Shown here: one piece after another, positions 1 through 64,000 of the stretch
Numbering within the stretch: the stretch's first letter is position 1
How the letters are laid out: each line of letters opens with the position of its first letter
Assembly (NCBI GenBank): GCA_964619625.1
Contig: CAZUFD010000001.1
Location: 59,316 to 123,315 of the forward strand
Reading direction: 5' to 3'
Length of the DNA stretch: 64,000 nt
From: an uncultured Gammaproteobacteria bacterium
GTDB lineage: Bacteria > Patescibacteriota > Patescibacteriia > Magasanikbacterales > GWA2-37-8
Notes under the pieces: generated by a model
Seen by the model: the letters and a program-made list of their open reading frames with translations, nothing else
Told to the model about the DNA's origin: nothing
Database searches by the model: none
Position numbers and translations under genes: made by a program

Positions 1-273
1 TTAATGTTATTTGGATTTTTGGCGCTTATACTGAGTTTTTTAGTTTTTCCCATCGGGCAACTTATTGCTTGGTTAACAGAAGTTGGCATACAGTATGTTA
101 TAATGATAACCAATTGGTTTGGAGGCAGAAGTTGGAGCGCCGTAGAAATTACGGTGCCGCTCTGGGCCATGATATTAATATATATTTTACTAGTTTTTTC
201 CATTGTAAAAAACAAATTAAGAAGTTTGAGTTATGAAAAAAGTCAAAGTATTTTCATCGGAACCAGGCTATAA
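1..273 (+). CDS. 3' end of a polytopic membrane protein; the gene continues upstream of the window. Identity unknown, possibly the ComEC/Rec2 membrane region.
   Basis: The ORF is open to the window edge. The translation is hydrophobic with at least 3 predicted TM helices. Identity is inferred only from the neighbouring ComEC-like MBL domain gene. Confidence 0.35.
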   Translation, partial: LMLFGFLALILSFLVFPIGQLIAWLTEVGIQYVIMITNWFGGRSWSAVEITVPLWAMILIYILLVFSIVKNKLRSLSYEKSQSIFIGTRL

Positions 274-838
274 TTTAGCCGCTGATGTGTACGATGAAAA
301 TGAAAATTATTTAAATAGTTTTGAGCAAGGCGAGCTTATTCCTTTGCTCGGCGCTTTGGCTGGCAAAAAAGTTTTAGATGTTGGGGCCGGCACGGGCCGT
401 CTATCTTTGCCTTTGGCAAACAGGGGAGCAGACGTTACGGCTTTAGATGTATCTTCCAAAATGTTAGATTTAATAAAAAAGAAGAATGTAAAAATTACTA
501 CTATAATTGGTGATGCGGAAGCGTTGCCTTTTGAAGATAATACATTTGATATTGTAACGGCCGCGTTTTTAATTGTGCACCTCAAAAATCCAACCAGATT
601 TTTTGATGAAGCGTATAGGGTATTAAAAGATGGGGGGATTTTGGCGGTAACTAACATTAACCAGAAAGATCCGCCGCAAGTAAAAACTAAAGAGGGGAAA
701 ATAATTATTGAATCTTTTTATCACCGTCCGGAAAAAATAATAGAAATATTACAGTCATTGGCTTTTAGCATTGAAGAAAATGTTTTTATAAAAGAAAAAG
801 AGCTTTGGATAAATCAGGTCGTGATAGCGAGGAAGTAA
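233..838 (+). CDS. Class I SAM-dependent methyltransferase (Methyltransf_11/UbiE-like)
   Basis: Motif I VLDVGAGTGRLS, an acidic residue after beta-2 (ALDVS) and a downstream DIVTAAFLIVHL motif are typical of Rossmann-fold SAM methyltransferases. Confidence 0.75.
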   Translation: MKKVKVFSSEPGYNLAADVYDENENYLNSFEQGELIPLLGALAGKKVLDVGAGTGRLSLPLANRGADVTALDVSSKMLDLIKKKNVKITTIIGDAEALPFEDNTFDIVTAAFLIVHLKNPTRFFDEAYRVLKDGGILAVTNINQKDPPQVKTKEGKIIIESFYHRPEKIIEILQSLAFSIEENVFIKEKELWINQVVIARK

Positions 839-920
839 ACAAAAACACCCCCTTCTTCCTATATCTACAAATTTTATAGACATGGGAAGGCCGAAGGGGG
901 TGTGGTTGTTTGTCCGGCCT

Positions 921-1271
921 TTATTCCTGGGGAAAGGTAATAGCTGGGTGGTTTCTAGGAACAAGACGTGGACAAGTTGCTTTGGGGTCATAGTCTACCG
1001 CAAACCTGTCAAACTGCGGGCTTTGTTCGCACCGAAGACAATCTTCGCCTTCGTTCATCCAAGACCCCTCGTCGCTTTGCAGTTGGCTAAAGTACGTTTT
1101 CTTGCAGTCTGGGCATTCCAGATTTGGACTCTGGGTCACATCTGCAGACTTGCATACGGGGCATCGCCAGACTGGGCCCAGCAGCGTGTCTTTAGAAAAC
1201 AGGTGCTTTTCTCTAGTTACACAGTTGCACCTAGGATTGTGGCATATCCAGATTTGCTCTGGGTTGCTCAT
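921..1271 (-). CDS. Cys-rich zinc-ribbon-like hypothetical protein in a GC-elevated islet
   Basis: Several CxxC/CPxC pairs (CHNPRCNC, CPVC, CPDC, CLRC). Local GC is about 50% against about 38% in the flanks. It overlaps a featureless 177-aa plus-strand ORF, which I treat as spurious. Confidence 0.45.
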   Translation of the reverse strand: MSNPEQIWICHNPRCNCVTREKHLFSKDTLLGPVWRCPVCKSADVTQSPNLECPDCKKTYFSQLQSDEGSWMNEGEDCLRCEQSPQFDRFAVDYDPKATCPRLVPRNHPAITFPQE

Positions 1272-1480
1272 AGATCCTCCATGTCGTCGTCAATGATTTC
1301 TGGAGCGGGAGTCAAAACAGGAAAGTTGGGCGGCGTTTTAGAAACATTTTTTAGACCACATTTTTTACACTCATGCCGTTTTGGCTTTCGTGTATACTTT
1401 GCGCCGCAGCCATAAGTAAGGCACCACCATTGAGTTTGTTCAGGCATCGATCTATTTCTCCTTAAGGGAGAACTTATCAT
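1268..1480 (-). CDS. Small zinc-ribbon-like hypothetical protein; 4-nt overlap (ATGA) with the downstream Cys-rich ORF
   Basis: CxxC...CxxC motifs (CLTYGC, CKKCG). It is translationally coupled to the 921..1271 ORF and lies in the same GC-elevated segment. Confidence 0.4.
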   Translation of the reverse strand: MISSPLRRNRSMPEQTQWWCLTYGCGAKYTRKPKRHECKKCGLKNVSKTPPNFPVLTPAPEIIDDDMEDL

Positions 1481-1498
1481 ACTTTTAAATTTAAATCA

Positions 1499-2362
1499 AT
1501 GCTCAGGAGTAAAAAAATCTTATTGGCAGCCAGCGCAGTTTTAATTATTTCATTAAGCCTGCTTTGTTATTTTTTATATAAAGAAAGCGCTAAACATAAT
1601 TTTCAAGTCACTTTTTTTGATATCGGCCAAGGCGACGCAGCTTTAATCCAATTTAACGATGGTAAAAAAATGTTGGTGGATTGCGGGCCGGATAGAAAAA
1701 TTCTCGCTAAACTCGGTAAGACTTTGCCATTTTATGATCGCACGATAGATTATGTTTTGGCCACTCATCCGGATCTAGATCATTACGGCGGCTGCGTGGA
1801 TGTGCTTAAAAATTATAAAGTAAAAGAAATTATTATAAATGGCCGTAAAAAAGAGTATAATCCGTATTGGCGAGAATGGGACAAGGCGGTAAAGAACGAA
1901 GGCGCGACCATAAAAGTTATGGATAGTCCGCAAGTCTGGCATATTGCCAGCTCAACTTTGGAATTTTTATCTCCGGACAGATCGTTGGCCTTAGATGTTA
2001 AAGAAGACGACAATAATAATTATTCCATAGTTTTTAGATTAACAAACGGCAATAAAAAATTTTTATTTACGGGTGATATGGAGGTACCGCTGGAAACAGC
2101 GCTTTTGAAAAAATATTGCCCAGTTACTTCTACGGGCTCATGCGCGGCCTTGGAATCGGATATCCTTAAAGTTGGCCATCATGGTAGCGACAGTTCTTCG
2201 GGTGAGGAGTTCTTGCGGGCGGTAAATCCAAAACAGGCTGTAATATCCAGCGGCAAAAATAACAAATACGGCCATCCGTCGTTGCGAGTCTTGAGAAAAA
2301 CGGAAAGAGCTGGCGCGGAGATACTGCGAACCGATACGGTAGGGGATATAATTAGATTTTAA
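1499..2362 (+). CDS. Metallo-beta-lactamase-fold hydrolase, ComEC/Rec2 C-terminal-domain-like, with an N-terminal TM anchor
   Basis: The HxHxDH motif is present as ATHPDLDHYGG. The downstream TGDME and VGHHGS motifs are characteristic of the ComEC-type MBL domain. The N-terminus is hydrophobic. Confidence 0.7.
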   Translation: MLRSKKILLAASAVLIISLSLLCYFLYKESAKHNFQVTFFDIGQGDAALIQFNDGKKMLVDCGPDRKILAKLGKTLPFYDRTIDYVLATHPDLDHYGGCVDVLKNYKVKEIIINGRKKEYNPYWREWDKAVKNEGATIKVMDSPQVWHIASSTLEFLSPDRSLALDVKEDDNNNYSIVFRLTNGNKKFLFTGDMEVPLETALLKKYCPVTSTGSCAALESDILKVGHHGSDSSSGEEFLRAVNPKQAVISSGKNNKYGHPSLRVLRKTERAGAEILRTDTVGDIIRF

Positions 2363-2572
2363 TACCCTGTATGGGTTCATGTGTCTTGACCTTGCTGCTG
2401 ACTGCAGGGTCGAACGACCCCGTGGATAAGTTATAAATTCTATTAAAAAACTTTAGATAAATTTTATCTCGTTTCCTGTATATTTATACCACTTACACAA
2501 TCGCGTGTAAGCTAGGAGACAAGAAAATGCGTTCTTTTCAGTGTCCGAAAAATCAATTCATCAGACTAAGCT

Positions 2573-3274
2573 ATGAATAAAAAAATAAATTACATTTTAA
2601 TTGTTATATTTATCGTTATAGGCATAACGACTGCTTTTTTTGTTCTGCGCAAGGATAAAAATCTGTCGGTTATAACACCGCCGCCAGACAAATTTATTAA
2701 ATTATCCGATACTGTATTTGACGCGACAAAGGTTATTTCGGATTTTGGTGTATTGGTGCGTTATCCTAGCAATGGTTTTTATGACTTAGGTGCTGAAGCC
2801 AGATTAACCGGATCGCGCTCTGAAGGGATGCCGCTATCCCCGTTTGATTTTGGGGGAATATTATCTATTGAGCAAAGCAGTATTTTTCCCATAGACAAGA
2901 CACCTAATGACGTTATCAAAGAAAAAGCCGTTAAAAGCGGCGAGCTCATATCTGTTTATATCGGAGTGCAAGATGCAAGTGTTATAAAAAAATATCCGAC
3001 CGAAAAAGATTATTTTGCGGCGGCTAATTTACCGGATAAGCTGTTGGCAACAAGGGAGGAGTTTGTTATCGGGAAACATAAATTTTTCGTCATTACTGTT
3101 CATAATAACGATCTTACCCAATGGCAAGCAATTTCTTATGGAACGAAAGAAGTAGTTTTTGTGGCTTTCACAGCCCCTGAAAGCGATAAAAACCCCGAAA
3201 ATATCCGAGAAATTTTCCGTCAACGCAATGAAAATATTTTTCTTGACTTCTTGGCGTATTTGGAATTTGATTAA
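2573..3274 (+). CDS. Hypothetical membrane-anchored protein, paralog 1
   Basis: N-terminal TM helix followed by ...VLRKDKN. Similar size and N-terminal architecture to the next gene. Confidence 0.5.
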   Translation: MNKKINYILIVIFIVIGITTAFFVLRKDKNLSVITPPPDKFIKLSDTVFDATKVISDFGVLVRYPSNGFYDLGAEARLTGSRSEGMPLSPFDFGGILSIEQSSIFPIDKTPNDVIKEKAVKSGELISVYIGVQDASVIKKYPTEKDYFAAANLPDKLLATREEFVIGKHKFFVITVHNNDLTQWQAISYGTKEVVFVAFTAPESDKNPENIREIFRQRNENIFLDFLAYLEFD

Positions 3275-3364
3275 GAAATTGATTATTTGTAATTGATTTT
3301 AAAAATTGTCCGACCAATATAGACATTCCTCGAGCGTTTAATTATCATACACTCATATCAAGCT

Positions 3365-4006
3365 ATGAAAATCAAACTAAATATTATTATCATTACTATA
3401 TCCGTCATCTTGATCGCGGTGACTATTTTTGTTATTCTGCGCAAAGATCAGAAATCATCGGCTACCCCCTCGCAAAGCAAAGCTGTTCAATTACCCAAAA
3501 CCATTTTTGATGCCACCACTACGGTACCCGGAACCAACTTCAGTTTTTCATACCCAAGTAAAGGATTTTACGGACTCGGAGCTAATTTGAACGTCAGTCG
3601 AGCGGAAGAATCGGCCAGCAATTACCACGCACGCGTCTCAGTACAAACAACAGTGCCATATATAACTGAAAAGGGGAGCGAATTTGTTGTGTTGACGGTA
3701 GGAGCAGGAAAACTACCAGCTAATCAGAAATCGCTTGAGGACGTTATTAACGCTATTGATCCTGATTCATACACTGGCCAATATGCCAAAATAAATGGAA
3801 AGCATCAAACCATTAACGGGCGAAAATTCTTTTTATCAAAAGTGACTGAAGATGCAACAACATGGGGAGCGTGGACGCTAGCAGGTGAAGATATTATTAC
3901 CGTGATGCTGGCCTACAAAGGAGGAGAAAGTGCGGAATCACAGGCTGCCTACCTAAACAATGACCAGCTTTTTTTGCAGATTCTTGAAAATATTTCCTTA
4001 AAATAA
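3365..4006 (+). CDS. Hypothetical membrane-anchored protein, paralog 2
   Basis: N-terminal TM helix followed by ...ILRKDQKS. It shares motifs with 2573..3274 such as FDAT and YPS.GFY.LGA. Confidence 0.5.
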   Translation: MKIKLNIIIITISVILIAVTIFVILRKDQKSSATPSQSKAVQLPKTIFDATTTVPGTNFSFSYPSKGFYGLGANLNVSRAEESASNYHARVSVQTTVPYITEKGSEFVVLTVGAGKLPANQKSLEDVINAIDPDSYTGQYAKINGKHQTINGRKFFLSKVTEDATTWGAWTLAGEDIITVMLAYKGGESAESQAAYLNNDQLFLQILENISLK

Positions 4007-4007
4007 T

Positions 4008-4571
4008 GTGACAACAAAAAAAGATAAAAAAACTTTAATTATTATTGGTTGCGTCGCCGTTATCGTAGCCGCTTACTTTTTAGGATCTTTGTCGGTAAAA
4101 AATTCACCCTCCACCGAATCTGATCAGGTAGAGAACGCTACAACCAGAGCCGCTACCGATACGGCTAAACTTTATGGAAAGATTGTAAAACTCAATAGCA
4201 AAAACACAGATTTGCGCTTGGTCGAGTGGGTTCAAGGCTCTGATAGTCAAGAGCAGGCCGCACTTGAAACCGGGCGCTGCACACTTGAACGAATCGAGAA
4301 GGATGAATGTCTGCCCAATCCATTTTTCATCCGCGAAACGCAAAAAACACTGACCTTGCCAATGACACCCGATATAAAGATTCAAGTTCTCTCCCCCGGT
4401 CCATCAGGCGAAATCAAACAAGATGAGCAACTCAATACGATTCATCGCGAAATCAACCTTGCTGATCTTGCAAAAATGCTCGAAAACCACGACTTCGCCG
4501 AGCAGACCCCTTTTATCTTTACGACACAATACGGCAGCATTATCAAGATTGAGGAACAATACATCCCGTAA
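4008..4571 (+). CDS. Hypothetical membrane-anchored protein
   Basis: N-terminal TM helix. Start is 1 nt after the previous stop. No recognisable motifs. Confidence 0.45.
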   Translation: MTTKKDKKTLIIIGCVAVIVAAYFLGSLSVKNSPSTESDQVENATTRAATDTAKLYGKIVKLNSKNTDLRLVEWVQGSDSQEQAALETGRCTLERIEKDECLPNPFFIRETQKTLTLPMTPDIKIQVLSPGPSGEIKQDEQLNTIHREINLADLAKMLENHDFAEQTPFIFTTQYGSIIKIEEQYIP

Positions 4572-4756
4572 CTGGCTGGCAGGAAATATTGAAAATGAAA
4601 TTTCCCTCGATTAAAGTTATAATACAAAAAAATAACTAAAGCCCCTGCCAAACCTTCCTCAATTTGACACCATGTCCATTCTATGATATCTTTCTCTTAT
4701 TAAAGAGCTTTCATAAAGAAACGCTCTTTTTTGTTAGCAAATTTTGTGCTATATTT

Positions 4757-4833
4757 GAAGTGAGTGAGCAAAGTAATTAAACTTGTTTTATTACTTTTGA
4801 GCGAACGAGAATATATGTGGCAAAGCCCATATA
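4757..4833 (+). repeat. Intergenic bipartite-hairpin repeat, copy A. An AT-rich hairpin, a GAGCGAACGAG spacer, then a TATATG-GGC/GCC-CATATA hairpin.
   Basis: Near-identical to 16464..16536 over about 73 nt. Related in reverse orientation to 9508..9590 and 13731..13812, and to 31741..31815. Confidence 0.7.
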
Positions 4834-4868
4834 ATAGTAACTAACTACTTTAATTTAAGAAAATACAT

Positions 4869-6098
4869 ATGTCAGATATCACCAAGGCCATGCAAGTATT
4901 GTGTGAGGAAAAAAACCTTTCTTACGAATCCGTATTAGAGGCGATTGAGTTTGCCCTTGCGGCCGCGTATCGTAAGGATTTTGGCAATAAGCAGCAAAAC
5001 ATCAAAGTAAAGTTTGATCCGGAGACTTCGGATATGAAGGCCTGGGATGTAAAAACCGTCGTAGAAGATATTCCCGAAGAAACACTGCTCGCCGCCCAGG
5101 AAGAATTAACCAAACGACGTGAAAAAGCCAAAGAAGAAAAACGGGAGCTTACGGAAGAAGAAACTGAAGATTTACCTCGCTTCAACCCAAAGACCGAGCT
5201 GATGATTTCCGCCGCCAAAGAAATAGATAAAAAAGTAAAAGTGGGAGAAGTAATGGAAATTCCATTAGAAATCCAACACGAATTTGGTCGCATGGCCGCG
5301 CAAACCGCCAAGCAGGTTATCATCCAAAAAATTCGCGAAGCCGAACGCGGTATCATGTTTAATGACTTTAAAGGCCAGGAAGGCCAATTGATCATGGGTA
5401 CGATCCAAAGAGCTGAAGCTCGCAAAGTTTTGGTTGATTTTGGAAAAGTTACCGGCGTACTTCTTGCAGATCAGCAAAACCCTCGCGATCATTATCGTCC
5501 AGGCGCTCGCATGAAGTTTTTGTTATTGTCCGTACAAATGACGCCGCGCGGTTTGGAAGTGTTATTGTCTCGCAGCGATGTCGGTATGGTGCGTGAAATT
5601 TTCAAACAAGAAATTCCGGAAATTAACGACGGTGTCATAGAAATTAAAGGCGTTGCCCGCGAAGCCGGTTTCCGTTCCAAAGTATCTGTATTTACTACCG
5701 ATAAATCAATTGATCCGATCGGCTCTTGTATCGGACAGAAAGGCAGCCGCATAAATACAATTATTGAAGAGCTAGGCGGAGAAAAAATTGATATCATCCA
5801 ATATAGCGAGGATGCGAAAGAGTATATTGCCCATGCTTTGGCTCCGGCAAAAATCTTGGGAGTAAAATTAAATGAGGCTGAAAAAATTGCCGAAGTATCC
5901 GTGGCTACGGATCAGTTCTCCTTGGCTATTGGCCGCAATGGACAAAATGTTCGTTTAGCTGCCAATTTGACCGGTTGGAGAATAGATGTGGTAGAAGAAG
6001 GTGGAAAACAAGAAGTTTCAAGCGATAAAGTTGAACCGGAAGCAGTAGAAGAAGTTGCCGTTGAAGAAGTTAAAGAAGAAGAAAAGGCCAAGGAATAA
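4869..6098 (+). CDS. nusA: Transcription termination/antitermination factor NusA
   Basis: N-terminal NusA domain, an S1-like region and tandem KH domains (GSCIGQKGSRINTIIEELGGEKIDII, AIGRNGQNVRLAANLTGWRIDV), with an acidic C-terminal tail. Confidence 0.85.
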   Translation: MSDITKAMQVLCEEKNLSYESVLEAIEFALAAAYRKDFGNKQQNIKVKFDPETSDMKAWDVKTVVEDIPEETLLAAQEELTKRREKAKEEKRELTEEETEDLPRFNPKTELMISAAKEIDKKVKVGEVMEIPLEIQHEFGRMAAQTAKQVIIQKIREAERGIMFNDFKGQEGQLIMGTIQRAEARKVLVDFGKVTGVLLADQQNPRDHYRPGARMKFLLLSVQMTPRGLEVLLSRSDVGMVREIFKQEIPEINDGVIEIKGVAREAGFRSKVSVFTTDKSIDPIGSCIGQKGSRINTIIEELGGEKIDIIQYSEDAKEYIAHALAPAKILGVKLNEAEKIAEVSVATDQFSLAIGRNGQNVRLAANLTGWRIDVVEEGGKQEVSSDKVEPEAVEEVAVEEVKEEEKAKE

Positions 6099-6132
6099 AT
6101 TCTGTATTCTTTATTCTAAATTCTAGCTAAAA

Positions 6133-6891
6133 TTGTTTATGTTTTCTATTTTCCACACCGTTCTGTATCAACCAATATTCAACCTCTTTGTTTTTTTGTA
6201 TAACATTTTGCCCGGACATGATGTTGGTTTGGTAATTTTGGCAATTACGATTTTAGTGCGTTTGGCAGTCTATCCGCTTACGAGCGCTTCCATAAAATCC
6301 CAGCGCGCCTTACAGGATTTGCAGCCAAAGTTAGCGGCTATAAAACAACAATACGCCGATGATAAACAAAAGCAAACAGTGGCTATCATGGAGATGTATA
6401 AAAATAACAAAGTAAACCCGCTGGCTTCTTGTTTGCCAATGTTAATTCAGTTGCCGATTTTGATTGCTTTGTACGCGGTGTTGCGGGACGGTTTAAATTC
6501 AAAAAATTTAGCAGATTCTCTGTATTCGTTTATCAGTAATCCGGGTACCATAAATCAAATTTCTCTTGGTTTCCTTAATATGGCCAAACCAAACTATGTG
6601 TTGGCAATACTCGCCGGTCTGGCGCAGTATTTCCAAGCCAAAACCCTGAGTACAAAAAATCCTCCTCTTCAAGCCGGTGAAGGTTCAAAAGACGAGGCAA
6701 TGATGTCTATGATGAACAAACAGATGCTTTATTTTATGCCAGTGATGACCGTGGTAATTGGTTTTAATTTGCCCGGCGGACTTACCCTGTATTGGTTCTT
6801 CAGTACATTGCTTATGGTGTTGCAACAGCTATGGATTTCTAAGAATTTCAAAAGCAAGGGCAGCGTCATTGAAGGGCAAATCGTTAAGTAA
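6133..6891 (+). CDS. yidC: Membrane protein insertase YidC/Oxa1 family (short form)
   Basis: Five TM helices, with conserved YidC core motifs (MLPMLIQLPILIALY, GGLTLYWFFSTLLMVLQQ). Confidence 0.8.
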   Translation: MFMFSIFHTVLYQPIFNLFVFLYNILPGHDVGLVILAITILVRLAVYPLTSASIKSQRALQDLQPKLAAIKQQYADDKQKQTVAIMEMYKNNKVNPLASCLPMLIQLPILIALYAVLRDGLNSKNLADSLYSFISNPGTINQISLGFLNMAKPNYVLAILAGLAQYFQAKTLSTKNPPLQAGEGSKDEAMMSMMNKQMLYFMPVMTVVIGFNLPGGLTLYWFFSTLLMVLQQLWISKNFKSKGSVIEGQIVK

Positions 6892-6932
6892 ATATCTCGT
6901 TAGTTAATGTATAACGTATCGGCACGTATTGT

Positions 6933-7199
6933 ATGATTATTAATCTGCGTACATTATTGCATCTGCCGGTTTATACCGAATCTGGAACGAAACTCGGTAC
7001 GGTTTTTGATTTAGAAGTAGATGCCGAAGGGCATGCCATAATGAAGTATTTTGTTAAAGCGAATTTTTTAAGCGTAAAATATTTTCTGATTGAGAAAAGT
7101 TTGGTAAAAGAAATTAAAGAAGACAAAATAGTTGTATATGATAGCGTGGAAAGGGGCAGTTTGCTTGAAGCGCCGCCCAACATGGCTTTAGGCGAGTAA
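6933..7199 (+). CDS. Small hypothetical protein, possibly PRC-barrel-like
   Basis: ORF only. A weak resemblance to a PRC-barrel N-terminus (YTESGTKLGTVFDLEVD). Confidence 0.35.
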   Translation: MIINLRTLLHLPVYTESGTKLGTVFDLEVDAEGHAIMKYFVKANFLSVKYFLIEKSLVKEIKEDKIVVYDSVERGSLLEAPPNMALGE

Positions 7200-7203
7200 C
7201 TGT

Positions 7204-8139
7204 ATGATTCAAGCTGAAACGCTGCAGCGCTCCATAAAAAATACCTTAACTTATTTTGATATAGCTGATTTTCCTCTTACCAAAGAGGAACTTTTTGTTT
7301 TTCTCTGGCAACCGCCCAAGGTTAGTTATGCGAATTTTTTAGAATTTTTACAGTCAAACAATTCGGCATTTGAAACCAAACAGGGTTTTTATTTTTTGCC
7401 GGGCAGATCCAAACTTATAGAAACTAGGCAGCGCCGGCTGCTTATTTCCGAAAAAAAACTTAAGATCGCTCGCCGGGCGGCCAGAATAATTCGTTCCATT
7501 CCATTTTTAAAAGCGGTTTTTGTGTGTAATACCGTCGGGGCGGAACAGGCGACAACGGATAGTGATATAGATTTTTTGATTATCACTGCCCCCAAAAGAA
7601 TTTGGATTACGAGACTCTTTGTAACGTTTTGGTTAAGCGTGTTTAGAATGCGGCGAGTAAAGGATAAAATAAAAGATAAGATATGCTTAAGTTTTTATGT
7701 AACTGCCGATAATTTGGATTTGGCAAAATTTAGAGTGGCCGATGACGACATACACTTTGCATTTTGGATACAGCAAATGTTGCCGATATATGACCCGGAT
7801 AATTATTACGCAAAATTTTTGCAAGCCAACGGGTGGATAAAGCAGTATTTGCCGCATACGGATGCTAGCCGTGTTTCATCGTATATTTTAAATGTTGCGG
7901 AATCTCGTTTTGGCAGGATTTGGAAACGCGCTTGGGAAAAAATGTGGCAGGGAAGTTATGGCGATTTAATTAACAATGAAGCTAAAAAAATACAATTATC
8001 CAAAATGAAGTTTTCCGGCAATAAAATAGATAGAGGCGAAGATAAAGGCGTGGTAATTTCCGATTCTATTTTGAAGTTTCATGAAAAAGATACAAGAGTT
8101 GAATATAGAGAATTATGGAAAAACAAAATTTCAGTTTAA
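7204..8139 (+). CDS. Hypothetical protein with a nucleotidyltransferase (pol-beta-like) motif
   Basis: G[AS]...D.D-like signature in CNTVGAEQATTDSDIDFLII. Confidence 0.45.
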   Translation: MIQAETLQRSIKNTLTYFDIADFPLTKEELFVFLWQPPKVSYANFLEFLQSNNSAFETKQGFYFLPGRSKLIETRQRRLLISEKKLKIARRAARIIRSIPFLKAVFVCNTVGAEQATTDSDIDFLIITAPKRIWITRLFVTFWLSVFRMRRVKDKIKDKICLSFYVTADNLDLAKFRVADDDIHFAFWIQQMLPIYDPDNYYAKFLQANGWIKQYLPHTDASRVSSYILNVAESRFGRIWKRAWEKMWQGSYGDLINNEAKKIQLSKMKFSGNKIDRGEDKGVVISDSILKFHEKDTRVEYRELWKNKISV

Positions 8140-9410
8140 TTTTAAAAAAAGTACAAGATTGGACATTGCTTGCGTTTTTGTTTTTGTTGCCCTGGCAAAC
8201 AAGATATATTTGGCAGTATGGCGATTTAAACGGCGGATATTGGGAATATGGCACGGGCAGTCTTTATGCAACCGAGATTTTGTTGTGGGTTGTTTTAATT
8301 TTATTTTTTGTTAATAATTTTCTAAACAAAGAAGTTTGGACAAATTTATTTAAAAAGAAGAATATTTTTTCTTTGGCATTTACTGGATTTTTGGCTGCAG
8401 CAGGCACGTCAGTAATTTTGAGTGAAAATTTTGGTATATCATACAATTATATTTTTCGTATTTTGGAAGGCATGGCCATAATGACGGTGTTGGCGCGATT
8501 AGGGTGGAATAATAAATATATTTTTGCTATCTGGCTAGGTGCGGTAGGGCAGGGTATATTGGCAATGTATCAATTTTTAAATCAGAGTGTTTTTGCAAGC
8601 TCTTGGCTAGGCATGGCCGGGCAGGAGGCGTATAATTTAGGCCCAAGCGTGATAGAGTTTGCCGACCAAAGATGGCTGCGCGCGTATGGCAGTTTTGGTT
8701 CGCCAAATTCTTTGGGGATTTATTTGGCAGTATTATTTGTTTTAGGTTTTATTCTGTATTTTAAAACGCAAATACCGCGCTATAAAATTTTAATCAGCGT
8801 CGGTCAGTTGCTAGTTTTGTCTGGCTTGATTCTTTCTTTTTCTCGCGGAGCGTGGCTGTCCACTTTAGTTGGGCTTGTATCTTTGGCCGTTGTTTTATTT
8901 TTTAAACAAAAAGATTTTTTACGAGATTTTATTAAGCAGACAGCCTTTGCTTTGGCGGTTGTAGTTTTTTGGGTAGCAATTTTTTACCCGGTGTTTAATG
9001 CCCGTTTTAACTTACAAAACCGTTTGGAAGCAAAATCTGTTTCCGAAAGAAAAGGGCAGTATAGCGAATCTTTGTCTTTTATCAAATCAAATCCAATTTT
9101 TGGGGTTGGGCCGGGCGTATATACTTTTGCTTTGGCCAAAAAATATCCGGAGCTAGCTTTTTGGCAGCTGCAGCCGATACATAATATTTATTTGCTTCTT
9201 CTTGTAGAAATGGGCATATTTGGTATGTTGGCCATATTTTTATTGGCTATTAGTATTGCTAGATTGATAATTAAAACTAACTTAATTTACGCACCAGTTT
9301 TGGTTGTCTTGTTTACTTCTGGGATGCTAGATCACTGGTTGGTCAGCCTGTTTACAGGCATGGTTTTTTGGTGGGTAGTTTTGGGTTTAGGTCTAAAAAG
9401 AGACTCTTGA
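8115..9410 (+). CDS. O-antigen ligase/polymerase-like (Wzy_C family) polytopic membrane protein
   Basis: At least 10 predicted TM helices. Contains the conserved Wzy_C loop motif SFSRGAWLS. Confidence 0.6.
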   Translation: MEKQNFSLILKKVQDWTLLAFLFLLPWQTRYIWQYGDLNGGYWEYGTGSLYATEILLWVVLILFFVNNFLNKEVWTNLFKKKNIFSLAFTGFLAAAGTSVILSENFGISYNYIFRILEGMAIMTVLARLGWNNKYIFAIWLGAVGQGILAMYQFLNQSVFASSWLGMAGQEAYNLGPSVIEFADQRWLRAYGSFGSPNSLGIYLAVLFVLGFILYFKTQIPRYKILISVGQLLVLSGLILSFSRGAWLSTLVGLVSLAVVLFFKQKDFLRDFIKQTAFALAVVVFWVAIFYPVFNARFNLQNRLEAKSVSERKGQYSESLSFIKSNPIFGVGPGVYTFALAKKYPELAFWQLQPIHNIYLLLLVEMGIFGMLAIFLLAISIARLIIKTNLIYAPVLVVLFTSGMLDHWLVSLFTGMVFWWVVLGLGLKRDS

Positions 9411-9507
9411 CACCCGGTTTTTCTTCTAGTAAAATGAGTTCACTCTTATCACTCTATTATTTTGAGTGCTAATAACTTTAATTAATAGCAATTAACTATC
9501 TAAATAT

Positions 9508-9590
9508 ATAGGGGCTTAAGCCGCATATATTCTCATTCACTCGGAATTAAATTAAACACATTTAATTTAATTCGCTCATTCATTTCGAAT
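9508..9590 (-). repeat. Intergenic bipartite-hairpin repeat, copy B, in reverse orientation. It ends at the groES start codon.
   Basis: Contains ATATAT-GGGGC-TTAA-GCCGC-ATATAT and the perfect AT hairpin GAATTAAATTAAA-cac-ATTTAATTTAATTC. Very similar to copy C. Confidence 0.65.
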
Positions 9591-9875
9591 ATGCAAATTA
9601 AACCATTAGGAGATAATGTTCTGGTAAAGCAAATCAAGGCCGATGAAGTGACTTCGTTTGGTTTGGTGTTGCCGGATAAAGACGAGAAAAAAGCCGAAGC
9701 CGAAGTAGTGGCCGTTGGTCCGGGTAAATTGCTTGAAAACGGACAGCGCAGCACTATGGAAGTAAAAGTAGGCGATAAAGTGTTATTAAAAAATTGGGGA
9801 GGAGAAAAAGTGGAATTAAATAAAGAAGAGTATAAAATTGTTTCACAGGATGATATTTTGGCAATAATTCAATAA
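9591..9875 (+). CDS. groES: Co-chaperonin GroES
   Basis: 94 aa. MQIKPLGDNVLVK...GLVLPD...mobile-loop pattern. Sits immediately upstream of groEL. Confidence 0.9.
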   Translation: MQIKPLGDNVLVKQIKADEVTSFGLVLPDKDEKKAEAEVVAVGPGKLLENGQRSTMEVKVGDKVLLKNWGGEKVELNKEEYKIVSQDDILAIIQ

Positions 9876-9974
9876 GAGTCTCATTTCTTAATTCACAATT
9901 GCTAGGGTTGAGTAAAAAAGAAAATTAATTTTCTTTTTTCGAAGCCCGACGTAATTGCAAAGTTTTACTTTTAA

Positions 9975-11630
<1,656 letters not shown>

Positions 11631-11646
11631 AAATCAAATTAAACAA

Positions 11647-11676
11647 AAGCGCTCCGAAAGGGGCGTTTTTGTTTGT
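11647..11676 (+). terminator. Rho-independent terminator after groEL
   Basis: GC stem CGCTCC-gaaa-GGGGCG followed by TTTTTGTTTG. Confidence 0.6.
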
Positions 11677-11722
11677 AAAAAATTTACATTAAGAGTAAAA
11701 TTAATTTAATCCATTTTGTTCT

Positions 11723-12223
11723 ATGAATTCAGCTATTCAATCTATAATTTCCGCATTTTCTGGTTTTCCTCCCGAACTGGCCACGTTTTTGGTAGCTATG
11801 ACGCCGATTTTGGAGCAAAGAGTAGCGCTACCCATGGCTATTATCGGTTTTGGCATGCCAGCCTGGAAGGCTCTTATAATTACACTTGCCGGAAATTTAT
11901 TGCCTATCACCGCATTATTGTATTTTGCCGATAATTTCCACCGTTGGGTGCAAAAAAATTCCGGTACTTTTTGGGGCAAAGCCTGGCTCAAGAAGCTTAA
12001 AGTAGCGCAGGAAAAATTTGCTAAGTATGAAAAGTACGGTCTACTTGGTCTGGCGATTTTTATCGCCTTACCAATTCCGGGCAGCGGAATTTTTACCGGT
12101 ACGATGTTGGCATTTTTGATGGGCGTGCCGTTTAAACACTCGCTGCCATATATTTGGGCGGCTGTTATTGGTTCATCTTTTGTAACTATGTTTATATCAA
12201 TTGGTGCTGATAAGATATTTTAG
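11723..12223 (+). CDS. Small polytopic membrane protein, putative small multidrug export family (COG2426-like)
   Basis: Four predicted TM helices. Resemblance to Sm_multidrug_ex-type proteins is recalled from memory, not searched. Confidence 0.45.
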   Translation: MNSAIQSIISAFSGFPPELATFLVAMTPILEQRVALPMAIIGFGMPAWKALIITLAGNLLPITALLYFADNFHRWVQKNSGTFWGKAWLKKLKVAQEKFAKYEKYGLLGLAIFIALPIPGSGIFTGTMLAFLMGVPFKHSLPYIWAAVIGSSFVTMFISIGADKIF

Positions 12224-12230
12224 GATTATT

Positions 12231-12653
12231 ATGGCAGAAGAGTCTGGTTCGAAAAAATCTATTTATGTTGATCCAAAACATATAGAACATGCTTTTGACT
12301 TTCCATTTTGGCGGGACAATAAAAAGCTATGGGCATTAGAAGTCCCTACTGAAGAGATGGATATTAATGAATTGTTGTGGATTTTAGAAGTTCCTTTTTG
12401 GGAAGATGAAAATGGAAATATTGTGATTTCGCCATTTGAAGTTATTAATAATCCAGATCAATATCCATTGCACAGAGATAAAATAAAAAATGCTGATATA
12501 ACACATCCCATTGATATAGCAAGGAATAAGAAAGGTGAGTGGTTGACCTTGGATGGACTGCATCGTCTAGTGAAATTGGTATTAGCAAAAGAAAAAATTA
12601 TTAAGATAAGAAAAATACCACCTGAACTCATTCCCTCAATAGCACAAGATTAG
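12231..12653 (+). CDS. Hypothetical protein with a possible ParB/Srx-like DGxHR motif
   Basis: Start chosen at MAEESG, which has an AGGA RBS. LTLDGLHRLVKLVLA resembles the ParB-nuclease-domain motif. Weak. Confidence 0.4.
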   Translation: MAEESGSKKSIYVDPKHIEHAFDFPFWRDNKKLWALEVPTEEMDINELLWILEVPFWEDENGNIVISPFEVINNPDQYPLHRDKIKNADITHPIDIARNKKGEWLTLDGLHRLVKLVLAKEKIIKIRKIPPELIPSIAQD

Positions 12654-12654
12654 T

Positions 12655-13731
12655 ATGTCCGTAGAAGATTTAAAAGAATTACAATCAAAAATAAAAGATA
12701 CAAAAAAACTTCTCAGTATTGAAGAGTTACAAAAGAAAATGGCGCAACTGGCAGATGAAATGAACGCGCCTGATTTTTGGAATAACCAAGAAAACGCCCA
12801 AGCGGTCAGCCAGGATTATCAAGATATAAAAAAAGAAATAGAAAAATTTGAAGACTTGGAAAAAAGAGCGAGCGACCTGTTGGAATTATCCGAATCCGGA
12901 GATGAATCATTGGCTGCGGAAATAGAAAGTCAAACCAAAAAATTACAAAAAGAATTCGCTGATTATGAATTTTTGGTACTGCTTAATGGGCCTTATGATA
13001 AAAATAACGCCATTATAACTATTCACGCCGGCGCCGGTGGTACCGAAGCTCAAGATTGGGCCGAAATGCTGCTAAGAATGATTATGCGTTTTTGCGATAA
13101 GATGCATTGGCAAACAAAAATTCTAGACGAATCGCGCGGAGCTGAAGCTGGTTATAAATCAGTAATGCTAGAAATAAAAGGAAGATACGCGTATGGATAT
13201 TTAAAATCCGAACACGGCGTGCACCGCCTGGTACGCATCTCTCCGTTTGATGCGGAAAAAATGCGCCACACTTCTTTTGCTTTAATAGAAGTTTTGCCCG
13301 AATTGGATGAAAAAATAAATATTGAAATTGATGCTAAAGATTTACGAATTGATACGTTTATGTCCGGCGGAAAAGGCGGGCAGAGCGTGAACACCACATA
13401 TTCGGCGGTGCGAATCGTGCATATTCCTACAAACATTTCTGTATCATGTCAGAACGAACGATCGCAGCAGCAAAACAAGGATATGGCCATGAAAATTTTG
13501 AAAGCAAAGTTGCATGCCTTGGAAGAAGAAAAGAAAGCCAAAGAACGCCAGGAAATGCGCGGCGAATTTAAATCCGCGGAGTGGGGCAATCAAATTCGTT
13601 CCTATGTGTTGCATCCATATCATTTAGTAAAAGATAACCGCAGCGAATATGAATCAGCAGACCCAGAATCAGTTTTGGAAGGAGATCTATTGCCGCTTAG
13701 CGAAGCGTATTTGAAATGGATAAAACAATAG
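12655..13731 (+). CDS. prfB: Peptide chain release factor 2
   Basis: The RF2-specific SPF tripeptide (RISPFD) and the GGQ motif (GGQSVNTT) are both present. The full N-terminus is in frame, so there is no +1 frameshift site. Confidence 0.9.
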   Translation: MSVEDLKELQSKIKDTKKLLSIEELQKKMAQLADEMNAPDFWNNQENAQAVSQDYQDIKKEIEKFEDLEKRASDLLELSESGDESLAAEIESQTKKLQKEFADYEFLVLLNGPYDKNNAIITIHAGAGGTEAQDWAEMLLRMIMRFCDKMHWQTKILDESRGAEAGYKSVMLEIKGRYAYGYLKSEHGVHRLVRISPFDAEKMRHTSFALIEVLPELDEKINIEIDAKDLRIDTFMSGGKGGQSVNTTYSAVRIVHIPTNISVSCQNERSQQQNKDMAMKILKAKLHALEEEKKAKERQEMRGEFKSAEWGNQIRSYVLHPYHLVKDNRSEYESADPESVLEGDLLPLSEAYLKWIKQ

Positions 13732-13812
13732 TATATGGGCTAAAGCCGCATATATTCTCATTCGCTCGGAAATAAATTAATACATTAATTTATTTCTCTC
13801 ACTCATTTCGAT
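13731..13812 (-). repeat. Intergenic bipartite-hairpin repeat, copy C, in reverse orientation. It fills the whole prfB-stop to tsaC-start gap.
   Basis: Contains ATATGGGC-TAAA-GCCGCATATAT and the perfect palindrome GAAATAAATTAAT-aca-TTAATTTATTTC. Its reverse complement aligns to copy A over about 75 nt, with compensatory changes in the GC hairpin. Confidence 0.7.
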
Positions 13813-13813
13813 T

Positions 13814-14416
13814 ATGGAAGTTTTAAAAGAGTGCAACCTGTCGGAAATAATCGTGGCTTTATTAGCAGGCAAGGTTTTGGTATTTCCTACGGAAACTTCT
13901 TATGGTTTGGGTTGTGACGCCACCAACCAAGAAGCCGTAAATAAAATTTTTAAGATAAAAGGCAGAAGCGATGATAAACCGCTTCTTATAGTAATGCCAA
14001 ATGTAGAAGTGGCAAAAAAATATGTGGTATGGAATAATACCATAGAGAAATTAGCAAGCGCGTATTGGCCAGGGGCCCTTACCATTGTTGGTCAAGCGTT
14101 GCCAAATTCCGGTTTGGCGAGCGGAGTAATCTCAAAAAATAATACCGTGGCCGTGCGTGTCAGCAAACATGATTTAGTAAAGTTTTTAAGCGAAAGTTTG
14201 GGTAAACCGCTTGTGGCAACTTCGGCCAATATCTCTGGTGCCGGAGATGTGTATAGCGGCAGCGCTGCCAAAATTATGTTTGCCGATAAAAAAAATCAGC
14301 CGGATATTATTTTAGATTTCGGAGAGTTGGAGCCCCGCCCTCCCACAACCCTGGTTGATGCAAGTAGTGATATAATGAGTATTATAAGACAAGGCCAAGT
14401 AGAAATAAACATCTAA
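13814..14416 (+). CDS. tsaC: L-threonylcarbamoyladenylate synthase (YrdC/TsaC/Sua5 domain)
   Basis: YrdC-domain motifs (FPTETSYGLGCDA and KGRSDDKPLLIVM) in a 200-aa single-domain protein. Confidence 0.8.
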   Translation: MEVLKECNLSEIIVALLAGKVLVFPTETSYGLGCDATNQEAVNKIFKIKGRSDDKPLLIVMPNVEVAKKYVVWNNTIEKLASAYWPGALTIVGQALPNSGLASGVISKNNTVAVRVSKHDLVKFLSESLGKPLVATSANISGAGDVYSGSAAKIMFADKKNQPDIILDFGELEPRPPTTLVDASSDIMSIIRQGQVEINI

Positions 14417-14418
14417 AC

Positions 14419-15567
14419 ATGTTTTCCATAAAAATTAAAGGCTGGGTAGCGTGGATGATAATCGGCATGGGTGCTGTAATTTTTTCTATTATATTTTTGG
14501 TTCAATATATTGTAGCCGTAGCCGAAACAGAATCCATGAGTGTTATGTCGCTGTTTCAGGCGGATCTTATTTCCGGCTATCAGCCCCGTAGCCGCAAAGA
14601 GCCTATAAAAGTAAAAGGTTTATACCTTACGGCATATTCGGCCGGCAGTGATAAAAAAATAAATTCCATAATTGATTTGGTAAATAAAACTGAACTAAAC
14701 GCGGTAGTCATAGATTTAAAAGATTATAGCGGTAAGGTGCTTTACGATTCACGAATCGCGCTAGTTGATGATTTGAAATTGCAAGATATTAGAATTAAAA
14801 ACGTTCCAGAGCTTCTGGAAAAATTGGATGATAATCATGTTTATAAAATCGCCCGTATTAGTGTTTTTCAAGATCCGATTTTGGCTGAACGTAAACCAGA
14901 GTGGGCTATAAAATCAAAAAAGGGCGGTTTGTGGCGGGATAAAAATAATTTGGCTTGGGTGGACCCGACTAATAAAGAAGTTTGGGCGTATGTGGCATCG
15001 GTCGCCAAAGAAGCTGGTCGGCTTGGTTTTGATGAAATAAATTTTGATTATATCCGGTTTCCCACCGATGGTCCGATGGGCGATATTGTTTATACTAACG
15101 GCAACAGCAAGCGCTACGAAGTCGTGGAAAAATTTTTTAAATACCTGTCTCATGAAATGCAAGACGAGCCAGTTTATATCTCGGCCGATTTATTTGGTCT
15201 GACTACGGAAAAGAAAGGGGAAGATGATATGCGAATCGGCCAGCGTTTGGACGATGCAGTTTTGTATTTTGATTATGTTATGCCCATGGTTTATCCGTCG
15301 CACTACCCGACCGGTTATCGCGGCTACAAAAACCCTGCCAATTACCCGTATGAAGTGGTTTATCAGTCTATGAAAGCCGGAGTAAAAAAATCCGAAGGAA
15401 AAAAAGCCAAGCTTCGCGCTTGGATTCAAGCGTTTAATTTGGGGGCGGTTTACGATGGTACAAAAATTCGCGCGGAGATAAAAGCGACCGATGACGCGGG
15501 TGCCGATGGCTGGGTGCTTTGGAACGCAGCTAACCGATATACGGATGCGGGTTTGGAAAAGGAGTGA
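14419..15567 (+). CDS. Putative glycoside-hydrolase-like TIM-barrel protein (GHL/DUF4015-like), membrane-anchored
   Basis: N-terminal TM helix. The motif FDEINFDYIRFP resembles the conserved ..DYIRYP motif of GHL-type putative glycosyl hydrolases. The family assignment is from memory. Confidence 0.5.
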   Translation: MFSIKIKGWVAWMIIGMGAVIFSIIFLVQYIVAVAETESMSVMSLFQADLISGYQPRSRKEPIKVKGLYLTAYSAGSDKKINSIIDLVNKTELNAVVIDLKDYSGKVLYDSRIALVDDLKLQDIRIKNVPELLEKLDDNHVYKIARISVFQDPILAERKPEWAIKSKKGGLWRDKNNLAWVDPTNKEVWAYVASVAKEAGRLGFDEINFDYIRFPTDGPMGDIVYTNGNSKRYEVVEKFFKYLSHEMQDEPVYISADLFGLTTEKKGEDDMRIGQRLDDAVLYFDYVMPMVYPSHYPTGYRGYKNPANYPYEVVYQSMKAGVKKSEGKKAKLRAWIQAFNLGAVYDGTKIRAEIKATDDAGADGWVLWNAANRYTDAGLEKE

Positions 15568-16409
15568 TCGGAATTATTATGAACCTAAAATTATTTAACG
15601 AAGATTATTTAAAACACCTCTGTAAACAATACGGCCTTATCCCCTCCAAAAAATACGGGCAGAATTTTTTGATAAATCCAGAACCGATAGAAGCCATGAT
15701 AGCGGCGGCGGAGATTAAAAAAGATGATACGGTGGTAGAAGTGGGTCCGGGCTTCGGCGTGCTTACGCTTGCTTTGGCCGAACAAGCAAAAAAGGTGTTG
15801 TCTTTTGAAATTGAAAAAAAACTGGAATCTTATTGGCAAGAACAAATGGAGCATAATAAAAATATAGAAATAATTTGGGGCAATATATTACACGAATTTA
15901 AAGGTGGTGGATTAAAAGCGGGGGAGTACAAAGTAGTAGCCAATTTGCCATATCAAATCACTTCGCATGTAATTAGGAAATTTTTAGAAATGGAAAATAG
16001 TCCGGAGATGTTAGTTTTGATGGTGCAAAAAGAAGTGGCCGAAAGAATTTGTGCGCAAGCAGGGGAGATGTCCGTCTTGGCAGTGTCTGTTCAGTATTAT
16101 GGTAAGCCAGAGATTGTCACTTTTGTACCACGTTCATCTTTTTGGCCAATGCCGGCGGTAGATTCGGCGGTGATTAAAATAAGAATTACGAATCATGAAC
16201 TAAGAAGCAAGAATAATAGCGAACATTTTTTCAAAATAATTAAAGCCGGGTTTTCCAGCCGCCGCAAAATGCTTATAAAAAATTTGAGCGCGGTGGCTGA
16301 TAAAAATATGTTGCGCGGTATCTTTAAAGAATTAAATATAGACGAAAAGGTGAGGGCGCAAGAATTAAGCGTGGAGCAGTGGAAAGAGATTGTAAGAAGT
16401 ATAGAGTAG
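15564..16409 (+). CDS. rsmA: 16S rRNA (adenine1518/1519-N6)-dimethyltransferase RsmA/KsgA
   Basis: YGQNFL motif and the SAM-binding VVEVGPGFGVLT motif, with a C-terminal helical domain. Confidence 0.9.
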   Translation: MIGIIMNLKLFNEDYLKHLCKQYGLIPSKKYGQNFLINPEPIEAMIAAAEIKKDDTVVEVGPGFGVLTLALAEQAKKVLSFEIEKKLESYWQEQMEHNKNIEIIWGNILHEFKGGGLKAGEYKVVANLPYQITSHVIRKFLEMENSPEMLVLMVQKEVAERICAQAGEMSVLAVSVQYYGKPEIVTFVPRSSFWPMPAVDSAVIKIRITNHELRSKNNSEHFFKIIKAGFSSRRKMLIKNLSAVADKNMLRGIFKELNIDEKVRAQELSVEQWKEIVRSIE

Positions 16410-16463
16410 TGAATAAGGTTATCCCCATTAAACTCTTTCGCATACTGTGATATACTATATTCG

Positions 16464-16536
16464 AAGTGAGCGAATATAGTAATAAAGCTTGCTTTGTTAC
16501 TTTTGAGCGAACGAGAATATATGTGGCAAAGCCCAT
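16464..16536 (+). repeat. Intergenic bipartite-hairpin repeat, copy D
   Basis: GAAGTGAGCGAATATAGTAATAAAGCTTGCTTTGTTACTTTTGAGCGAACGAGAATATATGTGGCAAAGCCCAT is near-identical to copy A. Confidence 0.7.
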
Positions 16537-16559
16537 GCAGTTAATTAACAGATGTTCGT

Positions 16560-17150
16560 ATGCCAGAGGAGCAAGATGAGAGACGGCTCTCTAAGGAACA
16601 AAAAATGGGCATAATCTTGCTCTCTATTTTTGCTGTATTCGCCATTGGCTTAGGTTTCTTGCAGATCCGCAATACCATGTATGCGCCGTTTGCGCTCAAT
16701 AATAAAGTTCCGTATGTAGTCAAAGATGATATAGAAACAAACGAAGCGTTAATGTATCGCGACACAGATAAAGACGGCCTTAATGATTTTGATGAATTGT
16801 ACGTATATATCACCAGTCCGTATTTAGCTGATACTGACTCCGATGGTATAAATGATAAAACCGAAATAGAAAAAGGATCAAACCCAATTTGTCCAGAAGG
16901 CCAAGTTTGTTCCGAAGCAGCGCTAAGCGGTGATACGCTCCCCAACACCACACCAATCGCGTCGGCTAGTTCAACATTGGGGCCGCCGCCTTCGGCCGAA
17001 GAGCTAGAAAAAATATTAAGCAGTCCGGCCGAGACTCGCAAGATGCTGCTGGCCGCGGGCTTTGATAAAAAGATTTTAGATCAAACATCCGACGAGGAAT
17101 TAATGAAGATGGTCAAAGAAATTTTAAGTTCTACGAGTACTCGATTTTAG
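16560..17150 (+). CDS. Membrane-anchored protein with Asp-rich calcium-binding (thrombospondin type-3/dockerin-like) repeats
   Basis: N-terminal TM helix. Repeats DTDKDGLNDFDE and DTDSDGINDKTE. Confidence 0.5.
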   Translation: MPEEQDERRLSKEQKMGIILLSIFAVFAIGLGFLQIRNTMYAPFALNNKVPYVVKDDIETNEALMYRDTDKDGLNDFDELYVYITSPYLADTDSDGINDKTEIEKGSNPICPEGQVCSEAALSGDTLPNTTPIASASSTLGPPPSAEELEKILSSPAETRKMLLAAGFDKKILDQTSDEELMKMVKEILSSTSTRF

Positions 17151-17158
17151 TATGCTAG

Positions 17159-20100
17159 TTGCCAGTTTGGCGTAATATGACAAAGTTTCAAAAATTCGGG
17201 ATAAAATTTTTGTTAGCAGTATTTACCTTTATCACTATCGGCGGATCTTTGTTTTATGTTCAGCCCGCCAAAGCTTTTCCTGTAGAAATTACCTGGGATC
17301 CGGGCTATGTTTGGAGTGTCTATAAAAGTTTTATAAAAGACGCGGCCGTAAGTATCAGCATCCAAACTTTTTCTTATTTTTTACGTCGAGTCGCGTATGA
17401 TTCGGCAGTTTGGCTTGCTTCCGGAGGAAAGGGGCAGGCATCTTTTGCGTATGGAAAAAACTTCGGTGATTATTTAAAAGACGTGGGTGATAGCGCCGCG
17501 GGTGTGGCCATTGAAGCTTTGGGCGAAGACTTTGGTTTTAATTTATGTAAGATTCCTGACCCAAAAATAGATTTGGCTATGCGTATCGGGCTTACGTATA
17601 AATTCATGGATTTAAAGCCGGATTTAAATACTGGTCCGGGAGTGCGTGAGCCAACTTGTACCTGGTCAACATTTCAAAATGACGTCTTAAGCGTGGATAA
17701 TTGGCAAAGCCAGTTTGGGAGCTCCGATAGTATAGCTCGTAAATTTAATGTGGCTTTTTCCGTAGAACAAACAGATATTGGTATCTTGCGCGGCGCTACA
17801 GATAAAATCAATAAATATGTGGCAAAGAAAATTGAAGCCGAGACGCTGCAAAGACAAGAGGGCGAGGGCTATTTGCCAAAAACTACGCTTATTTCCGGAG
17901 ATATTCTAGCTCCGGGCAAGAACATTTCCGAGGAAGCACAGGCGCAGAACCCTAACAAGCAAATCGAAGCGGCCCAAGCCGGATTTTTAACTACCTTGGG
18001 TACGGGTGCGGTCGGCACAATTGCCAGCGCCGGTTCAATATTTTTTAACACCTTAGCTTCACAAATGTTAAAAAATTGGCAGAATAAAGGCATGCTGCCG
18101 TTTGGTATTGGTTGTGTGGCTGGCGTGGGTACCGAATGTAAAGATGTGCAAGATACGCTAAGTAATTTACAGGGACAAGTTTCTCGCGGCGGCAGGCAGG
18201 CCGCACAGGCTTTGTTTAGCGATCTTTTAACGCCGCCAAATATCGCAGTTGATCAGTATAATGTTTTAGTAAATTTTACCAATTGTCCTACCAGCCCCGG
18301 TCCGGATAATTGTGTGGCGGATGCCGGTTTGGCCCAGGCCGCTCAAGAGGCAAATTCTGGCCGCACCGTTACGATCGCTGAAGCTTTAGAAAAAAATTGG
18401 CTCCATGCCGAATGGAGGCTAGTTTCTCCGGATAGGGTAGCCGATAATGTAGACCCAGGCTGTCACCAGCGAGCGTATTGTTATGCCAATATCGCCAAGC
18501 TGCGTAAAGCGCGAATTTTGCCGCTTGGTTTTGAAATCGCAGCCTTAAACAGCAACCCGGATCAGCCATGGACGCTCAAACAGGTTGTGGACGGATTTAA
18601 CGACTGTAATTTTATTAGAGATGTAAATGGTAATGTGGTGGGAGTTGATAACGATCCGGTCAATAAACCGTTCTGTAGATTGATTGATCCAAATTGGGTC
18701 TTGAAAGCGCCGTCGTCAAAGTGTAATTTCATGGCTTATGGAACCAGCCCATATTTTTCCGGTACGCCAAATCGTATTCAGGAGTGTGTAAATATGAGTA
18801 CCTGTGTGGCCTATGATAAGGATGGAAATTGTGCCACGCAAGGATACTGCACCCGAGAAAAAAATGTTTGGAAAATAGACGCGGCTAAATGTGATTCGCA
18901 AAATCGCACCTGCCGTACATTCCAGGATAGTACCGGCAAGACTGTAAGCTATTTGTACAGAACCTTGGATACCGGTTTTTGTAATCAAGATACCGTAGGC
19001 TGCGCCGAGTATAGTTTAAAGCAAAATACTGCCGGCAATTGGGTTGGATACGCGGAAAATGATCTAGGCTCTTTAGGAGAAAATTCTTCCGTTTACTTTA
19101 ATAATAAAGTTTCCACCAACTGTTCATCTAATTCAGACGGATGCTCTTCTTTCCAGGTGGCCAACAGTTCAGAAAAATTATATCTCAAAAAAGCGCCATA
19201 TTATAGCCAGTGTTATGATACGGATTTGTCTACGGCAGCCATAGATTGGCCGCGTACAGCCAGCGATTTAAATAGGCTGCCAAATAAACCGGCTTGCAAT
19301 AATTATTCCCAAGCCTGTATTGCCGACGAAGTAAATTGTAATTGGTACTCACCAACCAGTTATACGGGAGACAATATTCCCGGCAAATACACCCCGGCTA
19401 CTGTTTTGGAAGGCCAAATAGTTTGGAACGATCAGTGTGATGCTAGATGCGTGGGGTATGCCGCATACAGGGAAATGCCAAGTAATTATTCCAACGGTCA
19501 ACCTGTTTCTTACATTATTCCTTCATCTGGCAATTCGTGTAACGCCGTAGATGAGGGCTGTGCCAGCTTTACAAACCTCGGCACAACCGAAGGCGGTTTG
19601 GAAAAAGTTGAGCATTATTCTTATTTGCGACCTTGTATTTTGCCCGACACCACTAAACAAAAGACATTCTTTACATACGAAGGATCGGCTGTGGGCGGTT
19701 TCCAACTGAAGAGTTTTGTTTTAGAAAAAGATACGGATGGCAGTCCTAAATATTTTTATCGCACTGCCGATGATTTGGCTACGTATGCAGCTACTTGCAG
19801 CCAAAGCCTCTATCAACAAGGCTTGGCAAATCCGGATTGCCGTCAATTTAATGATGATCAAGGGGCTGTATATTACAAATTATTGTCAAAGACTATCGCG
19901 GTTGCCAGTAACTGTACGCCATTTAGATTAAATGATACCGAACTACACGATGTTGCGTTAAATGAAGTCAATTGTTTGGCGCAAAGAGGAAAATGGGATG
20001 CAACTGCCGGAAGTTGTCAGGTATGTTTCCAAAATGGTGAATACCGAGACGGTGAGTGTTTCTATTATGGCCTGCCCGGAAGTACGCCTAATACGGCCGG

Positions 20101-23100
20101 TACCAGCAAGCCATGCGCCGCAGCGGTAAATACCTGCCGCGCTTATAAAGGAAACACCGGCAACAATGTCCGTAATATTTTTACCAACAATTTTGAACAA
20201 GCGGTCGCGTCCGATGCTTTAGCTGGCTGGGGACCATCCGCGGATATCGCGCAATCACTTGAATCAACCCGGTCTGGAGAACATTCCTTGTCATATAATG
20301 GCACAGGCGCAGTATACAAGGACATACTATTAACTCCAGGTGAAAGTTATGATCTTACGTTCTGGGCCAAAGGAGCGGTGGGAGAAACAGTTACAGTTAC
20401 TTTAGAAAATAATCAAGTTTCTAATTTGGGTACAATCAGTGTCGGCGATGCTTGGCAAAATTATCACCTCGGTCCAATAGAATTAGCCGGAAATGTTTCC
20501 AGTACCAAATTGCAATTTGCAGTTAACGGCCGGTTATTCTTGGATAATGTTCGCCTCAAAGAAGTTGCCGATTTTATCTATCTTGTCAAAAATTCCCTCA
20601 GTGTTGATCCGGTTTGTGATAGCAATCTAAACGATAATTTACCGGGCGAAGCCTTGGGTTGTTCGCAGTATCAGACCCCAGATAATAGGCCAATTTATTT
20701 AACTGGTTTTACTTCGCTGTGTCGTGAAAAAGCAATCGGTTGTACGGCAGTATATGATACGCGCAATACGCCGGATGAAGTCGGCCCACGAGCGTATAAT
20801 GTTTGGCTATCTGGGCCAGAAGGTCAAAGTACCAGCCGAAATATTATTGGCACGGAATATAGATGCCAGGTTGCGCTTGGTCAAAAAGGTTGTTATGTAC
20901 ATGTAACCGGCGCAAATTTAAGCGCTATAGTTGCCGGCGGAGGCGCGATAGTTACTTCAACTATATACGTGCAGCCAGATTCGCCAACTACCACGCCTCT
21001 ATATTTAGTAGCTAGCCGTGAAGCGACCTGTAGTCCGGTTGATTTAGGTTGTACGAAAGCCGGAAAACTGGTACAGACTCCAACCGGCCCAACGTATACC
21101 GAGGTAATAGTCAAAAAAGATCCGAGCAGTTTTAATACCACGCTTTGTCAGCAGGAAGCGGTTGGTTGTAACGCATACTCTTCAAGCGATGGGGCGCTGT
21201 ACTTTAAAGATCCGCAGTATTTAGGTCAAAAAGTTTGCGCTTACAGAGATAATATAACTAAAAACGGTGTTAGATATAATGGTTGGTTCTGGAAAGGCGT
21301 AGGCAAGTGTGGCGCCGGCGCCGTCAGCGATCCATTCTGTACCAAAGACAGCGATTGCGCGGCCGGAGTTACCTGTAATCAAAAAGATGAACAGCCGTGC
21401 TATCCAAATTATTTGCAATCCGGAAATAGCTACGGCCTGTGGTCGTATGGCGTAAGCAGTTCATATAATAATTTTGTGGGTGAATGTCCTGCTACCCAAA
21501 ACGGTTGTACCGAATTTATAGATCGTAATGAAAATAATAAAACATATTATCTTATTAATGATGACAGGTTAAAGACACAGCAAACTGAATGCAACGGACA
21601 AATCAGTGAAAAATCCGGTTGTATATTGCTTGATAAAACCGATTCGCCAAATAAATTATGGAATACAGCCGCTTCGTATGCGGCCAGCGCCGGCCAAAAT
21701 AATAATTTAGTCGCGCCAGTTGCTGGAACAGGTACGGCCACAAACGATGCCAATGTTATTTTGAAAGTCAGCCGAGATAGAGAATGTGGAGAGTGGCTCC
21801 AATGCCGATCTTCGCATCGTGTCTTTGACACGCAATCGGGCAGCTACAAAGAAGTTTGTGACGCCATCGGCCGCTGTAATAAATCTTTGGATTCATACAG
21901 CAACACCGACTTTATCAATTGCTCCAATTGGCTTGATAACAACCACGAACTCAGCAATCAGATTTTAACTGATGACGCGTACCGCAATCGCAATACCACT
22001 TGGAAAGGCCAGGACTTTAGCGGTTACAGTATTTTAAATACTTTCCCTGTGGAAGAATTGTCCGAAGTAAATGTGGGCAACGCTACCGTGGCCGATTGGC
22101 GTTTGGCCAAAACACTCGCTTGTGGCGGAGGTCCTAATTGCAGATCTGCCGCCGACCTTAATAGTCCATCTTGTAGATCAACCAGTGTTGGGTTGCCGTG
22201 TGGTCGCAATAATGCTGGTGTTTGTTTGGGTTCGGTAAATCCAGTTTGTGTCCAGGATTTAGACAGTCCGGCTGTTGGTGTTCCTCGTCAATCCATAGCG
22301 CCAAGCTGTCGCGCTTATCCGGAAGAAACTTCGCCGTTCCCCAATAGCCAAGCTATCAACGAGTCGCTTGCGTTTAATTCTGTAAATACATGTAATGAAA
22401 ATCCGGGCTTTAGCAATGATCCTGCTAAATACAACAGTTGTGAATGTAATTACACCAAAGTTACATATGGAGACGCAATCACAAAATATTGGAATTTCAG
22501 CAATCCGAACAATGAGGGTATCTTGGATGCCAATAATCAAAATTTACAAGGCGTGGTAAGTGGAATCTGTGTTGGCGGCGACAGCGCCGATCGGGCTTGT
22601 GATTCAGATAGTGATTGCGCTGGCGGAAGCTGTCAAAAATTAAAGAAACAATCTCGTCTTATCGGTTGGCAAGGATATTGTGTGGAACCTGATTTGTCCA
22701 GACCGCTTAATGCCGAACAAAATAGTTTTGCCTGCTTAACCTGGTTCCCTAAAGACAATATCACCGGCGCGTTTGATATAAATAATCAGCATGTGGAGGC
22801 CGGTTTCCAGGCGACCGAAACAAACGGTAAATATTACTGCTTGGAAGCAAAAGGTTATCAGGAAACTAATAGTAATACGGCGGTAAATGGAACGGGTGCG
22901 CTTACATATAACAAGCTTTTGGGGGGCGTGTTAGTCGATCATAATGGAAGTAATAATACTACTAATAGAGAAAAAAGAGTTATAGCAGTAAGTAGTGGCC
23001 GTCCGATTTATCGCGATGAGATTGATTATATTTTAATATCTCCTGGAACCGGTGGCGGAAGCTGGTTTCCAAATACCAGCGAACCTTTCCTGTCTTTCTA

Positions 23101-24757
23101 TATTAGAAATGGTTTGATTACAAAATATAATGGTCCAGTTTGGAATGTAGTAAGAAAGAACGGAAACGATCCAAATGAAGAAATAATTCAAAATGCTCAG
23201 CAGCTTTATAAAGAAGCTGTTAGTTTGGCACCTGGTCAGTATGTTTGGTCCGATGGACGAGATAGTAGATATTGGTATATACGTCATGATGATGGCCAAG
23301 GCGACGGTAACGATCATTATCAGTATGCTGATCCATATTCAGCTGCCACCGGCCCTTTTGCTGATCTGTTAAGATCAGACTGCGCTGGCAGTATAGATGT
23401 AAATGGTAGGGATGACTATCAAGGTGCTTGTTTAGGTATAAATGTAGATGATAACGATGATGGTTGTGCGATAAGGGTAGTCTTTGATCCGGATGGTCGT
23501 TTAAATAGAGTAAACCTGGTTTGTTTTACCGGTGATAGCGCTCAAAATGAAGGAAGATATTTCAATGTTTACGTAGGGCTGCGCGAACCTTGCGCCAATA
23601 TTGCTCAAACCGAAACAAATCCGTATACATCCGTTGGTTGGACAGACAGGTTGTGGCGTCAAAGTACATTTGCAATCCCAACATTAAATTATCGTAATTC
23701 ACTTATCAGTTCTCCATACGGTAGTTTGGCTATGCCAAGTTCACTTGTGCCGGATAAATTAATTAATCTCTTTACCCATTACAACAGCACTGTCTTTGAT
23801 CCGCCGCCTGCGGTGGCCGGTGCTCCTTATTCTTGTATTGGCACTTGTTTACAGACCAATCCAACGGCTCAAGAAGGTTTGTCTGGCACGGCCAGCCAAA
23901 GAACAGGTTTTCAAGGCCAAGAAAGTCTGGGACAAATTTTTGCCAAAGTTGATAATGTTTGGAATTGGGGCTTTAGTACTGTCAATTCAGCCTGGTCGTA
24001 TCAAGCAAATACAAGTCTTACTTATAACTTTACCGAAAGATCATCCGATGCCAATGCTCCGCAAGTCCGCGCTTTGGGAGCCTGCAGACCCGGAGGAAAA
24101 TGTTTGGAAGGTAATGTTGCCGGTATGAGTATAAACGATAGAGCCAGCGGTGATATCGTGTTTAATAGCAACGTTGGTGTTGTTAATGCCAAATTCTTTG
24201 GCTTTGCCAACCAAGATCAAATGCCAATTAGAAAAATTAAATTGGATTGGGGAGACGGCAATGTTGTTTCTCTAGACGGTTATTTCCGTAATCAGCGCGG
24301 CACTGTAAATGGTACCTGCGGATCTGGCGGCACTTGTCTGATTGGCTCGGTTGCCACAGGCAAGTCATGTTCCTCAAACAGCGATTGTACGAATATGGAT
24401 AATTGTTTTGCCGAAAGTCAGGCGCCAAACTTTGGACAGATTGCCGGTAAAACTTGTGACTCCGCCTATTTCCGATTTGATCATGTCTATCAGTGTTCTC
24501 GCGAAAGCAGTAGTTGGACAAATAGTTGTCCGAACGCGCAAGCCCAGAGTTTGTATGGCGGCTGTTGCGCGTTCCAGCCAAAAGTTCAATTAAAAGATAA
24601 TTGGGGATGGTGTAATGGAACTTGTACCGGCGGAGTTGGTGGCAATGGCTGCTATGATAGAGATTGGGGACCGGTGTTAGATCAAAGTTTAGAATGTAAT
24701 TCTTCGGGCGCATATACTCCGTTTGCCGGCAGGATTATAGTTATCCCGAATGATTAA
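17159..24757 (+). CDS. Giant (2532 aa) Cys-rich secreted/surface protein with a carbohydrate-binding-module-like segment; function unknown
   Basis: Single 7.6-kb ORF with an N-terminal TM/signal segment and more than 150 Cys residues. A CBM_4_9-like stretch (YDLTFWAKGAVGETVTVTLENNQV...LFLDNVRLKEV). The C-terminus carries short Cys-rich repeat patterns such as CDSDSDCAGGSC and CSSNSDCTNMDNC. Confidence 0.7.
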   Translation: MPVWRNMTKFQKFGIKFLLAVFTFITIGGSLFYVQPAKAFPVEITWDPGYVWSVYKSFIKDAAVSISIQTFSYFLRRVAYDSAVWLASGGKGQASFAYGKNFGDYLKDVGDSAAGVAIEALGEDFGFNLCKIPDPKIDLAMRIGLTYKFMDLKPDLNTGPGVREPTCTWSTFQNDVLSVDNWQSQFGSSDSIARKFNVAFSVEQTDIGILRGATDKINKYVAKKIEAETLQRQEGEGYLPKTTLISGDILAPGKNISEEAQAQNPNKQIEAAQAGFLTTLGTGAVGTIASAGSIFFNTLASQMLKNWQNKGMLPFGIGCVAGVGTECKDVQDTLSNLQGQVSRGGRQAAQALFSDLLTPPNIAVDQYNVLVNFTNCPTSPGPDNCVADAGLAQAAQEANSGRTVTIAEALEKNWLHAEWRLVSPDRVADNVDPGCHQRAYCYANIAKLRKARILPLGFEIAALNSNPDQPWTLKQVVDGFNDCNFIRDVNGNVVGVDNDPVNKPFCRLIDPNWVLKAPSSKCNFMAYGTSPYFSGTPNRIQECVNMSTCVAYDKDGNCATQGYCTREKNVWKIDAAKCDSQNRTCRTFQDSTGKTVSYLYRTLDTGFCNQDTVGCAEYSLKQNTAGNWVGYAENDLGSLGENSSVYFNNKVSTNCSSNSDGCSSFQVANSSEKLYLKKAPYYSQCYDTDLSTAAIDWPRTASDLNRLPNKPACNNYSQACIADEVNCNWYSPTSYTGDNIPGKYTPATVLEGQIVWNDQCDARCVGYAAYREMPSNYSNGQPVSYIIPSSGNSCNAVDEGCASFTNLGTTEGGLEKVEHYSYLRPCILPDTTKQKTFFTYEGSAVGGFQLKSFVLEKDTDGSPKYFYRTADDLATYAATCSQSLYQQGLANPDCRQFNDDQGAVYYKLLSKTIAVASNCTPFRLNDTELHDVALNEVNCLAQRGKWDATAGSCQVCFQNGEYRDGECFYYGLPGSTPNTAGTSKPCAAAVNTCRAYKGNTGNNVRNIFTNNFEQAVASDALAGWGPSADIAQSLESTRSGEHSLSYNGTGAVYKDILLTPGESYDLTFWAKGAVGETVTVTLENNQVSNLGTISVGDAWQNYHLGPIELAGNVSSTKLQFAVNGRLFLDNVRLKEVADFIYLVKNSLSVDPVCDSNLNDNLPGEALGCSQYQTPDNRPIYLTGFTSLCREKAIGCTAVYDTRNTPDEVGPRAYNVWLSGPEGQSTSRNIIGTEYRCQVALGQKGCYVHVTGANLSAIVAGGGAIVTSTIYVQPDSPTTTPLYLVASREATCSPVDLGCTKAGKLVQTPTGPTYTEVIVKKDPSSFNTTLCQQEAVGCNAYSSSDGALYFKDPQYLGQKVCAYRDNITKNGVRYNGWFWKGVGKCGAGAVSDPFCTKDSDCAAGVTCNQKDEQPCYPNYLQSGNSYGLWSYGVSSSYNNFVGECPATQNGCTEFIDRNENNKTYYLINDDRLKTQQTECNGQISEKSGCILLDKTDSPNKLWNTAASYAASAGQNNNLVAPVAGTGTATNDANVILKVSRDRECGEWLQCRSSHRVFDTQSGSYKEVCDAIGRCNKSLDSYSNTDFINCSNWLDNNHELSNQILTDDAYRNRNTTWKGQDFSGYSILNTFPVEELSEVNVGNATVADWRLAKTLACGGGPNCRSAADLNSPSCRSTSVGLPCGRNNAGVCLGSVNPVCVQDLDSPAVGVPRQSIAPSCRAYPEETSPFPNSQAINESLAFNSVNTCNENPGFSNDPAKYNSCECNYTKVTYGDAITKYWNFSNPNNEGILDANNQNLQGVVSGICVGGDSADRACDSDSDCAGGSCQKLKKQSRLIGWQGYCVEPDLSRPLNAEQNSFACLTWFPKDNITGAFDINNQHVEAGFQATETNGKYYCLEAKGYQETNSNTAVNGTGALTYNKLLGGVLVDHNGSNNTTNREKRVIAVSSGRPIYRDEIDYILISPGTGGGSWFPNTSEPFLSFYIRNGLITKYNGPVWNVVRKNGNDPNEEIIQNAQQLYKEAVSLAPGQYVWSDGRDSRYWYIRHDDGQGDGNDHYQYADPYSAATGPFADLLRSDCAGSIDVNGRDDYQGACLGINVDDNDDGCAIRVVFDPDGRLNRVNLVCFTGDSAQNEGRYFNVYVGLREPCANIAQTETNPYTSVGWTDRLWRQSTFAIPTLNYRNSLISSPYGSLAMPSSLVPDKLINLFTHYNSTVFDPPPAVAGAPYSCIGTCLQTNPTAQEGLSGTASQRTGFQGQESLGQIFAKVDNVWNWGFSTVNSAWSYQANTSLTYNFTERSSDANAPQVRALGACRPGGKCLEGNVAGMSINDRASGDIVFNSNVGVVNAKFFGFANQDQMPIRKIKLDWGDGNVVSLDGYFRNQRGTVNGTCGSGGTCLIGSVATGKSCSSNSDCTNMDNCFAESQAPNFGQIAGKTCDSAYFRFDHVYQCSRESSSWTNSCPNAQAQSLYGGCCAFQPKVQLKDNWGWCNGTCTGGVGGNGCYDRDWGPVLDQSLECNSSGAYTPFAGRIIVIPND

Positions 24758-24772
24758 AATTTATAGATAACA

Positions 24773-24803
24773 AAAAATCTCCCAAATGGGAGATTTTTTG
24801 TTC
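24773..24803. terminator. Bidirectional rho-independent terminator between the giant gene and the convergent lipoprotein gene
   Basis: AAAAAATCTCCCA-aa-TGGGAGATTTTTTG is a perfect 8-bp stem flanked by A-runs and T-runs. Confidence 0.7.
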
Positions 24804-24889
24804 TACTCAAAAGAAGAGATTCTTCTGTTAAGTTGAAGGCGCGGCTCGGACAGTTGAAGGTCCGGCTCGCGCTGGTTGATGGTGGGGTG

Positions 24890-25324
24890 TTAGCCGCATG
24901 TACATTGCTGGGTGTGGTTCGCCGTCGTGGTGCAAGCGAAGCGTCCGTCGTCCTGGAAGTCCTCCAAAGTCGGCATTGCCTGACATGCCTCCAGACAGAA
25001 GGCGTAACAGGTGCCATTCTCTACGACAAACCGCAAGGTGCAGCTGTTCCAGCTGTTATCACCGAGGTTGCACGAACATGCCGTTTGCGTGACCTGTGTG
25101 CGGTACATCGCACAGACATCCGTCGGCGCATCAGTCATGGTCGTGTTGGCGTCGGGGCAGGTGGCGGAGTTGCCGCAACCATTGCCGTCGGGGGGCAGGT
25201 TGCCACCATCCACTTCCGTGGTGTCGTCATCACCATCGTCGGGCGAACTGCCGCAGCCGGCGGTCAGTGCCAGGACCAGGAAGACGAGGGAAACAGCCTT
25301 CGTAACCGTGTAGTTGTAGCTCAT
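24890..25324 (-). CDS. Cys-rich (17 Cys) small lipoprotein encoded in a high-GC (about 60%) islet
   Basis: Lipobox LALTAGC after a signal peptide. G/C dominates third codon positions. The region carries overlapping ORFs on both strands, as expected for high-GC DNA. The minus frame is chosen because of the signal/lipobox. Confidence 0.5.
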   Translation of the reverse strand: MSYNYTVTKAVSLVFLVLALTAGCGSSPDDGDDDTTEVDGGNLPPDGNGCGNSATCPDANTTMTDAPTDVCAMYRTQVTQTACSCNLGDNSWNSCTLRFVVENGTCYAFCLEACQAMPTLEDFQDDGRFACTTTANHTQQCTCG

Positions 25325-25894
25325 CTGAGTCTCCTTCGTCGCTTATGGCGACTTGTTGGGAATTGGGTCGCCTTGGGCGACGAGGTAAGCGTGACGATTA
25401 CCTAGGTCATTAACTGCCTCGTTTTTCGGAGCAATTAGCGACCTGGGTAATCCCGCTTTACTTATGTTTTTTCCACCATCAATTATTGGCTAAATTTGGA
25501 GTTTCCTCTAAAGTTAGCACTTTTTAAAGAGCGTGTTATCTTACGATAACGACCAATTATAGCATATTTTCAGGGTTTTGTCAACCCTGGCCGTAGCCAT
25601 AGTAGGATGCACAAAAAAGTCCTCGCACGCACCCCATTCTTTGTTTGAGAAAATTTTTATCAAACAAAGAACAGGCACCTGCTATGTATGCGCCTACCGG
25701 AAAAATCATTCGTTTCTTATTTCTTAAATCATTATACACCCTATTGCCGTTATTGTTACATAGGCACTTATGCACAGCCCATAAACTCATAAAAAATATT
25801 GTTTCTTTTATCCACAATTCGCTTTTTTAAGCGGCTTTTTAATTGTTGACTGAGCCAAAATATGATACAATTACTTTACCATAATTGATACAGA

Positions 25895-28800
25895 ATGCTT
25901 GCGAGACTTAAAAATAATTTATTTTTGGTTTTCAGTAAAGGCTGGAATTTTTTGCGTCCTCGTCAGAAGCTTGGGTTAATCAGTTTTGTAATTATTTCAA
26001 GTTTAATTATAGCTGTCTGGTTTATATTCACTCCCGTATCTTACGCGCAGAGTTTGGCTGGGGCGGGTGAGTGGCTTCTGGAATTATTTTCCGATCTTCT
26101 CTTTGCGCTTGCCGGTCTTTTTATTAAGCTAACTTTTTTCTCTCTAAAATTTATTATAGAAGTAGCCGGCTACAATGGCTTTATAGATTCTCCGGCGGTA
26201 ATTGTTGGCTGGGTAATGGTGCGCGACATTACCAATATGTTTTTTGTGGTGGTACTGCTTATTATATCTTTCGGCACGATTTTGGGCTTAGAACAATATG
26301 AATATAAAAAATTATTGGTCAAGCTTCTCATGGCTGCAGTTATCGTAAATTTTAGCCGTCTGATCTGCGGACTCATTATAGATATTGCCCAAGTGGTGAT
26401 GATCACATTTGTAAACGGAATTGCGGCCACGGCGAGCGGCAACTTGGTAAACATGTTTCAGGTAGATCAGATATTTAAATTGGCTGAAGGACAAACAACC
26501 AAAGTTGGTTCTACCTTTGAAATTTTTTTGGCAGCCGTAGCCGCGATTGTGTTTGCCACCATGATGCTTGTTACCATGCTAACTTTTTTGTTTTTACTCT
26601 TGGCGCGTATGGCCATGCTTTGGGTGCTCATCGTTTTATCTCCATTTGCCTTTGTGTTAAATGTTTTGCCGCAGACAGAAAAATACGCCAGTCAGTGGTG
26701 GGAGCAGTTTGGAGGCCATGTCGTAGCCGGCCCCATCATTGCTTTTTTTCTTTGGTTGTCATTTGTAACCGTCGGCGCGGGCACGGCTTTTGATGAAATT
26801 AAAAAACATAATGCTTTGCCGCAAGATCAAACTACCGTCTCGCCTGAAGAAGAGCAAACTGGCGTTACTCAAATCATGAGTTGGGCAAAGATGGCAAATT
26901 TTGCAATTGCAATTGCAATGCTGCTTGCGGGCGCGAAAATGGCTGAACAGCTTGGTGTAGTTGGCGGAGGTTTGATGGGCAAAGCCGGAGAGCTCGGAGG
27001 GAAAGTTGCCAGGTATGCTTCCGGTTTACAGGCTGCCAGATGGACTGCGGGTAATGTGCTAAAGCCGGCAGCCAAGTTAGCTGGGCAGGGTCTTTATTAT
27101 GGAACTAATAGAATTCCAGGACTTGCCGGTATTCATCCCGAAGCTTGGAAGCGCAGAGGTAGGAATATTAAAAGCAGAGTGGTAGGTTGGTATAATGAAG
27201 GAAAAGTTAAAGGCACGGTACAAGCCGGAGAAATTTCTAAAGCTTTTAAAGTAAATAAAAAAGGCGAGTATGTAAAGGGTAAAGAAAAAGTAAAAAAGGT
27301 AGATGAGAAGGGTGATATTATGTATGAAAAGGATGAACATGGTAATTATAAGCTCGATAAACAAGGAAATAAAATTGCCATGTACGAAGAAGCAAGAGAC
27401 AAGGAAGGGAACATTTTGAGAGATAAGGATAACAATGTTATTTATAAAGAACAAGAAATTTTGCAGAGCGGTGCGGGTGATTGGTTTAAACGGCAATTTG
27501 CGCGCGCAAGATTAGAGTTTGGAGGGGGTTATGATGCTTTCCATCAGGCTTATTCTGAAGATTTGGAAGCAACAGCAGAAGCGAAGCATGAACAGCTTGA
27601 TCATTTGGCAAGTACTAGCAGTTTGCCTGTAGGTTTGGAGAAACAAAAAGCCAAGGAGTGGCTAGAATTTTTGGAACATACAGGTACTGATATTAAACTC
27701 GGAAAAGCAGCAGATATGGATAAGCTGCGAGAGGATATCATGCACACTATTGAACATGGTGGGCCAGATGTAAATAAAAATCTTGCGAAGCTTGGCTTGA
27801 ATGACAAGGAAATCTTTAAGGCAAAAGAAGGTTTTGACAGGTTTAATAGATCAATGCAGTATAAGGCTAGTACTAAAGTTGCAAAAGAATATGTTGGAGA
27901 AGAGCATAAGAAGCAAGAATTAAAGGCATTACAAAAATATCTTGGAAAAGCAGAAGGTGTTACTTTGGAGAGCAAGACAGCCGAATTAAAAGCAGGGACA
28001 AAACAGATTGAAGAAAAACTGCAGTCACAAAAAGAATTGGAGGAGTTAAAAGAAATAAAGAAATTGCTAGAAGGAAAGGGTGAAAAAGTTCAAGCAGTTA
28101 TACTCTCTACCAGAGCCGAGCTTTTAAATTCTAAAGAGGCTGTAGATATAAAAAATGAAGAAGACAGTTTGCGCGCGCGAGCCCGAGATTATGTAAAGCG
28201 CGGAGAAGAAGATAAGGCGGAAGCGTATCTGAGAAGAGCTGATTCTTTGGGTTTGGAAAAAGCCAGAGAAGCAACCAAAAATTTGTCTGGTGATGAAATG
28301 GCAGCGCGCGCGGCTCTTTTAGCAAACAGGTTAGTTGCAGCTAGAAAAGTTGGTAATGAAGATGAGATTAATGCTTTGGTTCAAAAGTTAGCAGTGCTTA
28401 GAAGTACTGCTATGACCCAGCCTGCCTGGATTAGTCCAGTGGTAGATCGCGAGATAGAAAGAGCTATAGGTATCACTGCTGCCCAAAAGGCTGGCATGAC
28501 ACCGCAACAATATAATTTATCTTTGGATTTAGGTAAAATTTCTGGTGTTAAAAGAGTCGCGACTGACGCAGGCGAGTTAGAAAGTCGTTTAGGGGGTCCA
28601 GCAAAAAATCAAGCTTATTTAAGAGATAGAAGATTGGCAGTAGAAAGCGCTCTTGAGAAGTCAAGGCGCGAGGTTGCGGGAACAATTGAACCTGATTATG
28701 ATAGAGACAAAGGAAAGGTAATATATAGAGTGGTGACAGTTGCAGATTCAAAAAAATCAGATGCTGAGTATATGGCTTGGAGTAAGAAGGTAGATTTAAC

Positions 28801-29080
28801 CACTTCAGCCGGAGCCCCTATTTCTAATTTAGGTCGTGATACAAGCGGTAAGATTTTAAAAGAAGCTTTACAAACATGCGCAACAGAAGTTGAATTAATG
28901 GCCAGCAAGCTGGCAGGTTTAACTGCAAATCAGTTCAATAGAATTCCTAAAGTTATTGAGGATTTGCAAAAATCAGATGATGAAGTAAAAAAAGCGATAG
29001 TAGCAATGGTTCAGGCAAATGATGGTCATAATAAAGATTTCTTGAAACAATTAAAGTCTGCCTTAAATGTTGAAGATTAA
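25895..29080 (+). CDS. VirB6/TrbL(PrgH)-like polytopic membrane protein with a roughly 700-aa K/E-rich coiled-coil C-terminal extension
   Basis: The N-terminal 300 aa have about 6-7 TM helices, in a position expected for a T4SS VirB6 analog. The rest is a low-complexity KE-rich helical region. The call rests on context and architecture. Confidence 0.5.
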   Translation: MLARLKNNLFLVFSKGWNFLRPRQKLGLISFVIISSLIIAVWFIFTPVSYAQSLAGAGEWLLELFSDLLFALAGLFIKLTFFSLKFIIEVAGYNGFIDSPAVIVGWVMVRDITNMFFVVVLLIISFGTILGLEQYEYKKLLVKLLMAAVIVNFSRLICGLIIDIAQVVMITFVNGIAATASGNLVNMFQVDQIFKLAEGQTTKVGSTFEIFLAAVAAIVFATMMLVTMLTFLFLLLARMAMLWVLIVLSPFAFVLNVLPQTEKYASQWWEQFGGHVVAGPIIAFFLWLSFVTVGAGTAFDEIKKHNALPQDQTTVSPEEEQTGVTQIMSWAKMANFAIAIAMLLAGAKMAEQLGVVGGGLMGKAGELGGKVARYASGLQAARWTAGNVLKPAAKLAGQGLYYGTNRIPGLAGIHPEAWKRRGRNIKSRVVGWYNEGKVKGTVQAGEISKAFKVNKKGEYVKGKEKVKKVDEKGDIMYEKDEHGNYKLDKQGNKIAMYEEARDKEGNILRDKDNNVIYKEQEILQSGAGDWFKRQFARARLEFGGGYDAFHQAYSEDLEATAEAKHEQLDHLASTSSLPVGLEKQKAKEWLEFLEHTGTDIKLGKAADMDKLREDIMHTIEHGGPDVNKNLAKLGLNDKEIFKAKEGFDRFNRSMQYKASTKVAKEYVGEEHKKQELKALQKYLGKAEGVTLESKTAELKAGTKQIEEKLQSQKELEELKEIKKLLEGKGEKVQAVILSTRAELLNSKEAVDIKNEEDSLRARARDYVKRGEEDKAEAYLRRADSLGLEKAREATKNLSGDEMAARAALLANRLVAARKVGNEDEINALVQKLAVLRSTAMTQPAWISPVVDREIERAIGITAAQKAGMTPQQYNLSLDLGKISGVKRVATDAGELESRLGGPAKNQAYLRDRRLAVESALEKSRREVAGTIEPDYDRDKGKVIYRVVTVADSKKSDAEYMAWSKKVDLTTSAGAPISNLGRDTSGKILKEALQTCATEVELMASKLAGLTANQFNRIPKVIEDLQKSDDEVKKAIVAMVQANDGHNKDFLKQLKSALNVED

Positions 29081-29085
29081 TTTGT

Positions 29086-30096
29086 ATGTCGGTATATCCA
29101 AATTTTAAAAATTTATCTCCTGCGGAACTTGAGCAAGAAGAATTAAGATTTAATTCTAAAATTAGTAATGCGGAATTAGCCGATGAGGCGTGGGAACAGC
29201 TCGCTAATTTATTTGATCAAAATTCAGATTTGAAACAGGCCTATAGGGTTTCTTATTGGAGATGGTTTGTGATATTAAGCTGGCAAAAAGTATACGCGGT
29301 TTCTCCGGAGATGCTGCTACTCATGATGAAAGACCAAGTTCCTGCGGCAATATTTTCTAATGTTGACGTACTTGAGGTACTTCTGCGGTATTTGGCTCAA
29401 AATTTTTATTCTCGAGATGATGCCGGTATTTTTATTAATAAATTAAAATCAGAATTTTTCGGATCGGAAATGGTTTTTGGAGACTGGCAAGGACAAAACA
29501 TTAAAATAAAAGATATTATTTCCGAATATTTTTTATTGAATAAAAGAGGCGCTGACTCAATAGAGACCGCGGAATTTATCAATAAATTAAGACAGTTGAT
29601 GTTTCCAAAAGATGCGTTATCATATGCTTATGTAGACCCAGATGAAGGGGTAAACAGATTTTTGGCTTTGATTAATTTTTTTCAAGATATAGATGATGAT
29701 AAGAAAATTCGTGACGTGTTAAATATGTTTTTGCTTCCCGAGAATGCCCCTGGCATTATTCAGGGAGAAAATGCTAATGAAAGCCTAGAATCAACAGCGG
29801 AAGAAACTGGGCCAGTGCCTCAACCAGCTACAGAAGAAAAAACTGAAGTTGAAAAAAATATTGTGCAACCTAGCTATCAAAAAATCCCAGCAGTAGAGCC
29901 GCAAGCTCGGCTCACAGCGGAACAGGTAAAATCCCAAATAGAAAAAGAATTTAAAAAAGACGCGGAAGGAAACTTTGAAAATATAGAAGGTGTCATGCAA
30001 AAACTGGCTGAATTATCGGAAAAATATAATGATCCTAGAGTTGCGGACATGTTGTATTTTGACGAAGAGTCAAATCAATTTAAGTGGAGCGTGTAA
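29086..30096 (+). CDS. Hypothetical soluble protein in the T4SS-like cluster
   Basis: ORF with tight spacing to its neighbours. No recognisable motifs. Confidence 0.45.
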   Translation: MSVYPNFKNLSPAELEQEELRFNSKISNAELADEAWEQLANLFDQNSDLKQAYRVSYWRWFVILSWQKVYAVSPEMLLLMMKDQVPAAIFSNVDVLEVLLRYLAQNFYSRDDAGIFINKLKSEFFGSEMVFGDWQGQNIKIKDIISEYFLLNKRGADSIETAEFINKLRQLMFPKDALSYAYVDPDEGVNRFLALINFFQDIDDDKKIRDVLNMFLLPENAPGIIQGENANESLESTAEETGPVPQPATEEKTEVEKNIVQPSYQKIPAVEPQARLTAEQVKSQIEKEFKKDAEGNFENIEGVMQKLAELSEKYNDPRVADMLYFDEESNQFKWSV

Positions 30097-30105
30097 CATG
30101 CATAT

Positions 30106-31299
30106 ATGGCCGAGCCAATGATTACAATTAAGAAGCCGGACGGAACTTTTACCAAAGTTCCGCTTAGTGAATTTAAAAAAATGCAGGCAAAACCTGCGCC
30201 AAGTCCTGCGGCTGCGTCTGTCCCGGCAGTTGAAATAAAAAAACAAATGGAAGCAGCAATTGAACCTGTTAAGAAAGAACCGGAAGTTGAAACACATAAG
30301 CCGCTCGCATCTCATGTTCATCGTGCGCATGCTGCTCACGCGGCATCTAAACATCCGGTAGAAATTAAAAAACATACATCCGCGCATCACGCAACTCACG
30401 CTCATAAAAAATTAACTCGTGAAGATGCCAAATCTCCGTTGGAGGAAAAGATGCCGGTAAAAACTGACGCGCCTATGGTGAGCGCTAAACGTGACGATCA
30501 GGTAGAGGAAGTGATCAGGAAAATTGGTTTTGGGGTGGCGCCGGATTTGCAAGGCAGATTGAAAAGTCTGATTCTGGCCAAGTTAAAAGATATAAAAAGT
30601 GAAGATGAGATGCGAGATATGCTTTTGCGTCCGGTAAAAAATAGCGGCTTGGGATTATCCGAAGGACAGGTAGAAAAAATTATTAAATTGTGTCGAGAAG
30701 TATTGGGAGCTAATGCTGCAAAAGCTGCAAGTGATAATGCGCAGACGCCAATTTTGAAAGGCAAATCCAGCGGCATGGCACTTATGGTAGAACCGCCCGA
30801 ATTACCAATGGTGATACCTGTAAAAAGCAGCTTTTCTGTGAAAAATTCCACTCCGCCGGTAGCGCCCAACAAATCCGCAACCGATACCATTGTTTCAAAG
30901 ATAATAAAGGAAAACATGGTTGACGAGCCGATGTTTAAAATTAGCAATAAGCCCGCAGTCAGACAAGTAGTACAAGATATTTCCGTTCCGGATATGGAAA
31001 TGGGACCGGTGGAAGAGTTTAAATCAATAACTATCACTGAATTTAGAAGATTGTCCAGCAATCCGGAAGAAGCGGCCAAACGACTATATCAAAAAATGTC
31101 CAATTTGCAAGAAGAATCATTCGTGTGGTATTTGGATGCAGTCGCGGCATATCATAACTCGCCGCTATATTTGGAATATATGTCGGTGGTAAGCCAGTCG
31201 CTGGCGGAAAGAAAATCACTGGCGAATGTACTTGCGGCAAAAAATGGTATAAAATTAAATGAGATGATGGCAATTATTGAAATGGAAAAAATGTTATAA
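30106..31299 (+). CDS. Hypothetical protein with a His/Ala-rich segment
   Basis: HVHRAHAAHAASKHP...HTSAHHATHAHKK. The rest is unrecognised. Confidence 0.45.
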   Translation: MAEPMITIKKPDGTFTKVPLSEFKKMQAKPAPSPAAASVPAVEIKKQMEAAIEPVKKEPEVETHKPLASHVHRAHAAHAASKHPVEIKKHTSAHHATHAHKKLTREDAKSPLEEKMPVKTDAPMVSAKRDDQVEEVIRKIGFGVAPDLQGRLKSLILAKLKDIKSEDEMRDMLLRPVKNSGLGLSEGQVEKIIKLCREVLGANAAKAASDNAQTPILKGKSSGMALMVEPPELPMVIPVKSSFSVKNSTPPVAPNKSATDTIVSKIIKENMVDEPMFKISNKPAVRQVVQDISVPDMEMGPVEEFKSITITEFRRLSSNPEEAAKRLYQKMSNLQEESFVWYLDAVAAYHNSPLYLEYMSVVSQSLAERKSLANVLAAKNGIKLNEMMAIIEMEKML

Positions 31300-31306
31300 T
31301 ATTAAT

Positions 31307-31741
31307 ATGGATCAATTTGTCGTGCCACAATTTATAGAAGTAGAAGATAAGATTTTTGGTCCAATTACGACCAGACAGTTTATTATTTTACTTGTGGCCG
31401 CTTTGATTTTATTTATCACTTTCAAATTAGCGGATACGGCCCTGTTTATTTTTTTGGCTGCGCTTATTGGCGGGTTGGCGCTAATTATCGCGTTTGTAAA
31501 AATAAACGGCCAGCCGTTTCATTATTTTTTACTAAATCTAGTTCAAACCGTTCGCCGCCCCAGTCGTAGGATTTGGTACAAAGATTTTACTAAGGCCGAA
31601 CTAACGGAATCAATTAAATCCGGAAAAATAGAGGTCGTAGAAGCCGTAAAAGAAGTGCCAAAAATGTCATATAGCCGTATTCGCGATCTGTCTCTTATTG
31701 TAAACACTGGCGGTTATTATAGTGGAAGCGAGCGAGAATAA
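31307..31741 (+). CDS. PrgI/VirB3-like small two-TM protein of Gram-positive-type T4SS
   Basis: Start chosen at MDQFVVPQFIEVEDKIFGPITTRQFIILL. Two TM helices, lying directly upstream of VirB4 as in the prgI-prgJ arrangement. Confidence 0.5.
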   Translation: MDQFVVPQFIEVEDKIFGPITTRQFIILLVAALILFITFKLADTALFIFLAALIGGLALIIAFVKINGQPFHYFLLNLVQTVRRPSRRIWYKDFTKAELTESIKSGKIEVVEAVKEVPKMSYSRIRDLSLIVNTGGYYSGSERE

Positions 31742-31815
31742 TACATTATGTATAATGTATTATCGAGCGAACGACACTATATGCGGCCTTTAGGCCCATA
31801 TAGCCAGCGAGCATG
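31741..31815 (+). repeat. Intergenic bipartite-hairpin repeat, copy E. It starts at the stop codon of the upstream gene.
   Basis: ATACATTAT-gt-ATAATGTAT hairpin, then GAGCGAACGAC, then CTATATGCGGCC-TTTA-GGCCCATATAG hairpin. Confidence 0.6.
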
Positions 31816-31832
31816 AATAGTAAATAATACAT

Positions 31833-32510
31833 ATGGAAGAAAAGCCAAAGAAAAAGAAAATTAAAGTCCCCAGCGCTCAAAGCCATCTCCCGTTTGCGGA
31901 GGTGAAGTTTGATACGGTAATCATGAAAGATGGAACATTGCGGGCGGTGCTTATGGTGTCCAGTATAAATTTTGCTTTAAAGAACGAAGATGAGCAAAAC
32001 GCGATTATTTCTTCGTATGTTTCTTTTTTGAATGGCATTGATTTTCCGCTGCAGATTGTGGTGCAATCTCGGCAGCTATACATTAAACCATATTTGGAAA
32101 AGTTGTTAAAAAAAGAACGTGAACAAACCAATGAATTATTGCGCGTACAGATAGCCGATTACAGATCATTCGTATCCGAACTCGTAAGCCTGGGAAATAT
32201 TATGAGCAAACAATTCTTTGTAGTTGTTTCGTACGATCCGCTTTCCAACAGAAAAAAAGGTTTTTGGTCTAGAATTAAAGAGGTAGTTAATCCAGCCGTC
32301 ACTATAAAATTAAAAGATGAACGGTTTCAACTGCGCAAACACGATCTTGATATGAGGGTGCGCCAAATAGAATCGGGATTAACCAGCATGAATTTAGAAG
32401 TGGTCAGACTGGACACGCAATCATTGATAGAATTATTCTATTCCACCTATAATCCTGATATTGCGTTTAGCGAGCATTTGCCCCCCGTAAATGAACTAAG
32501 AGTGGAATAA
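31833..32510 (+). CDS. VirB4/TraE/PrgJ N-terminal domain fragment. It is in the same frame as the downstream ATPase ORF, separated by one TAA.
   Basis: LRAVLMVSSINFALKNEDEQNAIISSY matches the conserved N-terminal region of conjugative VirB4-family proteins. The stop at 32508-32510 is followed in frame by the ATG at 32523. Confidence 0.6.
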   Translation: MEEKPKKKKIKVPSAQSHLPFAEVKFDTVIMKDGTLRAVLMVSSINFALKNEDEQNAIISSYVSFLNGIDFPLQIVVQSRQLYIKPYLEKLLKKEREQTNELLRVQIADYRSFVSELVSLGNIMSKQFFVVVSYDPLSNRKKGFWSRIKEVVNPAVTIKLKDERFQLRKHDLDMRVRQIESGLTSMNLEVVRLDTQSLIELFYSTYNPDIAFSEHLPPVNELRVE

Positions 32511-32522
32511 TTTAAGAATTAT

Positions 32523-34394
32523 ATGGCTTTTAAACCAAAATTTGCTACCGGATCATTTTCCAAACAGAAGGGGCCTTTGACTAGCAAGGAAGAAGAGATC
32601 AGTAAAAAATCCGGTGAGGAACTTGTAACCCTGGAAGAAGAAAGGGTATATCGTGAAGGCACGGTTTCCATTAAGGATTTGCTTGCGCCTTCGGCTTTTA
32701 ATGTTGAATCAAATTTTGTAAAGTTAGGCGATATATTTTGCCGGACGATTTTTGTTGTAACGTACCCGAGGTATATTTCCATCGGCTGGAGTTCGCCGGT
32801 ATTAAATTTATCCATCACGATGGATGTGGGAATGTTTTTCTATCCCGTAAAATCCGCCATTATTTTAAAACAGTTAAAAAATAAAGTCGGCGCCTTGGAA
32901 GCGCAGCTTAACGCGGATTCGGAAAAAGGCGCGCCGCGCGACCCGGTGCGTGAAACGGCTTTGCGTGATATTGAACAGTTGCGTGATGATCTAACTCAAG
33001 GTATTGAACACTTTTTCCAATTCTCATTTTACGTAACCCTTTACGCCAAAAGCAAAGAAGAGCTTGACCAAACTTCGGAAGACGTGGAAAATATTTTTGG
33101 CTCCAAACTTATTACCAGCCGTAAAGTTTTATATCAGGCTGAGCAGGGTTTTAATTCCACTTTGCCGCTGGCCAATGACGAACTGATGATTTCATTTAAC
33201 TTAAATTCTTCGCCGATTGCCGCGTCTTTTCCATTTACTTCCGCCGAACTTACTTCCGATGATGGTATTTTGTATGGCGTCAATCGCCACAATAACAGTC
33301 TTATTTTGTTTGATAGATTTTCTTTACAGAATGCCAATATGGCCGTGTTTGCGACCTCCGGTGCCGGTAAAAGTTACGCGATTAAATTGGAAATTTTGCG
33401 CAGTATGATGATGGGGGTTGATGTTATCGTAATTGACCCGGAAATGGAATATAAACATTTGGCCGATGCCGTGGGCGGAACCTATATAAACATTTCTCTT
33501 TCTTCCGAAGCCAAAGTAAATCCGTTTGATTTGCCTAGACCAACCGGCGGAGAAGATTTTTCCACCGAAGATATTATTCGCGGCGCCGTTATAACCGTAA
33601 AAGGTTTGCTTCGTATCATGCTTGGCAATCTTACCACGGAGCAGGATTCTATTATAGACAGAGCGCTTATTGAAACATACGCTAAAAAAGATATTACGCC
33701 CGAAGCGGATTTGGCTGTAGTTCAGGCGCCGATAGTGCAAGATTTGCAAGAAATTTTGGAAGGCATGGAAGGCTCCGGAGATTTGGTATTAAGACTTAAA
33801 AAATATACCGAAGGTACGTTTAGCGGGCTCTTCAACGCTCCAACCAATGTGGACATGAAAAATCAACTCGTGGTATTTAGCGTGCGTGATTTAGAAGACG
33901 AGCTTCGTCCGATGGCTATATACGCGATTGTTAACTATATTTGGAATGTTGTACGTTCGGAACGAAAGAAGAGAATTTTGGTAATTGATGAGGCATGGTG
34001 GCTGATGCAGCACGAAGATAGCGCGCGGTTTATTTTTGCCTTGGTTAAGCGCGCCCGCAAATATTATTTAGGAGTTACAACCATTACCCAGGATGTAAAT
34101 GACTTTTTAAAATCACAGTACGGTCAGGCTATAGTTACAAACTCCGCTTTGCAGCTCTTGCTCCGCCAGTCACCGGCGGCCATTGATTTGGTGCAAAAAG
34201 TTTTTATCCTTACCGAAGGCGAAAAATATTTACTCTTAGAGAGTGGAGTAGGGGAAGGGATATTTTTCGCCGGTAATAAGCATGCGGCTATAAAGGTGGT
34301 AGCTTCGTATACCGAAGATCAGCTCGTAACCACCAACCCGGAGCAGCTCTTAGAAATAGAAAGGTCTAAAAAAGAATTTGAAAAACAAATATAA
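32523..34394 (+). CDS. virB4: Type IV secretion ATPase VirB4/TrbE/CagE family (central and C-terminal ATPase domains)
   Basis: Walker A ATSGAGKSYAIKLE, Walker B ILVIDEAWWLM, and the YPRYISIGW region typical of VirB4. Confidence 0.8.
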   Translation: MAFKPKFATGSFSKQKGPLTSKEEEISKKSGEELVTLEEERVYREGTVSIKDLLAPSAFNVESNFVKLGDIFCRTIFVVTYPRYISIGWSSPVLNLSITMDVGMFFYPVKSAIILKQLKNKVGALEAQLNADSEKGAPRDPVRETALRDIEQLRDDLTQGIEHFFQFSFYVTLYAKSKEELDQTSEDVENIFGSKLITSRKVLYQAEQGFNSTLPLANDELMISFNLNSSPIAASFPFTSAELTSDDGILYGVNRHNNSLILFDRFSLQNANMAVFATSGAGKSYAIKLEILRSMMMGVDVIVIDPEMEYKHLADAVGGTYINISLSSEAKVNPFDLPRPTGGEDFSTEDIIRGAVITVKGLLRIMLGNLTTEQDSIIDRALIETYAKKDITPEADLAVVQAPIVQDLQEILEGMEGSGDLVLRLKKYTEGTFSGLFNAPTNVDMKNQLVVFSVRDLEDELRPMAIYAIVNYIWNVVRSERKKRILVIDEAWWLMQHEDSARFIFALVKRARKYYLGVTTITQDVNDFLKSQYGQAIVTNSALQLLLRQSPAAIDLVQKVFILTEGEKYLLLESGVGEGIFFAGNKHAAIKVVASYTEDQLVTTNPEQLLEIERSKKEFEKQI

Positions 34395-34420
34395 TAGAAA
34401 TTAGAATTTAATAAAAATGT

Positions 34421-35002
34421 ATGTCACTTCGCGCTCGTATTTTCATTATTATCAGTGTTATAATGCTTCTGGTTTTAGCGGTAAGCATATTCTTAATCGT
34501 AAGAAACAAAAATAAAAAAACCGAAAATGCAAATCCGACAACTGCCACCACCAGCACAAGTAATAATACTCAGTCGGGCAGTCAGGTCGTGGTAGATGGC
34601 CAGCTACCAGCCGGACTAACGGCCCGAACGCCAACCTCGCTAGAGGTGGAAAAAAATAGCGTAGAGCAGCTCGCTAAAATTTTTGTAGAGCGATACGGAT
34701 CGTATTCTACGGATAATGAATTTCAAAATATTAAAGAATCAGAATCGTTGGTTACAAAGTCGTTATGGACAAAAATCAGCGCCGGTATGAACATAAAGCC
34801 CGGTAAAGATTTTGTAGGCGTTACCACTAAAGTGATTAGCGCAAGTATTGCCGATTGGACAGCTAGTAAAGCTACAGTACAGTTGCGACTCATGAGAGAA
34901 GAAAATAAAAATGGCGTAGTGTCTACTCGTTATCAAAATGCAACCGTGGAGATGGTTAAACAAGGTAATGTATGGTTGGCAAACGCGCTCGTTTGGAATT
35001 AA
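34421..35002 (+). CDS. Hypothetical membrane-anchored protein. Its size and position are compatible with a VirB8-like component, but this is speculative.
   Basis: N-terminal TM helix plus a roughly 150-aa extracytoplasmic domain. Confidence 0.4.
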   Translation: MSLRARIFIIISVIMLLVLAVSIFLIVRNKNKKTENANPTTATTSTSNNTQSGSQVVVDGQLPAGLTARTPTSLEVEKNSVEQLAKIFVERYGSYSTDNEFQNIKESESLVTKSLWTKISAGMNIKPGKDFVGVTTKVISASIADWTASKATVQLRLMREENKNGVVSTRYQNATVEMVKQGNVWLANALVWN

Positions 35003-35637
35003 TTAAAGGCTGGGTAAAAGACTGTCTCTTTCCCAAATTTTGTGTCGGTTGCAAAGCAGAAGATCTGTGGTTATGCGATGGTTGCGCTGGTAAAATTATC
35101 AAGATAAAAAATACTTCTTCTTCGGAAAGTAAGGCCCTGGCCCATATTGATGGGGTGGCGGCCTTATTTGATTATGGCGAAAATATAGTTTCAGAATTGA
35201 TTAAACTGTTTAAGTATAATTATATAACAGAACTTACGGAAGTATTTAGAAAAATTGTTAATGATATTAATGTAGAGTTTGATAATAAAAATTTTGTGAT
35301 TATGCCCGTACCGCTGCATCCGCGCCGCCAGCGGGAAAGAGGGTTTAATCAGTCTGAAATTTTGGCAGAAATTTTTGCTGAAAAATTACATTTGCAAGTA
35401 AATAAGGATTTGCGCCGCGTTATTTATACGCAGCAGCAAGCGGCACTATCGGCCGAAAAGCGGTTGGTTAATTTAAAAGATGCCTTTGCTTTTGATGCTG
35501 TGGGGCAAGCAGTTCCGGAGAGAGTTTTATTGGTAGATGATGTATTTACGACTGGAGCCACGATGAGCGAGTGTGCCAAGGCGCTGAAAAATAAAGGAGT
35601 AAAGACTGTTTGTTGTTTAGCGCTGGCTAAAGGCTGA
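34972..35637 (+). CDS. comFC: ComF family protein (ComFC), a phosphoribosyltransferase-type competence protein
   Basis: N-terminal CxxC...CxxC zinc finger (CVGCKAEDLWLCDGC) and the PRTase motif VLLVDDVFTTGATM. Confidence 0.75.
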   Translation: MVGKRARLELIKGWVKDCLFPKFCVGCKAEDLWLCDGCAGKIIKIKNTSSSESKALAHIDGVAALFDYGENIVSELIKLFKYNYITELTEVFRKIVNDINVEFDNKNFVIMPVPLHPRRQRERGFNQSEILAEIFAEKLHLQVNKDLRRVIYTQQQAALSAEKRLVNLKDAFAFDAVGQAVPERVLLVDDVFTTGATMSECAKALKNKGVKTVCCLALAKG

Positions 35638-35641
35638 GGCT

Positions 35642-35974
35642 TTAAAAAGGCAGTAGGGCGCGAGCGTCAGGATTCATCCTATCTATTGTCCATATTGGAT
35701 CCCATACCAAATCTACCACAACCTTTTTTACTTTGGGTAATTTTTTCATTTCTTCTTTTATTTGTTCAATAAGACTGGCGCCATACGGACACCCCATGCT
35801 GGTAAAAGTCATGGTAACAAGCGCTTGGCCATTTTTTATTTCTACGTTATAGATTAAACCCAATTCTACGATTCCCATACCCATTTCGGGATCAAAAATA
35901 GTATTGAGTATTTTCCAATATTCTTGGGTGCGTTTTTCCGGCGGCACGGGAATTATAGTTTTATTTTTGCTCAT
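35642..35974 (-). CDS. DUF59/MIP18-family Fe-S assembly protein (SufT-like)
   Basis: IFDPEMGMGIVELGLIY...TFTSMGCP is the DUF59 signature. It is the last gene of the suf operon. Confidence 0.65.
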   Translation of the reverse strand: MSKNKTIIPVPPEKRTQEYWKILNTIFDPEMGMGIVELGLIYNVEIKNGQALVTMTFTSMGCPYGASLIEQIKEEMKKLPKVKKVVVDLVWDPIWTIDRMNPDARALLPF

Positions 35975-36332
35975 ATATTTTTATAGCCTTTTGCAGGGCA
36001 TTTAATCCAAGCAGGGCGCATTTTAACCGAGCCGTGGTAATAGTAATGCCCAGTAGATCAAAAATATGTTTGGCTTTTATTTTTTTTAGAGACGAAATTT
36101 TTTTGCCTTCAGCGGCATCGGACAGAAGCGACATTGATGCTTGGCTAATAGCGCAGCCATTGCCTGCAAAACCAATTTTTTCTACAACATTATTTTTTAT
36201 TTTTAAATCAAGCTTAATCACGTCGCCGCAGAGCGGGTTGTGTTCGGTAGCAGTAACCGTGGCGTCACTAAGCGCGCCTGCGTGATGGGGGTGTTGGTAA
36301 TGATCAAGAATTGTTTCGGTATATATGTCCAC
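35961..36332 (-). CDS. sufU: SufU/IscU-like Fe-S cluster scaffold/sulfur-transfer protein
   Basis: PLCGDVIKL and GNGCAISQAS Cys motifs in the NifU-like N-terminal domain. Confidence 0.75.
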   Translation of the reverse strand: MDIYTETILDHYQHPHHAGALSDATVTATEHNPLCGDVIKLDLKIKNNVVEKIGFAGNGCAISQASMSLLSDAAEGKKISSLKKIKAKHIFDLLGITITTARLKCALLGLNALQKAIKIYEQK

Positions 36333-36333
36333 G

Positions 36334-37554
36334 TTATTTAATTTTAAAAGTTTTTAATACTTTCTTTAAAGCTTTTTCAGCCGTATCTATATCTTTTTTT
36401 GTATTATATATATAAAAACTCATGCGCGCGGTGCCATATACTCCCAGATAATTCATGAGCGGTTCAGCACAATGCAATCCGGAACGGATAGCTATGCCTT
36501 CGTTGTTAAATATCGTGGCAATGTCGTGCGGATGCACGCCGTCAATCGCAAAAGAGAGAACTCCACCGGCATCCTGAGGCTTGGAAGGAGAAAAAACTTT
36601 TACTTGCGGATAACGGCCCAGCATTTTTTTGGCATAGGCAAGTAGTTCTTGTTCGTGGGCCATAATTTTTTTAAATCCAATGTTGCTGAGATAATCTATA
36701 GCCGCGCCAAAGGCGATAACGCCCGCAATATTTGGCGTGCCGGCTTCAAATTTCCAAGGGCCGCTGCGATAGGTGGCAGATGTTGCTTTGACGGATTCTA
36801 CCATTTCGCCGCCATACATAAACGGCGTCATCTCTTCCATAAGAGATTGTTTTACATATAGTACGCCAACACCTGTCGGCCCAAGCATTTTGTGGGCGGA
36901 AAAAGCAAAAAAATCGCAATTTAAGTTACGGACATCGGTGGGCATATGTCCTACGCTTTGCGCGCCATCTACCATTACTTTGGCACCAACCGCATGCGCC
37001 AGAGCCGTCATTTTTTTAACCGGCACTATAGTCCCTGTTACATTAGATTGGGCAGTTAAGCAAACCAGTTTTGTTTTGGGTGTTAGCAGTTTCTTATACG
37101 CTTCTATATCTAAAGTATAATCGGCAGTTAAAGGAATGATATGTAAAACAGCCTGTTTATTTTTTGCCAGTTCTTGCCACGGCACTAAATTGGCATGGTG
37201 TTCTAAAGCGCTGACAATTATTTCGTCTCCGGCAGAAATATATTTCTGCCCCCAAGCCACAGCCGCGCAATTTATAGATTCAGTAGTATTTTTGGTAAAA
37301 ATTATCTCTTCTTCCGTACGCGCGCCAATAAAATCAGCAACCTTTTTTCTTACAGCTTCGTATTGTTCTGTTGCCTCTTCCGATAGTGCGTGGATACCGC
37401 GATGGATATTAGCGTTAGAAGTACTATAAAATTTTTCCAAAGATTTTAAAACAATTTTTGGTTTTTGGGTGGTGGAAGCATTATCAAGATAGACAAGAGG
37501 TTTGCCGTTGATTGTGCGTTTGAAGATAGGGAAGTCCTTTTTAATTTGCTGCAT
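36334..37554 (-). CDS. sufS: Cysteine desulfurase SufS (class V aminotransferase)
   Basis: The PLP-lysine region SAHKMLGPTGVG and the active-site region RSGLHCAEP. Start trimmed to MQQIKKDF to avoid an 80-nt overlap with sufD. Confidence 0.85.
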   Translation of the reverse strand: MQQIKKDFPIFKRTINGKPLVYLDNASTTQKPKIVLKSLEKFYSTSNANIHRGIHALSEEATEQYEAVRKKVADFIGARTEEEIIFTKNTTESINCAAVAWGQKYISAGDEIIVSALEHHANLVPWQELAKNKQAVLHIIPLTADYTLDIEAYKKLLTPKTKLVCLTAQSNVTGTIVPVKKMTALAHAVGAKVMVDGAQSVGHMPTDVRNLNCDFFAFSAHKMLGPTGVGVLYVKQSLMEEMTPFMYGGEMVESVKATSATYRSGPWKFEAGTPNIAGVIAFGAAIDYLSNIGFKKIMAHEQELLAYAKKMLGRYPQVKVFSPSKPQDAGGVLSFAIDGVHPHDIATIFNNEGIAIRSGLHCAEPLMNYLGVYGTARMSFYIYNTKKDIDTAEKALKKVLKTFKIK

Positions 37555-37558
37555 ACCT

Positions 37559-38281
37559 TTAACCAAGAAAATTATTAACCGCGGTACGAATAGTATCTTG
37601 AATCGTTGTGTCCGGTATATGTGCCAGTTCCGCTTCAAAAAATCCTTGCACTAAGAGTGATCTGGCGTGTGCTTCGGATAGTCCCCGCGAACAAAGATAA
37701 AATAAAGCTTCTTCGTCTATTTTCCCCACACTGGCGCTATGCCCGGCTTTTACGTCATCTGTTTTTATTTCCAAATTGGGCGAGGTTTTTGCCTTTGCCT
37801 CATCAGATAGTAATAGAGTGTGGTGAGAAAAATATGTATTCGCACCCCGTGCGTTTTTTTCAATCCGGCAATCTCCTTCAATGTGGCAGCTTGCCTGATC
37901 CGTGAGGCCGGCTCGGACCATGATTCTAATTTTAGTATGAGGAGCGCTGTGGCGAGCTTCTATCTTTGCTGAAAATGAATTGTTATTTTTTCCTAAGATG
38001 AAAAAAATACATTCGCATTTTGCTCCGCGTTCTTTGGCGTTAATAATAAAATTGTGCAAATCAGGCCAGCCTTCGGTGGCTAGACAAATCAAGGTTACAT
38101 CCGCATTTTTTTTCAAAGTAATCTGTCCGTGTGGAATTGTATTAAAAAAATACAAAGCCTGCCTGCCGCCGACAGTTAAAGATTTGGGAAATTTTGTCCC
38201 GATTTTGCTTTTGGCAAAATCGAGGATCCTCGATTCCGACTTTGAATCGGAATCGGGATAATTTAACTTTTTATTTTTCAT
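37559..38281 (-). CDS. sufD: Fe-S cluster assembly protein SufD (short form)
   Basis: A SufB/SufD beta-helix C-terminal region (HSASVGKIDEEALFYLCSRGLSEAHAR). Positioned between sufB and sufS. Confidence 0.6.
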   Translation of the reverse strand: MKNKKLNYPDSDSKSESRILDFAKSKIGTKFPKSLTVGGRQALYFFNTIPHGQITLKKNADVTLICLATEGWPDLHNFIINAKERGAKCECIFFILGKNNNSFSAKIEARHSAPHTKIRIMVRAGLTDQASCHIEGDCRIEKNARGANTYFSHHTLLLSDEAKAKTSPNLEIKTDDVKAGHSASVGKIDEEALFYLCSRGLSEAHARSLLVQGFFEAELAHIPDTTIQDTIRTAVNNFLG

Positions 38282-38287
38282 ATTAGT

Positions 38288-39706
38288 TTAACCAACTGAA
38301 CCGGTCATCTCCAAAGTAAGCAACCTGTTAAGTTCAACTGCGTATTCCATAGGAAGTTGCTTTACAATTGGGCTGGCAAATCCGTTTACAATAAGCGTGG
38401 CCGCTTGTTCCTCCGAAAGTCCGCGGCTCATGAGATAAAATAATTCATCTTCGCCAATACTGGCTACAGTCGCTTCATGGGCAATAGTTACGTCTTTTTC
38501 TTTAATATCCATGGTTGGATAGGTATCCGAACGGGAAGCCGGATCAAGCATGAGCGCATCACAAACCACGCGAGTTTTTACGTTTTTCGCTCCTTTAATT
38601 ACTTTTACCAAACCGCGGTAGGTAGTACGACCGCCATTTTTACTAATAGATTTGGAAATAATCGTAGAACTGGTATCCGGAGCCAAATGAATTGCTTTGC
38701 CGCCCGCGTCTTGGTGTTGGCCCTTACCCGCAAAGGCCAGAGACTGAATTTCTCCTTTAGCGCCTCGTTCACGCAAGATAACACTAGGGTATTTCATGGT
38801 TGCTTTTGAGCCTAAATTACAATCCAACCAAAACATATGGCCATTTTCATAGACAGATGCTCGTTTGGTAACCAGATTATATACGTTGCCGGACCAATTT
38901 TGAACCGTGGTATATTGCACGCGCGCGTTTTTTTTCACTACAATTTCTACAACAGCTGAATGCAGGGAATCGCTGGAGTAGGTTGGGGCAGTGCAGCCTT
39001 CCACATAATGTACCGAGCTGCCTTCATCGGCAATAATGAGCGTGCGTTCAAATTGCCCCATGTTTTTCATGTTGATGCGGAAGTAGGCTTGAAGGGGGAG
39101 TTCCACATGCACGCCCTTAGGCACGTAAATAAAACTTCCACCCGACCACACGGCCGAATTTAAAGCTGAAAATTTATTATCATGCGTAGGCACAACAGTG
39201 CCAAAATGTTTTTTAAATAATTCCGGATGGTTTTTGAGCGCGTCATCGGTTGATTCAAAAATAACTCCCTGTTTGGCTAGGTTTTCAGCCAGGGAATGAT
39301 AAATCATCTCCGATTCAAATTGAGCGCCGCTGCCGGATAAAAATTTTTGTTCAGCTTGCGGTACGCCTAATTTATCAAATGTATTTTTAATTTCAGCCGG
39401 CACATCTTCCCAATTGCGTTTGGTTTGGTCTTGGGGGCGAACGTAGTAGTGAATATTATCAAAGTCAATCTTAGACAAATCCGCGCCCCAACTTGGCATA
39501 TGTTTTTCCAAAAATATTTCGTATGCCTTTAAACGAAAATCCAACATCCATTCGGGTTCGGATTTTTGGCGAGAAATTTCTTTGATTATTTCCGGTGTTA
39601 GTCCTTTTTTGGCGGTAAAAACACTAGCTGTTTTGGTACGAAAACCGGGGGCATATTTATTGCCGGTTTTGTTAATCAGCTTTTTTGTTTTTACGGGAAT
39701 TGGCAT
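38288..39706 (-). CDS. sufB: Fe-S cluster assembly protein SufB
   Basis: 472 aa with the conserved SufB C-terminus ([26 protein letters not shown]). Confidence 0.9.
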
Positions 39707-39715
39707 AGGCAGTTG

Positions 39716-39900
39716 TTGTCATTCCGATCGAAGGAGTTTAGCGACTGAGTGGAGGAATCTCTGTCATCCCCCTCTGCCCGAGAGGGGGTAGGGGGAGTGG
39801 GAGTTGACAACTTTGGCAACTCCCTCTCGCTCCCTCTTGGTAAGAGGGAGATTACCGGACAGAGATCCCTCGTCGGCCAAAAGGCCTCGCTCGGGATGAC
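39716..39900. repeat. GC-rich 185-nt long imperfect palindrome / multi-hairpin element in the sufC-sufB intergenic region
   Basis: GTCATCCC at 39763-39770 pairs with GGGATGAC at 39893-39900, and GGAATCTCTGTC pairs with GACAGAGATCC. Internal hairpins are CCCCTCT-gcccg-AGAGGGG, GGGAGTTG...CAACTCCC and TCCCTCTT-ggt-AAGAGGGA. GC is about 58% against an AT-rich surround. Confidence 0.6.
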
Positions 39901-39912
39901 AAAATAAATTGT

Positions 39913-40671
39913 TTATTTCTTTATAAAAGACTCAAATCCGTCTTTTTCTATCTTTTTCAAAATTTCCGTGCCGCCGCTAGCAACAATTTTACCTTTGGAC
40001 ATAATATGAATTTTATCGGGTTTGATAAAATCTAAAACGCGAGGATTGTGACTGACGATTACAAGACCCATTTTTTGTTTTTTATGAATCGTATTAATTT
40101 GTTTGCTGACAATTTTCAGCGCGTCTATGTCTAGCCCTGAATCAATTTCATCTAGGAAGGCAAAAGCCGGCTGTAGCATTGCCATTTGCAACACCTCGGA
40201 TTTCTTTTTTTCTCCGCCGGAAAATCCGTCATTTATAGAGCGAGACATAAACGCAGGATCAATATTTAGCTTATTCATTTCTTCCCGCATCAGGCCGGCA
40301 AATTGAGCCGGAGCCATAGCCGGTTTTTTATTTTTTTGAGCAGCATGAATCGTATTTTTTGCGAGGCGCAAAAAATTTCCCAAAGCTACTCCGGCTACGA
40401 CTTGCGGATGTTGGAAAGCTAAAAATAATCCGGCCTGGGCGCGTTCGGACGGGGAAAGACCAAGAAGATTTTTTTTATCCAGTTTGGCCGAACCCATAGT
40501 GACGGTATATTTAGGGCTGCCCATCAGGACGGATAGAAGAGTGCTTTTTCCCGACCCATTCTGACCCATAATAATGTGAATTTCACCGGAAGAAACGCTA
40601 AAAGAAACGCCATTTAAGATTTTGGTGTTACCAACCGTGGCATGGAGGTTTTTTATCGTTAGATTAGGCAT
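39913..40671 (-). CDS. sufC: Fe-S cluster assembly ATPase SufC
   Basis: ABC ATPase with Walker A GQNGSGKST. The N-terminus (MPNLTIKNLHATV) and the 252-aa size are typical of SufC. Confidence 0.9.
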   Translation of the reverse strand: MPNLTIKNLHATVGNTKILNGVSFSVSSGEIHIIMGQNGSGKSTLLSVLMGSPKYTVTMGSAKLDKKNLLGLSPSERAQAGLFLAFQHPQVVAGVALGNFLRLAKNTIHAAQKNKKPAMAPAQFAGLMREEMNKLNIDPAFMSRSINDGFSGGEKKKSEVLQMAMLQPAFAFLDEIDSGLDIDALKIVSKQINTIHKKQKMGLVIVSHNPRVLDFIKPDKIHIMSKGKIVASGGTEILKKIEKDGFESFIKK

Positions 40672-40793
40672 ATTTGTATAGGTAATGCAGACCTTATAGT
40701 ACCGCTAAAAAGGCTAGGCGTCAATGATAACAAAAACAAAAATCCCATCCGAGTTTTTGGCTACAAATGGGACTTTTTAGGAGTATAAATGGA

Positions 40794-41198
40794 TTATTCG
40801 GTAACTTTCAAAGTACCCCATTGACCGCCAGCTCTGTGGCCGGGTTTGGAGCAGTAATAGACAAATTCTCCGGCTTTGTCGGCGGTAAATTCAACGATCA
40901 CTTCCTGATTAAGCGGTAATTCTTTGGCAACGGTAAATTCATCAATGACAAAGTCGTGCATGCCCAACGTGTTGGTGATTTTAACTTTTACTTTGTCTCC
41001 TTTTTTCACATTCATTTCCGGAAGAGAGAAAATTGGTTTTTTGAGAGCCGGATCATAATATGCGGTCATGGTGAATTCTTTAACCGATTCAACTTTTGCA
41101 TTTTCTTGTGTTGGAGCGGAAACTTTTTTTGCGTTCCACATATATGCAACGCCGCCAACTAGGGCTATAGCCAAAATGAGAACTACTACTTTTTTCAT
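40794..41198 (-). CDS. Cupredoxin-like (plastocyanin/azurin-fold) secreted protein
   Basis: Signal/TM N-terminus. GMHDF...YYCSKPGHRAGGQWG matches the His...Cys...His...Met copper-ligand spacing of cupredoxins. Confidence 0.55.
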   Translation of the reverse strand: MKKVVVLILAIALVGGVAYMWNAKKVSAPTQENAKVESVKEFTMTAYYDPALKKPIFSLPEMNVKKGDKVKVKITNTLGMHDFVIDEFTVAKELPLNQEVIVEFTADKAGEFVYYCSKPGHRAGGQWGTLKVTE

Positions 41199-41228
41199 AC
41201 TAATAAAAAATTATTTAATTAATATAAA

Positions 41229-41600
41229 TTATAAGCAAGAACGAGCCGCAAAGTAATCGCTTGCGGTTGGTTGGGATCCATTTTTAATTTCATTGGCGCG
41301 CTTGGCGCCTAATTTTGCATAAAAGCATGCTTCCATTGTCGGGGTAATTGTAGAAGGCAGCGATGCCGGGTCAATGCCGATTTTTTCTAGCGCTTTTTCT
41401 TGGGCGGGTGATAGCAGGGGGTTTTTATCGGCAGAGGTACCGGCTGTTTGCGGTGTGGTTGATGCTGATTGACTAGTAAAACTTTTTATGATTGGTTTGA
41501 TGCCGTATGGGTCAGCTACGTATAAGTAAACACCTCCCAAAATAAGCAGGAAGAAGATTACCCCAAGAGTTATAAAAAATATTTGTAGAAATTTTTTCAT
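41229..41600 (-). CDS. Hypothetical membrane-anchored protein
   Basis: N-terminal TM helix. No motifs. Confidence 0.4.
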   Translation of the reverse strand: MKKFLQIFFITLGVIFFLLILGGVYLYVADPYGIKPIIKSFTSQSASTTPQTAGTSADKNPLLSPAQEKALEKIGIDPASLPSTITPTMEACFYAKLGAKRANEIKNGSQPTASDYFAARSCL

Positions 41601-41660
41601 ATACGGTTATTATGCTAAGTAAATGTATTATATCACTACTCAAAACAATATTCTAGTTTC

Positions 41661-42044
41661 TTATTTTTCATAAATTTCAATCGGTAACCCATCGGAATCT
41701 CTAAAGAACGCAAATTTTTTATTTGTAATCTCATCCACCCGTACTTCTTCGGTTTCAACACCTCTATCATTCAAATCCTTAACCGTCTTTTCAATTGAGT
41801 CTACTTCAAAAGCCAAATGTCGCAATCCGCAAGCTTCAGGGTTGGAAATTCTAGTTGGGGGATTGGGGAATGAAAAAAGTTCAATTTGCGATCCGGCAAT
41901 ACTAATGTCCAGTTTATACGAATTACGTTCGGCTCGGTATGTTTCTTTAATGATGCTGCCGCCCAATATATCCGTATAAAAAGATTTTGATTTTTGGTAA
42001 TCAGAGCAGATAATGGCAACATGATGAACCTTATTAAATTTCAT
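41661..42044 (-). CDS. VOC-family protein (glyoxalase/bleomycin-resistance fold)
   Basis: 127 aa. N-terminus HHVAIICSDYQKSKSFY and the paired beta-alpha-beta-beta-beta module pattern typical of VOC proteins. Confidence 0.65.
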   Translation of the reverse strand: MKFNKVHHVAIICSDYQKSKSFYTDILGGSIIKETYRAERNSYKLDISIAGSQIELFSFPNPPTRISNPEACGLRHLAFEVDSIEKTVKDLNDRGVETEEVRVDEITNKKFAFFRDSDGLPIEIYEK

Positions 42045-42046
42045 AA

Positions 42047-44407
42047 TTATGGCGTTTTTATCACATGCCTAATCTTATACTGACTCAGCGCTCCAATATG
42101 GTTCAAATCATCAATGCCAATCTTGCCAATATACAAGTACTTTATTTTTTCCACAGCATTGTCTTTTAAGTATTCTTCCACAGCCTGCAAGCCTCTAAAA
42201 TAAATCGTGTCGCGGGTAAACGCTATTTTTTTGTTTGTATCTGCCAGGCCGCGCTTAACTTTTACGCAGGTGCGCCAGGCCGACTCGTCTCCCAGCCCGT
42301 AATTACTTTTTAAATAATGAAATAAATCTACAAATGACATTTCTTGCGCCAAATACGCGCCGATAGACCGCAGCGGCGCCCAAATTTCTTTTTCTCCAAG
42401 CGGCACGCCCAAAGCGTGTTGATTGTATACAGCCAACCCCTCTTCAGTAGCAATGTATCCGGCAGTGCCGACTTCAAACAGTTTATATTTTTGCAAGCGG
42501 CTGTTTTCAGCCCTATAAATATGTGTTTCAATTTCGTGCGCAATCACTGCTTTAAGTCGGTTTTCGGTAAATGTCACTCCTTCCCGCAGAAATATTGTGC
42601 CGGCCAGACTTATTGAAATATCGTTTACGCGCCCCGCGGCTATCTTTATATGCCAATTGGTTAGTTTGTGTTCTTCCAAAAATAGCGTGAGCCGTTTTAC
42701 AATCTGTTTGAAGCTTAGTTTGGCGCTGTCATCGGGCTGAATCGGATGTTCGTGAATATAGCGGACGGCTTGATCGTATAGTACGCGACTGGCTGGGCCA
42801 TATAACTTTTCCGAAGCTTGCTGCAATTTTGGAGTATCCAATGATTCCAATAAATCTAATTTTGTTTCTATTTCAACTATTTTCTTTTTATATAGATTAT
42901 ATAACGGATGGTTAAGCGCTTCGGGTAGAGCCTTTAGGTCTTTTTTAATTTGAGCAATAGGCAAAGAATGGGCGCGGTATAAAAATTGAGGCGAGCGAAC
43001 GGGATTTTCTAGAAACGTTTGTTTTTCTTCATCGTGGTTTAACGGCCGCAGCAATCCGGCGATGGTAATTTTTTTATCTATTTCGTATAATTTTTTATCA
43101 ATATTTTTTAGAATTTTTTCCGTTCGTTCACTATCAATTTTTGGACTTTGATAGGGCAGATGTTTGTTGAGCGTGCTATGAATTGTAAAATGTTCAAGAA
43201 ACTTGCCGCCAATAACCGCTTTATATGTTTGATTTTCTAAGTTGCCAAAGGTGGCGGGAATGGTAAGCCGTTTGCCTTTTAATTTAATATCAATAAAGGA
43301 ATCCTCGGTTTCAATGTCGCTCAGACTGCGGTCAAGCAGAACGCCGTCATAATGCGGATCAATTTTTGCGAGGATGTGGTCGTACTTGGTATTTAATAAT
43401 TCTATATGTTCAAATAATCCGATTGCCGTACGGCTGGGAGCGCTTTCTTTTGTTTCTGCCGGCACATTAGAGCTGAAAAGCGCTTTGCATAGCTCAACAC
43501 CCTTTTCAGGACTTGGAACTTTCAGATCCGCCACTTTTTTTAATCGCGCGCGCAGCGGAATTTGGCTGGCAATTTGAATAGAGAGGCCGGCTCGAGCATT
43601 AAGCTCCAATATTTTTATACCGTTTGTGGTAAGCGCCAAATCCGCGGCTAAAAATCCAATTTGACTGACTTTTTGCGCGTTAGCGGCAGCCAAAAGAATT
43701 TTGTCCCATTCAGGAATTTCTAAATCAGATAATTTTTCTCCGTTAGGCAAGGTGCGAATAAATTTTCCTTTGTGAACCGCATAGGCGGCGCTGCCAGTCG
43801 CAATATCAATGCCTATACCAACCGCCCCTAAATGTAAATTTGCTTTGCCCTGCGACTGTTCCGTAGGTAGGCGCAGCATGGCTAGGACCGGAATATAATT
43901 AAATACAATAATTCGGATATCGGGCAAACCTTGCTTAACGTATGGTTTAAAAAAATCATGAGCCATAAGCCGTTCTTCAATAATTGCTTGATCATATAAA
44001 CCCGATATGGCATATTCTCCGTCTAAGATAGAAGAGACATGCCGGCTAATATCTTGCCAACTATGCTCCTGGCCGCTAATATCTATAAAATTACCGCCTT
44101 TTTTTTCTACAAATACCATAATGCCTTCGCCGCCATACCCATGGTTTGGTTTGATTACGAAATTATCAGGCAGGCTTTTAGGATTAAAATGTTTGAGTTC
44201 GTTATAATTTTTAATTACGGTATATACTTTGGCCGCGCCCAGCCCTCGTGACTGCAAATAATTTTTGGTAAACATTTTATCATCAGCAAAACTTTTATTG
44301 GCTTTGGAATTAAATCTGCTGATATACAAAAGATTGCGCGCGTTAATGCCGAGCACGCCGGATAATCGTTCAAAAAAAGATAATTTGTACTGATGGGATA
44401 GCGCCAT
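42047..44407 (-). CDS. Fusion of an ATP-grasp ligase (alpha-L-glutamate-ligase-like/ATPgrasp_ST-like) with a DUF1704 'QEGLA-motif' HExxH putative zinc peptidase
   Basis: N-terminal GINARNLLYI...KPNHGYGGEGI...ILELNARAG is an ATP-grasp signature. The C-terminus has an HExxH (VIAHEIETHIY) followed by TAGYIATEEGLAVYNQ, the QEGLA-type motif. Confidence 0.6.
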   Translation of the reverse strand: MALSHQYKLSFFERLSGVLGINARNLLYISRFNSKANKSFADDKMFTKNYLQSRGLGAAKVYTVIKNYNELKHFNPKSLPDNFVIKPNHGYGGEGIMVFVEKKGGNFIDISGQEHSWQDISRHVSSILDGEYAISGLYDQAIIEERLMAHDFFKPYVKQGLPDIRIIVFNYIPVLAMLRLPTEQSQGKANLHLGAVGIGIDIATGSAAYAVHKGKFIRTLPNGEKLSDLEIPEWDKILLAAANAQKVSQIGFLAADLALTTNGIKILELNARAGLSIQIASQIPLRARLKKVADLKVPSPEKGVELCKALFSSNVPAETKESAPSRTAIGLFEHIELLNTKYDHILAKIDPHYDGVLLDRSLSDIETEDSFIDIKLKGKRLTIPATFGNLENQTYKAVIGGKFLEHFTIHSTLNKHLPYQSPKIDSERTEKILKNIDKKLYEIDKKITIAGLLRPLNHDEEKQTFLENPVRSPQFLYRAHSLPIAQIKKDLKALPEALNHPLYNLYKKKIVEIETKLDLLESLDTPKLQQASEKLYGPASRVLYDQAVRYIHEHPIQPDDSAKLSFKQIVKRLTLFLEEHKLTNWHIKIAAGRVNDISISLAGTIFLREGVTFTENRLKAVIAHEIETHIYRAENSRLQKYKLFEVGTAGYIATEEGLAVYNQHALGVPLGEKEIWAPLRSIGAYLAQEMSFVDLFHYLKSNYGLGDESAWRTCVKVKRGLADTNKKIAFTRDTIYFRGLQAVEEYLKDNAVEKIKYLYIGKIGIDDLNHIGALSQYKIRHVIKTP

Positions 44408-44409
44408 AC

Positions 44410-45942
44410 CTATTCTTGATGTTCGGTAAGCAGGCTTCTAAATCGGAAATATTCGGCTATGCGTAAGCCGGTGAATTTGCCCAAGAGAAGTGTGGCTATA
44501 ACCGGCACAAGTACCAGTTCGGGCCATGATAGTAATACGTTATTAAAGTAAGCCCAAGTAATAAGATAGTAGGAAGCAATAACAATAAGAAGCGTGCCGG
44601 CTACGGCTACAATCGCGCTGCGAACACCCTCTTCGTTTTGCGCGGCCATAAATTTTTCCGAAACGGTTGACATCACAAGCATTGGGAATATGGCCATAGA
44701 AAGCGGCACGGAGGTGCCGTATTGCAAGGCCAGCCAAATTACAAATAAAAATGAGAGACTGATCAAAGCTAAATGGAGAGCCATTTTTGGCAGGTACAAT
44801 AATTCAAATTTGTTCAAAATAAATTTGGCAATATAGCCGATTACCACCGCGAAAATAAAGGTAAGAATGCCAAGGCCTAAACCGAGGATAAAGAATGAAA
44901 TGGCAATGATGACCGGGGTATAGACGCCAAACGCGCTAATGCCAATGACTTGTCTGGCAAACGAAGCAATGAAGGCTAGAAATGGCACGATAAGAATGAT
45001 ATATACAATATTGGAAGAGACGCCTTTGGAAACCAGGTCAGTCACAAAGTGAGAAAGAAGAAAGACTGATGATTTATCACCGCGCTGGTCTATAATTCTA
45101 TATTCAATACTCCGACTTTGGAGAGTGCCGGCTATCTGGTCTGTCTCTTTGGTGATAAAAATAGGATTAATCGCTTCTTTGCGAGTGAGGAGAATATAAC
45201 TTGGCTCCACCAAATTAAACGTTTGATAAGCTAGGTTGGAAATAGTGTTTAGGTCGCTGTCGGAGATAACGGCAAAAAATTTATTTTTAATGATGGTTTT
45301 ATCTTCTGGTTTTAAATCTTTCCAGTACAGATTAAACGCCTGCATGCCAAGCGGTGATTGGGTGTAAAAAATCAACACATTTGAATCTTTGATATAGTCT
45401 GTGTTTTCTTTTATTTTCTGTACCAGAGCATCTTCGGTAAGAAGCGCGCCTTCCTTTTCGGCTATAGGCAGGAGCTGCAAAGCGACGCCGTTTTCGGCGG
45501 CTTGGGTTTTTAAATTCTCAATTTCTTTTTCGCTTTTTTGATCAATAATAAGCAAGGCGCTACTATTAAAAACAAAAATGTCTTTGCTTATGCTGGCGGT
45601 TGAGGTAGCTTGGCGAATGGTAAGCGTGATAGTTTTTTTTCCTACGGTTGAGAATTGCTGCACGATTTCTTTGCCCGTCACCTTGGGGCCGCTGCCAAAA
45701 TCCCAAACATATTCCGCAGGGGTGGTAGAAGATAATAGAATTGAATCAGAAGCGTCAAAGATAGCTTTTTTATTTATGCGCACCAGGTCATCGGAAGTAA
45801 TTATGGCTTCAAGTTGTTTAGCTGGCTGCAGAGGCAGCGGAGCGGGGGAGGTTGCCACGGTTTGGGCATGTATAGAAGACGGGATTGTAGTTGCCAGTAG
45901 AAAATAAAGAATAGAATATAGTGATACTATTTTTTTCTTCAT
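44410..45942 (-). CDS. Signal peptide, a roughly 290-aa extracytoplasmic domain and a 7-TM C-terminal region. Possibly the '7TM fused to inactive transglutaminase-like domain' family.
   Basis: Start is 3 nt after the stop of the ATP-grasp/peptidase gene. Seven predicted TM helices in the C-terminal 220 aa. The family assignment comes from architecture and neighbourhood only. Confidence 0.5.
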   Translation of the reverse strand: MKKKIVSLYSILYFLLATTIPSSIHAQTVATSPAPLPLQPAKQLEAIITSDDLVRINKKAIFDASDSILLSSTTPAEYVWDFGSGPKVTGKEIVQQFSTVGKKTITLTIRQATSTASISKDIFVFNSSALLIIDQKSEKEIENLKTQAAENGVALQLLPIAEKEGALLTEDALVQKIKENTDYIKDSNVLIFYTQSPLGMQAFNLYWKDLKPEDKTIIKNKFFAVISDSDLNTISNLAYQTFNLVEPSYILLTRKEAINPIFITKETDQIAGTLQSRSIEYRIIDQRGDKSSVFLLSHFVTDLVSKGVSSNIVYIILIVPFLAFIASFARQVIGISAFGVYTPVIIAISFFILGLGLGILTFIFAVVIGYIAKFILNKFELLYLPKMALHLALISLSFLFVIWLALQYGTSVPLSMAIFPMLVMSTVSEKFMAAQNEEGVRSAIVAVAGTLLIVIASYYLITWAYFNNVLLSWPELVLVPVIATLLLGKFTGLRIAEYFRFRSLLTEHQE

Positions 45943-46071
45943 AGTATATAGTATTGATTTTAGAAACTTACTATATCATAGGAAAGCGGCCGAGACAATA
46001 AAATTGACAAAATGATTCCGTAGGATTACTGTTATTATTGATTCTTTTTATGTTTTAAACAAGTAAAACGT

Positions 46072-47007
46072 ATGAAAAAACTTGCTATATATTTTTCCGA
46101 TCCCGAACCGATGGGCTACCCGTTTAATTCCAAGTATCCTTATTGGGAAATTTATCAAGGCATTATTAAAGATATAGAAGCGCAAGGGCATAGCGTGTAT
46201 GTTGTTCGCGGTAATTCATACCTCGGCAAGGGCGTATTTTCACATGGCTGGCGAGTTGTTGGCGGTGTGATGGTGCCGGTAGCCGAGCCGATTACCGTAG
46301 ATTTAATTTTTAACCGCGATGACAAAAATACCATTCCCGCAATTTACGATTGCCCGATCATAAATCATCCGGATTTGGATAGATTATGCGTAGACAAGGT
46401 TGAGACCGCAAAATTTTTTCCCGAGCTTTCGCCCAAAACTAAAGCCATTAATTCATACCAGGAATATTTGGATGCAATTAAGGAGTGGGGTTTTGGTCCG
46501 GAAGAAAAGATTGTTTTAAAAAAGAATTTTTTATCCGGCGGCCGCGGCATTTATATTCGTCCGATAAAAGAGGTTGCCGAATCATTGTATGATGACTGGA
46601 AAGATATTCTTGTTCAAGAATTTGTAGACAATTCCATTGGAATTCCGGAAATAATTGAAGGTTTGCACGATATTCGCGTAGTAACTATTAACGGCGAACC
46701 GGTGTATACGTTTGTGCGCGTACCCCCAGCTGGATCATTTTTAGCCAATGTTTCCCAGGGCGGCACCGAGATACCGTTAAGTTTAAGCAAGCTTCCGAAC
46801 AATTTGTTGAAATTGGTTGAAGAAATAAATAAAAAGCTGTCTCATTATAGGCCGAGTATGTTTGCTTCGGACTTTGTTAATTCTAAAAATGGATTTAAGT
46901 TGGTAGAGCTTAATTCTCGCCCAGCTGTCTGCATCCCTTCACTTTCTTCGGAAACCAAAAATTATATTGATAAGATTGTGCAGCTCCTTGTACAAGAGCT
47001 GTCCTAA
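46072..47007 (+). CDS. RimK-like ATP-grasp ligase, tandem paralog 1
   Basis: GGRGIYIRP...VQEFV...HDIRVVTINGEPV...ANVSQGG...ELNSRPAV ATP-grasp motifs. Confidence 0.6.
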   Translation: MKKLAIYFSDPEPMGYPFNSKYPYWEIYQGIIKDIEAQGHSVYVVRGNSYLGKGVFSHGWRVVGGVMVPVAEPITVDLIFNRDDKNTIPAIYDCPIINHPDLDRLCVDKVETAKFFPELSPKTKAINSYQEYLDAIKEWGFGPEEKIVLKKNFLSGGRGIYIRPIKEVAESLYDDWKDILVQEFVDNSIGIPEIIEGLHDIRVVTINGEPVYTFVRVPPAGSFLANVSQGGTEIPLSLSKLPNNLLKLVEEINKKLSHYRPSMFASDFVNSKNGFKLVELNSRPAVCIPSLSSETKNYIDKIVQLLVQELS

Positions 47008-47028
47008 AATTATTTGCTTGCTTAACCC

Positions 47029-47992
47029 TATGAAAAAACTCGCTATTTATTTTTCCAATCCCAAACCAATGGGCGATCCGTTTGATTTGCGATATCCATA
47101 TTGGCAGATTTATAAAGAAATAATTAGAAACGTGGAAAAACAGGGGATAGATGTATATGTTACCAGGGCTAAAGATTCGTATTTGGGTAAAGGTGTTTTT
47201 ACCCATGGTTGGAAAGTAGACGGGGAAGAATTGATAGAAATAAATGAGCCAATTACCGTAGATTTAATTTTTCATCGCGGCAGTCAAGCCACCATTCCCG
47301 CGACCTATGATTGTCCAATCATAAACCATCCGGATCTGGAGCGATTTTGCGGAGATAAGATAAAAGTAAACCAGGTATTTGCCGATATTTCTCCCAAAAC
47401 CAAAGCTGTTAATTCATACCAAGAATACCTGGATACCATTACAGAATGGAATTTTAATCCTGAAGACAAGATTGTCGTAAAGAAGAATTTTCTCTACGGC
47501 GGGCACGGAGTATATATTCGTCCGATAAAAGAAATTACCGAATCGCTTTATGAAAATTGGCGCGATGTTCTAATGCAAGAATTCGTTGATAGTTCGGGGG
47601 GTATTGCCGGGATTGTTGAGGGCTTGCATGATATACGCGTAGTAACTATTAACGGCGAGCCAGTATATTCGTTTGTGCGGACTCCTCCCGTTGGATCGTT
47701 TTTAGCCAATGTTTCCCAAGGAGGCGCGGAAAAGGCAGTGCCACTTTCCCAATTACCCGCGGAATTACTAAAATTAGTTGAAAGAGTAAATAAGGAATTA
47801 GCGCAATACAGGCCCAGCATCTTTGCTTCCGATTTTTTCAATTCCAAAGACGGTTTTAAATTGATTGAATTAAATTCCCGTCCGGCTGTGTGCGACCCAG
47901 CCCAATCTCCGGAAACCAGAAATTATATTGATAAAATTATCCAATTACTCGTACATACCATCAATAATTCTTTTAAAATTGAGAAAAATTAA
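47029..47992 (+). CDS. RimK-like ATP-grasp ligase, tandem paralog 2
   Basis: Start set at the MKKLAIYFSNPKPMG that matches paralog 1. The two align along their full length (roughly 60% identity by eye). Confidence 0.6.
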
Positions 47993-48051
47993 AACAGGTC
48001 GTATTAAGTTTCCTTTATACTAGGATGATTTTAAAGTAGACGACAAAGACA

Positions 48052-48324
48052 TTAGTTTCTCTTTTTAAGAAACATTGTTTTGAGTACGAGAGTGGTTTTT
48101 CCGTCGCGGCACTCAACCGTTTCGGTGTCGGAAGGAAGCCGGATATTTTTAAAAACAGTTCCAATTTTATAGGTAACCGAAGAACCTTTTAATTTTAAGT
48201 CTTTATTTAGTTGTACGGAATCACCTTCGGCAAGTACGTTGCCGTTACAATCTTTTGTTTCTGACATAGTGTATGAATAGATAAATAATTTATTTTGCGT
48301 TTGGGTCTGCTTGATGAAGACCAA
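48052..48324 (-). CDS. PhnA/YjdC C-terminal-domain-like small protein
   Basis: KDCNGNVLAEGDSVQLNKDLKLKGSS...GTVFKNIRL resembles the conserved PhnA C-terminal domain. The true start may be the internal Met (MSETKD). Confidence 0.55.
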   Translation of the reverse strand: MVFIKQTQTQNKLFIYSYTMSETKDCNGNVLAEGDSVQLNKDLKLKGSSVTYKIGTVFKNIRLPSDTETVECRDGKTTLVLKTMFLKKRN

Positions 48325-48500
48325 AAGTATTTCCTTCGGTGTCTAGATAATATCCTTGCCAAGCCATACCTTCTATGGCAAATTTTGGCATAGCCACCAC
48401 ACCGCCTGCGTCGCAGAACATCGCTCCGGCGTTCGAATCCCTATGTGACCAAAGCAGTTTGGTCACATTTATATCTTATTCGCTACACTTCGTTTCGCTG

Positions 48501-48585
48501 CGGAGAGGGAGGGATTCGAACCCTCGGTGCCTTGCGGCACACAGCTTTAGCAAAGCTGCACAATCGACCACTCTGACACCTCTCC
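48501..48585 (-). tRNA. tRNA-Ser (anticodon GCU), type II with a long variable arm
   Basis: Acceptor GGAGAGG/CCTCTCC. Anticodon arm CAGCT-TTGCTAA-AGCTG. Variable-arm hairpin GTGCC-gcaa-GGCAC. T arm GAGGG-TTCGAAT-CCCTC. Discriminator G, and no CCA encoded. Confidence 0.8.
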
Positions 48586-48638
48586 AGGTGTTGGCTTTTA
48601 AATACCAAAGATTATATATTTTTGCTTAAAATAGGGAT

Positions 48639-48980
48639 TTAGTCAACTATTTTGTGCTGTTCCGGAGTCCATTGCGGGGCGTTGATAATAGATATTAATA
48701 ATTCATTGCCTTCTACCCAATAAATTTCTCCTTTTTCAAAATAATATAAATCGCCTTGGTTTAGAGCAAAATCGCCTTTTTCCGAATGAACAGTGCCAAA
48801 TCCGGAAATTACATAATACACTTCTTCACATCCGATGTTGCTTGCTCTATTCGCTTCCGGATAGCGGCCGTTAATTAGTGCGGTTGCATAACTAAAATTT
48901 TTGCTTGGGTATTCATATTCCCAAACAGTGCAATCTGGACAATTTTGTTTCTCCCTAGCTTCTGATTTTTTGATTAGCAT
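48639..48980 (-). CDS. Cupin-domain protein
   Basis: 113 aa. G.E.YYVISG..G.V.....F.L..GD cupin motifs. Confidence 0.6.
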   Translation of the reverse strand: MLIKKSEAREKQNCPDCTVWEYEYPSKNFSYATALINGRYPEANRASNIGCEEVYYVISGFGTVHSEKGDFALNQGDLYYFEKGEIYWVEGNELLISIINAPQWTPEQHKIVD

Positions 48981-49022
48981 AAATTTTTGTTGCCCGCCTA
49001 GACTAAAGCTTCAGCATGGCGC

Positions 49023-49112
49023 TGGCGGAGAGATAGAGATTCGAACTCTAGAGGCCCTTGCGGGCCCGGCAGTTTAGTAAACTGCTGCCTTAAACCACTC
49101 GGCCATCTCTCC
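49023..49112 (-). tRNA. Type II tRNA, Ser-like, with encoded CCA. The anticodon reads as ACU.
   Basis: Acceptor GGAGAGA/TCTCTCC. Ser-type D arm GCC-GAGTGGTTTAA-GGC. Anticodon arm GCAGT-TTACTAA-ACTGC. Variable-arm hairpin GGCCC-gcaa-GGGCC. T arm TAGAG-TTCGAAT-CTCTA. Discriminator G followed by CCA. Confidence 0.7.
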
Positions 49113-49217
49113 TAATTATATATTTTTTAGTAGCGATAGTGTACCAAAAAATCAGATAAAGTCAATATTGGTCTGTCTGTAATTTTTTTCAATTTTGGTA
49201 TATGATATTGTATAAAT

Positions 49218-50159
49218 ATGCATAAAGCTCTCAGGTTTCTTCTTAATACTATTTTAGCCACAATTATAATCGGTGGTTTTGTTTATTTTTTCCGTGCACC
49301 AATACGACATTCGTTAACTCAAATTCAAACGGAATATTTTCCTTGCCGCCAGCCGATTGCCTATAGCCTCGGTTCTTTTGATGAAAAATTTGGTATTTCC
49401 CAAAAAGATTTCCTAAGCGCCATTAGCGCCGCTGAACAAGTGTGGGAAGATCCGATTAGTAAAGACTTGTTCGCGTATAAGGAAGATGGGGGCTTAAAAA
49501 TAAACCTTATTTACGACAATCGTCAGGAAGCAACTGTAAAACTGCAGGAATTAGGTTTGAGCGTCAAAGATGATAGAGATTCGTATGAAGCCGTGAAGGC
49601 GAAATACGACGCCATGAAAGCCAGCTATCTTAAAGACAAGGCGGTGCTTGCTAACACAATTGCGGAATTTGAAGTTATGAAACGCAAATATGAAGCAGAC
49701 GTGGAATATTGGAACAGCCGAGGCGGCGCGCGCAAAGAAGCCTACGATAAATTGGAAGAAGACAGGCTGGCTTTAAACGCTAAAATTGATCAGATTAATC
49801 AAATGCAAAATAATTTGAACGCTAAGGTAAATAATATAAACGCGCTTGTCACGGTGCTTAACCGATTGGCTGCCTCGCTCAATATTACCGTAGATAAATA
49901 TAACCAAATTGGCGGAGAGTTGGGCGCAGAATTTGAAGAGGGTACATATCGTAGTGATCAAAGCGGTCAAGCTATAGATATTTATCAGTTTGATAATCGG
50001 GCCAAATTAATCCGAGTGCTAGCGCATGAACTTGGTCATGCGCTAGGTTTGGAACATGTGGAAGATGCGAAAGCTATAATGTATAGCTTTAATAATGGAA
50101 TTAATGATAAGCCTACAGACAGCGATCTGTCAGCGCTTAAGATGCTTTGTAATATTTAG
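49218..50159 (+). CDS. Membrane-anchored zinc metallopeptidase of the metzincin/matrixin type with a central coiled-coil
   Basis: N-terminal TM helix and a C-terminal HELGHALGLEH (HExxHxxGxxH) motif. Confidence 0.6.
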   Translation: MHKALRFLLNTILATIIIGGFVYFFRAPIRHSLTQIQTEYFPCRQPIAYSLGSFDEKFGISQKDFLSAISAAEQVWEDPISKDLFAYKEDGGLKINLIYDNRQEATVKLQELGLSVKDDRDSYEAVKAKYDAMKASYLKDKAVLANTIAEFEVMKRKYEADVEYWNSRGGARKEAYDKLEEDRLALNAKIDQINQMQNNLNAKVNNINALVTVLNRLAASLNITVDKYNQIGGELGAEFEEGTYRSDQSGQAIDIYQFDNRAKLIRVLAHELGHALGLEHVEDAKAIMYSFNNGINDKPTDSDLSALKMLCNI

Positions 50160-50270
50160 TTTGTCCCCATTCTTTCTTGGGCGTTTTATCCAAGTATGGT
50201 AAACTACATACACGCATTTGTGGTGTAATCACTTTTATACTGAATAACTGTAGAAATTTCTCTTTACTGT

Positions 50271-50951
50271 ATGATAAAACTAAGCGGCGTTACTAAAATT
50301 TATCCTACCGGCACCCCGGCCGTACGAAATCTAAACTTGCATATAGGTGCGGGTGATTTTGTGTCCATTGTGGGCCAGAGCGGTACGGGCAAAACAACGC
50401 TTGTAAAAATGCTGATTGCCGAAGAAAGACCCAATAAAGGCACGATAGAAATCGGCGATACGGATATTACCAAGATTAGTTCCAGTGATATTCCGTATTT
50501 GCGCCGGCAAATTGGCGTAGTTTTTCAGGATTATAAATTATTACCAAAGAGAACCGTATACGAAAATGTGGCTTTTGCTTTGGAAGTGGCCGGAGAAAAA
50601 AGAGATCGTATTCACCAGGTGGTGCCTCAAGTGCTAGAAATTGTAAATTTATCTCATAAAGCCAGCAGCTATCCGCCGCAATTATCCGGTGGCGAACAGC
50701 AGCGCACGGCTATTGCCAGATCGCTCGTGCACCGCCCAAAAATTATGATTGCCGATGAGCCGACCGGAAACTTGGATTCCATCAATACCGAAGAAATTAT
50801 TTCTATTTTAAAAAAAATAAATGAGTTTGGCACGACGATTATTTTGGTTACGCACAATCGCGAAGTGGTAAATCATTTGCGCCGCCGCGTTGTTACCATG
50901 CATGGCGGAGAGATAATCAGCGATGAACATGACGGTAAATACAAATTATAA
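50271..50951 (+). CDS. ftsE: Cell-division ABC ATPase FtsE
   Basis: Walker A GQSGTGKTT, signature LSGGEQQR, Walker B IMIADEPTG. Followed by ftsX. Confidence 0.9.
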   Translation: MIKLSGVTKIYPTGTPAVRNLNLHIGAGDFVSIVGQSGTGKTTLVKMLIAEERPNKGTIEIGDTDITKISSSDIPYLRRQIGVVFQDYKLLPKRTVYENVAFALEVAGEKRDRIHQVVPQVLEIVNLSHKASSYPPQLSGGEQQRTAIARSLVHRPKIMIADEPTGNLDSINTEEIISILKKINEFGTTIILVTHNREVVNHLRRRVVTMHGGEIISDEHDGKYKL

Positions 50952-50989
50952 GCGAAGCTTAAAATTTTGTCATCCTAGAAATTATAAAT

Positions 50990-51898
50990 ATGCTATCTTT
51001 TTTTAGAGTTTTAAAGTTCGCGCTCCAGGATTTGTGGCGAAATATCAGCTTGTCTTTCATGACGGTTTTTATTTTGGTTTTGATGCTGCTTTCCGTAAAC
51101 ACGCTGTGGTCTTTAGATGTACTAACCAAACAAGCCGTGGAAGCGGTAAAAAAACAAATTGATGTCAGCATATATTTTGTGCCGGAAGCCACGGAAAAAA
51201 ACGTGACTGAAATTAAAAATTATGTCATGCTGTTTCCCGAAGTAACGGATGTGCGAGTACAGACAAAGGAACAGGTGCTTGCCGATTTTCGCGAGAAACA
51301 TAAAAATCAAAAAGAAGCCTTGGAAGCGCTGGATGAACTTGGCGCCAATCCGTTTGGCCCGACCATGATTATAAAAACTAAAGAACCGAAGGACTATAAA
51401 AAAATCATAGATGCTTTAAACGTGCCGGAATACGAAAGTATTATTGAAGCCAAGAGCTTTGATAATCACGAAGAAGTCATTACGCGATTACAAAATATCA
51501 CTAACCGTATTGAACGAGTTGGTTTTGGCCTAACCATTTTATTTGCCTTGATTTCTTTCCTGATTATCTTTAATACTATTCGCGTGGCTATTGCTACCCA
51601 AAAGGTTGAAATTGGTATCAAGAGACTTGTGGGAGCCAGCAATTGGTTTATTCGCGGGCCATATTTGGTTGAATCGGTGATTTTTACCATTATTAGTGTT
51701 TCCTGCACGATTGGACTCGTATACCTTGCTCTACGTTGGATAGATCCGTATTTAGCGGTGATTTTGCCTAATGGATTCTCCTTGACAAATTACTTCTATT
51801 CTAATATGCTGATGCTGTTTGGAGCGCAAGCTCTGGCAGTACTTCTTCTTACAATGCTGTCCAGCCTTTTGGCTATGCGCAAACAGTTGAAAGTCTAA
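50990..51898 (+). CDS. ftsX: Cell-division permease FtsX
   Basis: One N-terminal TM helix, a periplasmic domain, then three C-terminal TM helices. The position after ftsE is typical. Confidence 0.85.
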   Translation: MLSFFRVLKFALQDLWRNISLSFMTVFILVLMLLSVNTLWSLDVLTKQAVEAVKKQIDVSIYFVPEATEKNVTEIKNYVMLFPEVTDVRVQTKEQVLADFREKHKNQKEALEALDELGANPFGPTMIIKTKEPKDYKKIIDALNVPEYESIIEAKSFDNHEEVITRLQNITNRIERVGFGLTILFALISFLIIFNTIRVAIATQKVEIGIKRLVGASNWFIRGPYLVESVIFTIISVSCTIGLVYLALRWIDPYLAVILPNGFSLTNYFYSNMLMLFGAQALAVLLLTMLSSLLAMRKQLKV

Positions 51899-51899
51899 C

Positions 51900-51970
51900 T
51901 CCGAGATCGTCTAATGGTAGGACAGCAGCCTTTGAAGCTGTTTATCCTGGTTCGAATCCAGGTCTCGGAA
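51900..51970 (+). tRNA. tRNA-Gln (anticodon UUG)
   Basis: Acceptor TCCGAGA/TCTCGGA. Anticodon arm GCAGC-CTTTGAA-GCTGT. T arm CCTGG-TTCGAAT-CCAGG. It begins 2 nt after the ftsX stop. Confidence 0.8.
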
Positions 51971-53206
51971 CTAATTTACGGTTACGATATAAATGAGGCC
52001 CGATTTGTCATCGGAAATATACATCGTGCCATTTGGCAGTGTGAGAATATCTACGGGTCTGCCGTAGGTTTTGTTTTTTTGTCCCAGCCAGCCGGAAATA
52101 AAATCTTCCATGCCGGTTATTTTTGGTTTATCGCCGCTATAATCCACATCTAGTTTTACAATTTTATAACCTGTCGGCGTCGTGCGATTCCAAGATCCGT
52201 GAAATGCCACGAGCAAGTGGCCTTTTAGATTATCCGGCCAGCCGGAATTTGGTATGAAAGATAGGCCCAGCGGTGCCGAGTGGGCGGGTAAGTCGTAAAA
52301 GCTTGGAGTTTCAAACGGTTCCATGCATGGATTGCGAATATAGGTATTTTTATCAAATTTTGTGTCGTGAATATTTTGTCCGTAACAAATTGGCCAGCCA
52401 TAATTTTTTTCGTTTTCCACGATGTTAATTTCATCCGGCGGCAGATCGTCTCCGAGGAAATCTCGTCCCATTTCGGTCGCCCATATCTTGCCGTTTTGCC
52501 AGGTAAAAAATACGGCATTACGCAGCCCGCGGGCATACTGTTTAAAGTCATTTCCATCTTTTTCCATGGAATAAATTGCCGCGCGACGAGCATCTTTTTC
52601 ATGGCATGTATCGCACGAAGATCCGATGGAAACATATAATCTTTTATCCGGACCAAAACCGATGGTGCGAGTGAAGTGCGTGCCTCTGGTTGGCAAGTCA
52701 ATTATTTTATGCAGCGTATCTTCCGAATATACGCGAACTTTTGATATGCGATGTTCTTCGGCAATGTAGAGCTCAAACGGATCATCAGGATTAAAGGCTA
52801 GGCCGTGCGGTTTGCGCAAGCCTTTAAAGATCGCGGTTTGCTTAGTAGCTTTTCCATCCTTTATTTCTATAAGCGTAACTTGTCCTTGTTTAGTTTGGCT
52901 GACCCATAGATTTCCCATGCTATCTACAGCTAAAACTCTGGCTCCGGGTACTTTTGCCAAGGTATTTATAGAAAAACCAGCCGGTAATTTTAAAGGAATG
53001 CCTGTATTGTTTACAGCCGGAGTAGATGTTTGGGGAGAAGAGGTGGGGGGAGTGTTTGTATTTGTTTCAGTTGAGGTTGGATTAATTTTTTCCGGAGGTT
53101 GTAAAGCTACCCATGCGCCGCGTAAATTTTGATAATAAAATACTCCCATGTAAATGATAAGGGATAGCGCGATCAGAGTGCCGATAATAAGGATTATTTT
53201 TTTCAT
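51971..53206 (-). CDS. PQQ-dependent sugar (glucose/sorbosone) dehydrogenase-like beta-propeller protein
   Basis: Signal/TM N-terminus. Conserved SGDH-family stretches (GLAFNPDDPFELYIAEEH, ...DGKNYGWPICYGQ..., SAPLGLSF...LLVAFHGSWNR). Confidence 0.75.
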   Translation of the reverse strand: MKKIILIIGTLIALSLIIYMGVFYYQNLRGAWVALQPPEKINPTSTETNTNTPPTSSPQTSTPAVNNTGIPLKLPAGFSINTLAKVPGARVLAVDSMGNLWVSQTKQGQVTLIEIKDGKATKQTAIFKGLRKPHGLAFNPDDPFELYIAEEHRISKVRVYSEDTLHKIIDLPTRGTHFTRTIGFGPDKRLYVSIGSSCDTCHEKDARRAAIYSMEKDGNDFKQYARGLRNAVFFTWQNGKIWATEMGRDFLGDDLPPDEINIVENEKNYGWPICYGQNIHDTKFDKNTYIRNPCMEPFETPSFYDLPAHSAPLGLSFIPNSGWPDNLKGHLLVAFHGSWNRTTPTGYKIVKLDVDYSGDKPKITGMEDFISGWLGQKNKTYGRPVDILTLPNGTMYISDDKSGLIYIVTVN

Positions 53207-53389
53207 ATTATATTTATCGTATCTCAGAAAGTGGTGCGGGTCAATAAAAAAACCACCGTAATATATGTGGTAAAAATAGAGCCCTCGGAAACGGAGATGC
53301 GCAGGCTACGGCAGACCGCGTTTGGGGAGGTAGTTGCCATACAGACTTTGCGCAGGAGGGGAGGAGGGTTGTCTGTACGCGTAACGCGC

Positions 53390-53745
53390 TGTGCTGCGGC
53401 AGCTGAGTCCAATCGGCACCATCCAAATTGTCTTAGATTTGCTTTCGCTCATCCCGAAGCCCACGGGCTCCATTTGGGCGATACCTACTGAACTGCCTAA
53501 TCTCCGTTTCCGAGTTCGCAATCATGGTATCAAATGCCTGTATCATTGTAAAGTTTGCAAAAACAAAAAACAACTTCTTGAGGAAGTGTTAAGTAAAACC
53601 GTCACCCAGAAGCCAGAGACGGGCCTTGCAAGGAGTAGAAAAGTCATTCGGGCCATCACGGGGGTGAGAGGCCGCCAAACAAATTTTCTACCGCATCCAA
53701 GCCTGAGGGAGCTTGGTGGCTTTAAATGTTGATTCTAGTTCTGCG
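53390..53745 (+). ncRNA. rnpB: Candidate RNase P RNA (rnpB). The ends are approximate.
   Basis: A 0.5-kb ORF-free, GC-richer stretch. GAAGCCCACGGGCUCCAUUUGGGCG at 53456-53480 resembles bacterial CR-I/P4-5' (GGAAAGUCCGGGCUCCAUAGGGCA). About 260 nt downstream, UGGUGGCUUUAAAUG at 53715-53729 resembles P4-3' (CCGGCUUAUCGG) and can pair with the 5' strand with one bulged nucleotide. The spacing matches that in the E. coli P RNA. Confidence 0.4.
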
Positions 53746-53892
53746 TTGGCCTATTGCTGAATCAACACTTTCCTGCATCTCTGACCTCTGGGGACTTAAG
53801 CTACTTATACCACAAAGTCATACTTTTGTCAATATTCAATATAAAGAATAGATTGTTTTTTCTTCTTTTTTTCGTTAAAATAATAGGTACAT

Positions 53893-54588
53893 ATGCCAAG
53901 GATAGTAGATCTAACATTAAACGGAAATAATTGGCAGGTTCACTTACGCGACGAAGCGGATGAGAGTGTGTTTAACGAAATATTTAAACTCCACGAGTAC
54001 CGCCGGGCCGAAGAAGTAATAGAAAATGCCAAATATCCAATCGTAGACGCGGGCGCTCACGCGGGATTTTTTTGCATGTATTGCCGAAGTAAGAATAAAA
54101 AGGTCAATATTTTTGCGATTGAACCTGAGCCGAATAATATTAAATTGCTAAGGGAGCATATAAAGAAAAATAAGATTGCCGGAGTGGAAGTGGTAGAGGC
54201 GGCCCTCTCCGTATCAAGCGGTTTAAGAAGTTTGTTGTTATCTGCGGATAGTCATAACCATAAACTGGCCGAATCGGAAGATTTTGATAAAGTATTAGAA
54301 GTCCAAACCTTTTCTTTTTTGGATTTTTGTAAAAAATACAAGATTAAAAAAATTTCTTTGTTAAAAATGGATATTGAGGGCGGCGAGTATGAGGTGTTTG
54401 ACGGTATGTCGGAAGCAGATTTTGCGATGGTAAATAACGTGATTTTGGAGTATCATGTAAGTAGGGAAAAGGCCATAGAACTTGAAGAAAAATTAAGAGT
54501 TAACGGTTTTGGCGTACAGATTTTTCCTTCCAAATTTGATAAAACTATGGGCTTTATCTTTGCCCGTAACAAAAGATTCAACGAGTAA
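53893..54588 (+). CDS. FkbM-family SAM-dependent methyltransferase
   Basis: DAGAHAGFF...IFAIEPEPNN...LKMDIEGGEYEV is the FkbM-domain pattern. Confidence 0.7.
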   Translation: MPRIVDLTLNGNNWQVHLRDEADESVFNEIFKLHEYRRAEEVIENAKYPIVDAGAHAGFFCMYCRSKNKKVNIFAIEPEPNNIKLLREHIKKNKIAGVEVVEAALSVSSGLRSLLLSADSHNHKLAESEDFDKVLEVQTFSFLDFCKKYKIKKISLLKMDIEGGEYEVFDGMSEADFAMVNNVILEYHVSREKAIELEEKLRVNGFGVQIFPSKFDKTMGFIFARNKRFNE

Positions 54589-54594
54589 TTAATT

Positions 54595-55926
54595 ATGTCA
54601 GAAAAACAGGCTTGGGTCGTGGCCGTGGATATGGGGTATGGCCATCAGCGCGCTGCCTATCCCTTACGGCATTTATCTCCCACCGGCAAAGTTATCATTG
54701 CCAATAATTATCAGGGTATCCCCAAAAAGGATTATAATATTTGGCATGAATCCGAAGTATTTTATGGGTTTGTCTCCCGACTTATTAATATTCCCTTAAT
54801 TGGAGAGAAGCTTTTTAATTTATACGATAAGTTGCAGGCCATTAGAGAGTTTTATCCGCGCCGTGATTTGTCTGCTCCCAGCACACAGTTGAAAGCCATG
54901 TATAGTCTAATAAAAAAAGGCTGGGGCAAGGATTTTATAAATTTTTTAAATACCAAAGACATTCCGCTCATCACCACGTTTTTTTCTGTGGCTTTTATGG
55001 CTGAAGAACATAAGTTTAAAAATGAAATCTATTTGGTATTATGTGACGCGGATATCAGTCGGGCTTGGGTGGCGATGAATCCTCAAAAAAGCCGGATAAA
55101 ATATTTGGCTCCCTGCCGCCGCGTGGTGGACAGGTTAAAACTATATAGGGTTCCCAGTAAAAATATTTTTCTAACCGGTTTTCCGTTGCCTGAAGAAAAT
55201 TTGGGCGATGATGGATTGCGTACGTTAAAATCGGATTTGTTATCTAGAATTCATAATTTGGATCCGCAAAAAAGATACAGACAGAAATATGCGGATACGG
55301 TAGCGAAATTTTTAAAAACTGCCGGTGAAGACATAAAACATCCGCACCATCCGCTTACGCTGACCTTTGCCGTGGGTGGAGCCGGCGCGCAAAAGAAAAT
55401 CGCCAAAGATATTTTATTTAGTCTTAAAAAAAGATTGTTGAAAGGCGATTTGCATTTAAATTTGATCGCCGGCACCCGCAATGACGTATATTTATATTTT
55501 CAAGAACAAATTTCTGAATGCGGACTTACAAAATTACTTGGCAAAAATATCAATGTTTTGTTTGCTTTGGAAAAAGAAGATTATTTCCAGCAATTTAACG
55601 AGCTGCTTCGCACCACCGATGTGCTTTGGACCAAGCCCAGTGAGCTGGTTTTCTATGCGGGTTTAGGCGTGCCGCTGATTATGGCTCCGTCTGTAGGCGC
55701 GCAGGAAATATTTAACCGCACTTGGCTTAAGACCATAAACGCCGGTATTGCCCAAAACAATCCCAAGTACGCTCACGAATGGCTGTTTGATTGGGTGGAT
55801 AGCGGCTGGCTGGCCGAGGCGGCCATGGCCGGGTTTTTGGATGGCCGGCAGTTCGGTGTTTCCAATATTACAGATGTGGTCTTTAACGGGGTAAAAGAGC
55901 CGGCCAAAAATTATCAGCTTATGTAG
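54595..55926 (+). CDS. Hypothetical protein, possibly a GT-B-fold glycosyltransferase-like enzyme
   Basis: The N-terminal MGYGHQRAA resembles the G-loop of MurG/MGDG-synthase-type enzymes. This is weak. Confidence 0.35.
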   Translation: MSEKQAWVVAVDMGYGHQRAAYPLRHLSPTGKVIIANNYQGIPKKDYNIWHESEVFYGFVSRLINIPLIGEKLFNLYDKLQAIREFYPRRDLSAPSTQLKAMYSLIKKGWGKDFINFLNTKDIPLITTFFSVAFMAEEHKFKNEIYLVLCDADISRAWVAMNPQKSRIKYLAPCRRVVDRLKLYRVPSKNIFLTGFPLPEENLGDDGLRTLKSDLLSRIHNLDPQKRYRQKYADTVAKFLKTAGEDIKHPHHPLTLTFAVGGAGAQKKIAKDILFSLKKRLLKGDLHLNLIAGTRNDVYLYFQEQISECGLTKLLGKNINVLFALEKEDYFQQFNELLRTTDVLWTKPSELVFYAGLGVPLIMAPSVGAQEIFNRTWLKTINAGIAQNNPKYAHEWLFDWVDSGWLAEAAMAGFLDGRQFGVSNITDVVFNGVKEPAKNYQLM

Positions 55927-55930
55927 CGCT

Positions 55931-56284
55931 TTGTTGGGTTCGGTTTTTGATTTAAATATTATGGAGGAAATAAGAAAACAAATTATTGAATTATTGGATG
56001 AGATTATAGTTTTTGAGGCCAAGTTTAAAAAAGAAATTTTAGACAAAACCGAAGATTTGACCGAGGATAGGCTGAAAGAGCTGGAAATTATTTTACTCGA
56101 GGTAAAAGAGTGGCAGCAAAAAACATTAGAGAAGATTTTAAAGGAGGATCCGGATTTTTATAATAGAATCCTGATTGCCAGGAGACAGGTTGAAGAAAAA
56201 ATATTAAATATGTATAAACAAAAAATAGCCGCGGAAGATCATGAGAAAATGCAAATTATTTTAAATAAAATAGACTCCTTATAA
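55931..56284 (+). CDS. Small coiled-coil hypothetical protein
   Basis: ORF with K/E-rich helical composition. Confidence 0.4.
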   Translation: MLGSVFDLNIMEEIRKQIIELLDEIIVFEAKFKKEILDKTEDLTEDRLKELEIILLEVKEWQQKTLEKILKEDPDFYNRILIARRQVEEKILNMYKQKIAAEDHEKMQIILNKIDSL

Positions 56285-56291
56285 ATAGCAT

Positions 56292-58547
56292 ATGACTAGC
56301 GCAGATATAGAAGCAAAAAAAGAAAGCGGAAATATTGAATTACCGCCATTTGAAGCGGCGGCGCGGACTCCGACCCTTGAAGACTTTCGCAAGTTAATAA
56401 AAGATCTGCCGGCGCTAGAAAAATTAGTTGCTGATGGCAAGCTAAAACCGGAAGATTTTATTGGGGCAGCTGATTTAGTCGCTGAAGCGGTTGAAGGCGC
56501 TGATGAAGAAATTTCGGCAGAGCTTGAGGCGTACCAGGGAAGATTGATAGAATTTTTAACCGCTGAAAGAGAAAAAAGTGAAAGTCCGGCAGGGCGCGCG
56601 GAAAGAGATATTAAGCTGGCGGTGGAGATAGATAAAATGGCGGAAGGCGCGCGAGAGTATAAAAAAGAAGTGTTAGCCGGAATTTTAGAAAGAAAGCAAT
56701 CGGGAAATTTTTTTGGTAAAACTAAAAAAATTGATGAAACTGGAAAAGAAGAGTGGGTTAGTAATCTCAAAACCGGAGATCGGCTGGTAAGTTTTTTGGT
56801 GCCTGGGGCGGACTTTCTTTCCATTAAATACTTAAATGACAATATTTTCGGCCCCCAAATTACAAATAAGATAATTGAAAAAAAACGTGAAGTATTAGAA
56901 GCTGAAATAAAAAAATTTGATAAAAATGCTTCATTAATCCAGTCTGATTATAAAACCGAGGTCGTTAAGCTTTCCAAGGATTCTGTAATTGATAATAAAA
57001 AACTCGGAGATATAACGCGTGCCGTGGATGCGGAGATGACAAAGTTTATCTCTGAAAAAATAGTTGATGGGTTGGTGGGTGGCGAGCGAAGCGCGTTAGA
57101 GCCTCTTATTATAAAAAGAGAAGAGAATAAATTTGCAGACAGTAATGAGCGCAAACTTAACGACGAAGCTATCAAAATGCACGAATCACGAATAAATAAA
57201 TGGGACCAGTTTAAGCGACAATTATTAGGCACAGATTCAAGCAAGGGTGGTTTTAGGATGAATTATGGCGTAGCCGTGGTAAATGGGGAAGAGGCTACAG
57301 ATAAGTTGTTGGCTCTAAACCAGTCGCTACAAACTAGCCGCATGGCCAGAGAAGCGCAAGATGGCAGTTATGGAGCAGAGTATAGTGAAGCTAAAAATTT
57401 GCAAGAGATAGAAAATATAAAAGATTTAAGAAATGAAATTGTAGGAGGTGGTAATAAAATTACGGACTTAGATGGGAATGAGTTTGTAATTTTTTTGCCT
57501 GTGCCGGTTGAGAGCGCGGTAACCAGATATTCACTTAATCGAGATTTATTGCGCGATGTTCGTAAGGGTAAGTTTAAGACAAAAAATACAGAATTGCTTA
57601 GTAAAATATCCTTGTATGTTAAAAAGTTAAATATTTTAGACGCGGTTAAACCTTTTATATCAGAAGAGATAGGCGCTGTTACCAGCGCGGTTGATCGCAA
57701 CCAGGAACTGGCAGAAAAAATGAAGAGCGGGGAACTGGCTGTTGAGGATCGGAAGCGGGTGGTAGAAATATTACGGGCCAATGAAAAAGATGAAAAATAT
57801 ACTTCTGCCGCTGAATTCCATAAGCGTGCCATAGAAATGAATGATGCGGCCTATGTAAGTTTAGATGTGTTGGATTTGGGTGTAGATTTGCTTTTGGAAT
57901 ATGAAAGTGCTTTGCAGGATATTGAAGCTACTGATGAAAGCGATAGAGCTCGTAAATTTAACGAGGTTTCTTTGTCAGCCGGGGATGAGACTACTAAAAA
58001 ATTGAGGGAATTTAGAGAAAAAGTAGCCGAGGTATATAGGAAGTTTGGTTTAGAGGATGATTTAGTGGTGGGAGATATTGGAGGAGACGAACTGACGCTG
58101 GCAGTTAATGTGGGAGAAGGAAGTGTGCTGAGCAAAAAGGGTAAGATGGATGAATTTTTGTTCGCCTTAAAAGAGGCGACAAATACTCGGGTAATTAAAA
58201 CCGTAGTCTCACGAGCTGAAAAGCATGTTGGCAGCGAAACCAGCGAACAAAGCAAGGTAGAAGCGCATCTAGAGGCAATTAAACGAGCTGAAGATGGGGC
58301 AGCTATCGCTAAAGATTTAGAAGAGGGAGCAAGAAAGTTGACTTTGTTACTTAAGCGAGAAGGTAAGGATGCGGTCGCGCAGAAGTTAGATGGGTTAAGT
58401 AAAGTATTTATGATAGAAGGAAATGAAGTAAAATCTAACTTTGTGATAATGGATAATGATGGTGGGTTTAAGATAGCCAATGGTGATAATGGTGAATTTG
58501 ATTATAATTCAATTAAAAAAGATTTGGATAAGATTTTGGGTAGATAG
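56292..58547 (+). CDS. Large (751 aa) K/E-rich coiled-coil hypothetical protein
   Basis: Long ORF with low-complexity charged helical composition and no catalytic motifs. Confidence 0.5.
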   Translation: MTSADIEAKKESGNIELPPFEAAARTPTLEDFRKLIKDLPALEKLVADGKLKPEDFIGAADLVAEAVEGADEEISAELEAYQGRLIEFLTAEREKSESPAGRAERDIKLAVEIDKMAEGAREYKKEVLAGILERKQSGNFFGKTKKIDETGKEEWVSNLKTGDRLVSFLVPGADFLSIKYLNDNIFGPQITNKIIEKKREVLEAEIKKFDKNASLIQSDYKTEVVKLSKDSVIDNKKLGDITRAVDAEMTKFISEKIVDGLVGGERSALEPLIIKREENKFADSNERKLNDEAIKMHESRINKWDQFKRQLLGTDSSKGGFRMNYGVAVVNGEEATDKLLALNQSLQTSRMAREAQDGSYGAEYSEAKNLQEIENIKDLRNEIVGGGNKITDLDGNEFVIFLPVPVESAVTRYSLNRDLLRDVRKGKFKTKNTELLSKISLYVKKLNILDAVKPFISEEIGAVTSAVDRNQELAEKMKSGELAVEDRKRVVEILRANEKDEKYTSAAEFHKRAIEMNDAAYVSLDVLDLGVDLLLEYESALQDIEATDESDRARKFNEVSLSAGDETTKKLREFREKVAEVYRKFGLEDDLVVGDIGGDELTLAVNVGEGSVLSKKGKMDEFLFALKEATNTRVIKTVVSRAEKHVGSETSEQSKVEAHLEAIKRAEDGAAIAKDLEEGARKLTLLLKREGKDAVAQKLDGLSKVFMIEGNEVKSNFVIMDNDGGFKIANGDNGEFDYNSIKKDLDKILGR

Positions 58548-58630
58548 GAAATTAATTGTAAGGGCTAAAGCCCGAATAAAATTATTGACAATTCAGGTGA
58601 AACATATTATATTATTTCCACTTGAATTAT

Positions 58631-58702
58631 TCCCGGGTAGCGCAGCGGTAGCGCAGTTGGCTGTTAACCAATTGGTCGTCGGTTCGAATCCGACCCCGGG
58701 AG
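58631..58702 (+). tRNA. tRNA-Asn (anticodon GUU)
   Basis: Acceptor TCCCGGG/CCCGGGA. D arm GCGC-AGCGGTA-GCGC. Anticodon arm GTTGG-CTGTTAA-CCAAT. T arm GTCGG-TTCGAAT-CCGAC. Discriminator G. Confidence 0.85.
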
Positions 58703-58719
58703 CAGAGGAAAGAACTAGC

Positions 58720-59946
58720 ATGATGGTTCTTTTCTTTTTTAAAAACTATTTTAAATACATGTTAAAAAATCATCACAAAAATGTCCTTATCGTGGCTCTT
58801 ATCGCCCTGGTAAACATGCTTGGGTACGGCATTATCATCCCTTTAATGTATGGCTATTCAAAAAAATTTGGCCTCTCAGATTTTGAGAATGGTCTTTTAT
58901 TTGCTATTTTTTCAGTCTGCCAATTTTTTTCTACACCAATTATCGGCCGGTTGTCCGATAAATACGGTCGCAAGCCAATGCTTCTTATTTCTATAATCGG
59001 CACCGCTTTATCATTTTTCATGATGGCTTTTGCTCCAAACGCATTAGTATTATTTTTGTCACGCGCTTTGGACGGCCTCACTGCCGGAAATATTCCTGTT
59101 GCCTTTGCTGTAATTTCTGATTCAACCAAACCAGAAGAACGCGCCAAAGCCTTTGGTCTTATCAGTTCAGCTTTTAATTTTGGTTTTGTTTTTGGGCCAG
59201 CCATCGCCGCGTTTACGGTGGGTTATTATCAACCATTGCCATTTATTATTGCCGGCGTCGTTACCGTCGGGGCGGCCATACTCACGGCTCTGTATTTGCC
59301 GGAAACAAATGAGCATATGGGCGAAGTGGCGCACAGCAAACTTTTTGATTTCAAAAAAATGTGGCACACCTTGTTTGATCCAAATGTCGGCACTACTTTT
59401 GTGATATCGTTTCTATTTATGTTGGCATTTGCCAGCGCCCTTATTTATGGCTTCCAACCGTTTACCTTAAATGTTTTGCATATCAACGAATCGCAAAACG
59501 CTATGCTTTTTACTTTGTTTGGAAGCATAGGACTTTTTGCGCAAACTTTTTTAGTTGGCCGTTTTTCAAAAAAACTTGGCATCAAAAAAGCATTCTCCAC
59601 CGGCATACTGCTGACAGCCATGTCTTTTTTTATTATGTTCCTGTCCCGTTCGGTCGTGGTTTTTGTTATCGCGATGGTTATAATGGCGCTTTTTAACAGT
59701 ATTGCCCAAACTCTTTTTCCGACTATTCTTTCCCAAGAAGCAGACGCAAAATCACAAGGCACTATTATGGGTCTGAATTCGTCATACCAAAGTATTGGCA
59801 TGATTGCGGGTCCGATTCTGGGCGGTGTTGTTGCAAGCCTGGCAATTTCATTGCCATTTCTATTTGGCAGCGTTCTGCTTCTCATTTGTTTTCTCCTATC
59901 ATTTAAAATTCTTCGTCCCGGCATAAAAAAGGAGTCAGCTTTCTAA
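58720..59946 (+). CDS. MFS transporter
   Basis: Start reset to MMVLFF, which has a GAGGAAAG RBS, because the longer ORF runs through tRNA-Asn. Twelve TM helices and the MFS motif GRLSDKYGRKP. Confidence 0.75.
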   Translation: MMVLFFFKNYFKYMLKNHHKNVLIVALIALVNMLGYGIIIPLMYGYSKKFGLSDFENGLLFAIFSVCQFFSTPIIGRLSDKYGRKPMLLISIIGTALSFFMMAFAPNALVLFLSRALDGLTAGNIPVAFAVISDSTKPEERAKAFGLISSAFNFGFVFGPAIAAFTVGYYQPLPFIIAGVVTVGAAILTALYLPETNEHMGEVAHSKLFDFKKMWHTLFDPNVGTTFVISFLFMLAFASALIYGFQPFTLNVLHINESQNAMLFTLFGSIGLFAQTFLVGRFSKKLGIKKAFSTGILLTAMSFFIMFLSRSVVVFVIAMVIMALFNSIAQTLFPTILSQEADAKSQGTIMGLNSSYQSIGMIAGPILGGVVASLAISLPFLFGSVLLLICFLLSFKILRPGIKKESAF

Positions 59947-60028
59947 AGTCCAGAAGGTGAGCATACCGCAAGGAATTAGAATTGATATTTTTTAAGTTGA
60001 CAAAGTATTCATTTTTGCTAATGTTGAA

Positions 60029-62194
60029 ATGGTTTTCGCAATGTTTGCGTTTGCCAAAAACACCAAACATGGAGGGGTTATGCGCTCGCATCAGGATATT
60101 CGTCGTATTCTCGCGGAGCGCATTCTTGCCCTCCTTGAGATCAGTGCAAAACTGCCGCAACCGTTTCGGCCTTATCAGTACCAGGCCATGTCAAACATGG
60201 TTGATTGGCTGAAGGACAGTTCCGGAACCAAGCGTGGTTATGTGGAACACGCGACCGGTTTGGGTAAAACAGTGCTATTTGCGTCTCTGGCCGCTGTCTG
60301 CCATGGACTGCGTATCTTGATTGTTGAGCCGAGCAAGGTGCTCGTGGAACAAACAATCCATCGCGTTGCACAGTACAGCGGTGGTCCGGTGGGCTACATT
60401 GCTTCGGTGGAAGATATTCGCAATGACGAAGGTCAGCTGATTGGTCGCCGAGGGTATGAAGGCGTCAACATTGTAGTTACCACAGATGAGAGTCTGTGCG
60501 CCTATGCAGCTGAACTTGCGCTCCGGTACCAGCCCGATGTTGTGGTATTTGATGAGTGTCACTGGGGCTATCTCAGTAATACTGATGCGGCTCTGGCTCA
60601 TTTTTCCGAAGCTGTCATTATCGGCTTCTCGGCCACTGCCAACTATCTCACTCCTGTGTGCTCGCAGTCCTCGGTTCCACTTCGTCTAGAAAATCAACGC
60701 GAGCTTTATGGTCTGCCTCATCGGATGGCAAGCCAATACTTCGGTACGCTTATTGATCGGCGCACGCTGATCTGGGGAATCCAAAATGGCTGGCTTGCTC
60801 CGCTAGCTTGGGATTCGTTTGAGACTAACTTGTCTCTTGGAAATATTGTCATCCAGGAAGGGGATTGCGGTCTGGACTATCACATGGCCGCTATCACCAA
60901 TTTTCTTGGTGGCAATTGGATGGCCATAACTCGAATGGTCTGTGACTTGTACGCAAGCGGCAAATACGATCTAGCTAAGCGGCAGGTGTTTGCAGTGTGT
61001 CCGGGTGTTAGAGAAGCAGAAGAGCTTGCCGCTGCCATCAACCTTTTGGGAGTGTCATCAGCCTGTGTGGTCGGCAAAACCAGCGGCAAGGATCGTCGGG
61101 CTGCAATTAGTGCTCATAAGACCAAAGGCGTACGACTCTTAACTTCAGTGGGTGTCCTCCGTGAAGGTTGGGACGGTGAGGCAGAGGTTTGCCTGAATCT
61201 TCGTCTTACGATTTCGCAAGTGCGATATGAGCAAACGCTTGGTCGTATCCTGCGTCCTCGTCAGAATAAGGTCAGCCTGATGCTTGATGCTAACTTTCAG
61301 ACCTTCAATGGCCTGCAGCCGCTGACCGCGTCGTATCTTTATGGCCAGATCAACTCAGGTGTTATACCGGGTGACATCCTGGTAAATACACAAGAGGGTG
61401 CTGCGGGTGTAATCCGATCGCCAAGCCTCTCGCCTTATCTAGTTTCTGACAAACAGCAGCCGAAACCCAAGGCCACTGAGATTAAGATGGACACCGACCA
61501 AATAGTGTTGCACTTGCTGTTTAGACTCCTGTGCGAACATTTGGTAGAGAGACCGGGCGATAGACAGTATATCAAGGTGCCGATCACCTTGTTGCAGAAC
61601 CGATGCGGACAAGATCGAAAGACAGCTGAACAATTCCTGGAAAAGATGTGTAAGGCTGGTTTCATTGGAGGGCAGCCTCCATGGGATATAGTTTGGCCAA
61701 TGGTTAAGATTGACCGTACGGTTCAGGAAAGCAGGCGTGGCAGCAACAGATCGCGCCGCAATCAAACGGTACGTAGGTCACTCAGTGTTCATCATACGAA
61801 TGCAGACTACCACCGCACGCTCCGAGAGAGAAGCTTCAATGTTACTGGCTCGGCCATTGTACACGCGCCGCAACTGATTCTGGAAGATGTGTATGCCTTG
61901 GGCAAAGATCTCGTTATTGCGGTGCTAGAGACACTTGCAGCAAGCGGCGCTATCGAACAAGTCCAAGATTGGACAGTGGTCAGAATCAATGAAGTGCCAG
62001 AGAAGCCTTCGGTCAAGCGTAAGAAGCAAAAAAGAAGGCGAAAACGAACGAGTCCGGCGACTGAGCCACGACCGATCCCTGATGATCTAGGTGTCATTTT
62101 GCAGGATTTAAAGTTAAAGTTCCTGCAAATGTTCTGGCGTTTGGTTGAAAATAGTTTTGAGGAGCATCTGAGGAGGAAAAAAACAAAAGGGTAA
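60029..62194 (+). CDS. Superfamily-2 (DEAD/DEAH-like) helicase with a roughly 300-aa C-terminal region ending in a basic KRKKQKRRRKR tail; GC-elevated
   Basis: Motif I TGLGKT, motif II VVVFDECHW, motif VI QTLGRILRPRQ. GC is about 52% against the roughly 40% background. The start may be at MRSHQD (60080). Confidence 0.6.
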   Translation: MVFAMFAFAKNTKHGGVMRSHQDIRRILAERILALLEISAKLPQPFRPYQYQAMSNMVDWLKDSSGTKRGYVEHATGLGKTVLFASLAAVCHGLRILIVEPSKVLVEQTIHRVAQYSGGPVGYIASVEDIRNDEGQLIGRRGYEGVNIVVTTDESLCAYAAELALRYQPDVVVFDECHWGYLSNTDAALAHFSEAVIIGFSATANYLTPVCSQSSVPLRLENQRELYGLPHRMASQYFGTLIDRRTLIWGIQNGWLAPLAWDSFETNLSLGNIVIQEGDCGLDYHMAAITNFLGGNWMAITRMVCDLYASGKYDLAKRQVFAVCPGVREAEELAAAINLLGVSSACVVGKTSGKDRRAAISAHKTKGVRLLTSVGVLREGWDGEAEVCLNLRLTISQVRYEQTLGRILRPRQNKVSLMLDANFQTFNGLQPLTASYLYGQINSGVIPGDILVNTQEGAAGVIRSPSLSPYLVSDKQQPKPKATEIKMDTDQIVLHLLFRLLCEHLVERPGDRQYIKVPITLLQNRCGQDRKTAEQFLEKMCKAGFIGGQPPWDIVWPMVKIDRTVQESRRGSNRSRRNQTVRRSLSVHHTNADYHRTLRERSFNVTGSAIVHAPQLILEDVYALGKDLVIAVLETLAASGAIEQVQDWTVVRINEVPEKPSVKRKKQKRRRKRTSPATEPRPIPDDLGVILQDLKLKFLQMFWRLVENSFEEHLRRKKTKG

Positions 62195-62413
62195 TGATTT
62201 CTTACGGAAAGGAGAAGTCTCAACCATTACCCCGTTGTCCTTTGGGAAACATTTTGTTTTTCAGAGGATGCCGATTTCTCATCAAGTATTTAGAATGCTT
62301 TTAGATGAAGCTTATGTAAAGCTTCGTTTTTTGTATACGTATAATATAAATTATCCACAGGTAAGGTAGTGGTAAAACTTGTACAAAGTATTTGACATTA
62401 GGTATACTACCTT

Positions 62414-62434
62414 GTAACCTGGGGGGTAGGTTAA
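62414..62434 (+). promoter_or_regulatory. Putative CsoR operator (inverted repeat flanking a G-tract), 15 nt upstream of csoR
   Basis: TAACCT-GGGGGG-t-AGGTTA is an inverted repeat around a G-tract. It resembles the GC-tract pseudo-palindromes bound by CsoR-family repressors. Confidence 0.35.
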
Positions 62435-62448
62435 TAATTAATATATCT

Positions 62449-62712
62449 ATGAAACATAATATCAATACAAAGAAACTGCTTAAATCATCCAAGCAAGCAC
62501 AGGGGACTTTGGCAAAGGTTGTAGAGATGGTTGAAGAAAATCGTTACTGTCCAGATATAATTCAACAGGTTGACAGCGTGATCGGGCTGCTTAAAACCGC
62601 CAAGCGGGAACTATTATCCGGACACCTTGATACATGCGTTGCTCATCAGTTGGTTACTAACAAGAAAAAAGCGATTGACGAGTTAATTAAGATTTATAAC
62701 CTTTCCAATTAA
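62449..62712 (+). CDS. csoR: CsoR/RcnR-family metal-sensing transcriptional repressor
   Basis: Start at MKHNINTKK. The conserved ligand positions are present (RYCPDI ... SGHLDTC), and the product is about 90 aa. Confidence 0.75.
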
Positions 62713-62713
62713 T

Positions 62714-64000
62714 ATGGACATGCCGAAAAAATTTACAATTAAGGGTATGCACTGCGCTTCGTGCGCTGCTACAATTGAAAAAAGTTTTAAAAAAGTAGAG
62801 GGCGTTTCTTCGGCTGAAGTTAATTATGGCACTGAAACAGCCAAAGTTACCTTTGACGAAACCAAAACAAACCCGCAGGAACTTTCTAAAACGATTGAAC
62901 CGCTTGGCTATTCAATTTCCATGCCTTCTGCCGAAGAGATGGGAATGTCGGAAAGCGAACATGCGGCGCACTTAGGGCTTAATCAATCCAAAAAGGAAAA
63001 GCTCGCCGAAGTTAAGGGCATGAGAACTATGGTACTTTCTGCCATCCCCCTGGCAATTTTTGCCGCTTTTGTTATGGGGTGGGATATTTTTGCTCAGTAT
63101 GGCGTCGTGTCTGGGACAGGTAGTGTAGTAAAGGAATTTTTTCATCATCTTCTCCCTTTAATGGCAACCTATACGCTTTTTGTTGTGGGCAAGCCATACT
63201 TGCTCGGTTTTTACAGGTTTCTCCGATATGGCAAAGCAAACATGGATACGCTGATCGGCATTGGAACTACTGCCGCCTTTTTATATAGCTTTGCAGTTAC
63301 GGCTTTTGAAGATACGCTTCGGCCTTTTATAAACGTTGACTATCAGTACTACGACGTGACAATCGTGGTCATTACCTTTATTGCCCTTGGGAAATATCTT
63401 GAGGCAAGATCGAAAATAAAGACGGGAGATGCCATAGAAAAACTTCTTAATCTTCAAGCAAAAACGGCGCTTGTTATCCGTGACGGAAAAGAAATAGAAA
63501 TATCAGTAAACGACGTAAGGCACGGAGATTTGATTATCGTAAAACCTGGCGCAAAGATTCCAGTGGATGGCGTCATAACAGATGGCAGTTCTTTTGTTGA
63601 CGAATCCATGGTAACCGGAGAGCCGATGCCGGCGGAGAAAAAGATTGGCGACAGCGTTGTGTCCGGAACTATCAACACCAGTGGTTCGTTTACATTTAAA
63701 GCAGCCAAAGTTGGGTCTGAAACACTGCTTGCTCAGATTATACGGATGGTTGAAGACGCTCAGGGCAGCAAGGCTCCAATTCAGGCGCTTGCAGATAAAA
63801 TTTCCTCAATCTTTGTTCCGATAGTTCTTGTTATCGCATTCCTTACTCTTGGAGCATGGCTTATTATTGGGTCGCGGTATTTAGGATTCTCCCAAGCTTT
63901 ATCATTTGGTCTTGTCTCGTTTGTGGGGATTTTGGTTATTGCCTGTCCTTGCGCTCTTGGTCTGGCTACTCCGACAGCGATTATTGTAGGAGTGGGTAAG
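62714..64000 (+). CDS. copA: Copper-translocating P1B-type ATPase CopA. The 5' part only; it runs off the window.
   Basis: N-terminal HMA domain [13 protein letters not shown], a TM region, and the CPC motif ([12 protein letters not shown]) near the window end. Confidence 0.85.

Follow-up and report, generated by a model that had tools for sequence, protein, structure and literature searches.

Structured repeats dispersed between the genes of bacteria are a known kind of element, examples being the Correia, ERIC, REP and PATE elements. The Correia or NEMIS elements of Neisseria, the ERIC or IRU elements of enterobacteria and the RUP and BOX elements of pneumococci are small, non-coding and present in multiple copies, and elements of the Correia/ERIC/RUP type occur in both orientations at AT-rich targets with a short duplication, are polymorphic for presence or absence, and lie within neighbouring mRNAs, whose leaders they are able to alter. 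Bacteria of the candidate phyla radiation have tiny genomes, in which mobile DNA is usually thought to be scarce. Here we describe a family of repeats that has all of these Correia-like properties, found in a 64,000-nt stretch of DNA (the whole of which we call the window) and in its relatives. It is probably (at a rough probability of 0.7) a non-autonomous mobile repeat of about 85 nt, MITE- or REP-like and inserted mostly at start codons, of Magasanikbacteria-like Patescibacteria. As far as we can tell, the family itself, the helix of G·A and G·U pairs that it forms on one strand, and its welding to start codons are undescribed.

Copies in the window and in related genomes

The earlier note on this DNA reported five intergenic copies of a bipartite-hairpin repeat of about 75 nt, and all five are found again. 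The core GAGYGAAYGAGAATATATGYGGC with up to three mismatches has five matches in the window against 0.00 expected (100 shuffles), and a covariance model (R1), built from an alignment of 44 full copies and then run on the window and on 59 related loci, recovers exactly these copies, with scores of 66.9-97.8 bits (E 1e-10 to 3e-17). The extent, however, had been drawn too short: the copies are 10-20 nt longer and include a conserved 5' arm, (C/T)ATATTCGAA(A/G)TGAGTGAG, that lies upstream of the AT-rich hairpin and had been missed. The alignment of the five window copies spans about 90 nt and the unit length is about 85 nt, and R1 also finds a variant of about 125 nt with an extended central hairpin. 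Coordinates and strands below are those of the purine-rich strand (P), which is the strand that folds.

Copies B and C have P on the minus strand. Copy B (9507..9593, 91 bits) lies inside the groES 5' UTR, and its first three bases (9591-9593) are the groES ATG on the other strand; Pfam assigns 9591-9875 to Cpn10. The groES promoter and CIRCE operator (9407..9472, plus strand) are both upstream of copy B. The promoter is composed of TTGACA (9407-9412), a 17-nt spacer and TAAAAT (9430-9435), and matches at 11 of 12 positions, the best match between 4500 and 17000; the operator, TTATCACTC-N9-GAGTGCTAA at 9446-9472, conforms to the established CIRCE consensus of HrcA regulons. Because these signals lie upstream, copy B forms part of the groES transcript, where the pyrimidine-rich strand is the one present as RNA. 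Copy C (13732..13816, 97.8 bits) makes up the whole prfA-tsaC spacer, from the prfA stop codon TAG (13729-13731) to the tsaC ATG (13814-13816), the two genes being recognised by the Pfam domains PCRF/RF-1 and Sua5.

Copies A, D and E have P on the plus strand, which here is the mRNA sense, and the next ATG follows after 22-35 nt. They form a minority subfamily in 5' leaders. Copy A (4750..4833, 91.8 bits) lies in the leader of nusA, whose ATG (4869) is 35 nt further downstream; it is a member of a subfamily with GAAGTG...GAACGAG, and an extended -10-like TGTGC-TATA flanks it on the 5' side. The nusA leader of a syntenic relative (L041) is without copy A and has a different repeat instead. Copy D (16456..16539, 89.1 bits), of repeat family D5, is 89% identical to copy A and lies between ksgA/rsmA (end 16409) and a gene for 196 aa (ATG 16560); its 3' end is degenerate, reading ATGCA and not ATATA, and it is absent from the syntenic locus L062. 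Copy E (31718..31802, 66.9 bits), the most divergent, is situated between a PrgI-like ORF and a TraC/VirB4-like gene: its 5' arm overlaps the last eight or so codons of the former (Pfam PrgI; stop TAA 31739-31741) and its end is 30 nt upstream of the ATG (31833) of the latter (Pfam TraC_F_IV). The ATG within the arm is lost in all three copies, GAAATG having become GAAGTG or GAAGCG, and the partner arm has a compensating T-to-C change by which the pair is kept. Of the boundaries drawn in the earlier note, those of copy C at the prfA stop and of copies B and C at the ATGs at 9591 and 13814 hold, but copy E does not start cleanly at a stop codon, given the overlap of its 5' arm with the ORF ending at 31741.

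The window copies, three on the plus strand and two on the minus strand, are all within one GC-skew domain. A possible decayed sixth copy in the groES-groEL spacer (9896..9983, plus strand), in which an AT hairpin is flanked by GAGT.../CGAAGC, is weak (25.8 bits, E 0.007) and is detected with the filters off only. The organism of the window is related to Magasanikbacteria: its TsaC is 75% identical to that of JACOYB01, and its gene content, which includes groES/groEL, nusA, prfA, ksgA, a PrgI/VirB4-like cluster and an ORF of 2532 aa, is in keeping with this.

A scan of one genome per species with the 19-mer GAGYGAAYGAGAATATATG yields 59 loci, mostly from metagenome-assembled genomes (MAGs) of Candidatus Magasanikbacteria and other Patescibacteria, together with several MAGs labelled Gammaproteobacteria or Udaeobacter. 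In one of these, L041, the label is wrong, because its DNA is 78-84% identical to the window and syntenic with it. R1 finds 78 good copies in about 18 genomes and about 0.49 Mb of related loci, including copies that have no match to the 19-mer search pattern, as well as head-to-tail arrays with as many as three copies (L018). The earlier note had staked its reading on the existence of further copies and relatives, and these are thus plentiful; as far as seen, the family is confined to Magasanikbacteria-like Patescibacteria. The single 19-mer match in a viral collection (L064) was rejected by R1 and is a chance match, and a metagenome scan with the 15-nt 5' arm, a pattern too short for that purpose, gave four true copies among the 100 loci listed, mostly chance matches.

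That the family is unannotated, as had been proposed, agrees with the searches of existing resources. Rfam at gathering thresholds reports only four tRNAs in the whole window, with no match to the repeat, and gives only noise for copy A at E up to 10; a literature search returned no paper in which the core sequences appear or a repeat of this sort is described for Patescibacteria.

Fold of the purine-rich strand

Read along P, the repeat consists of the flank N-ATA, TTCGAAATGAGTGAG, a variable AT-rich hairpin (P2), CCGAGCGAATGAGAATATATG, a GC hairpin (P3) and C(C)TATA. A finer reading is TTCGAAATGAGTGAG(N)GAAAT, the variable stem-loop, ATTTCCGAGCGAATGAGAATATATG, P3 and C(C)TATA, where P3 is often GGCGAAGCC and has the general form YGGC-loop-GCC. 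Pairing between the two purine-rich arms produces a single long helix. Its outer stem P1 is ATATTC/GAATAT, and inward from this there follow a GAA/GA internal loop, the pairs A-U and U-A, a tandem G·A/A·G, the pairs G-C and U·G, a second tandem G·A/A·G, another G-C, and P2 as the cap. The helix has three tandem G·A steps that are separated by 2-bp Watson-Crick steps, one of them with the conserved U·G. P3 comes directly after P1 and stacks next to it, so that folding of the P strand places the two ends of the element beside each other. The G·A steps are without the preceding 3-nt bulge in the register that a kink-turn requires, and on this reading of the sequence a kink-turn was rejected. There is no U-tract after either hairpin.

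The proposal that the hairpins are kept by compensatory change is strongly borne out by 44 to 88 copies and extends to the arms. In the 44-copy alignment 92% of cells are paired, 18 pairs have double changes, and none of 500 shuffles reaches the score. With 88 copies, in an alignment that leans toward the model, 93% are paired and double changes occur in 26 of 29 pairs, against 35-54% paired when the structure is slid by one to three columns. RNAalifold independently gives the same long hairpin and in addition pairs flank base 1 with G71 (CG in 35 copies, UG in 7 and AG in 2). Pair 15-56 is G-C in 35 of the 44 copies and A-U in 8, while at pair 11-60 A-U occurs in 40 copies and G-C in 2. P1 has the subfamilies ATATAC/GTATAT, ATTTTC/GAAAAT, ATTTGC/GCAAAT and ATTTAC/GTAAAT. 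The similarity is not one of low-complexity AT-rich sequence, and the purine-rich arms are the most conserved parts of the element. Even where TsaC proteins share only 57-75% identity between genomes (75% between the window and JACOYB01), conservation of the arms is about 95%, and a host function could also account for this.

The repeat is asymmetric, and it is the P strand alone that folds well. At pair 17-55, 42 of 44 copies have U·G, which corresponds to C·A on the complementary strand. Counted across the whole structure there are 148 G·U (80 without pair 17-55) against 24 A·C, and the tandem G·A steps turn into C·U/U·C when complemented. Under RNA parameters P is the more stable strand in 75 of 78 copies, with a mean of -19.3 versus -14.7 kcal/mol, while with DNA parameters, in which G·T and G·A are unrewarded, both strands tie; the asymmetry is as compatible with RNA as with single-stranded DNA, or more so. 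The symmetric element envisaged in the earlier note is not supported by these pairs, and since one strand folds, a palindromic binding site for a dimeric regulator, which was among its suggestions, is unlikely.

Insertion sites and start codons

Comparison of related genomes reveals both empty and filled sites. In L060 (JACOYB01) the prfA-tsaC junction is empty and reads GCTAGTATGGAAG, the stop codon TAG, one T and ATG, whereas the same junction in the window is filled and reads TAG-TAT[ATGGGC...TTTCGAT-TAT]GGAAG, with TAT on both sides. The reverse is seen at the junction of genes 53893-54588 and 54595-55926, which is empty in the window (54589-54594) and in L045 but filled in L048, where TAT overlaps the ATG. 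The earlier note had suggested looking for target-site duplications, and this short TAT duplication at polymorphic insertions is apparently one. Occupancy is also sporadic, with rplK abutted in three of nine genomes (in L185 the copy is at the nusG ATG instead), cysS filled in one of three syntenic genomes and a response regulator likewise in one of three, different genes being occupied in each genome. Subfamilies defined by the P2 sequence recur across genomes at different loci, tandem copies have their terminal TATA in common, and ATA is present on both sides of the P strand in all copies. Together with the unrelated functions of the adjoining genes (below), the empty sites, sporadic occupancy, subfamilies and tandems define the family as a non-autonomous mobile repeat and not a conserved regulator. 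The further copies and the insertion polymorphism likewise uphold the view that this is a dispersed repeat of the REP/MITE kind, present in either orientation, and not a unidirectional riboswitch.

The preferred site of the repeat is the start codon. Of the 78 copies, 54 begin with CAT on P, and in 52 of these that CAT is the complement of the ATG with which a long ORF opens on the opposite strand. Abutting copies are thus 67% of the total, about seven times the expectation of about 9% that is obtained from 2807 intergenic ATA/TAT sites versus 289 T-ATG starts in the same loci; under a narrower control with 404 other intergenic TATG/CATA sites, 42% are expected and 52 of 54 are observed. Since T precedes most ATG starts (289 of 344, or 84%, using crude gene calls), T-ATG offers a TAT target at most genes, and the sevenfold excess shows that target availability alone is insufficient. 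Pairing with G71 was considered as the reason for the preference for a flanking C but was rejected as the sole cause of that preference, as CATA-flanked copies elsewhere are only 2 of 54 though about 58% of such sites are there.

Start-abutting copies have one orientation, at 52 to 1 with a lone exception (L055:4374), and in all 52 it is the non-folding, pyrimidine-rich strand that is in the mRNA. In 49 copies both neighbouring genes are antisense to P, and only about 10 of the 78 are P-sense. The two orientations are not equivalent: the copies called 'reversed' in the earlier note, B (groES) and C (tsaC), represent the canonical, dominant start-welded class (52/78), and A, D and E the minority. 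The spacer is often filled entirely from stop to start codon, as by copy C. The canonical mRNA strand reads ...GGGGC-loop-GCCGCAUAUAUUCUCAUUCGCUCGG-hairpin-CACUCACUCAUUUCGAAU-AUG, with no AUG ahead of the start codon and hardly any G among its final 20 nt.

The abutted genes (51 listed) are functionally unrelated and include groES, tsaC, recA, ssb, trx, ligA, cysS, the genes for L19, L20, S3 and S17, and that for RNase Y; only L11 recurs (three times). The N-termini at the abutted starts are those expected for GroES (MQIKPLGD), L11 (MAKKLMAQVKLQ), RecA (MAKQSEEVKQKLKAAESAIEQIKTKFGDGAIM), SSB, L20, S3, S17, TrmD, CysS and thioredoxin, and the abutted ATGs are thus real start codons. There is no Shine-Dalgarno motif upstream of 53 genes of the window. 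Conservation of the ATG-side arm is 0.915 in abutting and 0.914 in other copies, and this equality indicates that arm conservation is intrinsic to the element. A search for a promoter inside the element found no consistent -35/-10 at a fixed place, with generic scan matches only, and leaderless transcription from the element is unlikely, because the last 12 nt before the ATG, as read from the sequence, are unlike a -10.

The repeat thus inserts at a TAT/ATA trinucleotide, which is afterwards present on both sides. In two thirds of the copies the TAT is provided by the T at -1 and the AT of the start codon (T-ATG), such that the target gene keeps its ATG and the repeat becomes the last 85 nt or so of its leader. 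The strand-specific fold may be the recognition target of the mobilising enzyme, probably on single-stranded DNA. In the mRNA, the arm beside the AUG would stay unpaired, the G·A and G·U pairs becoming C·U and C·A in the complement, and in the common orientation no upstream AUG would be gained; in the opposite orientation the leader would acquire two AUGs and a hairpin of roughly -19 kcal/mol. Insertions at starts may be tolerated or even favoured in hosts without Shine-Dalgarno sites, and those elsewhere or in the other orientation would be removed. We infer from this that the start-codon bias reflects selection on the effect of the insertion on the mRNA. A bolder version, which we regard as rather unlikely, is that the repeat is a start-codon-homing mobile leader, either targeted to T-ATG or retained there, which folds on one strand, supplies an AUG-free unstructured leader on the other and so rewrites the 5' UTRs of dozens of core genes, with copies in the opposite orientation giving rise to RNAs complementary to these leaders.

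No candidate for the mobilising enzyme is seen in the sequence around the copies. The 30 window ORFs that were scanned contain no transposase domain, and no gene or protein family recurs beside the copies in about 0.5 Mb, a weak negative. Nor is there a long element with the same ends (TTCGAAATGAG... / ...GCCCCTATA), as no left-arm/right-arm pair lies more than 140 nt apart in the sequence around the copies. The ends, TTCGAAATG... and ...GCCCCT, are not Watson-Crick terminal inverted repeats, and the arms are complementary at alternate 2-bp steps only. Single-strand systems of the HUH type (IS200/IS605 or REP/RAYT) are called to mind by the strand-specific fold, the fixed N-ATA flank with the TATA end, the exact head-to-tail tandems and the pairing of the flank base with an internal G. 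Against this, the flank and the end fit single-strand insertion and a plain duplication of 3 bp equally, and P in the dominant class is the template strand of transcription, which for co-directional genes would not be the lagging-strand template that transposition of the IS200/IS605 type favours.

Alternative explanations and known systems

The bias toward starts could instead reflect domestication, the mRNA-sense strand being a portable translation leader that serves as a standard 5' UTR for initiation without Shine-Dalgarno sites. Two upstream hairpins would protect its 5' part, an unpaired, G-poor and AUG-free landing pad of 18-20 nt (...CAUUUCGAAU-AUG) would precede the gene, and copies would be kept at start codons as they improve or insulate expression. 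The absence of Shine-Dalgarno sites, the bias in orientation (52 to 1), the exact abutment in 52 of 78 copies even where long spacers offer many other TAT sites, the conservation of the arms across divergent genomes and the high expression of many abutted genes (L11, L19, L20, S3, S17, groES, recA, ssb, trx) all accord with this. We nevertheless think it distinctly unlikely: the ATG-side arm is no better conserved where it abuts a gene, most orthologues are without the repeat (rplK in 6/9, cysS in 2/3, the response regulator in 2/3), and the covariation and G·U pattern select a structure on the opposite strand for which such a leader has no need. In a further reading, P-strand transcripts would pair through their purine-rich arms with the pyrimidine-rich leaders of the dozens of genes that have the repeat at their AUG, as an antisense or sponge RNA network for global post-transcriptional control, P being transcribed either from a TATATT/CATATT -10-like box at its 5' edge or within leaders, as at nusA (copy A) and the genes after D and E. 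The excess of G·U, the tandem G·A steps and the greater stability of P with RNA but not DNA parameters fit RNA better than DNA, and the P-sense copies A and D lie just after an extended -10-like TGTGnTATA. The change of the arm ATG to GTG or GCG with compensation in A, D and E also suggests transcription and a need to fold, but the three may derive from one subfamily event. Such a network is very doubtful, since P-sense copies are few (about 10 of 78) and the repeat has no conserved promoter or terminator, the promoter scans being generic and P3 lacking a U-tract.

A cis-regulatory RNA acting on the flanking genes, whether a riboswitch, protein-binding leader, attenuator, or the putative terminator or RNase punctuation suggested in the earlier note, is largely refuted and we consider it scarcely tenable. 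The repeat is indeed structured, conserved and covarying, and it is intergenic and co-transcribed, for instance inside the groES 5' UTR. However, the folding strand is antisense to the mRNA in most copies, the downstream genes have no common function, orthologous positions are unconserved with empty sites, copies form tandem arrays, neither hairpin has a U-tract, and Rfam offers no match even at E up to 10; the idea of a riboswitch or regulon was dropped on account of the unrelated abutted genes and the sporadic occupancy of orthologous positions. Hardly more credible is a double-stranded DNA site for a dimeric regulator or nucleoid protein, or a cruciform, for which one can point to the palindromic outer stem CATATTC...GAATATG, the TTCGAA hexamer and the presence of GAATGAG in both arms. 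As a duplex the arms are not inverted repeats, their pairing being through G·A and G·U only, a conserved unit of 85 nt with a variable, covarying hairpin far exceeds an operator, and the insertion polymorphism and TAT duplication indicate mobility.

As a non-autonomous mobile repeat, the family has replaced the sequence directly upstream of the AUG at groES, recA, ssb, several ribosomal protein genes and others. To our knowledge almost nothing is known of how bacteria of the candidate phyla radiation start translation without Shine-Dalgarno sites, and the insertions suggest that initiation in these hosts tolerates or exploits a foreign leader if it is unpaired and free of AUG. The family is thus a natural experiment that bears on what a leader requires, it can mark genome dynamics at the level of strains in uncultivated lineages, and it is an instance of a repeat with pairing built for one strand only. 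It also poses a risk in annotation, as gene callers may extend ORFs into the repeats and motif hunters may call them regulatory RNAs.

Small, non-coding, dispersed copies (five in 64 kb), an apparent target duplication and precise empty sites are features of MITEs that are found here, whereas terminal inverted repeats matching those of an autonomous IS are not. Compared with elements of the Correia/ERIC/RUP type, the arms pair on one strand only, by means of tandem G·A and G·U, and there are no Watson-Crick terminal inverted repeats, the duplicated sequence is TAT and not TA, there is no sequence similarity, and the host clade is the candidate phyla radiation; we know of no description in those families of start-codon welding in one orientation, as in two thirds of the copies here. 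Integron attC sites were rejected, as the consensus has no R''/L''-L'/R' boxes (RYYYAAC...GTTRRRY) and the copies are scattered among housekeeping genes in both orientations.

The REP/BIME elements with their RAYT, a domesticated Y1 HUH transposase, are likewise strand-asymmetric imperfect hairpins in many copies and tandem clusters, with conserved sequence classes that are long kept within a lineage and no adjacent transposase. REPs, however, are 20-40 nt long with a 5' GTAG and lie mostly downstream of genes, whereas the repeat described here is bipartite, 85 nt long, without GTAG and at gene starts. The PATEs, palindrome-associated elements derived from IS200/IS605 and moved as single-stranded DNA, differ in that the left and right hairpins here are unlike each other and the orientation does not appear to be as lagging-strand-template insertion predicts. 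As in PATEs, though, the hairpins are recognisable on one strand only, the element lies 3' of a short conserved flank (here N-ATA) and has a TATA end, tandem copies abut exactly, and the pairing of flank base 1 with G71 recalls that of the PATE guide sequence with the cleavage site.

Truncated copies and a second repeat family

Two truncated copies of the mobile intergenic repeat are seen in loci from related Patescibacteria genomes, both on the minus strand. The copy in L035 (at about 6862 in reverse-strand coordinates) lacks the 5' arm and the AT-rich hairpin P2 and adjoins a gene ATG, and in the L049 copy (at about 1434) the 5' arm is fused directly to the small GC hairpin P3. The two structures show internal deletions within the element.

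A second repeat family, unrelated to this element, has the organization GTGTCAT, a GC-rich hairpin (such as TCCCGCGCAGGCGGGA) and, further on, ATGACAC. Copies are located in L062 (2918-3000 and 5634-5705), on the minus strand of L041 (2745-2800), and in the nusG-rplK spacers of L186, L189, L190 and L044. Relatives carry this second repeat at the prfA/tsaC junction, at the junction of ksgA and the next gene, and in the nusA and rplK leaders, all of them intergenic junctions filled by the studied element in the window.

Copy E and other window genes

Window positions 25895-34394 contain a gene cluster resembling a type IV secretion or conjugation system, in which large unannotated ORFs are followed by a PrgI-like gene and then a TraC/VirB4-like ATPase gene. 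The ATPase gene is apparently divided between two ORFs, at 31833-32510 and 32523-34394. Between the PrgI-like and ATPase genes lies an insertion of copy E of the element, which contributes the final ~8 codons and stop codon of the PrgI-like ORF. A giant 2532-aa ORF (17159-24757) lies directly downstream of the gene following copy D. L062 shows conserved synteny for this ORF, with a called product of 2537 aa.

Two neighbouring paralogous genes encoding 311 and 341 aa (46072-47992) constitute a tandem duplication of ~960 nt, whose DNA identity is 72-81% (repeat families D1-D3, D6 and D15). ARAGORN calls a 90-nt tRNA-Ser with an ACT anticodon on the minus strand at 49023-49112, neighbouring a normal tRNA-Ser(GCT) at 48500-48585. 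Rfam confirms the presence of a tRNA at this position (54.5 bits); A34 in a serine tRNA would be unusual.

Start codons and leader regions

No Shine-Dalgarno motif is visible 5' of any of the 53 predicted window genes or of 453 genes in related loci. A T at position -1 is very strongly favoured, with T-ATG at 289 of 344 predicted ATG starts, frequently as (A/C)AT-ATG.

In the nusA leader, a promoter with a TG ahead of its -10 box (TTGACA-17-TATCTT) precedes a hairpin of terminator type and a T-run (window 4664-4735; L041 2810-2875, minus strand). This arrangement is conserved in the two genomes upstream of a different repeat insertion in each, and may act as a leader attenuator. The nusG-rplK spacers of nine genomes (L185-L190, L005, L023 and L044) all share a conserved hairpin with the motif G(G/C)GCTTCTC(A/G)G directly 3' of the stop codon of nusG, upstream of the studied element where that is present; it is probably an rplKA leader element of the L1-binding type. 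At window positions 9407-9472, about 120 nt upstream of groES, a near-consensus sigma-70 promoter (TTGACA-17-TAAAAT) precedes a CIRCE operator, TTATCACTC-N9-GAGTGCTAA, an arrangement that implies regulation of the heat-shock response by an HrcA-type system in this CPR bacterium.

Follow-up and report, generated by a model that had tools for sequence, protein, structure and literature searches.

The cluster at positions 25895-35637 of the DNA analysed here, a 64-kb stretch hereafter called the window, raises two questions: what kind of machine its genes encode, and what that machine might carry. The original prediction was a type IV secretion system (T4SS)-like cluster ending in comFC and lying immediately downstream of a giant Cys-rich protein. 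As predicted, eight tightly packed genes, all on the + strand, were confirmed, in the order extended VirB6, p336, p397, PrgI/VirB3, TrsD, VirB4 ATPase, VirB8-like 193-aa protein and ComFC. Across related loci, the median intergenic gaps from VirB6 to ComF ranged from -1 to 26 nt. The giant gene is less close than had been stated, as a 1.1-kb spacer containing an opposite-strand lipoprotein gene (24890-25324) intervenes. We consider it very probable that the locus is a chromosomal relaxase-less T4SS typical of Patescibacteria, arranged as in class ABY1 (Candidatus Magasanikbacteria); this confidence concerns the identity of the locus and does not extend to its substrate. T4SSs of this kind were already published in 2025, including the link between ABY1 and comF and the TrsD split (PMC12102498). 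The novelty here is a fast-swapping segment within the cluster, a hypervariable module at 27077-29927 that, judging from sequence comparison, is bounded by recombination. Also new is the upstream position kept by the 2532-aa Cys-rich protein, its 196-aa partner and a hypervariable lipoprotein gene. The features are listed below.

16560..17150, +, 196-aa protein with a membrane anchor and a TSP3-type calcium-binding repeat; opens a conserved upstream gene pair
17159..24757, +, Cys-rich protein of 2532 aa, anchored at its N-terminus
24890..25324, -, gene for a Cys-rich lipoprotein of 144 aa, hypervariable in sequence, in the spacer separating the giant gene from virB6
25895..27076, +, N-terminal domain of the extended VirB6 (aa 1-394), polytopic and of VirB6 fold
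27077..29080, +, C-terminal domain of the extended VirB6 (aa 395-1061), hydrophilic and rich in K and E; forms the left part of the hypervariable module
29086..30096, +, p336, 336-aa soluble protein of no assigned family; variable N-terminal 280 aa, conserved C-terminal 56 aa
30106..31299, +, p397, soluble protein of 397 aa and no assigned family; has a His-rich linker and is a conserved component specific to the lineage
31307..31741, +, PrgI/VirB3-like two-TM protein (PF12666; two hydrophobic helices)
31763..31783, +, 21-nt intergenic motif TCGAGCGAACGACACTATATG upstream of trsD (direct repeat D2)
31833..32510, +, TrsD-like protein, in which the N-terminal domain of VirB4 stands alone
32523..34394, +, VirB4 ATPase, comprising the middle and C-terminal P-loop domains
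34421..35002, +, VirB8-like bitopic 193-aa protein: N-terminal TM helix, disordered linker, NTF2-like domain
34972..35637, +, ComFC, ComF-family competence protein of phosphoribosyltransferase fold

Gene families and chromosomal setting

The Gram-positive-style VirB3/4/6 core that had been proposed was recovered by both family and fold matches. In profile searches, the two-TM protein read as PrgI/VirB3-like matched PF12666 above cutoff (E 1.2e-10, 42 bits against 27). Because PrgI orthologues measure 141-159 aa, its start is most likely the ATG at 31307 rather than the TTG at 31277 chosen by the ORF finder. The 623-aa VirB4 also exceeded the cutoff, for NF045971 of the CD1110 family (E 9e-107, 358 bits against 325, profile positions 174-730 of 752). 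It further matched PF19044 (E 4e-27) and the solved VirB4 structure 4AG5 (E 4e-49), contains the motifs GAGKS (P-loop) and ILVIDE (Walker B), and has a weak P-loop match to CedB. The 225-aa TrsD ORF matched TrsD/TraD NF041427 (E 2e-8, below the curated cutoff), the N-terminal positions of VirB4 models (again below cutoff) and PF11130 TraC (E 5e-4), and members of its 90% cluster carry the name TraC family protein. The intergenic motif TCGAGCGAACGACACTATATG ahead of trsD has a second site at 16503, upstream of the 196-aa gene, and five matches in the window against 0.05 expected; at the equivalent position it is shared only with the closest relative, L003.

The small anchored protein, singled out earlier for its VirB8-like size, does have the VirB8 fold in its predicted structure. 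Its gene is overlapped by comFC over 31 nt. ComFC matched the whole of TIGR00201 (E 2e-29, profile positions 1-190 of 190), below the curated cutoff, and GntX (E 1e-24), and carries a four-Cys N-terminus and the VLLVDDVFTTGAT motif. It was syntenic in 32 loci (median gap 4 nt) and was detected in 32 of the 45 loci with a VirB8-like gene, a shortfall that stems partly from contig ends. With the MBL-domain gene of ComEC at 1499 and the end of the ComEC channel domain in the same window, the suggested link to competence is borne out.

Could TrsD and VirB4 be a single virB4 of a decaying system, interrupted by a nonsense mutation or through faulty sequencing? Only a TAA stop and 12 nt lie between the two ORFs, which together are collinear with full-length VirB4 models. 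However, the second ORF has its own ATG, 55 of 56 related loci keep the split with TrsD almost constant in length (223-230 aa), and no other genes of the locus are as conserved as these two (88-99% identity in the closer relatives L001-L014). Indeed, no T4SS component is commoner in Patescibacteria than a separate TrsD, which also occurs in pGO1-type systems (Quinonero-Coronel et al. 2025, PMC12102498). Since the split is conserved, we give a broken or frameshifted gene practically no credence; the N-terminal and ATPase ORFs originally read as VirB4 are TrsD plus VirB4, in their normal arrangement. It is likewise very improbable that the cluster is a remnant or a working module of an integrated Gram-positive-type conjugative element whose relaxase and coupling protein are encoded elsewhere. 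In support of such an origin, VirB4 scores best with the model of the CTn2 CD1110 conjugative family, TrsD, PrgI and VirB8-like proteins occur in conjugative MPF-FATA systems, and many Patescibacteria have coupling protein (T4CP) homologues far from virB4 (PMC12102498). Yet no ORF of at least 120 aa in the 64-kb window matched a relaxase or VirD4 (T4CP) family, in line with the absence noted at the outset, and neither an integrase nor a tRNA-adjacent att site was found there. The cluster resembles the rest of the window in composition (GC 0.404 vs 0.413 for the window) and has housekeeping genes as neighbours, namely PrfA, Sua5 and KsgA at one end and the SUF operon at the opposite end. Its gene order is kept in ~50 Candidatus Magasanikbacteria genomes, in dozens of them with the same KsgA and SUF flanks; this shared position, together with VirB4 proteins that are 74-99% identical among the genomes keeping it, points to vertical inheritance. 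Besides, only 103 Patescibacteria genomes have a relaxase, whereas virB4 genes number 2,474 (PMC12102498). All this agrees with the earlier view that the locus is no ordinary conjugative element. A VirB1-like hydrolase was not found in the window, nor, in a crude screen on hydrophobicity only, was a VirB2-like pilin or pilin array.

The hypervariable module and the upstream genes

VirB6 answered to its first description as a polytopic protein with a KE-rich extension: the N-terminal VirB6 fold is followed by a hydrophilic domain (K 12%, E 10%) in which the predicted model has repeated beta-hairpins (459-523) and a helical domain modelled with confidence (~740-1050). This C-terminal domain and the p336 N-terminus make up the hypervariable module. 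Its identity was 15-40% between genomes with VirB4 99-100% identical, and the VirB6 C-terminal domain likewise kept 15-40% amino acid identity in three otherwise near-identical pairs. When compared with L003, positions 27077-29927 showed no nucleotide similarity, whereas the flanks were 90% identical.

The next two genes encode proteins with no predicted signal peptide (no hydrophobic segment in p336, no TM segment in p397) and no match in Pfam, NCBIfam or PDB. Close pairs of p336 were 18-54% identical at the N-terminus vs 56-96% at the C-terminus, and the full lengths of its 281 representatives at 50% identity were all similar. p397, found in 62 related loci, is the protein previously noted as His-rich, with 11 His in a 50-residue stretch; its homologues are Patescibacteria hypothetical proteins only. 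With a conserved position, no known family and confinement to Patescibacteria sequences, the genes at 29086-31299 fit the proposal that they are lineage-specific components.

Further upstream, the median gap between the 196-aa gene and the giant gene is 4 nt; both genes precede VirB6 in related loci, the giant gene doing so in most of 80. The 196-aa protein has one N-terminal hydrophobic helix and a match to PF18884 below cutoff (E 4e-4). The giant protein, with 104 Cys, a single N-terminal hydrophobic helix and a weak CBM_4_9 match, is a candidate surface or adhesin component syntenic with the T4SS. The lipoprotein gene has a lipobox (LTAG|C), 13 Cys and a GC content of 59.5%, vs 41.3% for the window, and a perfect sigma-70 consensus lies upstream of it (25584-25556). 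A minus-strand lipobox ORF was present in the same spacer in all 12 loci inspected, with sequences that do not align.

Possible transport function

Judging from R388 and from Gram-positive MPF-FATA architecture, VirB6, PrgI and the VirB8-like protein would form a membrane translocon. By established T4SS architecture, PrgI would tether the TrsD/VirB4 ATPase, which would drive assembly and transport, and a monoderm envelope would dispense with VirB7, VirB9 and VirB10. Because no relaxase or coupling protein was found in the window, we do not take the apparatus for a conjugative donor machine. The reading to which we commit is that of a contact-dependent channel, which would operate where the epibiont meets its host, with the giant Cys-rich protein and the lipoprotein as candidate surface partners. 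For the Magasanikbacteria lineage, substrate and direction of transport are what we infer. To our knowledge, a DNA-handling T4SS with neither relaxase nor T4CP is an importer, as with H. pylori ComB and archaeal Ced. Since comFC is, in addition, translationally coupled, we tentatively favour for this class, at somewhat below an even chance, that host DNA or nucleoprotein would be imported and passed to ComFC. The usual partners of ComFC are ComEC and ComFA rather than a T4SS, and co-regulation could by itself account for its position in the operon. The ComEC sequences inside the window speak for DNA import, and in H. pylori, whose uptake uses the ComB T4SS, ComFC handles incoming ssDNA (PMC9005727).

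A possible alternative, to which we give roughly one chance in three, is that the same machine exports protein effectors or provides a general passage to or from the host cell, a role proposed for Saccharibacteria. In that case ComFC would simply be co-transcribed, and the substrates or cytoplasmic adaptors would be p336, p397 or the C-terminal domain of VirB6. Wang et al. suggested that the relaxase-less T4SS of Southlakia may export proteins (PMC10633639). There, the T4SS is essential for epibiotic growth (PMC10633639; PMC12857230) and ComEC is dispensable (PMC12857230), which argues against a simple competence role in that organism. p336 and p397, without signal peptide or TM segment and sited inside the operon, would suit such a role, and the variable body and conserved C-terminal 56 aa of p336 are compatible with a C-terminal T4SS signal. 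However, that C-terminus was found on no other protein architecture among the 150 representatives listed and in the flanks of 80 loci, and is thus unlike a shared secretion signal. Moreover, the T4CP, the usual substrate receptor, is absent from the window, and the overlap couples ComFC translationally.

Comparison with known systems

No essential difference separates this locus from the T4SSs of the Patescibacteria VirB4 clade (PMC12102498), in which a chromosomal virB4 with adjacent TrsD, PrgI/VirB3 and VirB6 comes without a relaxase. In that survey KsgA lies near virB4, VirB8 occurs mostly in ABY1, and comF, recG and radA are found in ABY1 T4SS loci; our locus follows the ABY1 arrangement, with a detectable VirB8, KsgA nearby and comF within. 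The survey does not describe p336 and p397, the hypervariable module formed by the VirB6 C-terminal domain and p336, or the neighbouring genes for the giant Cys-rich protein and the lipoprotein, and it reports no adhesin. VirB2-like pilin arrays, common in other Patescibacteria classes, were not seen in this window.

The only relative tested experimentally is the T4SS of Candidatus Southlakia epibionticum ML1 (SEML1_0006-0019; Wang et al. 2023, PMC10633639), which likewise has Gram-positive-like subunits and no relaxase. In Southlakia, six VirB2-like pilins form an essential array, peptidase and lysozyme genes lie downstream of virB4, and no structural VirB8 homologue was detected (PMC12102498). 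The present locus differs in its clear predicted VirB8 fold, its ComFC and its extended VirB6, and a pilin array was not detected.

In MPF-FATA systems, namely pGO1/pSK41 Trs (TrsC-TrsD-TrsE) and C. difficile CTn2 (CD1110), TrsD is likewise separate and precedes the VirB4 ATPase; these systems share the VirB3-like two-TM protein and VirB8-fold proteins and have no outer-membrane core. Unlike our locus, they lie on mobile elements with a relaxase, T4CP, cell-wall hydrolase and oriT. The pGO1 subclass is without a recognisable VirB6 (PMC12102498), and MPF-FATA VirB6 measures ~300 aa, vs 1061 aa here. H. pylori ComB, which works with ComEC and ComFC, and archaeal Ced are also T4SS-type machines without relaxase and T4CP. 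Both import DNA, as our locus may, with H. pylori ComFC acting after uptake (PMC9005727); ComB differs as a diderm MPF-T system with VirB7, VirB9 and VirB10, and Ced has other membrane parts.

Finally, F-plasmid TraG and the Rickettsiales VirB6 paralogues resemble the extended VirB6 in that an N-terminal polytopic VirB6 domain precedes a large hydrophilic C-terminal domain. In F-like plasmids, this C-terminal domain, TraG* (residues 452-939), sets the allele-specific recognition of TraS, the entry-exclusion protein. The traS gene lies directly downstream of traG, which would be a parallel to the co-varying pair formed here by the VirB6 C-terminal domain and the next gene.

Gene content of the cluster

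The cluster (window 25895-35637) holds eight plus-strand ORFs, exactly those listed in the original prediction: VirB6, two soluble proteins of 336 and 397 aa (p336 and p397), PrgI/VirB3, TrsD, VirB4, a 193-aa VirB8-like protein and ComFC. The 154-aa ORF proposed as PrgI matched PF12666 over its cutoff (E 1.2e-10). The VirB4 assignment was confirmed by the match of the 623-aa ORF to NF045971 (CD1110 family, VirB4-like conjugal ATPases; E 9e-107, 358 bits for a cutoff of 325). This ORF carries P-loop and Walker B motifs, matched the solved VirB4 domain 4AG5 (E 4e-49) and was 74-99% identical to orthologues in Magasanikbacteria MAGs. Judged by its sequence, the VirB4 ATPase shows MPF-FATA affinity; a Patescibacteria VirB4 clade related to MPF-FATA has been described (Quinonero-Coronel et al. 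2025, PMC12102498). Homologues of VirB3/PrgI and VirB6 lie close to virB4, as published for Patescibacteria, in which TrsD is the most abundant T4SS component (PMC12102498).

TrsD lies directly upstream of VirB4, with a TAA stop and 12 nt between the two ORFs. For the 225-aa ORF, matches under the curated cutoffs were obtained to the TrsD/TraD model NF041427 (E 2e-8) and to VirB4 models at their N-terminal positions. It spans the N-terminal part of these models, and the 623-aa protein spans CD1110 positions 174-730 of 752. A separate TrsD ORF of 223-230 aa was present in 55 of 56 related loci, and no other genes of the locus were as conserved as TrsD and VirB4 (88-99% identical in L001-L014, the closer of the related genomes). 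Since the split is conserved and affects the two most conserved genes, the pair is the normal arrangement and no pseudogene. An alternative genetic code behind the split was excluded, as the stop is TAA and the split is conserved.

The proteins of 1061, 336, 397 and 193 aa had no family match in Pfam or NCBIfam. In the 1061-aa protein, residues 1-345 contain about eight hydrophobic segments, and K and E make up 12% and 10% of the tail that comes after. The 120 homologues listed were all Magasanikbacteria or Patescibacteria proteins of 612-1643 aa. Residues 1-385 were strongly conserved (68 invariant columns across 39 sequences), and 4 of these 39 homologues matched TrbL/VirB6 PF04610 (best E 2e-6), in agreement with the VirB6 identity first proposed. 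From the homologue lengths, the conserved N-terminal part and the PF04610 matches, the protein is an extended VirB6 as the 2025 T4SS review uses the term, that is, a polytopic VirB6 domain with a large hydrophilic C-terminal domain. In the model of the latter, beta-hairpin repeats (459-523) and a confident helical domain (~740-1050) were seen; no structural relatives specific to this modelled domain were found, and the full VirB6 alignment profile gave coiled-coil noise only against PDB sequences. Hydrophobicity counting was ambiguous as to the side of the membrane, in or out, on which the C-terminal domain lies; VirB6 of R388 is mostly outside the membrane (2025 T4SS review).

The 193-aa protein is bitopic, with an N-terminal TM helix followed by an NTF2-like domain, and its VirB8 fold is confident. 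Alignments for structure prediction were built from protein-search hits. No VirB8 or PrgL profile match was obtained for this protein in Pfam, NCBIfam or PDB sequences, and the family profiles of the 193-, 336- and 397-aa proteins retrieved nothing meaningful from PDB sequences and Pfam. Profile-profile comparison revealed no relationship between p336, p397 and the VirB6 C-terminal domain. The 221-aa ORF matched TIGR00201 over its full length (E 2e-29; 103 bits, under the cutoff of 234), in support of its designation as ComFC. Its CxxC...CxxC and VDDVFTTGAT motifs point to a Zn-finger N-terminus and a PRT-fold C-terminus with a PRPP-type motif. The VirB8-like gene and comFC overlap by 31 nt; comFC was syntenic in 32 loci, and ComFC is translationally coupled to the T4SS machine. 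No Rfam family was found in or near the cluster.

Chromosomal setting and conserved neighbourhood

Upstream of the cluster lie genes for PrfA, Sua5, a DUF4015 hydrolase-like protein and KsgA, then for a 196-aa anchored protein and a 2532-aa Cys-rich protein (hereafter the giant protein). Downstream, on the minus strand, is the SUF Fe-S operon. The chromosomal position of the cluster was constant in dozens of genomes, and its GC content was 0.404 vs 0.413 for the window. As had been claimed, the cluster does not look conjugative: no ORF of at least 120 aa in the 64-kb window had a relaxase or T4CP family match, and without either the machine cannot be a conjugative donor. No integrase family match was found in the 64-kb window, the other larger ORFs being ordinary genes or ORFs without family match. 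A crude hydrophobicity screen of the window for VirB2-like pilin candidates revealed no small ORF with a signal peptide and two helices; genes for such pilins are frequent, albeit not universal, by virB4 (PMC12102498). According to the same study, relaxases are rare, VirB8 homologues occur almost only in the ABY1 class, KsgA is frequent by virB4, and ABY1 loci commonly hold comF, recG and radA (PMC12102498). Here, ComFC represents comF; the window showed neither recG nor radA. Altogether, the locus is most probably a chromosomal, MPF-FATA-related Patescibacteria T4SS with a housekeeping context.

Species-representative genomes were scanned with a VirB6 alignment. This gave 333 relatives, and 80 loci were kept, almost all from Candidatus Magasanikbacteria. 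The recurrent order was 196-aa gene, giant gene, VirB6, p336, p397, PrgI, TrsD, VirB4, VirB8-like gene and ComF, with the KsgA and SUF flanks also kept in closer genomes, so the synteny check suggested at the outset came out in favour of the cluster. Median gaps from VirB6 to ComF were -1 to 26 nt, and the distance from the giant gene to VirB6 was variable (median 1.2 kb). The unassigned genes at 29086..31299 had been put forward as lineage-specific components; the recurrent gene order upholds this, p336 and p397 being conserved, lineage-specific and soluble. All p397 homologues were unnamed Patescibacteria proteins, and p336 had 281 representatives at 50% identity, with a single architecture among those listed.

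The 196-aa TSP3-repeat anchored protein and the giant protein (104 Cys) are encoded by a tight pair of genes (window 16560-24757; median gap 4 nt), which keeps its place upstream of virB6 across Magasanikbacteria. The original prediction had the cluster immediately downstream of the giant gene, which proved inexact: a 1.1-kb spacer intervenes, with a minus-strand lipoprotein gene at 24890-25324. The lipoprotein is Cys-rich (13 Cys), and its gene has a GC content of 59.5%, vs 41% for the genome. In 12 of 12 loci inspected, this spacer held a minus-strand lipobox ORF, with sequences too divergent to align. The spacer also contains a perfect sigma-70 consensus at 25584-25556. Five intergenic copies of a 21-nt motif, TyGAGCGAACGAnnnTATATG, were found in the window, for 0.05 expected:

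4797-4817, plus strand, 21-nt motif
9524-9544, minus strand, 21-nt motif
13749-13769, minus strand, 21-nt motif
16503-16523, plus strand, 21-nt motif
31763-31783, plus strand, 21-nt motif

The copies at 16503 and 31763 precede the 196-aa gene and trsD, respectively. Among the 80 related loci, the motif occurred in the closest relative only. The motif could serve as a promoter or operator, or else represent a small repeat element.

Several features elsewhere in the window were noticed. Three tandem genes at 2573-4571 encode proteins of 233, 213 and 187 aa with an N-terminal anchor and similar N-terminal layouts, without family match. At 42047-47992 is a cluster of peptide-modification-like genes, including those for a 786-aa fusion of a sugar-transfer-type ATP-grasp and a MATCAP-like carboxypeptidase domain, a PKD and 7TM-transglutaminase-associated membrane protein, and two RimK-like ATP-grasp proteins. 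All tRNA genes are over 12 kb distant from the T4SS cluster. One, a tRNA-Ser with anticodon ACT (ARAGORN) at 49023-49112 on the minus strand, adjoins a tRNA-Ser(GCT) at 48500-48585; a serine tRNA with A34 would be unusual and may be a miscall. Finally, a 751-aa ORF at 56292-58547, without Pfam or NCBIfam match, coincides with the window's strongest GC skew (0.30) and strongest AT skew.

A hypervariable module in VirB6 and p336

The closest relative, L003 (JACOYB010000004.1), was 90-94% identical in nucleotide sequence to window 16538-37721, with 27077-29927 as the main exception, where no BLASTN match was obtained. Smaller gaps separated other aligned blocks (e.g., 24618-25331), and the giant protein diverged at about aa 1900-2100 and over its last 32 aa. 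The module at 27077-29927 is a recombination-bounded variable tract of 2.8 kb, made up of the VirB6 C-terminal domain and p336 residues 1-280. Protein identity to L003 changed in steps: 95% for VirB6 residues 1-395, 30% for the VirB6 C-terminal domain, 35% for the p336 N-terminus, 73% for the p336 C-terminus, 89% for p397 and 99% for VirB4. The same pattern recurred in three independent close pairs (L002/L006, L026/L027 and L021/L041). Divergent versions of the module could still be aligned over their full length and are therefore homologous alleles rather than unrelated cassettes. The VirB6 N-terminal domain had the same nearest neighbour as VirB4 in 24 of 31 loci, the C-terminal domain in just 4 of them. 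In 12 of the 31 loci, one and the same nearest neighbour was obtained for the C-terminal domain and the p336 N-terminus, for about one locus expected by chance; a few of the p336 N-terminal values are trimming artefacts. The identity steps and this neighbour pattern indicate allelic replacement of a co-inherited unit.

A diversity-generating retroelement is an unlikely source of the hypervariability, as there was no reverse transcriptase, no template/variable repeat pair, and the tract is 2.8 kb long. The conserved p336 C-terminus was also considered as a shared secretion tag, an idea we rejected since it was confined to positional orthologues and one architecture among the 150 representatives listed and the flanks of the 80 loci.

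If F-like plasmids with their allele-specific TraG-TraS recognition, or polymorphic recognition loci generally, are taken as a guide, the module might be a co-inherited, recombination-swapped specificity cassette in an otherwise highly conserved T4SS operon, a proposal we consider rather unlikely. If it were true, partner specificity could concern which host the epibiont taps, or exclusion among sibling cells on a self vs non-self basis. Further surface determinants would then come from the hypervariable lipoprotein and the giant Cys-rich protein, and Patescibacteria would gain a modular device for host range or kin recognition within a T4SS core subunit.

Substrate and comparison with known systems

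By the precedent of R388 and of Gram-positive systems, the translocon would consist of VirB6, PrgI and the VirB8-like protein, and TrsD/VirB4 would act as the motor. With a monoderm envelope, an outer-membrane core would be unnecessary. As for the substrate, we tentatively favour contact-dependent import of host DNA, which would be passed to ComFC. The 31-nt overlap of comFC and its synteny speak for it. So does the window's other competence content: the first bases of the window (1-273) encode the tail end of a Competence (PF03772) membrane domain that is cut off by the window start, and a separate TM-anchored ComEC-type MBL domain (TIGR00361 positions 420-663, E 6e-44) is encoded 1.2 kb further on, at 1499-2362. 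ComEC thus appears split, with a methyltransferase gene and a gene without known function between the two pieces. Moreover, the known T4SSs that handle DNA without relaxase and T4CP are importers. In H. pylori, whose uptake is served by a T4SS, ComFC acts on incoming ssDNA (PMC9005727), which also argues for import.

Protein export, or a general conduit, is nearly as likely as DNA import. Among T4SSs, only that of Saccharibacteria is known to be essential for the growth of the organism that carries it. In the Saccharibacteria epibiont Southlakia epibionticum, an experimentally tested relative, T4SS genes are essential for epibiotic growth, no relaxase or coupling protein is recognisable, and protein export has been suggested (PMC10633639). 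ComEC is dispensable for growth of this organism (PMC12102498, PMC12857230). These data count against a purely ComEC-linked role. As for DNA import, the coupling of ComFC offers a concrete hypothesis for ABY1.

Since its features were published (PMC12102498), the locus belongs to an already described system. It adds to the well-resolved examples of the Patescibacteria T4SS and does not overturn current views. The confident VirB8-fold subunit completes a VirB3/4/6/8 inner-membrane core in ABY1. The hypervariable module is a new detail within the published system: the VirB6 C-terminal domain, co-varying with the next gene, is where specificity may reside, and it provides population-genomic markers for partner matching. 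Compared with DNA-uptake systems of the ComB type, which have an MPF-T set with VirB7, VirB9 and VirB10 and for which DNA import is demonstrated, no VirB9 or VirB10 match was found here, and any resemblance would be functional only. The closest precedent for the module is TraG of the F plasmid, another extended VirB6, in which recognition of the cognate TraS by the C-terminal domain depends on the allele.

Follow-up and report, generated by a model that had tools for sequence, protein, structure and literature searches.

An in-frame TAA in a patescibacterial type IV secretion locus as the boundary between a trsD-like gene and a short virB4

The window analysed here is a stretch of 64,000 nucleotides of DNA in which two ORFs with similarity to VirB4, referred to as ORF A and ORF B, follow each other on the forward strand. 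Their junction reads ...GTG GAA TAA TTT AAG AAT TAT ATG GCT..., with the TAA at 32508-32510. The ORF starts at 31833 and 32523 differ by 690 nt (3x230), which places both in one common frame, and translation of 31833-34394 in this frame yields exactly one internal stop. A previous reading, made from the sequence alone (the sequence-only reading), had described this arrangement as an interrupted VirB4; its coordinates, shared frame, single TAA and ORF sizes were all reproduced using the window sequence, the ORF list and the translation. The features of the locus are the following:

25895..31299, forward strand: three upstream genes of 1061, 336 and 397 aa, syntenic in related loci, with no Pfam or NCBIfam matches
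31277..31741, forward strand: small membrane protein of the PrgI family (VirB3-like), PF12666, E=1.2e-10, 42 bits (cut-off 27)
31833..32510, forward strand: ORF A, TrsD-like stand-alone protein of 225 aa and a homologue of the VirB4 N-terminal portion
32508..32510, forward strand: TAA stop of ORF A, read here as a genuine gene end, with a stop at the homologous position in 79/79 related loci
32511..32522, forward strand: intergenic spacer of 12 nt, TTTAAGAATTAT; spacers of relatives are 1-175 nt long and not conserved in sequence
32523..34394, forward strand: ORF B, VirB4-like type IV secretion system (T4SS) ATPase of 623 aa, monoderm 'CD1110' type (NF045971, 4AG5, Walker motifs)
34421-35002, forward strand: 193-aa ORF with only sub-threshold matches, to small membrane-protein families; downstream in 74/80 related loci
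34972-35637, forward strand: ComF (TIGR00201 comF, E=2.3e-29, 102.7 bits, below the cut-off of 233.55); downstream in 70/80 related loci

ORF B passed the cut-off of 325 bits for NF045971 ('VirB4-like conjugal transfer ATPase, CD1110 family') with a score of 358.2 bits (E=9e-107). The match spans positions 174-730 of the 752 profile positions. Positions 21-94 align to ORF A, and no single polypeptide at this locus covers the whole profile including its N-terminal region. ORF B additionally matched the TraG P-loop, AAA_10 and DUF87 profiles, as well as positions 292-890 of VirB4_plasma and 274-352 of TraC_F_IV. Both nucleotide-binding motifs could be located: the P-loop SGAGKS at residues 279-284 (nt 33357-33374) and the Walker B motif ILVIDE at residues 485-490 (nt 33975-33992). 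Further, the crystallised C-terminal domain of a Thermoanaerobacter VirB4 (4AG5) aligned to ORF B residues 243-603 with E=2.4e-49, and R388 TrwK matched more weakly (E=1.7e-4). Judged by these profile and motif matches, ORF B is a VirB4-type ATPase.

In case of ORF A, the best NCBIfam match was NF041427 ('TrsD/TraD family conjugative transfer protein'), with residues 27-174 aligning to positions 27-183 of 201 (E=2.3e-08) at a score of 34.1 bits, a small fraction of the 200-bit cut-off. By this alignment, ORF A is a remote homologue only of the TrsD/TraD family. In the profile scan, it aligned only to the N-terminal parts of VirB4-family profiles, namely positions 95-234 of 894 in VirB4_plasma, 21-94 of 752 in CD1110 (NF045971) and 19-183 of 375 in the Pfam profile TraC_F_IV, the latter at a sub-threshold 19.7 bits (cut-off 28.1). 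ORF A thus shows the relationship to the VirB4 N-terminal portion that marks the TrsD/TraD family. Its setting is likewise that of TrsD, with a 225-aa stand-alone protein encoded 12 nt upstream of ORF B, and this setting is shared by 73-79 related loci. The precomputed family PF26593 is assigned to all ORF A homologues; it was not returned by our local Pfam scan. When PDB chains were searched with an ORF A profile, no meaningful match was obtained, the best being a coiled-coil chimera at E=0.49, so the link between ORF A and VirB4 rests on the HMM matches, a fused homologue described below and the fold match. For the latter, TrwK was the best structural match of the structure model of ORF A, and the model shows a predicted VirB4-like fold.

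Taken together, the matches of ORF A and ORF B to full-length VirB4 profiles are complementary and collinear. The same order is seen in the fused homologue, a 942-aa single-chain PrgI-VirB4 fusion of Vescimonas, where ORF A maps to residues 128-255 and ORF B to residues 369-925. The sequence-only reading had placed the split at the boundary between N-terminal domain and ATPase. This placement does not hold, as the division lies inside the N-terminal region: ORF A corresponds to roughly the first half of this region (TraC_F_IV 19-183 of 375) and in ORF B ca. 240 residues of N-terminal sequence (TraC_F_IV 274-352) still precede the ATPase domain, to which 4AG5 aligns from residue 243. The first gene therefore encodes a stand-alone TrsD-like protein and the second a 'short' VirB4 consisting of the second half of the N-terminal region and the RecA-like ATPase domain.

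The gene neighbourhood was compared across 80 related loci, taken from one genome per species. All of them are Magasanikbacteria/Patescibacteria-type MAGs, a few under misleading record titles, with 64-99% amino acid identity to ORF A. A one-strand order is conserved in these loci, running from the 1061-, 336- and 397-aa ORFs through PrgI, ORF A, ORF B and the 193-aa ORF to ComF. PrgI directly precedes the ORF A homologue in 77 of the 80 loci. In the window, the listed PrgI start is a TTG that overlaps the upstream ORF, and the true start is uncertain. The 1061-, 336- and 397-aa genes keep strand and order in 31, 48 and 76 of the 80 loci, respectively, at a median identity of 28-39%; they evolve fast and are presumed to be envelope or channel components. 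Possible candidates for a VirB6-like polytopic membrane protein and VirB2-like pilins would be these upstream 397-, 336- and 1061-aa ORFs, which gave no Pfam or NCBIfam matches. PrgI/VirB3, a TrsD-like protein and VirB4, the combination by which a Patescibacteria T4SS is recognised, occur together here, with synteny in 77-80 loci. The locus belongs to a chromosomal monoderm-type T4SS, and its host is a patescibacterium (CPR) resembling the Magasanikbacteria.

The junction between the two ORFs could be scored in 79 of the 80 loci, one locus being left out as it runs off the end of its contig (L077). In all 79 loci, down to 64% identity, a stop codon closes the ORF A homologue; at the homologous position it is TAA in 56, TAG in 18 and TGA in 5 cases. 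In 73 loci the ATPase starts with an ATG that falls on ORF B residue 1 in the alignment, nearly always as ATG-GCN, while in the remaining six the alignment to ORF B begins at residue 3, 27 or 34 and the start was not placed. Spacers range from 1 to 175 nt with a median of 7 nt; they are at most 11 nt long in 50 of the 73 loci with a placed start, and lengths of 1-5 nt are common. No conservation of spacer sequence was observed among relatives. An 8-mer-like repeat found in the spacers of the closest relatives, TTTAG[GAT]AT, was also considered as a window-wide motif and rejected, with TTAGDATTTAG giving 4 matches at no more than one mismatch where 7.2 were expected. Among homologues, the end of ORF A shifts by 0-2 residues (...VE*, ...VEK*, ...ENA*). 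Conservation is seen on both sides of the junction, with ...(V/I/L)E* closing ORF A and M-A... opening ORF B.

The relative frame of the two ORFs is 0, +1 and +2 in 22, 32 and 19 of the 73 loci with a placed ATPase start, and the appearance of a single in-frame stop recurs in 16 of these relatives (22%). Even the nearest relative (L001), at 99% amino acid and 94% DNA identity over the region, has a TAG, a 34-nt spacer and a +1 frame. Given this distribution, a shared frame is expected by chance in about one of four or five loci and, on the strength of the comparison, that of ORF A and ORF B is a coincidence.

Based on these data, ORF A and ORF B are almost certainly two separate co-oriented genes in which the TAA and the ATG act as normal stop and start. 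The description of VirB4 as interrupted conflicts with the stop found in all 79 loci and with the aligned, independent ATG in 73. Of the options offered by the sequence-only reading, a genuine two-polypeptide arrangement is the right one; a recent nonsense mutation, a sequencing error and readthrough are contradicted by the comparative data. The reading had stated beforehand that the split would be ancestral if orthologues shared its position consistently and the second gene had its own start, and such orthologues were found in 73 of 79 related genomes. A contiguous VirB4, which the reading had proposed to look for at orthologous loci, was present in none of the 79. Across these loci, the trsD-virB4 pair appears to be the ordinary, ancestral two-gene arrangement.

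A recent nonsense mutation that split or inactivated a contiguous virB4, leaving a pseudogene, would account for two ORFs that are in frame, separated by exactly one stop and of normal VirB4 size when joined. We consider it scarcely credible because the stop recurs in every scorable relative with variable spacers and frames, and because proteins of VirB4 size are missing among the closest homologues of ORF A. The 120 closest of 4893 homologues in a collection of 5.8 billion proteins are all 195-245 aa long. When 1.84 billion representatives of 50%-identity clusters were searched exhaustively with HMMER, 2102 clusters matched ORF A at E <= 1e-3; the best 150 of these representatives (33-79% identity) have lengths of 112-452 aa, with none of at least 600 aa. 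In addition, both ORFs are strongly constrained. Compared with the nearest relative, 26 synonymous and 3 non-synonymous codon differences were counted in ORF A, and 41 synonymous and 4 non-synonymous ones in ORF B. Against relatives at 88-94% identity, ORF A shows ca. 100 synonymous and 13-27 non-synonymous differences; for ORF B the codon comparison is limited to the nearest relative, as indels shift the register against L002, L003 and L012. An alignment of 22 ORF A sequences contains 71 invariant columns, and no other gene of the locus is as well conserved as ORF A and ORF B. These substitution patterns show purifying selection at the codon level on both. A false stop created by a sequencing or assembly error has nothing beyond the in-frame appearance in its favour and is of negligible probability, since a stop occurs at the same place in 79 independent assemblies from many projects and the C-terminus of ORF A and the M-A... 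N-terminus of ORF B are themselves conserved.

Programmed readthrough or a reassigned TAA, either of which would yield a fused full-length VirB4, also appears very unlikely, even when incidental readthrough in this genome is included. The 12-nt spacer does lack a further in-frame stop, so that any readthrough would give a fused protein. However, frame relation, stop identity and spacer sequence all vary, contrary to what is expected of a recoding site, and the 1-5 nt spacers of relatives are too short to hold a conserved context or structure. Reassignment is further opposed by stop codon usage in the window. Of 48 window genes taken as a crude set, 34 end in TAA, 11 in TAG and 3 in TGA, and all three codons thus function as stops. 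The full-length RF2 that had been noted in the window was recovered as an intact ORF at 12655-13731, scoring 473 bits against TIGR00020 prfB (cut-off 370) and carrying the SPF and GGQ motifs. Initiation at ORF B is also in line with the rest of the window, where a Shine-Dalgarno-like motif was found for only 3 of the 48 genes and starts typically follow an A/T-rich stretch ending in TATG, as is the case for ORF B (AATTATATG). As starts without a ribosome binding site are normal here, the missing site before ORF B is no argument against independent initiation.

The two-gene arrangement supported here is already known and matches the one in a recent study of Patescibacteria (Quinonero-Coronel et al. 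2025, Microb Genom, PMC12102498). There, the Patescibacteria T4SS is described as homologous to monoderm conjugation machinery, and TrsD as remotely homologous to the VirB4 N-terminal portion. Of the T4SS components retrieved from Patescibacteria, TrsD was the most abundant, with 2,272 homologues, 1,664 of which have VirB4 adjacent. In Ca. Southlakia epibionticum ML1, the TrsD homologue beside virB4 is among the genes listed as essential (PMC12102498; the ML1 cluster is from Wang et al. 2023, as cited therein). Our locus shares with these systems the lineage, the trio of PrgI/VirB3, TrsD-like protein and VirB4, and the position of the TrsD-like gene beside virB4; it differs from them in nothing substantive, being in frame by chance with a 12-nt spacer. 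In a search of the article for selected terms, no passage on the position of the TrsD/VirB4 split was found. The term 'TrsD' does not occur in the main text of Guglielmini et al. 2014 (PMC4027160), although this work is cited by PMC12102498 for the homology of TrsD and VirB4, and the FEMS 2025 review of T4SS nomenclature does not mention TrsD.

Similar modules occur outside the Patescibacteria. Staphylococcal TrsD/TraD and TrsE/TraE (pGO1/pSK41 type) likewise comprise a protein of ca. 200-230 aa encoded just upstream of a VirB4-like ATPase of ca. 650 aa, a statement resting on the name of the NF041427 model and on PMC12102498. Whereas those genes are plasmid-borne, the locus described here lies on the chromosome, and its conservation extends over a phylum-level lineage. 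PrgI, the N-domain protein and the DUF87 ATPase are encoded as three separate CDSs on Clostridium perfringens pJFP838A and on plasmids of Mesobacillus, where the middle gene of the trio is annotated trsD, and of the actinobacterial Miltoncostaea. A plasmid of the haloarchaeal Haloplanus carries a separate 552-aa N-domain protein whose gene overlaps the ATPase gene by 4 nt, with no annotated PrgI. Fused forms are found in Vescimonas, where PrgI and VirB4 form one chain, and in Rubrobacter. The module of PrgI, N-domain protein and ATPase thus appears to exist in several fusion states across lineages. With single-chain VirB4/TraC/TrwK proteins (R388 TrwK, PDB 7O41/7O42) and VirB3-VirB4 fusions, ORF A and ORF B share their collinear order; unlike in those proteins, there is a break in the chain within the N-terminal region, and PrgI/VirB3 likewise has a gene of its own.

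With regard to expression, the spacer leaves no room for a terminator plus a promoter, so ORF A and ORF B are likely co-transcribed, and the dominance of 1-12 nt spacers suggests that they are probably also translationally coupled. In single-chain VirB4 proteins, as seen in the R388 T4SS structures, the covalently attached N-terminal domain anchors the ATPase at the membrane translocon. In the two-gene arrangement, the TrsD-like protein may instead dock non-covalently on the N-terminal region of the short VirB4 and, by analogy, would tether the hexameric ATPase to the membrane translocon together with PrgI/VirB3. We tentatively suggest, as a possibility we ourselves regard as rather doubtful, that a complete VirB4 N-terminal domain is restored when the TrsD-like protein assembles non-covalently with the first ca. 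240 residues of the short VirB4, an assembly that would make the split functionally meaningful instead of neutral. If this were true, the split could, for instance, set the stoichiometry of membrane-tethered versus free ATPase protomers, or TrsD could link PrgI/VirB3 to the motor as an adaptor that can be exchanged. In this particular genome, the in-frame 12-nt spacer might in addition permit a trace of fused readthrough product.

In conclusion, the biology underlying this locus is moderately interesting and already present in the literature, and the window makes the question no more testable than before. Its main lesson is one of caution in annotation, as about one in five relatives look 'interrupted by one stop' by chance alone. 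Such pairs should not be labelled as pseudogenes, frameshift or assembly errors, or recoding sites: a short VirB4 following an in-frame ORF of ca. 225 aa is a normal trsD-virB4 pair, both in Patescibacteria and in many monoderm T4SS loci.

Among the 48 predicted genes of the window, which has a GC content of 41%, a Shine-Dalgarno-like motif was found for only three, and the usual context before gene starts is an A/T-rich sequence ending in TATG. TAA is the stop codon of 34 of these genes, followed by TAG (11) and TGA (3). The release factor 2 gene (prfB) was located as follows:

12655-13731, forward strand, RF2 (prfB), a single uninterrupted ORF with the alignment starting from profile position 1

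With no break in its reading frame, this prfB apparently does without the programmed +1 frameshift present in prfB of many bacteria.

Comparison of the spacers between the trsD-like and virB4 genes showed that the longer ones of the closest relatives contain two to four copies of an 8-mer-like unit, TTTAG[GAT]A[TA]. The spacers in question are those of the closest relative, L001 (5679-5712), and of the related loci L002 and L008-L011, an example being GGATTTAGTACTTAGAATTTAGGATTTAA. The unit is absent from the window's own 12-nt spacer, and across the window the motif is not enriched (4 matches vs 7.2 expected). For six more distant relatives (L067, L068, L073, L078, L079 and L080), the alignment of ORF B, the VirB4-like ATPase gene product, begins at residue 3, 27 or 34 instead of residue 1. 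The start of the aligned region is, for most of these loci, located 100 to ~560 nt 3' of the stop codon of the homologue of ORF A, the TrsD-like gene. Possible explanations for these six loci are a VirB4 N-terminus that is divergent or extended, and the insertion of a small ORF.

Several fusion states of the VirB3/VirB4-N/VirB4-C module were additionally seen among plasmids:

Vescimonas, L084 2620-5448, VirB3, VirB4-N and VirB4-C all within one 942-aa CDS
Rubrobacter, L085 2644 onward, N-domain inside a >1250-aa protein annotated as 'ATP-binding protein'
Haloplanus (archaeon), L086 2941-4599 and 4596 onward, 552-aa N-domain protein and a separate DUF87 ATPase gene with a 4-nt overlap

Two features were identified 5' of the conserved T4SS core:

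17159-24757, forward strand, giant ORF of 2532 aa, ~7 kb 5' of the T4SS genes
~27080-29925, stretch unmatched in L001, taking in ORF 25895-29080 except for its 5' third, and the greater part of ORF 29086-30096

The sole match of the giant ORF was a weak one to CBM_4_9, below threshold (25.3 bits vs a cut-off of 25.9), and the ORF lies beyond the 5-kb flanks with which related loci were fetched. Using blastn against L001, DNA identities of 94% and 90% were obtained for window positions 31822-35977 and 29927-31802, respectively, while ~27080-29925 gave no match. At the protein level, the TrsD-like and VirB4 proteins are 99-100% identical to those of L001; identities to the L001 counterparts (best HSP) are 36% for the 1061-aa and 44% for the 336-aa protein. 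Based on these sequence comparisons, ~27080-29925 resembles a local cassette that is hypervariable or has been replaced; it sits immediately 5' of the conserved T4SS core, and its products are possibly surface-exposed components.

Follow-up and report, generated by a model that had tools for sequence, protein, structure and literature searches.

A nested hairpin-repeat element between sufC and sufB of a Candidatus Magasanikbacteria genome as a probable relic of small mobile DNA

The 28-nt NTS repeats of Neisseria (CGTCATTCCCGCGMAVGCGGGAATCYRG) are bound and cut, solely as single-stranded DNA, by SsnA, a single-domain GIY-YIG nuclease of 94 aa (Chenal et al., 2025, Nat Commun, PMC11893778). In N. 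meningitidis, the GTC before the NTS palindrome governs cutting and the C after it governs binding (PMC11893778). The ssn genes are typically flanked by these repeats (NTS-ssnA-NTS) and have been termed IS-like, with present or past mobility only speculated upon. In addition, genes flanked in an NTS-gene-NTS arrangement in N. meningitidis are replaced less efficiently by transformation (PMC11893778). Patescibacteria and MITE-like doublets go unmentioned in that study (Chenal et al., 2025, PMC11893778). Other short repeats that are relevant for comparison include the NIMEs of Neisseria (repeat segments bounded by dRS3 inverted repeats), the BIMEs of E. coli (clusters of REP sequences), and MITEs such as Correia elements, RUP, and Nezha. 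To our knowledge, no Ssn-type enzyme has yet been shown to carry out transposition.

In the window (the whole 64-kb stretch of DNA that was analyzed), the suf genes form an operon, and all of these genes lie on the minus strand (Table 1), which a first-pass annotation of the same DNA had missed. That annotation had also pointed to an unusually wide gap between sufC and sufB and to a GC-rich, multi-hairpin palindrome within it. The width of the gap is confirmed, the coordinates and numbers given for the palindrome hold, and the inverted repeats listed for it were all found. As calculated from ORF and gene coordinates, the remaining gaps in the operon are 6 nt, one overlap, and 1 nt. The palindrome extends from 39716 to 39902 with 57% GC and is separated from the sufC stop codon by 12 nt and from the sufB ATG by 11 nt. 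For positions 39716-39900, the GC content is 57.3% versus 41.3% for the window, which is in the top 0.6% of 185-nt segments. When folded as the sense RNA, the gap reaches -98.9 kcal/mol (z = -8.9), a value that 0 of 200 shuffles matched, and the opposite strand reaches -104.3 kcal/mol (z = -6.3). Since both strands fold, the structure is a palindrome at the DNA level rather than a strand-specific RNA.

The palindrome reported in the first-pass annotation is thus real, but its nested composition from two repeat families and its link to GIY-YIG genes had been missed. The outer inverted pair (U1 and U2) consists of units with a GTCAT-palindrome-ATCTCTGTC layout and encloses an inner inverted pair (U3 and U4) of a second repeat type, in which a C-rich hairpin is followed by a GGGAGTTGCC tail. 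The outer units are 43-48 nt long and have the form (T)GTC - AT(Y)C(Y)...(R)G(R)AT palindrome - C - TCTGTC. The loops of U1 and U2 are both long, and that of U2 looks decayed. For the inner pair, the first three nucleotides of U3 (GTC) overlap the tail of U2, and the G-rich tails of both U3 and U4 end in GGGAGTTG(A/C)CAA.

Table 1. Coordinates of the suf genes, the sufC-sufB spacer, and the parts of the element in the window.
Feature	Position	Strand	Description
sufC	39913-40671	minus	TIGR01978, E = 3e-93 (NCBIfam); upstream gene of the junction
sufC-sufB spacer	39707-39912		206 nt; contains the element
sufB	38288-39706	minus	TIGR01980, E = 8e-216 (NCBIfam); downstream gene of the junction
sufD	37559-38281	minus	NCBIfam
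sufS	36334-37638	minus	NCBIfam
sufU	35961-36332	minus	NCBIfam
Outer unit U1	39858-39900	minus	GTCATCCCGAGCGAGGCCTTTTGGCCGACGAGGGATCTCTGTC; GTC head, ATCCC...GGGAT palindrome, then C, CTCTGTC tail
Outer unit U2	39718-39765	plus	GTCATTCCGATCGAAGGAGTTTAGCGACTGAGTGGAGGAATCTCTGTC; inverted partner of U1; ATTCC...GGAAT palindrome, degenerate long loop
Inner unit U3	39763-39810	plus	8-bp hairpin CCCCCTCT/AGAGGGGG, G-rich tail TAGGGGGAGTGGGAGTTGACAA
Inner unit U4	39813-39855	minus	GTAATCTCCCTCTTACCAAGAGGGAGCGAGAGGGAGTTGCCAA; hairpin TCCCTCTT/AAGAGGGA; tail-to-tail with U3
Outer arms, paired	39716-39742 / 39876-39902		
14-nt arms	39752-39765 / 39858-39871		93% match
Perfect hairpins	39768-39788 and 39830-39850		8-9 bp
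Central inverted pair	39795-39810 / 39813-39828		16 nt

The units resemble the NTS/SRM repeats in having a palindrome with AT as its first bases, immediately preceded by GTC and immediately followed by C, in being dispersed, mostly intergenic, and multi-copy, and in occurring as inverted units around a small (94-99 aa) single-domain GIY-YIG gene. Both the GTC head and the trailing C are present in the outer units (GTC-ATCCC...GGGAT-C in U1 and GTC-ATTCC...GGAAT-C in U2). The inner units differ in this respect, as U3 has the GTC but lacks the trailing C and U4 starts with GTA. Unlike the NTS/SRM repeats, the units described here belong to a host of the CPR/Patescibacteria. Moreover, the stem in the window has just 5 bp, the loops are long and either GA-rich or hairpin-bearing, the ATCTCTGTC tail is conserved, and the window copy lacks a gene and consists of an inverted doublet into which a second repeat is nested. 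The published SRM expression, HGTCWYN(0-2)YYVSBRHN(0-5)WNVSBRGN(0-2)RNCYNB, has 0 matches on either strand of the window, and a canonical NTS included as a positive control was found; the element therefore falls outside the strict published definition of SRMs. The same expression has one match in L001, a sequence from a close relative (18772-18800, TGTCATTCCCGCCGCAAGCGGGAATCTAG), and this match is a near-canonical NTS. By analogy, the element probably works like the NTS/SRM-Ssn system and is related to it.

Similar to NIMEs and BIMEs, the element is a non-coding mosaic of more than one short hairpin repeat type, is found in intergenic spacers including those inside operons, and varies in composition between strains. 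The unit sequences differ from those of both groups. Furthermore, the partner enzyme of BIMEs is a Y1 transposase (RAYT), and no IHF or gyrase sites are known for the suf element. Like MITEs, the element is non-coding and 70-190 nt long, its terminal inverted repeats are identical to those of a related element that carries a gene, and close relatives differ in whether it is inserted; nesting and co-transcription with flanking genes are further shared features. The differences are that a target-site duplication was not detected and that the gene of the partner, whose mobility is putative, encodes a GIY-YIG nuclease rather than a DDE transposase.

The SufB protein encoded in the window has 100% identity to P0001, 94% to P0002 (Candidatus Magasanikbacteria), and 91% to P0003. 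These identities place the host in Candidatus Magasanikbacteria of the CPR/Patescibacteria. The sufC-sufB junction has no filling in the relatives L007 (SufB identity 85%, gap 2 nt), L008 (82%, 11 nt), L089 and L090 (86%, 11 nt), and L091 (87%, 1 nt). Such junctions of 1-11 nt in relatives with 82-87% SufB identity indicate that the ancestral junction was tight. Among the closer relatives, L001 (GCA_016182085.1; SufB identity 94%) has a gap of 197 nt, in which the outer units are homologous to U1/U2 and the inner insert is a different one, namely a perfect doublet of near-canonical Neisseria-type NTS units in the loop (GTCATTCCCGCCACAGCGGGAATCCAG...). In L002 and L006 (91%), the gap of 111 nt holds a plain 71-nt doublet of another subtype, which in L002 has ATCCT/AGGAT and ATTCT/AGAAT stems and a GGATCCCT tail. 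Three members of the clade (the window, L001, and L002) thus have three different fillings at the same junction. The insert appears to be confined to this small Magasanikbacteria clade, and the composite was probably inserted in the recent ancestry of the clade. As a separate observation, the SufB of P0004, an 86% identical relative (JGI 3300050046), has an N-terminal extension of 34 aa (VCGFLQRQSPTPTEGGRYSDRF...), which suggests that another sufC-sufB insert of ~110 nt may have been translated by the gene caller.

The repeat families are dispersed well beyond this junction. In L002, a stretch of 21 kb contains five doublets of 68-79 nt: three occupy suf gaps (sufC-sufB, sufD-sufS, and sufS-sufU), and two lie near type-IV secretion genes. 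L001 has three sites, one of which is also nested. The copy density is one per 64 kb in the window versus about five per 21 kb in L002, and no repeat units were found in L007, L008, or L089. A metagenome scan with a pattern for the right-hand unit (GACAGAGATTCCTCN{10,35}GGAATGAC) found this arrangement (GACAGAGATTCCTC..GGAATGAC), which is matched by U2, in at least 120 contigs; the matching contigs listed are mostly low-GC and from 0.1/0.2-um groundwater filtrates, and many of the matches come from the Hainich H43 groundwater time series. An inverted GTCATYCY partner is present within 200 nt for 64 of the 128 matches listed. Among these listed matches, L106, L138, and L167 contain uninterrupted versions of the outer pair of the window, with a left unit (GTCATCCCGAGCGAGGCCTTAGCCGACGAGGGATCTCTGTCC) that differs from U1 in the loop only. 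Also among the listed matches, nested composites were found in L104, L124, L146, L173, and L204, with an NTS-like doublet inside the loop in L124, L146, L173, and L204 and a G-tail unit inside the loop in L104 and L204. The join between the two families in the window (...GGGCAGAGGGGGAT|GACAGAGATTCC) is also present in L150.

The inner units constitute a dispersed family of their own. The first 37 nt of U3 are identical to a free-standing copy in L104 (827-863), and the whole inner doublet has 81% identity (74/91) to a free-standing doublet in the same contig (827-914). Units near-identical to U4 are present in L150, L180, and L124, and looser relatives of the inner units were found in one viral contig. 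Separately, single units (GTCATCCCGAGCGAGCGAAGCGACGAGGGATCTC and GTCATCCTGAGCGGAGCGAAGGATCT) are present in GC-rich IMG/VR contigs classed as viral (L086 8298-8470 and L087 8290-8340), which indicates that this type of unit reaches well beyond CPR bacteria.

Within the 64-kb window, searches with the terminal inverted repeats and the inner sequence (up to 3 mismatches) found no second copy of the element. The window has a second, AT-rich repeat family, to which the suf element is unrelated, in agreement with the first-pass annotation. This family, which is probably what that annotation referred to as bipartite repeats, includes one pair of 82 nt (4749-4830 and 16455-16536, 89% identity) and a second pair of 49 nt (9507-9555 and 13732-13780, 92% identity) whose sequence is similar, in reverse complement, to the 3' part of the first pair. 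Two other features of the window were observed. A GC-rich island at 24820-25400, with up to 66% GC in 185-nt segments versus 41% for the window, looks horizontally acquired; it holds a minus-strand ORF of 144 aa (24890-25324) that is Cys-rich, has a lipoprotein-like N-terminus, and lies directly after an ORF of 2532 aa (17159-24757). A tandem duplication of ~961 nt at 46066-47955 (72-76% identity) probably corresponds to a pair of ATP-grasp/RimK-type paralogs, in line with the annotation of the syntenic L001 region.

For the outer family, the structure that is maintained was assessed by covariation. Among 201 distinct units anchored on GTCAT and the tail only, 169 show full complementarity within the unit at all three variable stem positions, compared with 66 on average and 82 at most for shuffled partners; the ATTCC class is overrepresented owing to the search pattern, a bias that does not affect the other 72 units. 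Six compensatory stem variants were found (ATTCC/GGAAT, ATCCC/GGGAT, ATTTC/GAAAT, ATCCT/AGGAT, ATTCT/AGAAT, and ATCTC/GAGAT). The two partners of a doublet often differ in type, as U1 and U2 do, and are then mismatched in the long hairpin. For this reason, conservation acts on the palindrome of the unit rather than on the long RNA helix, a pattern that would be expected for a hairpin recognized by a protein in single-stranded DNA. Under standard DNA parameters, the outer units alone fold no better than shuffles (z = -0.6 and +0.3), such that the case for a unit hairpin is made by the covariation only. The canonical loop (GAGCGAAGCGA) contains tandem G-A pairs and the GCGAAGC mini-hairpin, which is reportedly very stable; standard DNA parameters do not reward these features.

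In six of six independent Patescibacteria loci (L108; L212/L213; L214/L215; L216; L217-L219), inverted units flank a GIY-YIG gene exactly on both sides. These genes encode single-domain GIY-YIG proteins of 96-99 aa, and the layout of the ~0.4-kb cassette is unit, ~10 nt, ATG...stop, ~5 nt, and inverted unit. For example, the 98-aa gene of L108 is arranged as GTCATTCCGA...GAGGAATCTCTGTCC aat ATG ... TAA cgg GACAGAGATCCCTC...GGGATGAC. Homologs of the L108 protein are abundant in Patescibacteria, and several are from named Magasanikbacteria. The units of L217-L219 are of the GGATCCCT-tail subtype, as in the L002 doublet. For the proteins from CPR bacteria, Pfam PF01541 is the only family recorded, no NCBIfam match was found, and the best PDB match is a UPF0213 protein (E = 9e-4). 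The conserved end segments of the GIY-YIG element in L212 recur without change in the window: GTCATCCCGA...GAGGGATCTCTGTCC of its left end in U1, and GACAGAGATTCCTC...CGGAATGAC of its right end in U2. Empty sites also exist for the gene-bearing element, as leuS and comEC are direct neighbors in L149 and L175 and are split by the cassette in L212, with its GIY-YIG gene at 3980-4279. Given the end segments common to the cassette and the doublets, together with the empty sites of the cassette, the doublets are best read as gene-less derivatives, and the outer pair in the window as a gene-less, MITE-like form of the ~0.4-kb GIY-YIG cassette.

The 64-kb window has no GIY-YIG gene according to tblastn searches with three queries and a motif scan. 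L214 belongs to GCA_016182085.1, as does L001, and the closest sequenced relative of the window therefore encodes the candidate enzyme. In this L214 region (9247-9936), the unit-flanked Ssn-like gene of 97 aa, located at 9287-9580, directly precedes a GIY-YIG gene of 80 aa, behind which lies an NTS-like doublet, such that two GIY-YIG types and two repeat types are found within 700 nt, beside a PIF1 helicase gene. Two 80-aa GIY-YIG genes near suf in L002 were considered as a possible partner and rejected, as they belong to a different, tRNA-linked cassette without GTCAT units. These two genes (L002 3270-4700; also in L006 and L003) are 91% identical, and each is immediately 3' of a tRNA gene. 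Both have the same leader of ~130 nt, and both are followed by a duplicate of the tRNA 3' end. They represent a tRNA-targeting GIY-YIG cassette that differs from the Ssn-like genes. The tRNA-Ser genes of the window (48500-48585 and 49023-49112) do not have that cassette.

Based on these findings, the element in the sufC-sufB junction is, with a probability of roughly 0.8, a relic of small mobile DNA in which two families of intergenic hairpin repeats are nested. The loop of the doublet would correspond to the place that is occupied by the gene in the full-length form, and in the window a doublet of the second repeat would have taken this place. The composite would have been inserted into a junction that was originally 1-11 nt long. 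The GIY-YIG enzyme may recognize the units when they form hairpins in single-stranded DNA, much as SsnA recognizes NTS repeats in Neisseria, and this enzyme, or recombination between copies, would spread and reshuffle them. That an Ssn-like enzyme is the mobilizing or recognizing factor is somewhat favored by this analogy. In the window, L001, and L002, the element is not bordered by any direct repeat that could represent a target-site duplication. In nine of nine inspected copies, a T precedes GTCAT and an A follows ATGAC, and these two bases read as lengthening the inverted repeat. A miniature inverted-repeat mobile element had been one of the possibilities raised in the first-pass annotation, and it is the one that is borne out: the same family is present at many unrelated intergenic sites in close relatives and in at least 120 metagenomic contigs, slightly more distant relatives have an empty and tight sufC-sufB junction, and gene-carrying versions have the same termini.

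With regard to the expression of the operon, no terminator-like site (a hairpin followed by a U-tract on the sense strand) was found in 39707-39912, where the sense strand runs on as ...GGAATGACAACAACTGCCTATG. A scan of the same gap for promoter-like sites found none, and such sites were found upstream of sufC. No covariance model of Rfam 15 matches the element at the gathering score, and at E <= 1 there are just sub-threshold look-alikes of eukaryotic miRNA hairpins, which were judged spurious. Because the gap lacks a terminator and a promoter and the element has no Rfam family, the element is most likely co-transcribed with the suf operon as a passenger. In the folded mRNA, the long hairpin would put the sufC stop codon and the sufB start codon at the base of one helix. 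This proximity may preserve some coupling between the two genes, which could be the reason that the insertion was tolerated. If the element has any effect on mRNA stability or on the translational coupling of sufB, that effect would be a side effect.

One such side effect, which is compatible with the mobile-relic explanation, is that of REP/BIME-like sequences, in which a hairpin in the mRNA would block 3'-5' exonucleases, stabilize the sufC segment, and shift the sufC:sufB ratio. The REP sequence in malE-malF is reportedly a precedent for such a role. By analogy with that precedent, an exapted function of this kind is conceivable for a very stable hairpin without a terminator tail inside a polycistronic unit, and three suf gaps of L002 contain doublets. 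However, presence and absence vary among close relatives, so no constant requirement is evident, and this effect is rather unlikely.

Alternatively, the units may be markers of genome dynamics rather than selfish DNA. By analogy with Neisseria, single-stranded DNA entering the cell would be cut at the units by the Ssn of the host, and transformation would replace unit-flanked genes, here suf, less efficiently. Such an effect was shown for NTS-gene-NTS in N. meningitidis (PMC11893778), CPR genomes carry comEC, which adjoins the ssn element in L212, and several units bracket suf genes in L002. However, the window has one element, hence no gene is bracketed, and this explanation alone does not account for the insertion polymorphisms. 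It is considered improbable.

The first-pass annotation had also proposed an intra-operon attenuator, a processing site that decouples sufC from sufBDSU, and a structured RNA that responds to iron or oxidative stress. A dedicated cis-regulatory RNA of this kind gains some credit from being transcribed inside the operon, from the folding energy of the sense RNA (-98.9 kcal/mol, z = -8.9), and from the presence of some structured insert at the junction in all three clade members. However, these three inserts are unlike each other in sequence and architecture, the same repeats occur at unrelated intergenic sites, and the junction is only 1-11 nt in relatives with 82-87% SufB identity. The attenuator, the processing site, and the iron or oxidative-stress RNA are all contradicted by the lack of a U-tract terminator, a promoter, and an Rfam family, by the lack of sequence conservation at the site (three fillings in three relatives), and by the symmetry of the palindrome on the two strands, which fold equally well. 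With no terminator, promoter, Rfam family, or site-specific conservation, a dedicated regulatory role is not supported, and nothing favors a suf-specific sensor. This explanation is very improbable and already largely refuted.

REPINs have the same architecture as the element, with hairpin units arranged as an inverted doublet and a 5' head that is conserved. The element might be a doublet of the REPIN or REP type that is mobilized by a RAYT (IS200/IS605-type Y1 transposase) instead of a GIY-YIG enzyme. This explanation is very improbable because the unit head is GTCAT rather than GTAG, every gene found between such units is GIY-YIG (6/6), and no Y1 transposase was seen beside units in ~2.3 Mb of loci inspected without a systematic HMM scan.

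For suf biology, the nested mobile-repeat relic carries little weight, as the insert is a passenger rather than a regulator. For annotation, such elements should not be called sRNA or translated as spurious ORFs, as apparently occurred in P0004. What is new is that the element is a member, in CPR bacteria, of a recently described kind of repeat. The filled and empty sites, the gene-less doublets with shared termini, and the recurrent nesting are what mobility predicts, and they fit the speculation by Chenal et al. (2025). The loci described here supply substrates and proteins for testing whether Ssn cassettes are transposons. More tentatively, and with some doubt, the unit-ssn-unit cassette may be an autonomous single-stranded DNA transposon with a GIY-YIG nuclease of ~97 aa as its sole gene, and the doublets of 70-190 nt may be its MITEs, with a preference for the loops of existing doublets. 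If true, this cassette would be the smallest known IS-like element. Its family would also be the first among transposons to be driven by a single-strand nuclease of the GIY-YIG type, and it would be active in CPR bacteria, whose genomes are streamlined.
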